From NCBI GenBank assembly GCA_963833225.1, contig CAWHXD010000011.1, positions 1-18,021 on the forward strand: DNA of 18,021 nucleotides, read 5' to 3'. The translations under genes and the position numbers were made by a program. The DNA comes from an uncultured Chloroflexia bacterium (GTDB taxonomy: Bacteria; Chloroflexota; Limnocylindria; Limnocylindrales; CSP1-4). Shown one piece after another: positions 1 through 18,021 of this stretch. Below the pieces are notes generated by a model. The model worked only from the letters and a program-made list of their open reading frames with translations. It was not told the origin of the DNA and did no database searches. Position 1 is the stretch's first letter. Every line of letters starts with the position of its first letter.

Positions 1-130
1 CGGATCGTACTCCAGCGAATAAACGTGCGCCTTGACACAAGCACAAATCTCTCCGCGGTGGCATGGGCGCGCAGGGAGGCGACACGGGCGGACAGGGGCC
101 GACGGTGACCCGTCGATCGGCGGGGCGCGG

Positions 131-136
131 TACGCT
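131..136 (+). promoter_or_regulatory. Putative -10 element (TACGCT) for the small ORF at 161
   Basis: TAnnnT hexamer 24 nt upstream of ATG161, with GGAGG at 152-156 in between. No clear -35. Confidence 0.35.
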
Positions 137-160
137 TGGCGTGCACCTCCCGGAGGAACG

Positions 161-361
161 ATGCCCGATACGTCCACGACCGGTGACGTCCGGCCGGCCG
201 AAACTCGCGAACAGCTCCTGGTCCAACATGACGATGCGCGGCGGCGGCGCAACGCTGCGGCGGTCGGCAGCCCCGAGTGGGAGCAGGCGTCCAGCGACGT
301 CGGCCGGATCGAGGTCGAGATCGCCCGGATCGAGCGGGCGATGGACCCGCCGAGGGTCTGA
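161..361 (+). CDS. Small hypothetical protein (66 aa), probable helical hairpin
   Basis: GGAGG SD at 152-156 before ATG161 inside ORF 32..361. MPDTSTTGDVRPAETREQLLVQHDDARRRRNAAAVGSPEWEQASSDVGRIEVEIARIERAMDPPRV has two amphipathic charged helices joined by a GSPEW turn, with GC-rich third codon positions. Confidence 0.65.
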   Translation: MPDTSTTGDVRPAETREQLLVQHDDARRRRNAAAVGSPEWEQASSDVGRIEVEIARIERAMDPPRV

Positions 362-427
362 CAAGGAGCCAGCCGCCGAGACCCGGGTCGCCTTCCCAAC
401 CCTGCGGGCCGCCCCTGCCGGCGGTCC

Positions 428-436
428 TGTTATCGT
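428..436 (+). promoter_or_regulatory. Extended -10 promoter (TGT-TATCGT) of a probably leaderless HNH transcript
   Basis: TGn + TAnnnT ends 7 nt before ATG444 and there is no SD. The same geometry recurs at 8072 and 8864. Confidence 0.55.
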
Positions 437-443
437 TCGGCCG

Positions 444-959
444 ATGGACGGCGTCGTGCTCGTGCTGAACCAGAACTACGAGCCGCTGAACGTGTGCAAC
501 ATCCCGCGGGCGTTCCGGCTGGTGTTCGGCTCCAAGGCCGAGGTGATCGAGTACAACCACGCCGAGATCCGGACGGTCCGGACCGTGTACAAGGCGCCAT
601 CGGTCATCCGCCTCCAGCACCACATCAAGCGCCCGCGCCCTCGCGTGAAGCTGACCCGGCGCGAGATCTTCAGCCGCGACCGGAACACCTGCCAGTATTG
701 CGGTCGCCAGTCGAACGACCTCACCCTGGATCACGTGCTGCCGCGCCATCGGGGTGGCGGTCACACCTGGGAGAACCTGGTCGCCGCGTGCAAGCCGTGC
801 AACCACCGCAAGGGCGGGCACACCCCCGAGGAGGCGCGCCTGCGACTGGTGCGGGCGCCGTTCGAGCCGCGCAGCGACCTGTACTCGCTGTTCACGCCGT
901 ACCTCGCCGACGCGCGCAACGAGGCCTGGAGGACATACCTGTTCCTCGGACGCAACTGA
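444..959 (+). CDS. HNH endonuclease family protein (McrA-like HNH with N-terminal VLVLNxxYEPL extension), 171 aa
   Basis: MDGVVLVLNQNYEPLNVC...PSVIRL...RREIFSRDRNTCQYCG...LTLDHVLPRHRGGGHTWENLVAACKPCNHRKG gives CxxC...DH...N...CxxCN, the zinc/HNH signature. The upstream part of ORF 63..959 is not protein-like. Confidence 0.92.
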   Translation: MDGVVLVLNQNYEPLNVCNIPRAFRLVFGSKAEVIEYNHAEIRTVRTVYKAPSVIRLQHHIKRPRPRVKLTRREIFSRDRNTCQYCGRQSNDLTLDHVLPRHRGGGHTWENLVAACKPCNHRKGGHTPEEARLRLVRAPFEPRSDLYSLFTPYLADARNEAWRTYLFLGRN

Positions 960-967
960 GCGGAGCC

Positions 968-2386
968 ATGGCAAACCCGGCCGGAGCGGCGTCGCGCCGC
1001 GGCCCGGACCTGAGCGATCGGCTCGAGCGGGCCATTCCCCCGGGTGTGCGTTCGCTCCTCGAGGAGCTTCATCGCTCCGGGAACGCCGCGTACCTGGTCG
1101 GTGGCTCGCTCCGGGACGTGATGATGGACCGCCGGCCCCTCGACTGGGACCTGGCCACCGATGCCCGACCCGATCGGCTGGTCGCCCTGCTCCATGATGC
1201 CGTGTACGAGAATCGATTCGGCACCGTCGCCGTTCGACGCGACGAGGGGGTGTTCGAGATCACGACCTTCCGGATTGAGCACGAGTACGCGGACTTCCGT
1301 CGACCTCATCGGGTGGAGTTCGGCGACGATGTCGTCGCGGACCTCGCCCGGCGCGACTTCACCATCAACGCGATGGCCTGGGGCCGCGCGGCCAGCCCGA
1401 ATGCTGACACGTACGAGCTGGTCGATCCGTTCGCGGGCCTCGACGATCTCGCGAGCCGGCGCCTGCGCGCCGTCGGCGATCCCGACGCACGGTTCCGAGA
1501 GGACGCCCTGCGCATGATCCGTGCCGTCCGACTTGCCGCCGTGCTCGAGCTCGAGATCGAGCCCGCCACGCTGGGCGCGATCTCGTCCAACGCGTCGCTC
1601 GTCGCTCACCTGTCCGGCGAGCGAATCGGTGGTGAGCTGGCCAAGCTGCTGGCCGCGCCACAACCGTCGATCGGGCTGCGGATCGCACAGCAGACCGGCG
1701 TGCTGGAGGTCCTCTCGCCCGAGCTCGCAGCGCAACGCGGGATCGCGCAGAACAAGGTGCCCGGCGAGGATCTCTGGGACCACACCCTGGGTACGGTCGA
1801 CGCGGCGCCCGCGGACCGGCCGGTCGTCAGGCTGGCGGCGCTCCTCCACGACATCGGCAAGCCGGCAACGCTCGCCGATGGCCGGTTCCATCACCACGAC
1901 GCGGTCGGGGCCCGTCAGGCCGACGCGCTCCTCCGACGCCTGCGCTACCCGCGGGCCGCAGCCGACGAGGTGACGCACCTCATCCGGCATCACATGTTCC
2001 CGATCGATCCCGACGCGACCGACGCCGCCGTCCGGCGGTTCATCAAGCGCGTCGGTCGGGAGCACGTCGACGCACTGTTCGAGCTCCGACGTGCCGATGA
2101 CATCGGAAGCGGGATGCCACCGGACGACCCGGATGTGCGCGCCCTCCGGACCCGCGTGGATGCGGAGATCGAGGCTGAGGCTGCCCTCGACCGGTATGCC
2201 CTGCGGATCGATGGCAACGACCTGATCCGCGAGCTCGGGCTGGAGCCGGGGCCCACGCTCGGGCGGATCCTCAACGCGCTGACGGACCAGGTCATCGCGG
2301 ACCCGGCGCTAAACGATCGGGGGTCGCTGCTGCTGCTCGCGCAGGGCATGCTCGCGGACGCGGACGCGGGGCCGGCGCCGTCATGA
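968..2386 (+). CDS. cca: Class II tRNA nucleotidyltransferase (CCA-adding type) with HD domain
   Basis: Motifs YLVGGSLRD..DWDLATDA, EITTFR, DLARRDFTINAMA, FREDALRMIRAVR and SGERI; HD domain WDHTL...LLHDIGKP; C-terminal IDGNDLIRELGLEPGPTLGRIL. GGAG precedes ATG968. Confidence 0.9.
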   Translation: MANPAGAASRRGPDLSDRLERAIPPGVRSLLEELHRSGNAAYLVGGSLRDVMMDRRPLDWDLATDARPDRLVALLHDAVYENRFGTVAVRRDEGVFEITTFRIEHEYADFRRPHRVEFGDDVVADLARRDFTINAMAWGRAASPNADTYELVDPFAGLDDLASRRLRAVGDPDARFREDALRMIRAVRLAAVLELEIEPATLGAISSNASLVAHLSGERIGGELAKLLAAPQPSIGLRIAQQTGVLEVLSPELAAQRGIAQNKVPGEDLWDHTLGTVDAAPADRPVVRLAALLHDIGKPATLADGRFHHHDAVGARQADALLRRLRYPRAAADEVTHLIRHHMFPIDPDATDAAVRRFIKRVGREHVDALFELRRADDIGSGMPPDDPDVRALRTRVDAEIEAEAALDRYALRIDGNDLIRELGLEPGPTLGRILNALTDQVIADPALNDRGSLLLLAQGMLADADAGPAPS

Positions 2387-3144
2387 TCGAGCTGCTGCTG
2401 CAGGCGGAGCGGGCGCTGTCCGTCGGTCTTGTCCACCAGGCCGAGGGGCTGTATCGCCAGGTCTCTGACGCCGATCCCCGGAACGCGATCGCCGTGGTCG
2501 GTCTGGCGCGGGTAGCGCTCGAACGCGCCGACGACGCGGAGGCCTACCGGCAGGCGCGGCGCGCGCTGTCGATCGATCCGGAGAACGTGGCGGCAATTCG
2601 GCTCGTGGCCCGGCTGGACGAGGTGTTTGCGTATCGTGGCCAGCCCCTGCCGAGCCTCGAGCCACCGGCCGGCCAGGGCCCACCCGTCCCACCGGACGCC
2701 GAACCCGCCACTCCGGTCGAACCCCGTCCTTCCGGAACGCCGTCGGCCACGGCGTCGGTGATGGCGGAGCCGGCGGGAGCAGCCCCGTTTCCCGCGCGCA
2801 CGGGCCCGGACCTCGAACCCGGTCTGGGACCGCCGGCAGGCAACGCGCCGGCGGGCGGCGAGGCACCATCCATCGGACCGCGACCAGCAGAACCGGGAGC
2901 ATCGGGGGCCGGTATCGCAGGTCCTGCCGCGAACCACCACCAGCCCGGGGCCACCACCACGCCAGGCGCCGGGTCCACGAACGCAGGGCGCGACACTCCC
3001 GGCACGTCCCCGCCGGCACCGTCCGTGCCAGGCCGAGTGACGGAGCCCGTGCCCTCCATGGCAACATCCGCTCTGCCGGCTCGGCCCGTCCCGCCACGCC
3101 GACGCAGCTTCATCGATCGGCTGCTTGGGAGGAATCGCACATGA
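2383..3144 (+). CDS. TPR-repeat protein with long Pro/Ala/Gly-rich disordered region and short amphipathic C-terminal tail
   Basis: About 85 N-terminal residues follow a TPR pattern (AEGLYRQVSDADPRNAIAVVGLARVAL; AYRQARRALSIDPENVAAI). ATGA overlaps with both cca and galE. Confidence 0.8.
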   Translation: MIELLLQAERALSVGLVHQAEGLYRQVSDADPRNAIAVVGLARVALERADDAEAYRQARRALSIDPENVAAIRLVARLDEVFAYRGQPLPSLEPPAGQGPPVPPDAEPATPVEPRPSGTPSATASVMAEPAGAAPFPARTGPDLEPGLGPPAGNAPAGGEAPSIGPRPAEPGASGAGIAGPAANHHQPGATTTPGAGSTNAGRDTPGTSPPAPSVPGRVTEPVPSMATSALPARPVPPRRRSFIDRLLGRNRT

Positions 3145-4157
3145 AGGTCCTCGTCACCGGCGGCGCCGGCTATGTCGGCGGCGTGTCCGTCGAGGCGATC
3201 CTCGCGGCCGGCCATGAGGTTGTCGTCCTCGACGACCTGTCCACCGGCCATCGTGAGATCCCTCACCCGGACGCGTCGCTCGTGGTGGGCTCGTACGGTG
3301 ACGAATCCGGCGTCCGTGACCTCCTCGAGCGGGCTGCCGTCGACGCGATCCTCCACTGCGGAGCGAGGTCACTGGTCGGGGAGAGCATCCAGGAGCCGGC
3401 GAGGTACTACCGGGAGAACGTGGCTGGAGGCATCGCGCTGCTCGAGGCTGCCCGGGCGGCCGGTGTCCGGCGCTTCGTGTTCTCGTCCACGGCCGCGGTG
3501 TACGGAACCCCCGACGCCACGCCCATTCGCGAGGACGCACCGCTGCGTCCGATCAACCCGTACGGCGAGACGAAGCGTACCTTCGAGGGTGCCCTTCGAT
3601 GGTACGGCGAGGCCTACGGCTTCCGGAGCATGATCCTCCGCTACTTCAACGTGGCCGGCGCGACGGAGCGGCTGGGCGAGGTCCACCGTCCCGAGACGCA
3701 CGTGATCCCGAACATGCTGATCGCCGCCGAAGGGGGACCGCCCCTCACCCTGTTCGGGAGCGACTATCCGACGCCCGATGGCACGCCGATCCGCGACTAC
3801 ATTCACGTCGCCGACCTGGCCGACGCGCATGTGGCCTCGCTGGAGGCAACGGCGCCGGGCGATCCTCGAACCGGACCCGTTGGCGGGGAGGCCGCGCTGC
3901 GGCCGCTCGTCTGCAACCTCGGCACGGCCTCCGGGTTCTCCGTCCGCGAGGTGCTCGCCGCCGGCGAACGGGTGGTCGGGCGGCCCATCCCGCATTCGGT
4001 CGGCCCGCGGCGAGCCGGTGACCCGCCGGTGCTGGTGGCGGCGAACGAGCGGGCCCGCGAGATCCTCGGCTGGACGCCTCGCCGGTCGACCCTCGACGAG
4101 ATGATCGGGTCCGCCTGGATCTGGCGGCGCGCCCACCCCGGCGGCTACGCGGACTGA
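3141..4157 (+). CDS. galE: UDP-glucose 4-epimerase
   Basis: MKVLVTGGAGYVG Rossmann motif, SLVGES, FSSTAAVYG, catalytic YGETK (YxxxK), LRYFNVAGA, DYPTPDGTPIRDYIHVADLADAH and RRAGDP. GGGAGG SD upstream. Confidence 0.96.
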   Translation: MKVLVTGGAGYVGGVSVEAILAAGHEVVVLDDLSTGHREIPHPDASLVVGSYGDESGVRDLLERAAVDAILHCGARSLVGESIQEPARYYRENVAGGIALLEAARAAGVRRFVFSSTAAVYGTPDATPIREDAPLRPINPYGETKRTFEGALRWYGEAYGFRSMILRYFNVAGATERLGEVHRPETHVIPNMLIAAEGGPPLTLFGSDYPTPDGTPIRDYIHVADLADAHVASLEATAPGDPRTGPVGGEAALRPLVCNLGTASGFSVREVLAAGERVVGRPIPHSVGPRRAGDPPVLVAANERAREILGWTPRRSTLDEMIGSAWIWRRAHPGGYAD

Positions 4158-4199
4158 ACCCGACCGGCGTCACGCTGCCGGGAGCGGCCGGTCGGATTC
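4156..4199. terminator. GC-rich hairpin between convergent galE and tadG-like genes; possible bidirectional terminator
   Basis: CCGACCGGC (4160-4168) pairs with GCCGGTCGG (4187-4195), with an inner CGCT/AGCG stem and outer GAA/TTC extension. No strong U-tract. Confidence 0.5.
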
Positions 4200-4212
4200 G
4201 CCCATCCGGCGG

Positions 4213-6366
4213 TCAGGGCACCACCAGGTGAACCGGGTTGCCCACGACCGAGACCTGCCAGGTGGTCGTATCGTTGCCGCCGCTGGTGACCGTGTACTGG
4301 ATCTGCCACCAGCCGCCCTGCCACAGCGAGCCCGACCCGTACGACGAAGAGAGTGGGATGCTGATGTGGAGCCAGGTGTTGTTCGTGGCCTGGGCGCTGT
4401 TGTAGGTGGTAACGAACTGGCTGACGCCGTTGTATGTGCCGCACGGGCTGGTCCCCGTTCGGTTCACGCAGTTCGAGTCCGTGGTGTAGTTGAAGTTGAC
4501 CGCGTGCGGCGTCCCGCCATCGGGGCTGAGAACCCGGAGGGTGCCGTTGCCGCTGATGTCGCCCGCGTCGAACAGGTCGATCTGCGCCGTCTTCCCCGCT
4601 CCTGTCGCCCGGTCGATCTTGGCCAGGTAGAACTGCTGGATCCCGCCGTTGCTCGCGTCGTAGGCGAGGTTGTTGTAGACGGTCATCCGGCCGTTGCCGT
4701 AGATCTGCGGCGTGCCGCCGCCCACGGCCTCGATCGCCCACATGTTCTCGGCGTTGGTGCCGTCGTTGATCGAAGAGTCCGCGCTGGCGTTAGGCGGATG
4801 CGTCTTTGACGTCTGGATCTGCAGGACATAGGTGCCGCCACCCAGGTTGCCGGTCGGCACCGTCCACCAGGCATTGTGGTTTGCGTCACAGCTGTCGGTT
4901 GCTCCGCCCGGTTGGCCCGTCGTGCCCGTGTTGGCAGGGTCGTAGCCCTTCTGGCTCTCGAACAATGCGCCGGACGTGTACACCTGTGTCCACGTGGTGG
5001 GCAGCCCGAGCTTCCCGTTCGTGTTCCACACGGTGTAGTAGGTGGAGACGGGCGTGCCGCTGCTCCCGATCCAGTGGTCGCCGACGCCCAGGGAACCGCT
5101 GGCGCCGTTGCCTCCCATCGCACAGAACCCCGGGTCGAACACCCTGACGGTCCCGCCGGACGGGAGCTGGACGACGTATTTGTAGCCCTGCGGGTCGTAG
5201 TTGGCGTTACCCGAGCCCCCATCGTTGGCCGTCGCGTAGGCGTCGCCGTTCCCCTGCTGGCCGCCCTTGGTGATGATCGCTCCCCAGTTGCCCTGGCTGT
5301 TCAGGAACGTGCCATCCGGGTCGGTCACGCCGCGCGTCGTCGTCAACGTGGTGTTCGTGCTGTCCGTGTGCGAGTAGACGGTCACGAGCAGCGTGTTCAG
5401 CGACAGGGTGCCGCACCCGGACCCCTTCAGGTAAGTCAGGCGCACCCGGAAACTGCCGTTGGCGAAGTTCCCGGCCGACCAGGTGTGGTTGCTGTCCCAG
5501 AGCCCGAGATCTGACGCCGAGCCCAGCGTGTAGTTGACGTTGTTCCCCGTCGTGAGGGTGCCGGTCTGCTGCGGCTGGTCGGTCCAGGCGTTGCTGTTTC
5601 CGTTGTTCCAGTTGAGCTCGGCCCGCACCTTGCAGTTGGAGCCCGTGTTGACCTTGGCGTTGAACGACACAACGACGCCGTCCAGTATGGAGCCGCTGAT
5701 GCTCGGGATACCGAGCTGGGTCCATTGCTGCTGCTGCCCGTTGCTGGAGGTCGTCGTGTATCTACTGGTGCCCGTCTGCCATCCGTAGTTGGGGTTGGAC
5801 CACGCGCCAGAGCTCGGGTTCGAGGTGTAGCTTGGACGCGAGACGTCCGTGTACCGGTCTGTCGAGTGTGTCACGGTGTTCACGGTGAAATCGCCAACAC
5901 CGTAGTAGGCGAGCGGGCTGCCCATGGGGACGGGCAGGACATAGACACCCTTGGCCGACCGGGTCACCGGGAACGAGGTGATCCCGACGACGCGCGCGAA
6001 GAACGCGGGCACGCTGGCGCTGATCGTCACGTCCAGCTGGCGCGGATCGCCGCTGTCCTGGACCGGCGTGACGGTCACGCCGCCGCCGTCCGTGTAGCCG
6101 TTCTCGGTTGCCGATACCCGCGCCTCCAAGTACGCCTTCGTGGTGTCACCCGGCAGGTAGACGGCACCGGCCAGGGCTGCGGCGTCGGCGGCCCGTTGGA
6201 CTTGCAGGGTGGAGACCCAGTAGAACGAGATGTCCACCACGATGGCGCAGAGCGCGACGAACAGCGTGATCGAGAGCGCGAAGATGACCGCGACCTGACC
6301 GCGGGACCGTACGCGTGTCCGGGACTTCGAGTGGTGGGCACGCCGCAGCTGTGTGATCGAGGGCAT
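4213..6366 (-). CDS. TadG-like (Flp/Tad minor pilin) large adhesin-like protein, 717 aa
   Basis: Basic leader, then RSRG|QVAVIFALSITLFVALCAIVVDISFYW...QRAADAAALAGAVYLP (Tad N-terminal domain) and LDVTISASVPAFFARVVG. Followed by about 570 aa of Gly/Asn/Thr/Ser-rich beta structure with paired Cys. No vWA DxSxS motif seen. Confidence 0.85.
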   Translation of the reverse strand: MPSITQLRRAHHSKSRTRVRSRGQVAVIFALSITLFVALCAIVVDISFYWVSTLQVQRAADAAALAGAVYLPGDTTKAYLEARVSATENGYTDGGGVTVTPVQDSGDPRQLDVTISASVPAFFARVVGITSFPVTRSAKGVYVLPVPMGSPLAYYGVGDFTVNTVTHSTDRYTDVSRPSYTSNPSSGAWSNPNYGWQTGTSRYTTTSSNGQQQQWTQLGIPSISGSILDGVVVSFNAKVNTGSNCKVRAELNWNNGNSNAWTDQPQQTGTLTTGNNVNYTLGSASDLGLWDSNHTWSAGNFANGSFRVRLTYLKGSGCGTLSLNTLLVTVYSHTDSTNTTLTTTRGVTDPDGTFLNSQGNWGAIITKGGQQGNGDAYATANDGGSGNANYDPQGYKYVVQLPSGGTVRVFDPGFCAMGGNGASGSLGVGDHWIGSSGTPVSTYYTVWNTNGKLGLPTTWTQVYTSGALFESQKGYDPANTGTTGQPGGATDSCDANHNAWWTVPTGNLGGGTYVLQIQTSKTHPPNASADSSINDGTNAENMWAIEAVGGGTPQIYGNGRMTVYNNLAYDASNGGIQQFYLAKIDRATGAGKTAQIDLFDAGDISGNGTLRVLSPDGGTPHAVNFNYTTDSNCVNRTGTSPCGTYNGVSQFVTTYNSAQATNNTWLHISIPLSSSYGSGSLWQGGWWQIQYTVTSGGNDTTTWQVSVVGNPVHLVVP

Positions 6367-6378
6367 TTGTCGTCCCTG

Positions 6379-7023
6379 CTAGTTGGTCGGGTTGAGGTTC
6401 ATGACGGTCTTGTCCGACATGGTCAGCGACGACCAGCTCGACCCCCCGAAGAAGCCGATGATCCCGCCGAGCCCCGTCTGGAACGGGTAGCGGTACGTGA
6501 GCGATACGCCGAGCGCATCGGCGTCGACTCCGTTGTTCCGGGTGCAGGGCGACCAGCCGGTTGATGTCTGCCTGAAGTCAAGGGCTCGGCCGTCCACGGT
6601 GGGCCCGCCGCCCACGTCCAGGGACCACACGTTGGCGTTGCCGGTCGGAGTTCCGTCGCTCCTATTGGCCCGGTACACCGTGATGGTGCCGATCCGCGTA
6701 ATGTCGATGGGCGAGCCCGGCGATTGCAGGACGCGTTCCACCGCCGCCACGATCGGTGCGTCGAAGTTCGGCGTGGTGCACGGATAGGCGACGGTCCCTT
6801 TGCCCAGGGACGAACCCGCGCGGGCGCCCTCGCGGGTGGCGTAGGCAAGGGTCTGGTCATGGGTGAACGCGATCCCGAACTCGAGCATCCCGAGCAGAAG
6901 GAGCATGAACAGCGGCACCAGCATCGCGAATTCGACCAGGCCCTGGCCCCGCTGTTCACCCCACGGATGCCGTCCGGCGCGCAAGCGAATCGAGAGCGGC
7001 CGCGCGGCCAGAAGCCAGCTCAC
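6379..7023 (-). CDS. tadE: TadE family minor pilin (pseudopilin), 214 aa
   Basis: EQRG|QGLVEFAMLVPLFMLLLLGMLEFG...AYATREGARAGS shows the prepilin cleavage Gly, Glu+5, a hydrophobic helix and REGAR. C-terminal GVSLTYRY. GTG start overlaps the upstream TGA (GTGA). Confidence 0.9.
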   Translation of the reverse strand: MSWLLAARPLSIRLRAGRHPWGEQRGQGLVEFAMLVPLFMLLLLGMLEFGIAFTHDQTLAYATREGARAGSSLGKGTVAYPCTTPNFDAPIVAAVERVLQSPGSPIDITRIGTITVYRANRSDGTPTGNANVWSLDVGGGPTVDGRALDFRQTSTGWSPCTRNNGVDADALGVSLTYRYPFQTGLGGIIGFFGGSSWSSLTMSDKTVMNLNPTN

Positions 7024-7655
7024 AGCACGGGCTCCATCCGCATGGCGTTGGACTGGGTCAGCGTCGTGCCGGATCCGCCGAGGGAGACGAGGTTCGCGAG
7101 CGGCGTGACCCAGGTGTGCCGGTACTCGATCTTCACGCCGATCGTGTCCACCGTGTCATGGCCAGGCGGACAGCCGGCCAGGACGTTGCAGCGAGTGTCC
7201 GCCGCGTAGGTCAGGTTCCCGGGATCCGCGGAGTACGGGACTGTCAGCACGCCGCCATCGAGCAGGGTGCAGGTCGTGGAGCCGGTCCGCGTGTAGATGT
7301 CCTCCTGCCCGCCATACACCGCCCCATTCCGGTCCGACCGGTAGATCACGACCTGGATGATCCGCGAGGGATCGGCGGGTGCGGTGACGTCGCTCTCGAT
7401 CTGCCGAAGGATGATGCAATCGGCGGCCGGGGAATTCCCGGCCTCAGCTGCGACCAGCGCCGCATCCCGTGTTGCATGCCCGATGGACAGAAGCGCATTG
7501 AACACGAACGAGAACTCGAGCAAGCCCATCATCATCGTGATCACGATCGGGAACACGAGGGCGAATTCGACCAGCGTCTGCCCACCCTGACGATGCCCGA
7601 GGCGCCCTCTGCCCGTCCCGCGGGAACGATGCGTAAGGCCGAAGGGACGGCTCAT
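7020..7655 (-). CDS. tadE: TadE family minor pilin (pseudopilin), 211 aa
   Basis: HRQGG|QTLVEFALVFPIVITMMMGLLEFS...ATRDAALVAA, and GVKIEYRHTWVTPL...AMRMEP. GGGAG SD (7666-7670 on -) before ATG7655. The longer ORF extension to 8531 overlaps the + strand gene and is not protein-like. Confidence 0.9.
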   Translation of the reverse strand: MSRPFGLTHRSRGTGRGRLGHRQGGQTLVEFALVFPIVITMMMGLLEFSFVFNALLSIGHATRDAALVAAEAGNSPAADCIILRQIESDVTAPADPSRIIQVVIYRSDRNGAVYGGQEDIYTRTGSTTCTLLDGGVLTVPYSADPGNLTYAADTRCNVLAGCPPGHDTVDTIGVKIEYRHTWVTPLANLVSLGGSGTTLTQSNAMRMEPVL

Positions 7656-8035
7656 CGGCGGCACGCTCCCTCTTGCACGATGGGTGCGCAGGACTGGGGC
7701 AGCTGCGCACGGGATCGATGTGACCGACATGGAGCTTGGCTCATGCGCGACCGTTTGCCTCTCGATGACACGCCAATCTTCGGACGTGACCCGCAACATA
7801 CGATTGCGTCCTTGAATGAGACCTTGCCGCGGTGCCGCCCGACACCGTACGTTCGTCACTGCGGGGTCATCCGAACGGGCCTCGACCGTGCAGTCGCCCT
7901 CTGCCGGTGGCCCCGCGAGGTCGCCGATCAGGCGGTCGGCGGCGCAGGCTGGCCGAGGTTGCGGATCGCGGGTTGACGCGACACCGCCACCTGCCGGGCG
8001 CGGTCCACGGCCGAGTCCCGCATCGAGACCCGAAG

Positions 8036-8064
8036 GCCCGTGCCCGTGCCCGTGCCCGTGCCCG
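8036..8064. repeat. Hexanucleotide tandem repeat (GCCCGT)x4 + GCCCG
   Basis: Read directly: gcccgt gcccgt gcccgt gcccgt gcccg, ending 7 nt upstream of the TAGCAT -10 box. Confidence 0.9.
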
Positions 8065-8071
8065 CTCGGGT

Positions 8072-8077
8072 TAGCAT
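8072..8077 (+). promoter_or_regulatory. -10 element (TAGCAT) of a probably leaderless transcript for the ligase-like gene
   Basis: TAnnnT followed by TCGGTCG and ATG8085. The spacer is nearly identical to that of the HNH gene (TCGGCCG-ATG). No SD. Confidence 0.55.
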
Positions 8078-8084
8078 TCGGTCG

Positions 8085-8834
8085 ATGACGGCAGGAAGCA
8101 CAGCGCGAGACGTCGCAGCAGCCTGGCAGCCGCAACGACCCGGCAAGCGGTTCGTTCACGACATTCCGAACGCCATCGTGGAGCCGGAATGGGGTGGGGC
8201 GCGGACGGTCGCGGCGCTGACTCCGGACGAGGCCGCGCTGTTCCGCGACGGGGCCGAGCTGACGGTCGCCCGGGAGCTCGTGCAGGCGCTGGTGACTGGC
8301 TTCACCGCCCTGGAGGCGATCGTCGAGGGCCACGTCACGACAGCAGCCCTCAAGAGCGACCGTGGCGCGGTCCCGAGCCCGCCCGAGGTGGAGCGCCCGG
8401 CGCTGCTCGTGCCTCGGTGGATCCGCCGGCGATCGCCCGCTCACCGAGATGCCGCGGCCCGAGATCGGGAGATCCGGCTGGCGCGCCAGGAGCAGGCGAC
8501 CCTGGACTCGCTGGCGGGCGGCGAGCGCCATGCGTTCGTGGCGACGGATCTGCTGCTGCTCGACGGCCAGCCACTCGACGACGTGCCGTTGCTGGAACGG
8601 AAGCGGCTGCTCGAGGCCGTCCTGGTGGTGTCGGACCTGGTCCGCGTGTCGGCATTCGTCCGCCCTTCATCGACCGATATCCTGGCGTCCTGGGGCGCGC
8701 TCGGATTCACGGAGCTCTCGTACCGCGGCAGCAACAGCCGCTACCTTGCCGGTCGCGAGAACCCGGATTGGGCGATCGGCGCGGCGCCGCGAAACGCGCG
8801 CGAGCCGGCAGCAGCGACCAGGCGCCAGCCGTAA
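8085..8834 (+). CDS. ATP-dependent DNA ligase adenylation-domain homolog (LigD/LigC-like), predicted catalytically inactive, no OB domain; 249 aa
   Basis: Colinear ligase motifs: VEPEWGGAR (cf. EPKWDGxR), IVEGH (cf. LDGE), FVATDLLLLDGQPLDDVPLLERKRLLEAVL (cf. YxAFDLLxLDGxDLxxxPLxERRxxLxxLL), GFTELSYR (cf. GxEGxxxK) and NSRYLAGRENPDW (cf. DSxYxPGxRSxxWxKxK). Confidence 0.8.
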   Translation: MTAGSTARDVAAAWQPQRPGKRFVHDIPNAIVEPEWGGARTVAALTPDEAALFRDGAELTVARELVQALVTGFTALEAIVEGHVTTAALKSDRGAVPSPPEVERPALLVPRWIRRRSPAHRDAAARDREIRLARQEQATLDSLAGGERHAFVATDLLLLDGQPLDDVPLLERKRLLEAVLVVSDLVRVSAFVRPSSTDILASWGALGFTELSYRGSNSRYLAGRENPDWAIGAAPRNAREPAAATRRQP

Positions 8835-8860
8835 CCCGTTCCTCGGCCGGGCCACGCCGG

Positions 8861-8869
8861 TGGTAGGGT
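8861..8869 (+). promoter_or_regulatory. Extended -10 (TGG-TAGGGT) of a probably leaderless transcript for the glucosylglycerate operon
   Basis: TGn + TAnnnT ends 6 nt before GTG8876. No SD. Confidence 0.5.
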
Positions 8870-8875
8870 GGATGC

Positions 8876-10279
8876 GTGCCCGCGACGACGCTGACGCCCG
8901 CCATCCGGGAGGAGATCGCCCGCCTGGGACGAGCCGACATCATGGTCGGCATCCCCAGCTTCAAGAACGCGGCCACGATCGGCTACGTGGTACGCGCGGC
9001 GCACGCGGGTCTGGTCCAGTACTTCCCGGACCTCAAGCCCGTGCTCGTCAACTCGGACGCGGGCAGCCCCGACGGGACCCAGCGCGTGGTGGTCGACACC
9101 GAGCCCCCGGACTACGTCGAATCGATCCTGCTCGTCCGCCCCACCAACCGCCTGGTCCGGGTGACGCTCACCTATCCTGAGATCGACGGTATCGGTGGCA
9201 AGGGCGCGGCGCTGCGCACGATCTTCGAGATCGCGGCGGCGCTCGAGGTCCAGGCCCTGGTCGTCGTCGACAGCGACCTGCGGAGCATCCTCCCCGAGTG
9301 GATCGAGCTGCTGGCGGGGCCGATCCTCAAGGGCGGCTACGACTTCGTCGCCCCGCTGTATGCCCGCTACAAGTACGACGGCACGATCACGAACACGGTC
9401 ACCTACCCGCTCACGCGGGCGCTCTATGGTCACCGGATCCGGCAGCCGATCGGCGGCGACTTCGGCGTCAGCGGCGACCTGGTGCGTCACTACCTCGAGC
9501 TCGACGACTGGACCCAGGAGATCAGCAAGTTCGGGATCGACATCTGGATGACGACCTCGGCCCTGACCGGCGGGTACGCCGTGTGCCAGACACGACTGGG
9601 TGCCAAGGTCCACGACCCCAAGGATCCCGGCGCCGACCTCGGCCCGATGTTCCGCCAGGTGGTGAGCACGATCCTGCGCATGGCCGCCAGCCATCCCGAG
9701 GCGTGGCTGGAGATCCGCGGCAGCCACGACATCCCGGCCTACGGGTTCGAGCGCCTCATCGACCCACCGCCGCTGGAGGTGAACGCGCTTCGGCTGCTGT
9801 CCGAGTTCCATGCCGGCTCGCTGACGGTCGCCGACACGTGGCGCCGGATGCTCGACCCGGTCAACGCGGACGCGGTGCTGGTCCTGGCCGCCGAGGCGGG
9901 CCAGCTGGTGGATGCAGCTTCGCGGCAATTCGGGCTGGGCGCGGAGACCTCAGCGCCCGTATCCACGCTCGACATGGCGGAAGCGCTGTCCGCGTTCCAC
10001 TTCCCCGACGACCTCTGGGCGCGCGTGATCTACGACCTGGTCGTCGCGACCCGGAAGGGCAGCGTTGACGACGCGCAGCTCGTGGCCGCGCTGGTCCCGA
10101 TCTACTTCGGCCGGGTCGGCAGCTTCGTGATCGAGAACCGCCACCTGACCACCGCTGACGCCGAGGACCGGGTGGAACGTCAGGCCCGGCAGTTCGAGCT
10201 CCTCAAGCCCTACCTCGTCGAACGCTGGCGGGCCCTGGACGAGCCGTCGGCGGGCGAGGACGGAGCGGCGAGCACGTGA
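8876..10279 (+). CDS. GT-A glycosyltransferase of the glucosylglycerate synthase (Ggs) / mannosylglycerate synthase-like family
   Basis: ADIMVGIPSFKNAATIGYVV, VLVNSDAGSPDGT, GKGAALRTIFE, VVDSDLRSI (DxD), PLYARYKYDGTITN, IRQPIGGDFG, FGIDIWMTT and LGAKVHDPKDPG. Sits directly upstream of gpgS. Confidence 0.78.
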   Translation: MPATTLTPAIREEIARLGRADIMVGIPSFKNAATIGYVVRAAHAGLVQYFPDLKPVLVNSDAGSPDGTQRVVVDTEPPDYVESILLVRPTNRLVRVTLTYPEIDGIGGKGAALRTIFEIAAALEVQALVVVDSDLRSILPEWIELLAGPILKGGYDFVAPLYARYKYDGTITNTVTYPLTRALYGHRIRQPIGGDFGVSGDLVRHYLELDDWTQEISKFGIDIWMTTSALTGGYAVCQTRLGAKVHDPKDPGADLGPMFRQVVSTILRMAASHPEAWLEIRGSHDIPAYGFERLIDPPPLEVNALRLLSEFHAGSLTVADTWRRMLDPVNADAVLVLAAEAGQLVDAASRQFGLGAETSAPVSTLDMAEALSAFHFPDDLWARVIYDLVVATRKGSVDDAQLVAALVPIYFGRVGSFVIENRHLTTADAEDRVERQARQFELLKPYLVERWRALDEPSAGEDGAAST

Positions 10280-12201
10280 GCGCTGAGCCCCTCCCCGCGC
10301 GCATCCTGATCCCGGTCGCCAACCCGCTCACGGCCGAGGAGCTGGTCCGGATCGGCGCGTCGCTGATGGATCCGCGGACCGGCGAGCTGACCGCGCTGGG
10401 AATCGTCGAGGTCCCGGAGGGCATGCCGCTGAGCGACGGCGCCACGCGGGCGCGCCAAGCCCGGCGGCTGCTGCAGAAGGTGCTCGATTACGTGCCCGAG
10501 GGCACCATCATCCATCCGCTGGTCCGGATCGGCCGCCACGCCGCCGCGGGCATCGTCGAGGCCGCCGCCGAGCAGGAGGCGGACCTGATGATCTTCGGCT
10601 GGGGCGGCAAGTCCACGCCCGGCAGGGACGCGCGAGGCCCGGTCATCTCACCCACGATCGACGAGGTCGTCCGCAAATCACCCTGCGACATCGCCGTCGT
10701 CAAGCAGCGCGGGGCCCACGAGGTCCGCCGGATCCTGGTCCCGGTCCGCGGCGGGCCGCACGCCGAGCTGGCCCTGCGGTTCGCCGATGCGCTGGCCCAC
10801 CGCTACGGGGCCACGGTCGCCGTCATGCATCTCGTCCCCGCCGGCGTGACCGAGGCGGTCCGAGCGCAGGCCGAGCATGCGCTGGCCGCGTTCGTCCGCC
10901 AGCACGTGACCGCCCGATCAGAGCAGGTGCTGCGGGAGACGGCCAACGTGCGGACGGCCATCCTGCGCGAGGCCGAGCGTGCCGACCTCGTGGTGATGGG
11001 TGCCTCGGCGCCGCCCGGCGATCCGGGCAGCTCGCTGTTCGGGTCGCTGCCCGAGGCCATCGCCCAGCGCGCCCGGCCAACCGTCATCGTGGTCAAGACC
11101 CGCGAGCCGATCGGCCGCCAGACCTTCGAGCACCTGGCCGAGAAGGCGGAGTCGCTGGCCGCGGCCGATCGGGCTGCCGAGGAGGCCCGTGCGATCCCCG
11201 CCCGTGTCGAGCGCTGGTTCGCGGAGGCAAACTTCCACCACTCCGAGTTCGCGGACCTGGCCCGGCTCTCGGCGCTCAAGGAAAAGCAGGGCGTCACGGT
11301 CAGCCTGGTGCTGCCGACGCTCAACGAGGCCGAGACGATCGGGCCGATCGTGCGGCGCGCGATCCGGGAGATGCAGCAGCGGTACCCGCTGGTGGACGAG
11401 ATCCTGGTCATCGACTCCGCCTCCACCGATGACACTCGCGGGATCGCGGTGCGCGAGGGTGCGCGAGTCGTCCGGCACCCGGACGTGCTGGCCAGGTACG
11501 GCTCGTTCCGGGGCAAGGGCGAGGCGCTCTGGAAGTCGCTCTACGAGACGTCGGGCGACATCGTCGTGTGGGCCGACACGGACGTCCGCAACTGGCACCA
11601 CCGGATGGTCTACGGAACGCTGGGCCCGCTGCTCGTGGAACCCCGCCTCCAGTACGTCAAGGGCTACTACCAGCGTCCGATCGTCGAGGCCGGCGTGCTC
11701 AAGGAGGGCGGCGGCGGCCGGGTCACCGAGCTCGTGGCGCGTCCCCTGATCAACCTGTTCTTCCCCGAGCTGTCGGGGCTGATCCAGCCGCTGTCCGGCG
11801 AGTATGCCGGGCGGCGGTCGCTGCTCGAGCAGCTGCCGTTCTTCACCGGCTACGCCGTCGAGATCGGGCACCTCATCGACGCCGTGGAGCGGGCCGGGCT
11901 GGGCGGCCTGGGCCAGGTTGATCTCGAGCGCCGCGTCCACCGCAACCAGGAGCTCGAAGGGCTGTCCCGGATGTCGTTCGTGATCCTCCAGGCGGTCATG
12001 AAGCGCCTCGAGGAGCGACGGCGTGTCCGGCTGTTCGCGGAGCTCGGGTCCACGATGAAGCTGCCTCGGTCCGGGCGTGGACGGCTCTCGCTCGAGGTCC
12101 AGGAGCTTGCCGACCACGAGCGACCGCCGATGATCCGGATCCCGGAATACCTCGAGAAGCGTCGCGCCGAGACGGGCGCCGGCGACGATCACGCCGATTG
12201 A
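10276..12201 (+). CDS. gpgS: Fusion: two N-terminal universal stress protein (USP) domains + glucosyl-3-phosphoglycerate synthase
   Basis: USP1 RILIPVANP...ADLMIFGWGG...IDEVVRKSPCDIAVVK; USP2 RILVPVRGGPHAELAL...ADLVVMGAS...FGSLPEAIAQRARPTVIVVK. GpgS motifs VSLVLPTLNEAETIG, VIDSASTD, GKGEALWKSL, WADTD, KGYYQRP, GGRVTELVARP, QPLSGEYAGRR, GYAVEIG and HRNQ. GTGA overlap with the upstream gene. Confidence 0.9.
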   Translation: MSAEPLPARILIPVANPLTAEELVRIGASLMDPRTGELTALGIVEVPEGMPLSDGATRARQARRLLQKVLDYVPEGTIIHPLVRIGRHAAAGIVEAAAEQEADLMIFGWGGKSTPGRDARGPVISPTIDEVVRKSPCDIAVVKQRGAHEVRRILVPVRGGPHAELALRFADALAHRYGATVAVMHLVPAGVTEAVRAQAEHALAAFVRQHVTARSEQVLRETANVRTAILREAERADLVVMGASAPPGDPGSSLFGSLPEAIAQRARPTVIVVKTREPIGRQTFEHLAEKAESLAAADRAAEEARAIPARVERWFAEANFHHSEFADLARLSALKEKQGVTVSLVLPTLNEAETIGPIVRRAIREMQQRYPLVDEILVIDSASTDDTRGIAVREGARVVRHPDVLARYGSFRGKGEALWKSLYETSGDIVVWADTDVRNWHHRMVYGTLGPLLVEPRLQYVKGYYQRPIVEAGVLKEGGGGRVTELVARPLINLFFPELSGLIQPLSGEYAGRRSLLEQLPFFTGYAVEIGHLIDAVERAGLGGLGQVDLERRVHRNQELEGLSRMSFVILQAVMKRLEERRRVRLFAELGSTMKLPRSGRGRLSLEVQELADHERPPMIRIPEYLEKRRAETGAGDDHAD

Positions 12202-12232
12202 CGATGGACCGCGCGTGACGATGGACCGCGCG
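12199..12232. repeat. Perfect 17-bp tandem duplication TGACGATGGACCGCGCG x2 across the gpgS stop / glycerate kinase start
   Basis: Copies at 12199-12215 and 12216-12232, read directly. Confidence 0.92.
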
Positions 12233-13366
12233 CGGGCTGGTGCGGGGCATCGGTTGCACGTGCTCATCGCCCCCGACTCGTTCAAGGGCGCGCTCACCAG
12301 CGTCGAGGTCGCGCGCGCGCTCGAGGTGGGCTGGCTGCGAGCTCGACCCGCCGACGAGATCCGGTTGGCGCCGCTGGCAGACGGCGGCGAGGGGACGCTG
12401 GTCGCGATCGAGGCTGCCGGCCAGTGGCAGTGGCGAGAAGCGGATGCCCTCGACCCCCTGGGCCGCCCGATGCGCGCACGCTGGCTGGCGCGCGATGACG
12501 GCAGGGCCGCGATCGTCGAGATGGCCGCTGCATCGGGCCTGTCGCGGCTGGCTCCCAGGGAACGCGACGCCCGTGGGGCCACCAGCCACGGAGTGGGAGA
12601 CCTGCTGCGCGCCGTGCTCGACGCCGGGATCCGCGACATCGCTCTTGGGATCGGGGGCAGCGCGACCACCGACGGAGCCGCGGGTCTGCTGCGTGCGCTC
12701 GGCGCAGACGTCGCCGACGACCTCGGCGCGGTTGACCTGTCCGGGCTTGATCCGCGACTCGCAGAGACGAGGCTACGGATCGCGTGTGACGTGACGAACC
12801 CGCTGCTCGGGCCGGCCGGTGCGGCCGCCACCTACGGTCCGCAGAAGGGCGCCGACGCGGAGGACGTCGCCCTGCTGGACGCCCGGCTGGCACGGTTCGC
12901 CGATGCGATGGAGACGGCAACCGGGCGGCGCGAGCGCGACACGCCGGGCGCCGGCGCGGCCGGTGGCGTCGGGTTCGGCCTGCTGTGCCTGACCGACCGG
13001 TTCGCGTCGCTCGAGCTGCGACCCGGGATCGACCTGGTGATGGAGGAGGCCGGCTTCGACCGGGCCCTGGCGAGCGCCGATCTCGTGCTCACCGGGGAGG
13101 GGCGGATCGACGTCCAGACCGCGTTCGGCAAGACGGCGCTCGGGGTCGCTCTTCGGGCGCAGGCCGCCGGCAAGCCGTGCATCGCGATCGGAGGCGGGGT
13201 GACAGCCGAGGGAGTCGAGGCCATGGCGACCGTCGACGCGGTGGCCGTGCCGGTCGTGGAGCATCCACAGACCGTCGAGGCGGCGATGGCCGCGGGGACC
13301 GCCCCGCTCGAGCGCTGTGGCGAGCGCGTGGCTCGCCTGGTCAGCCTGGGAGCCCAACGTGGCTAG
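12221..13366 (+). CDS. glxK: Glycerate kinase (GlxK/GarK family)
   Basis: VLIAPDSFKGALTS, PLADGGEGT, IVEMAAASGL, ATSHGVG, LGIGGSATTDG, ACDVTNPLLGPAGAAATYGPQKGA, PGAGAAGGVGFGL and LTGEGRIDVQTAFGK. Start is ATG12221 or GTG12215. Confidence 0.94.
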   Translation: MDRARAGAGHRLHVLIAPDSFKGALTSVEVARALEVGWLRARPADEIRLAPLADGGEGTLVAIEAAGQWQWREADALDPLGRPMRARWLARDDGRAAIVEMAAASGLSRLAPRERDARGATSHGVGDLLRAVLDAGIRDIALGIGGSATTDGAAGLLRALGADVADDLGAVDLSGLDPRLAETRLRIACDVTNPLLGPAGAAATYGPQKGADAEDVALLDARLARFADAMETATGRRERDTPGAGAAGGVGFGLLCLTDRFASLELRPGIDLVMEEAGFDRALASADLVLTGEGRIDVQTAFGKTALGVALRAQAAGKPCIAIGGGVTAEGVEAMATVDAVAVPVVEHPQTVEAAMAAGTAPLERCGERVARLVSLGAQRG

Positions 13367-14243
13367 GTCCACGGGTGGACGGGTGCCCTCGGAGACTGTG
13401 GCGACCACGAGCGCATCGAAGCCGGATGCGCGCAGGAGCGTGCCGTCGCGCAAGGCCCGCAAGACCGTCGACCCGACACGGAGGTGGGCGAGCTACCTGC
13501 GCCGGTACCGGCCCGGGCTCCAGCGATACGTGCTGGACGGTCTCGCCGGCGTCTACGGCGCGCAGCACTGGGAGCCTCGCCTCGACCCCACGAGCGAGCT
13601 CGTGCTCACGATCCTGACCCAGAACACCGCCGACGTGAACGCCGAGAAGGCGTACGAGGCTCTTCGGATCGCGTACCCGAGCGATCGAGCGCCCGAGATC
13701 CACCGGCCTGGCATCGGCTGGGGCGGGGAGGGACTGTCCACTGCGGCGCCGCCTGACTGGTCGATGGTCGAGAACGCTCCCCTGCCCGAGCTCATCGACG
13801 TGATCCGGCCCGGCGGCCTGGGGCCCCAGAAGGCACCCCGGATCCAGGCCATGCTGCGCCATATCCGGGAGCAGCGCGGTGACTACTCGCTCGGGTTCCT
13901 GGGCGAGCTGGCCCCGCTCGAGGCACGCGACTGGCTGACCGCGATCGACGGCATCGGCAGAAAGACCGCATCGATCGTGCTCCTGTTCTGCTTCGGGATG
14001 CCGCTGATGCCTGTCGACCGCCATGTGGAGCGGGTCAGCCAGCGGATCGGCCTCATCCCGCTCAAGGCGACGGCCGATCAGGCCCACGACCTGTTCCTCG
14101 GATTGCTCGAGCCTGACGAGATGTACGCCGCACACGTGCTGCTCATCCACCACGGACGAGCCATGTGCCACGCCCGGAACCCCAAGCACGAGCTGTGCCC
14201 CATCGCCGACCGGTGCCGGTTCGTGAGCTCGAAGGCGCCCTGA
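13359..14243 (+). CDS. nth: Endonuclease III-like HhH-GPD DNA glycosylase/AP lyase with variant Fe-S motif
   Basis: ELVLTILTQNTADVN, IRPGGLGPQKAPRI, HhH LTAIDGIGRKTASIVLLF (Lys kept), MPVDRHVERV (Asp kept), and C-terminal CHARNPKHELCPIADRC. GGGAG SD before GTG13359, which overlaps the glxK stop. Confidence 0.88.
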   Translation: MARSTGGRVPSETVATTSASKPDARRSVPSRKARKTVDPTRRWASYLRRYRPGLQRYVLDGLAGVYGAQHWEPRLDPTSELVLTILTQNTADVNAEKAYEALRIAYPSDRAPEIHRPGIGWGGEGLSTAAPPDWSMVENAPLPELIDVIRPGGLGPQKAPRIQAMLRHIREQRGDYSLGFLGELAPLEARDWLTAIDGIGRKTASIVLLFCFGMPLMPVDRHVERVSQRIGLIPLKATADQAHDLFLGLLEPDEMYAAHVLLIHHGRAMCHARNPKHELCPIADRCRFVSSKAP

Positions 14244-14275
14244 TCGGCGCCCAGGAACGCCCAGCCCGGAGACCG

Positions 14276-15955
14276 ATGATGCCCAATCCCGACGACGCGG
14301 CCGCCACCCTGGAAGGCGTCCTTCGCGATCTGCTCGCCGCCGACTTCGACGCGGCCCCGGTTGCCGCCAGCGCCCTCGGGCTGACCGACTTCGACGAGCG
14401 CCTCGACGATCTGTCGGCCGATGCGTTCCGGGCCCGCGACGCTGACGCCGCAACCTTCCTCGCGCGTCTCGACGCCATCGCCGTCGCGTCGCTGACCGCC
14501 GAGGGGGCCATCGACCGCGATCTGGCCCGCTCGACGCTCGCGGGCCGGCTGATCATGGCGTCGTTCGAGCCCTGGAAGCGAGATCCCGTGGTGTACTCCG
14601 GGCCGATCACGGGTGGCCTGTTCACCCTGTTCCTCCAGCGTCTGCGTCCGGAGGCCGACCTCGTCGATGCCGCCATCGCGCGGCTGGAGCAGGCGGGAGA
14701 CGCCGTCAATTCGGGGATCGAGAACCTCGATGCCACGCTCGCCCATCCGCTGATCGTCGAGCGCGGCATGAGCGCCGCGAAGGGTGCGGTTCGTTACGTC
14801 CGGGACCTCGTCCTGCTCGAGATCGAGGACGGCCGCGACCGGGATCGGCTGCAGACGGCCGGGGCGGCCGCCGCTGCGCACCTCGAGCGCTGGGTCGCCC
14901 ACCTCGACGACCTGCGCAGCAGAGCCCGCGGCACCTGGCAGCTGGGTGAGGAGCGCTACACGCAAATCCTTCGCGAGCGCGAGGTCCTGAGCGACGACGC
15001 CCACTCGCTTCGTGATCGCGGCTGGCAGGAGCTCGAACGCCTCGACACCCAGATGACCGCGCTCGCCCGCGACGCGACCGGCAACCCGGACTACGTGGAT
15101 GTCCTGCGCGACGACGACGAGCATCACCCACCCACCGAGCAGGCGATGCTCGACAGCTATGCCGAATGGACCGCGCGGGCGCGGGCCTTCCTGGTCGAGA
15201 CGGGACTGGTCACGCTGCCGGCCGGCGAGACCTGCGCGGTCGTGCCCTCGCCCGTGTTCCAGCGACCCGTGGTGGGCGTGGCCTCGTACACGGCGCCGCC
15301 GTCCTTCTCGGATCGCTGGAAGGGGCACTTCTTCGTCCCGTTCGCCCCGGACGGGGCGTCGGAGACCGAGGTCGAGTCACGGCTGGCGAGCAACTCATAC
15401 GGATCGATCCCGTCCACGACGGTCCACGAGACCTATCCGGGTCACCACTGGCACCTCGTCATGCGCAAAGCCCATGCGTCCGAGGTCCGGCGCGTGTACT
15501 CGACGCCGTACTTCAACGAGGGCTGGGCGCTCTACGCGGAGCGCGTGATGCGCGAGCGCGGGTTCTTCGAGAACCCGATCCACGAGCTCCACCATCTCAA
15601 CGCGAGCCTGTTCCGGGCGGCCAGGATCATCGTCGACACCTCGCTCCACCTGGGCGAGATGTCGTTCGACGAGGCGGTCGACTTCATGCGCGACCGGACG
15701 GCGATGCCCGAGCCGGTGGCCAGGGTGGAGGTCGGCCGCTATTGCTGGTGGCCCACGCAGGCCTCCTCGTACCTGACCGGCTGCCTGGAGATCCTCGCGA
15801 TCCGCGAGCGGTATCTGGCAGCACGCGGGCTCGCCGCTGTGCCCCCCGCCGATGTGCCGGTCGAGGTGCTGCGCGGGTTCCATGACACGATCACCTCCTC
15901 GGGGGCGCTGCCGCTGGGTCTCGCCGAGCGTGCGGTGATGGCCGCGGTCGCCTGA
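14276..15955 (+). CDS. DUF885 family protein (putative zinc metallopeptidase fold), no signal peptide
   Basis: PVAASALG..D..LDDLS N-terminus, VHETYPGHH, FNEGWALYAE, LFRAARIIVDTSLHLG, EVGRYCWWPTQASSYLTG and FHDTITSSGALPL. GGAG before ATG14276/14279. Confidence 0.88.
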   Translation: MMPNPDDAAATLEGVLRDLLAADFDAAPVAASALGLTDFDERLDDLSADAFRARDADAATFLARLDAIAVASLTAEGAIDRDLARSTLAGRLIMASFEPWKRDPVVYSGPITGGLFTLFLQRLRPEADLVDAAIARLEQAGDAVNSGIENLDATLAHPLIVERGMSAAKGAVRYVRDLVLLEIEDGRDRDRLQTAGAAAAAHLERWVAHLDDLRSRARGTWQLGEERYTQILREREVLSDDAHSLRDRGWQELERLDTQMTALARDATGNPDYVDVLRDDDEHHPPTEQAMLDSYAEWTARARAFLVETGLVTLPAGETCAVVPSPVFQRPVVGVASYTAPPSFSDRWKGHFFVPFAPDGASETEVESRLASNSYGSIPSTTVHETYPGHHWHLVMRKAHASEVRRVYSTPYFNEGWALYAERVMRERGFFENPIHELHHLNASLFRAARIIVDTSLHLGEMSFDEAVDFMRDRTAMPEPVARVEVGRYCWWPTQASSYLTGCLEILAIRERYLAARGLAAVPPADVPVEVLRGFHDTITSSGALPLGLAERAVMAAVA

Positions 15956-15986
15956 TCGCGAGGGCGAGCCCGAGGAGCAATGGCGC

Positions 15987-16529
15987 ATGACCCTCGAGGT
16001 CCTGGTCATCGCGGTGGTCAGGATCGCCGGCTCGCTACCGGTGCTCCGGTGGCCGCTGGCAGGCGGGGTCCTTGCGATCCTGATCGACCTGTCGGATCTG
16101 CTGCTGATGAACGTCCTCGACCTGGGCGGCGTGCCCGACTACCAGCGGCTGGACAAGGTCCTCGATCTCGCCTACATGGCCACGTTCCTGATCGTGGCGC
16201 TCCGCTGGACCGGGCCCGACCGGTGGGTGAGCGTGGCGCTGTTCGCGTGGCGCATGATCGGGTTCGTCGCGTTCGAGCTCAGCGGCGAGCGCGCCCTGCT
16301 GCTCGTGTTTCCCAACGTGTTCGAGCCGTGGTTCCTGCTGGTGGCCCTGCTCCATCACCGATGGGACCCGGTGCCCTGGTCGAGGCCGGCGCTGGCGGGT
16401 GCCTTGGCGGGACTGCTCGCGCTCAAGGAGGTGCAGGAGTGGGCTCTCCACTCCGCGCGCCTGTTCGACAACATCACGGCACTCGAGGCGATCGACCGCG
16501 CCTGGCGCTGGCTCACCGGCTCGCCGTGA
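15987..16529 (+). CDS. Integral membrane protein (about 5-6 TM), degenerate CDP-alcohol phosphotransferase-like motif
   Basis: GAGGAG SD 9 nt upstream and several hydrophobic helices. D34-x2-D37...D56-x3-D60 acidic pattern lies at the ends of two helices. Confidence 0.75.
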   Translation: MTLEVLVIAVVRIAGSLPVLRWPLAGGVLAILIDLSDLLLMNVLDLGGVPDYQRLDKVLDLAYMATFLIVALRWTGPDRWVSVALFAWRMIGFVAFELSGERALLLVFPNVFEPWFLLVALLHHRWDPVPWSRPALAGALAGLLALKEVQEWALHSARLFDNITALEAIDRAWRWLTGSP

Positions 16530-16556
16530 TTCGCTGCTGGCTGACCAACTCCGACG

Positions 16557-18021
16557 TCACGGTTCGATCTGGAACACCGCCTTCGCGCTCGGACCGAGGT
16601 CGCCCAGCATCCACGCGAGTGCCGCCTTGCCGGTGGGCGCATCCATAGGGATCGCGAGGCGCATGGCGAACGTGACGTTGAGACCGGCCTCGAGCACACC
16701 GGCTGGCCGGCAGTTCAGCATGTGACGGGTGACGGTCGCCGCCCTGGCCCCCGGCAGGAACAGGCGCTCCGAGTACCCGGGACACAGCGCGGCGAGGTCG
16801 TAGGCGGTCCCGTCGGTCGACTGGTTGCTGATCGTCACGGTGTAGTCGAGCGTGGTGCCCGGCGCCGTCGTGGCGGGTGCCGAGATGGTCACCCGCAGCG
16901 GCAGGGAATTGACCGGGTTCGGTGGTGGCGCGATCGGGTTGCCGGGAACGCTGAGCGGCGAGTCGAGGAACATCATCGGCGGCGGGGTCTGTGGCGCGCT
17001 CATGCAGCCGGGCACCGGGATCCCGGACCTGGCGTCGACCTTGACCGCCCCACCATCGACGCGCAGATCGAGCCGGAGTGGCATCGCCGGCGGTGAGAGG
17101 CACCAGTCGGCGAACCCGAGCATGGCGGCGGCGGCCCAGCCCGAGGGCACCAGGATCGGCGCGGACGCCGCGGGCGAGGGCAGTGGTGCGGTCGCCATTA
17201 GTCGCCCACCAGCATCGCGAAGTTCGAGCGTCGGGGACGGAGCGAGCAGACAATCGAAGCTGCTGGCATTGAGGACGACGATCGACGCGTAGGACGTTCC
17301 GGCAGCGGCGCCCCAGCGGCCCAGGTAGGCAGCGAGCGCATCCGGCGTGCACGTGTCGGGTTGATAGCCGCCGTCCGAAGGAGCGGGCGCAGAGAATGGC
17401 ACCGGCACGCCGACGGTCGAGCCGGCACCGGGCGCGTCGCACCGAGGAACCCCGTCCAAGGTACCCGGACCCGGCCGCGCACGGCCGGGGATGAGACCGC
17501 CGCCACCCGCGGGCAGCGACAGGCGAAGGCTCAACGGACGTCGAGGTGGCGTGCCGCACCAGTTCTGCCAGACCGTGGTCACGCCGGCCACGCCACCGGG
17601 GGGCAGCGCGATGACATCCGAGCTAGGGGCGGGCTGGCCCGCTGGCCTGACGGCGATCACCTTGCCCCGGGCGTCGAGCAACACCGACGCAGGACGGCCA
17701 GCCACCGCGCAGGTGGCGGACGAGACGTTGACGACCGTGGCGCCACCGGCCAGCGATCCGGTGGCGCCGCCCCAGCCCTCGGCCGAGAGTGCCAGATCCT
17801 CGGAGGTGCAGGCGGGGAGCGCGTGGGGGTCTGCGGTGGTCTCCGGGGTCTCCGACGGTACGGGCGTGGCGTCGATCCACGGGATGACACCCGGGAACCG
17901 CTGCCTGCGGAGAGCGTCCCGGGGACGGCTGCGGTGAAGGACTCGCTGATGGTGGTGCGGGCGAAGGGGACGGCGACGGTCCCGCAAGCGGGCCGAGCAC
18001 AAGCGCGACGAGAACCAGGCT
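16557..18021 (-). CDS. Membrane-anchored/secreted protein with two DUF4232-like repeats and a C-terminal Ig-like domain; 5' end outside window; apparent frameshift near 17890-17925
   Basis: Repeats CTSEDLAL..WGGATGS...VVNVSSATCAVAGRP and CTPDALAA..WGAAAGTS...VLNASSFDCLLAPSP; C-terminal LDYTVTISN...CPGYSERL...LNC. The hydrophobic segment and Pro/Ser linker upstream are in a different frame. Confidence 0.75.
   Translation of the reverse strand, partial: AWFSSRLCSARLRDRRRPLRPHHHQRVLHRSRPRDALRRQRFPGVIPWIDATPVPSETPETTADPHALPACTSEDLALSAEGWGGATGSLAGGATVVNVSSATCAVAGRPASVLLDARGKVIAVRPAGQPAPSSDVIALPPGGVAGVTTVWQNWCGTPPRRPLSLRLSLPAGGGGLIPGRARPGPGTLDGVPRCDAPGAGSTVGVPVPFSAPAPSDGGYQPDTCTPDALAAYLGRWGAAAGTSYASIVVLNASSFDCLLAPSPTLELRDAGGRLMATAPLPSPAASAPILVPSGWAAAAMLGFADWCLSPPAMPLRLDLRVDGGAVKVDARSGIPVPGCMSAPQTPPPMMFLDSPLSVPGNPIAPPPNPVNSLPLRVTISAPATTAPGTTLDYTVTISNQSTDGTAYDLAALCPGYSERLFLPGARAATVTRHMLNCRPAGVLEAGLNVTFAMRLAIPMDAPTGKAALAWMLGDLGPSAKAVFQIEP

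Follow-up and report, generated by a model that had tools for sequence, protein, structure and literature searches.

The window (the whole analysed stretch of 18,021 nucleotides) carries a gene in which two universal stress protein (USP) domains are joined to a GpgS-type glycosyltransferase, and this fusion is a genuine gene, neither a chance frame nor an assembly join. Our overall reading, which we hold tentatively and put a little short of even, is a GpgS-type enzyme with a transporter-tail-like USP pair whose first domain would bind ATP or ADP, the enzyme being tuned in this way. The parts are known; here GpgS is combined with a transporter-derived, probably adenylate-binding module and, we infer, gating of the one by the other. 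The original prediction knew of no characterised example of this architecture, and our searches of the literature outside subscription journals likewise gave no published description of USP-USP-GpgS.

The frame starts with GTG and runs through 641 codons with no internal stop, as originally described. Both USP domains that had been placed at about 10290-11100 pass the PF00582 gathering score of 24 (51.8 and 53.6 bits), and the proposed helical linker is recovered in the structure model, where a helix is predicted across residues 281-318 (confidence is low for 285-288). The best 120 of 4644 passing homologues (8000 scored) are all 615-650 aa long with both domains present. Fetched loci gave 156 fusion hits, 145 of them full length, four truncated where a locus or contig stops and seven frameshifted at scattered positions; a clean stop in the linker, which the original prediction had named as evidence against a fusion, occurs in none of the 156. 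A split gene or an assembly join is ruled out by the homologue lengths, the matches spanning both parts and the fetched loci. In the nearest split-gene case (locus L055) several frameshifts compensate for one another and a stop lies within scrambled sequence where the GT domain begins; we read this as indel noise or decay. A promoter and terminator scan of 7900-14400 found none.

Features of the fusion gene, its domains and its neighbours, in positions of the window.
Feature	Position	Strand	Remarks
GT-A glycosyltransferase upstream of fusion	8876..10279	+	467 aa; stop overlaps fusion start by 4 nt
USP-USP-GpgS fusion gene	10276..12201	+	641 aa; from ORF, domain matches, model and fold search
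USP domain 1	10300..10704	+	Pfam Usp; bears L11, V44, R60, R63, R84, G108-W109, P136-C-D138
USP domain 2	10723..11097	+	Pfam Usp; conserved P156-x-R-G-G-P161, G242, G256
Linker	11101..11199	+	residues 276-308; predicted helix; mean column conservation 0.30, lowest of the protein
GpgS/MpgS-type GT-A domain	11203..12144	+	residues 310-623; E351, S381, K414, D434-x-D436, T484, PLSGEY, Y526, E529, H555, M566
Glycerate kinase	12215..13366	+	PF02595 and TIGR00045 over cut-off; 13 nt downstream of fusion
Endonuclease III-like glycosylase	13317..14243	+	co-directional neighbour; no pathway link shown

Of 301 sampled genomes from the Chloroflexota, which are abundant in soils and sediments, 92 have a single match spanning the USP and GT parts, and these matches cover 21 families; in about three of ten sampled genomes the GpgS-type enzyme exists solely as the USP-pair fusion. 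No paper linking Chloroflexota or Limnocylindria with glucosylglycerate was among the matches listed, again outside subscription journals. Purifying selection acts on the USP pair, with a dN/dS of about 0.12 for each USP domain vs 0.087 for the GT domain (39 pairs), and conservation and selection together support a function for it. Of 47 representatives with the USP fusion, 20 are missing one or more of five catalytic motifs and keep the USP pair, hence the presence of the module does not always go with catalysis.

By its sequence the catalytic domain is a GpgS of the mycobacterial/Rubrobacter type (GT81), matching the NCBIfam model PRK13915 over residues 310-623 with 367.1 bits (cut-off 262). 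Its best PDB match in both sequence and fold is the MpgS of Rubrobacter xylanophilus (3f1y, 3kia, 3o3p; E 9.5e-77 vs 1e-59), an enzyme without USP domains; Foldseek gave a TM of 0.90 of target and an rmsd of 2.1 Å for 3o3p, and 0.85-0.90 of target for mycobacterial GpgS. With the latter (3e25, 4y6n, 7p5l) the domain has in common the fold, the UDP/ADP-favouring Ser, the PLSGE loop, and the DxD motif, Lys-Asp-Glu network, metal His and acceptor Thr (here D434, D436, K414, E529, H555 and T484). All ten residues mapped from the available text of PMC2581804 (E351, S381, K414, D434, D436, T484, Y526, E529, H555 and M566) are found in 50 of 50 sequences of alignment A1. The motifs had been called intact, which holds for the assignment and for the mapped residues but not for Arg261 of GpgS, which is Gln here. 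The fusion further has a conserved C-terminal hairpin (residues 586-628). Characterised GpgS enzymes are stand-alone, the mycobacterial one having about 325 aa, whereas in the fusion a USP pair of 275 residues precedes the enzyme.

Judging from the known enzymes, the fusion enzyme is very probably active, and its likely product is glucosyl-3-phosphoglycerate (GPG), made from UDP- or ADP-glucose and 3-phosphoglycerate. As it would make this phosphorylated precursor, the earlier label of glucosylglycerate synthase does not suit the fusion, and it fits the upstream gene better. Two characterised GpgS enzymes had been named as examples; the mycobacterial type fits, but the Persephonella/methanogen type was rejected at 30.5 bits vs a cut-off of 700 (NF040724, GpgS_Meth); Persephonella-related and mycobacterial enzymes have no sequence relation (PMC3736172).

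The nucleotide motifs of the USP domains had been described as partly degenerate. The stretches in question, GWGG...SPT and GASA...FGS, are present, but this is not mere decay, as the canonical USP ATP motif, G-2x-G-9x-G(S/T) (PMC12159084), is rare in the whole family (3/50 in USP1, 1/50 in USP2), which conserves another residue set, common to permease-linked USP pairs. In the protein studied here the motif is absent from both domains, the second fitting a loose form only, and this rules out a canonical ATP-binding USP of the MJ0577/Rv2623/TeaD class. The closest sequence relatives of the pair are the tails of amino-acid (APC) permeases: a profile made from the fusion USPs alone detected seven of seven permease tails at 100-210 bits and the canonical tandem USP of the genome at 41, and W109 is kept in all ten permease or solo USP pairs compared. 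In a USP tree (quick method, midpoint root), which gives no direction of transfer, nine of ten permease or solo pairs group with a support of 90.

A PDB search with the USP part as a single sequence yielded no significant match (the best USP had E 0.14), so profiles were needed. The profile search with the USP pair returned Rv2623 and TeaD as best matches, alignment A3 reached 3g40 at E 0.53 only, and no KCC chain came up at E 10 with a profile of permease tails. The model of the pair is compact (pLDDT 91.9, pTM 0.90), and in fold it is tied between Rv2623 (3cis, Z 21.8), the KCC-1 C-terminal domain (21.5) and the prokaryotic CCC domain 3g40 (20.9). Its two-lobed form is like that of the CCC regulatory domains (3g40, KCC1/KCC3, NKCC1; Z 20-21.5), at an identity of 10-16% to KCC domains. 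The ATP-binding tandem USPs Rv2623 and TeaD have the USP fold in common with it, but they are separate proteins with the canonical motif. From its sequence kinship we class the pair as a transporter-type module, kin to APC tails and CCC C-terminal domains; in transporters such modules lie C-terminal on membrane proteins, whereas here the module lies N-terminal on a soluble enzyme.

According to the available text of PMC8280820, KCC1 binds ATP/ADP with L697, V730 (beta2), G794 and W795 (beta4/alpha4 loop). In USP domain 1 a Val likewise lies in beta2 and Gly-Trp follows beta4: L11, V44 (beta2), G108 and W109 (end of beta4) keep the 33/64/65 spacing of KCC1, matched by topology and spacing and not by residue-level superposition. 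We infer from this residue set a candidate KCC-type adenine nucleotide pocket. In the family L11 is retained in 41/50, V44 in 48/50, G108 in 32/50 (lost in 18/50) and W109 in 46/50 members, and the V44-W109 spacing is 65 in just 16/50. The phosphate-binding K699, D701, K707 and Y708 of KCC1 are not matched at equivalent spacing, where P13, A15, E21 and E22 stand instead. The arginines R63, R84 and R158 are invariant or nearly so, and they would suit an anionic ligand. Ligand-dependent regulation of some kind by the USP pair is predicted with slightly better than even chances, while ATP/ADP as the ligand is a tentative prediction with the chances somewhat against it. The full-length single-chain model (pTM 0.56) fixes neither the domain arrangement nor any contact between USP pair and enzyme, and what ATP/ADP binding does to the KCC/NKCC regulatory domain itself is described as unsettled in PMC8280820.

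That source suggests a stabilising-only role of the nucleotide in KCCs, and the USP pair may similarly be structural, stabilising or oligomerising the enzyme, or docking the upstream glycosyltransferase for product handover, with no ligand gating. We consider this rather unlikely. The rarity of the canonical ATP motif and the missing KCC1 lysines would agree with it, as would the apparently inactive paralogues that retain the USP pair and the second glycosyltransferase found directly upstream in 35/42 distant (GT4) and 110/114 close (GT-A) loci. However, the fold of this partner switched from GT4 to GT-A with the USP residues unchanged, stand-alone GpgS works and dimerises without such a module (PMC2581804, in the text available), and the three arginines would suit an anionic ligand.

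Counted by class, the partner is GT-A in 26/26 and GT4 in 1/26 cases of the own class, and GT4 in 51/54 and GT-A in 7/54 of other classes, so that the two are nearly mutually exclusive in the same position. The upstream GT-A gene, putatively Ggs/Mgs-like, matches PRK13915 weakly (55.8 bits) along with GpgS chains, and no Ggs model or chain; it has an MgS-like PxGG loop, and its Atlas neighbour clusters contain MGS_GT in 10-95% of members. Persephonella marina reportedly has a ggs-gpgS-gpgP cluster. There, and in the Petrotoga/Rhodopirellula MGG pathways (PMC3736172), a one-step-like synthase stands beside GpgS, as here; the Persephonella GpgS is of another sequence type, without USP fusion and with a linked phosphatase, in contrast to the fusion locus, which has no such phosphatase. 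Glycerate kinase is beside the fusion in 104/114 close loci and occurs in glucosylglycerate-type clusters (PMC7178133, in part).

An MpgP/GpgP HAD phosphatase (TIGR01486 over cut-off) was found in 0/80 fusion-bearing genomes and 2/14 controls. The genome of the window (86% complete) possibly has a histidine-type phosphatase for GPG; neither an MGH1-like hydrolase nor a close glucosylglycerate phosphorylase (best 31% identity) was found in it. Among 42 distant loci the neighbours include histidine phosphatase (10), glucosylglycerate phosphorylase (3), MggS-like GT4 (3) and MGH1-like hydrolase (3), the phosphorylase being called on both the TETN and the YELN/YEIN-type Glu signatures (PMC7178133, in part); it is also joined in one triple fusion (P0180). 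In the mechanism we favour, the GT domain would form GPG at a rate tuned by ATP or ADP bound to USP domain 1, and GPG would then lose its phosphate to a phosphatase that is unlinked or of the histidine type, or alternatively be glycosylated further by the upstream-encoded enzyme, to give the glycosyl-glycerate solute.

The two glycosyltransferases could also be serial and not parallel, the upstream enzyme adding sugar to GPG or glucosylglycerate to give a di-glycosyl glycerate or a primer of a larger glycan instead of free glucosylglycerate. The GpgS-MggA serial chemistry (PMC3736172) is a precedent, and the near exclusivity of the partners and the missing HAD phosphatase are in line with it. 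We nevertheless find it unlikely: the partner swap was probably one evolutionary event and therefore counts once as evidence, the GT4 partner lies far under the MggS cut-off (58.8 and 84.4 vs 640), and the glycerate kinase fits a one-step synthase acting on free glycerate.

The MpgS of Rubrobacter xylanophilus uses both mannose and glucose. For the fusion, glucose and not mannose is the probable donor sugar by comparison with known enzymes. S381 and E351, replaced by Ala and Val in the enzyme from Rubrobacter, agree with UDP/ADP-using GpgS, and the Ser equivalent to S381 has been argued to exclude GDP donors (PMC2581804, in the text available). PLSGEY of the fusion matches GpgS, vs PLAGEF in Rubrobacter and PLGGEY in M. 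hassiacum GpgS; S507 is Ala in 24/50 of the family. An MpgS-like preference for GDP-mannose, with the operon leading to mannosylglycerate, would be independent of the role of the USP pair and could draw on the Rubrobacter match and on the PxGG loop and MGS_GT neighbours of the upstream gene, but we hold it to be quite improbable given the invariant S381, the PLSGEY loop and the phosphorylase genes that adjoin distant copies and form part of P0180.

Even more doubtful is the USP pair as a c-di-AMP sensor that couples solute synthesis to the potassium/osmotic network, on the model of the staphylococcal KdpD USP, which binds c-di-AMP (PMC4686210, PMC8214093, both in part): diadenylate cyclase is present in 80/80 fusion-bearing genomes but also in 11/14 controls and so does not discriminate, DarA-type c-di-AMP receptor genes come after the fusion and a CPA2 antiporter in 2/42 distant loci of one family of the sample, and the KdpD chain is absent among the best 50 structural matches listed.

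Glucosylglycerate levels track salt and nitrogen stress in the available text of PMC5381378, and direct control of GpgS activity was not found in our search of the literature outside subscription journals. A soluble enzyme bearing a KCC/NKCC-like module would make the question of the ATP/ADP effect easily assayable; should the module be passive, the gene would be a conserved domain fusion of an ordinary kind. Further, we speculate, against the odds, that the enzyme committing to glycosyl-glycerate synthesis acquired its USP pair from osmoregulatory transporters, in an ancestor shared by much of the Chloroflexota. The graft would have been their nucleotide-binding regulatory domain, a prokaryotic relative of the C-terminal domain of KCC/NKCC, and it would have brought solute synthesis and transport under one adenylate signal. 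If so, the activity of a soluble enzyme would report the effect of a nucleotide on a transporter domain, and catalytically dead paralogues may serve as regulatory subunits.

PTS EIIA domains, too, occur fused to related GpgS domains (P0183, P0198 and P0222), which is another instance, distinct from the USP fusion, of a GpgS-type enzyme with a regulatory-type domain attached.

The gene consists of a single open frame in which two USP domains, a helical linker and a GpgS-type domain follow each other, as put forward in the original prediction and seen here in the Pfam and PRK13915 matches and an AlphaFold model. The mean pLDDT of the full-length model is 87.1 but its pTM is 0.56, hence the domains are modelled with confidence while their mutual arrangement is not. 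All component parts are of known kinds, and the architecture is abundant in databases under automatic names. A literature search, with subscription journals and supplements outside its scope, found no published description of it, in line with the earlier remark that no characterised example is known. The analysis contributes a census of the fusion across the phylum, shows that two types of upstream enzyme replace one another almost exclusively, offers the KCC-type pocket as a concrete lead for testing and brings to light paralogues with degenerate motifs.

Features of the fusion gene and its surroundings in the window
Feature	Position	Strand	Remark
TadG/TadE-like pilus genes	4213-7700	-	inserted between GalE and operon
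ATP-dependent DNA ligase-like ORF	8040-8834		far under family cut-offs
Upstream GT-A gene	8876-10279	+	467 aa, 4-nt overlap with fusion
USP-USP-GpgS fusion	10276-12201	+	single open frame, 641 codons
USP domain 1	10300-10704	+	Pfam Usp match
USP domain 2	10723-11097	+	Pfam Usp match
GpgS-type GT domain	residues 310-623		PRK13915 367 bits, cut-off 262
Glycerate kinase gene	12215-13366	+	downstream of fusion
Endonuclease III-like gene	13317-14243	+	downstream of glycerate kinase

The best 120 homologues listed are all 615-650 aa long with both domains, and close homologues carry names that put the source organism in Chloroflexota, Ca. Limnocylindrales. Among 301 genomes sampled across the phylum 108 gave some match, and in 92, falling in 21 families, a single match (39-100% identity) spans the USP and GT parts; one further genome holds it as two frameshifted pieces. 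The check for a stop between USP and GpgS in relatives came out in favour of the fusion, as 145 of 156 hits in fetched loci were whole, 4 were cut by ends and 7 were frameshifted at scattered places. We rejected an artefact on the homologue lengths, the 92 genomes and the 145 whole hits. One full-length relative is labelled Acidobacteriota, and no match was found in G133 and G269, two small (1.1-1.2 Mb) genomes of the same order. With 4 candidates scored per genome no stand-alone enzyme of the fusion's GpgS type passed the cut-off, the best (G220) reaching 136 bits. In a midpoint-rooted FastTree tree of 114 GT domains, with 61/150 representatives left out for an incomplete domain, all 72 USP-fused rows fall inside one 85-row branch (local support 92) that also contains 13 other rows. 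This fits, but does not prove, a single old fusion with later losses.

The best solved relative of the GT domain is Rubrobacter MpgS (E 9.5e-77; TM 0.90 of target), followed by mycobacterial GpgS (E 1e-59). The GpgS residues named in the consulted part of PMC2581804 were carried over by alignment, and Glu54, Ser81, Lys114, Asp134, Asp136, Thr187, Tyr229, Glu232, His258 and Met269 correspond to E351, S381, K414, D434, D436, T484, Y526, E529, H555 and M566, each kept in 50/50 diverse family members. The expectation of intact GpgS motifs holds for these ten, but not for Arg261, which is Gln in the fusion. In the same part of that paper Ser81 is argued to exclude GDP donors; Rubrobacter MpgS has Ala where the fusion keeps this Ser. 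PLSGEY is also kept, but is a weak marker, as 24/50 members have PLAGE and a proven GpgS has PLGGEY. The gene context favours glucose, since at 3/42 distant loci, from other classes of the phylum, there is a GH13 gene that bears the two signatures of glucosylglycerate phosphorylase (as defined in the part of PMC7178133 consulted), and the 1383-aa P0180 unites GT4, GpgS and a GH13 of this phosphorylase type. A mannose donor, a question separate from the USP role, seems to us quite unlikely.

Modelled alone, the USP pair is compact (pLDDT 91.9, pTM 0.90), and three structures match the model about equally well: Rv2623 (Z 21.8, rmsd 3.4, 256 aligned), the regulatory domain of KCC-1 (Z 21.5, rmsd 3.2, 252 aligned) and the prokaryotic CCC domain 3g40 (Z 20.9, rmsd 2.8, 231 aligned). 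The top USP-only matches in the phylum genomes were APC amino-acid permease tails and a few stand-alone pairs, of which 10 were fetched and scanned. Against a fusion-USP-only profile, 7 permease tails scored 100-210 bits and 3 solo pairs 177-200, and the own genome's canonical tandem USP scored 41 bits. The USP nucleotide motifs had been described as partly degenerate. The canonical motif, as given in the consulted part of PMC12159084, is indeed absent, but it is rare family-wide (3/50 and 1/50 members) and other residues are conserved: V44, S53-x-G55, R60, R63 (50/50), R84, W109, P136-C-D138 and R158-G-G-P. Compared with 39 close relatives, the two USP domains each have a median dN/dS of 0.12 and the GT domain has one of 0.087, from non-independent pairs that all include the window's sequence.

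In KCC1, according to the part of PMC8280820 consulted, ATP/ADP sits in the first USP-like lobe and contacts L697 (beta1), V730 (beta2) and G794 and W795 (beta4/alpha4 loop). L11, V44, G108 and W109 of the fusion lie on equivalent elements with equal spacing (33, 64, 65) and are retained in 41, 48, 32 and 46 of 50 members; this spacing varies within the family. Identity to the KCC/CCC domains is 10-16%, and the likeness of the pocket rests on element position and spacing. Unlike KCC1, the fusion has at that spacing no counterpart of the phosphate-holding lysines and tyrosine described there, for which conserved arginines of the pair could stand in.

We tentatively predict that the GT domain would form glucosyl-3-phosphoglycerate from UDP/ADP-glucose and 3-phosphoglycerate, and that the transporter-derived USP pair would use its first lobe to bind an adenine nucleotide and would adjust the activity or assembly of the enzyme. 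That the pair is a passive structural or docking module we regard as somewhat unlikely. A role as c-di-AMP sensor is very improbable. DarA genes adjoin the fusion in 2/42 distant loci and all 80 fusion-bearing genomes have a diadenylate cyclase, but so do 11/14 control genomes.

The upstream GT-A gene is tentatively labelled a Ggs. Of 114 close loci, 110 have such a Ggs/Mgs-like gene next to the fusion and 104 have glycerate kinase there; in other classes a GT4 gene occupies the upstream position (35/42 loci). Genome-wide, in 80 fusion-bearing genomes selected from 93, the own class has GT-A in 26/26 and GT4 in 1/26, and other classes GT4 in 51/54 and GT-A in 7/54. Serial action of the two glycosyltransferases, again separate from the USP role, is unlikely in our estimate; the pathway may end either in free glucosylglycerate or in a derivative that has been glycosylated further. 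No MpgP-type HAD phosphatase passed the cut-off in the 80 genomes. A histidine phosphatase gene adjoins the fusion in 10/42 distant loci, but the own genome's three such enzymes score 50-85 bits against these, which score 137-224 among themselves, hence none is a clear orthologue.

The GpgS-type enzyme attracts add-on domains, as seen in several other fusions among the representatives: PTS EIIA (P0183, P0198 and P0222, with cluster members labelled Spirochaetota and Caldithrix), TIR (P0211), HAD, histidine phosphatase and GT4. In P0167 and P0202 it is joined to a second GT-A, that of P0167 sharing 35% identity with the upstream gene of the window. Of 47 USP-fused representatives, 20 are without one or more of five strict catalytic motifs, several of these without three to five, which suggests from sequence that the motif-poor ones are pseudoenzymes retaining the USP pair. 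P0257, P0245 (labelled Dehalococcoidia), P0239, P0232, P0271 and P0207 (labelled Acidobacteriota), all USP-USP-GT with several motifs lost and the pair kept, are possible regulatory pseudoenzymes.

The block of HNH, CCA-adding enzyme, TPR, GalE, GT-A, fusion, glycerate kinase and endonuclease III occurs twice in the genome bin, window 441-4157 and 8876-14243 being matched by G000:C6:219460-229665 on another contig (72-88% protein identity). The C6 copy has its GT-A gene split over two frames and is without the pilus genes at the equivalent place. The window's 18-kb contig probably stems from a related organism whose DNA was binned in. A 17-nt tandem duplication (window 12199-12232) covers the fusion stop and the glycerate kinase start, whose in-frame ATG comes from the second copy only. 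The ligase-like ORF is retained 5' of the operon in 17/19 clustered close loci. Among the distant loci, 15/42 have a glycogen-debranching/MGH1-like hydrolase gene 5' of GT4 and the fusion (e.g. L120:9130-11244), and L143:4038-9168 and L142:4717-9703 carry genes for GT4, the fusion, a CPA2 antiporter and a DarA-type c-di-AMP receptor in one run.
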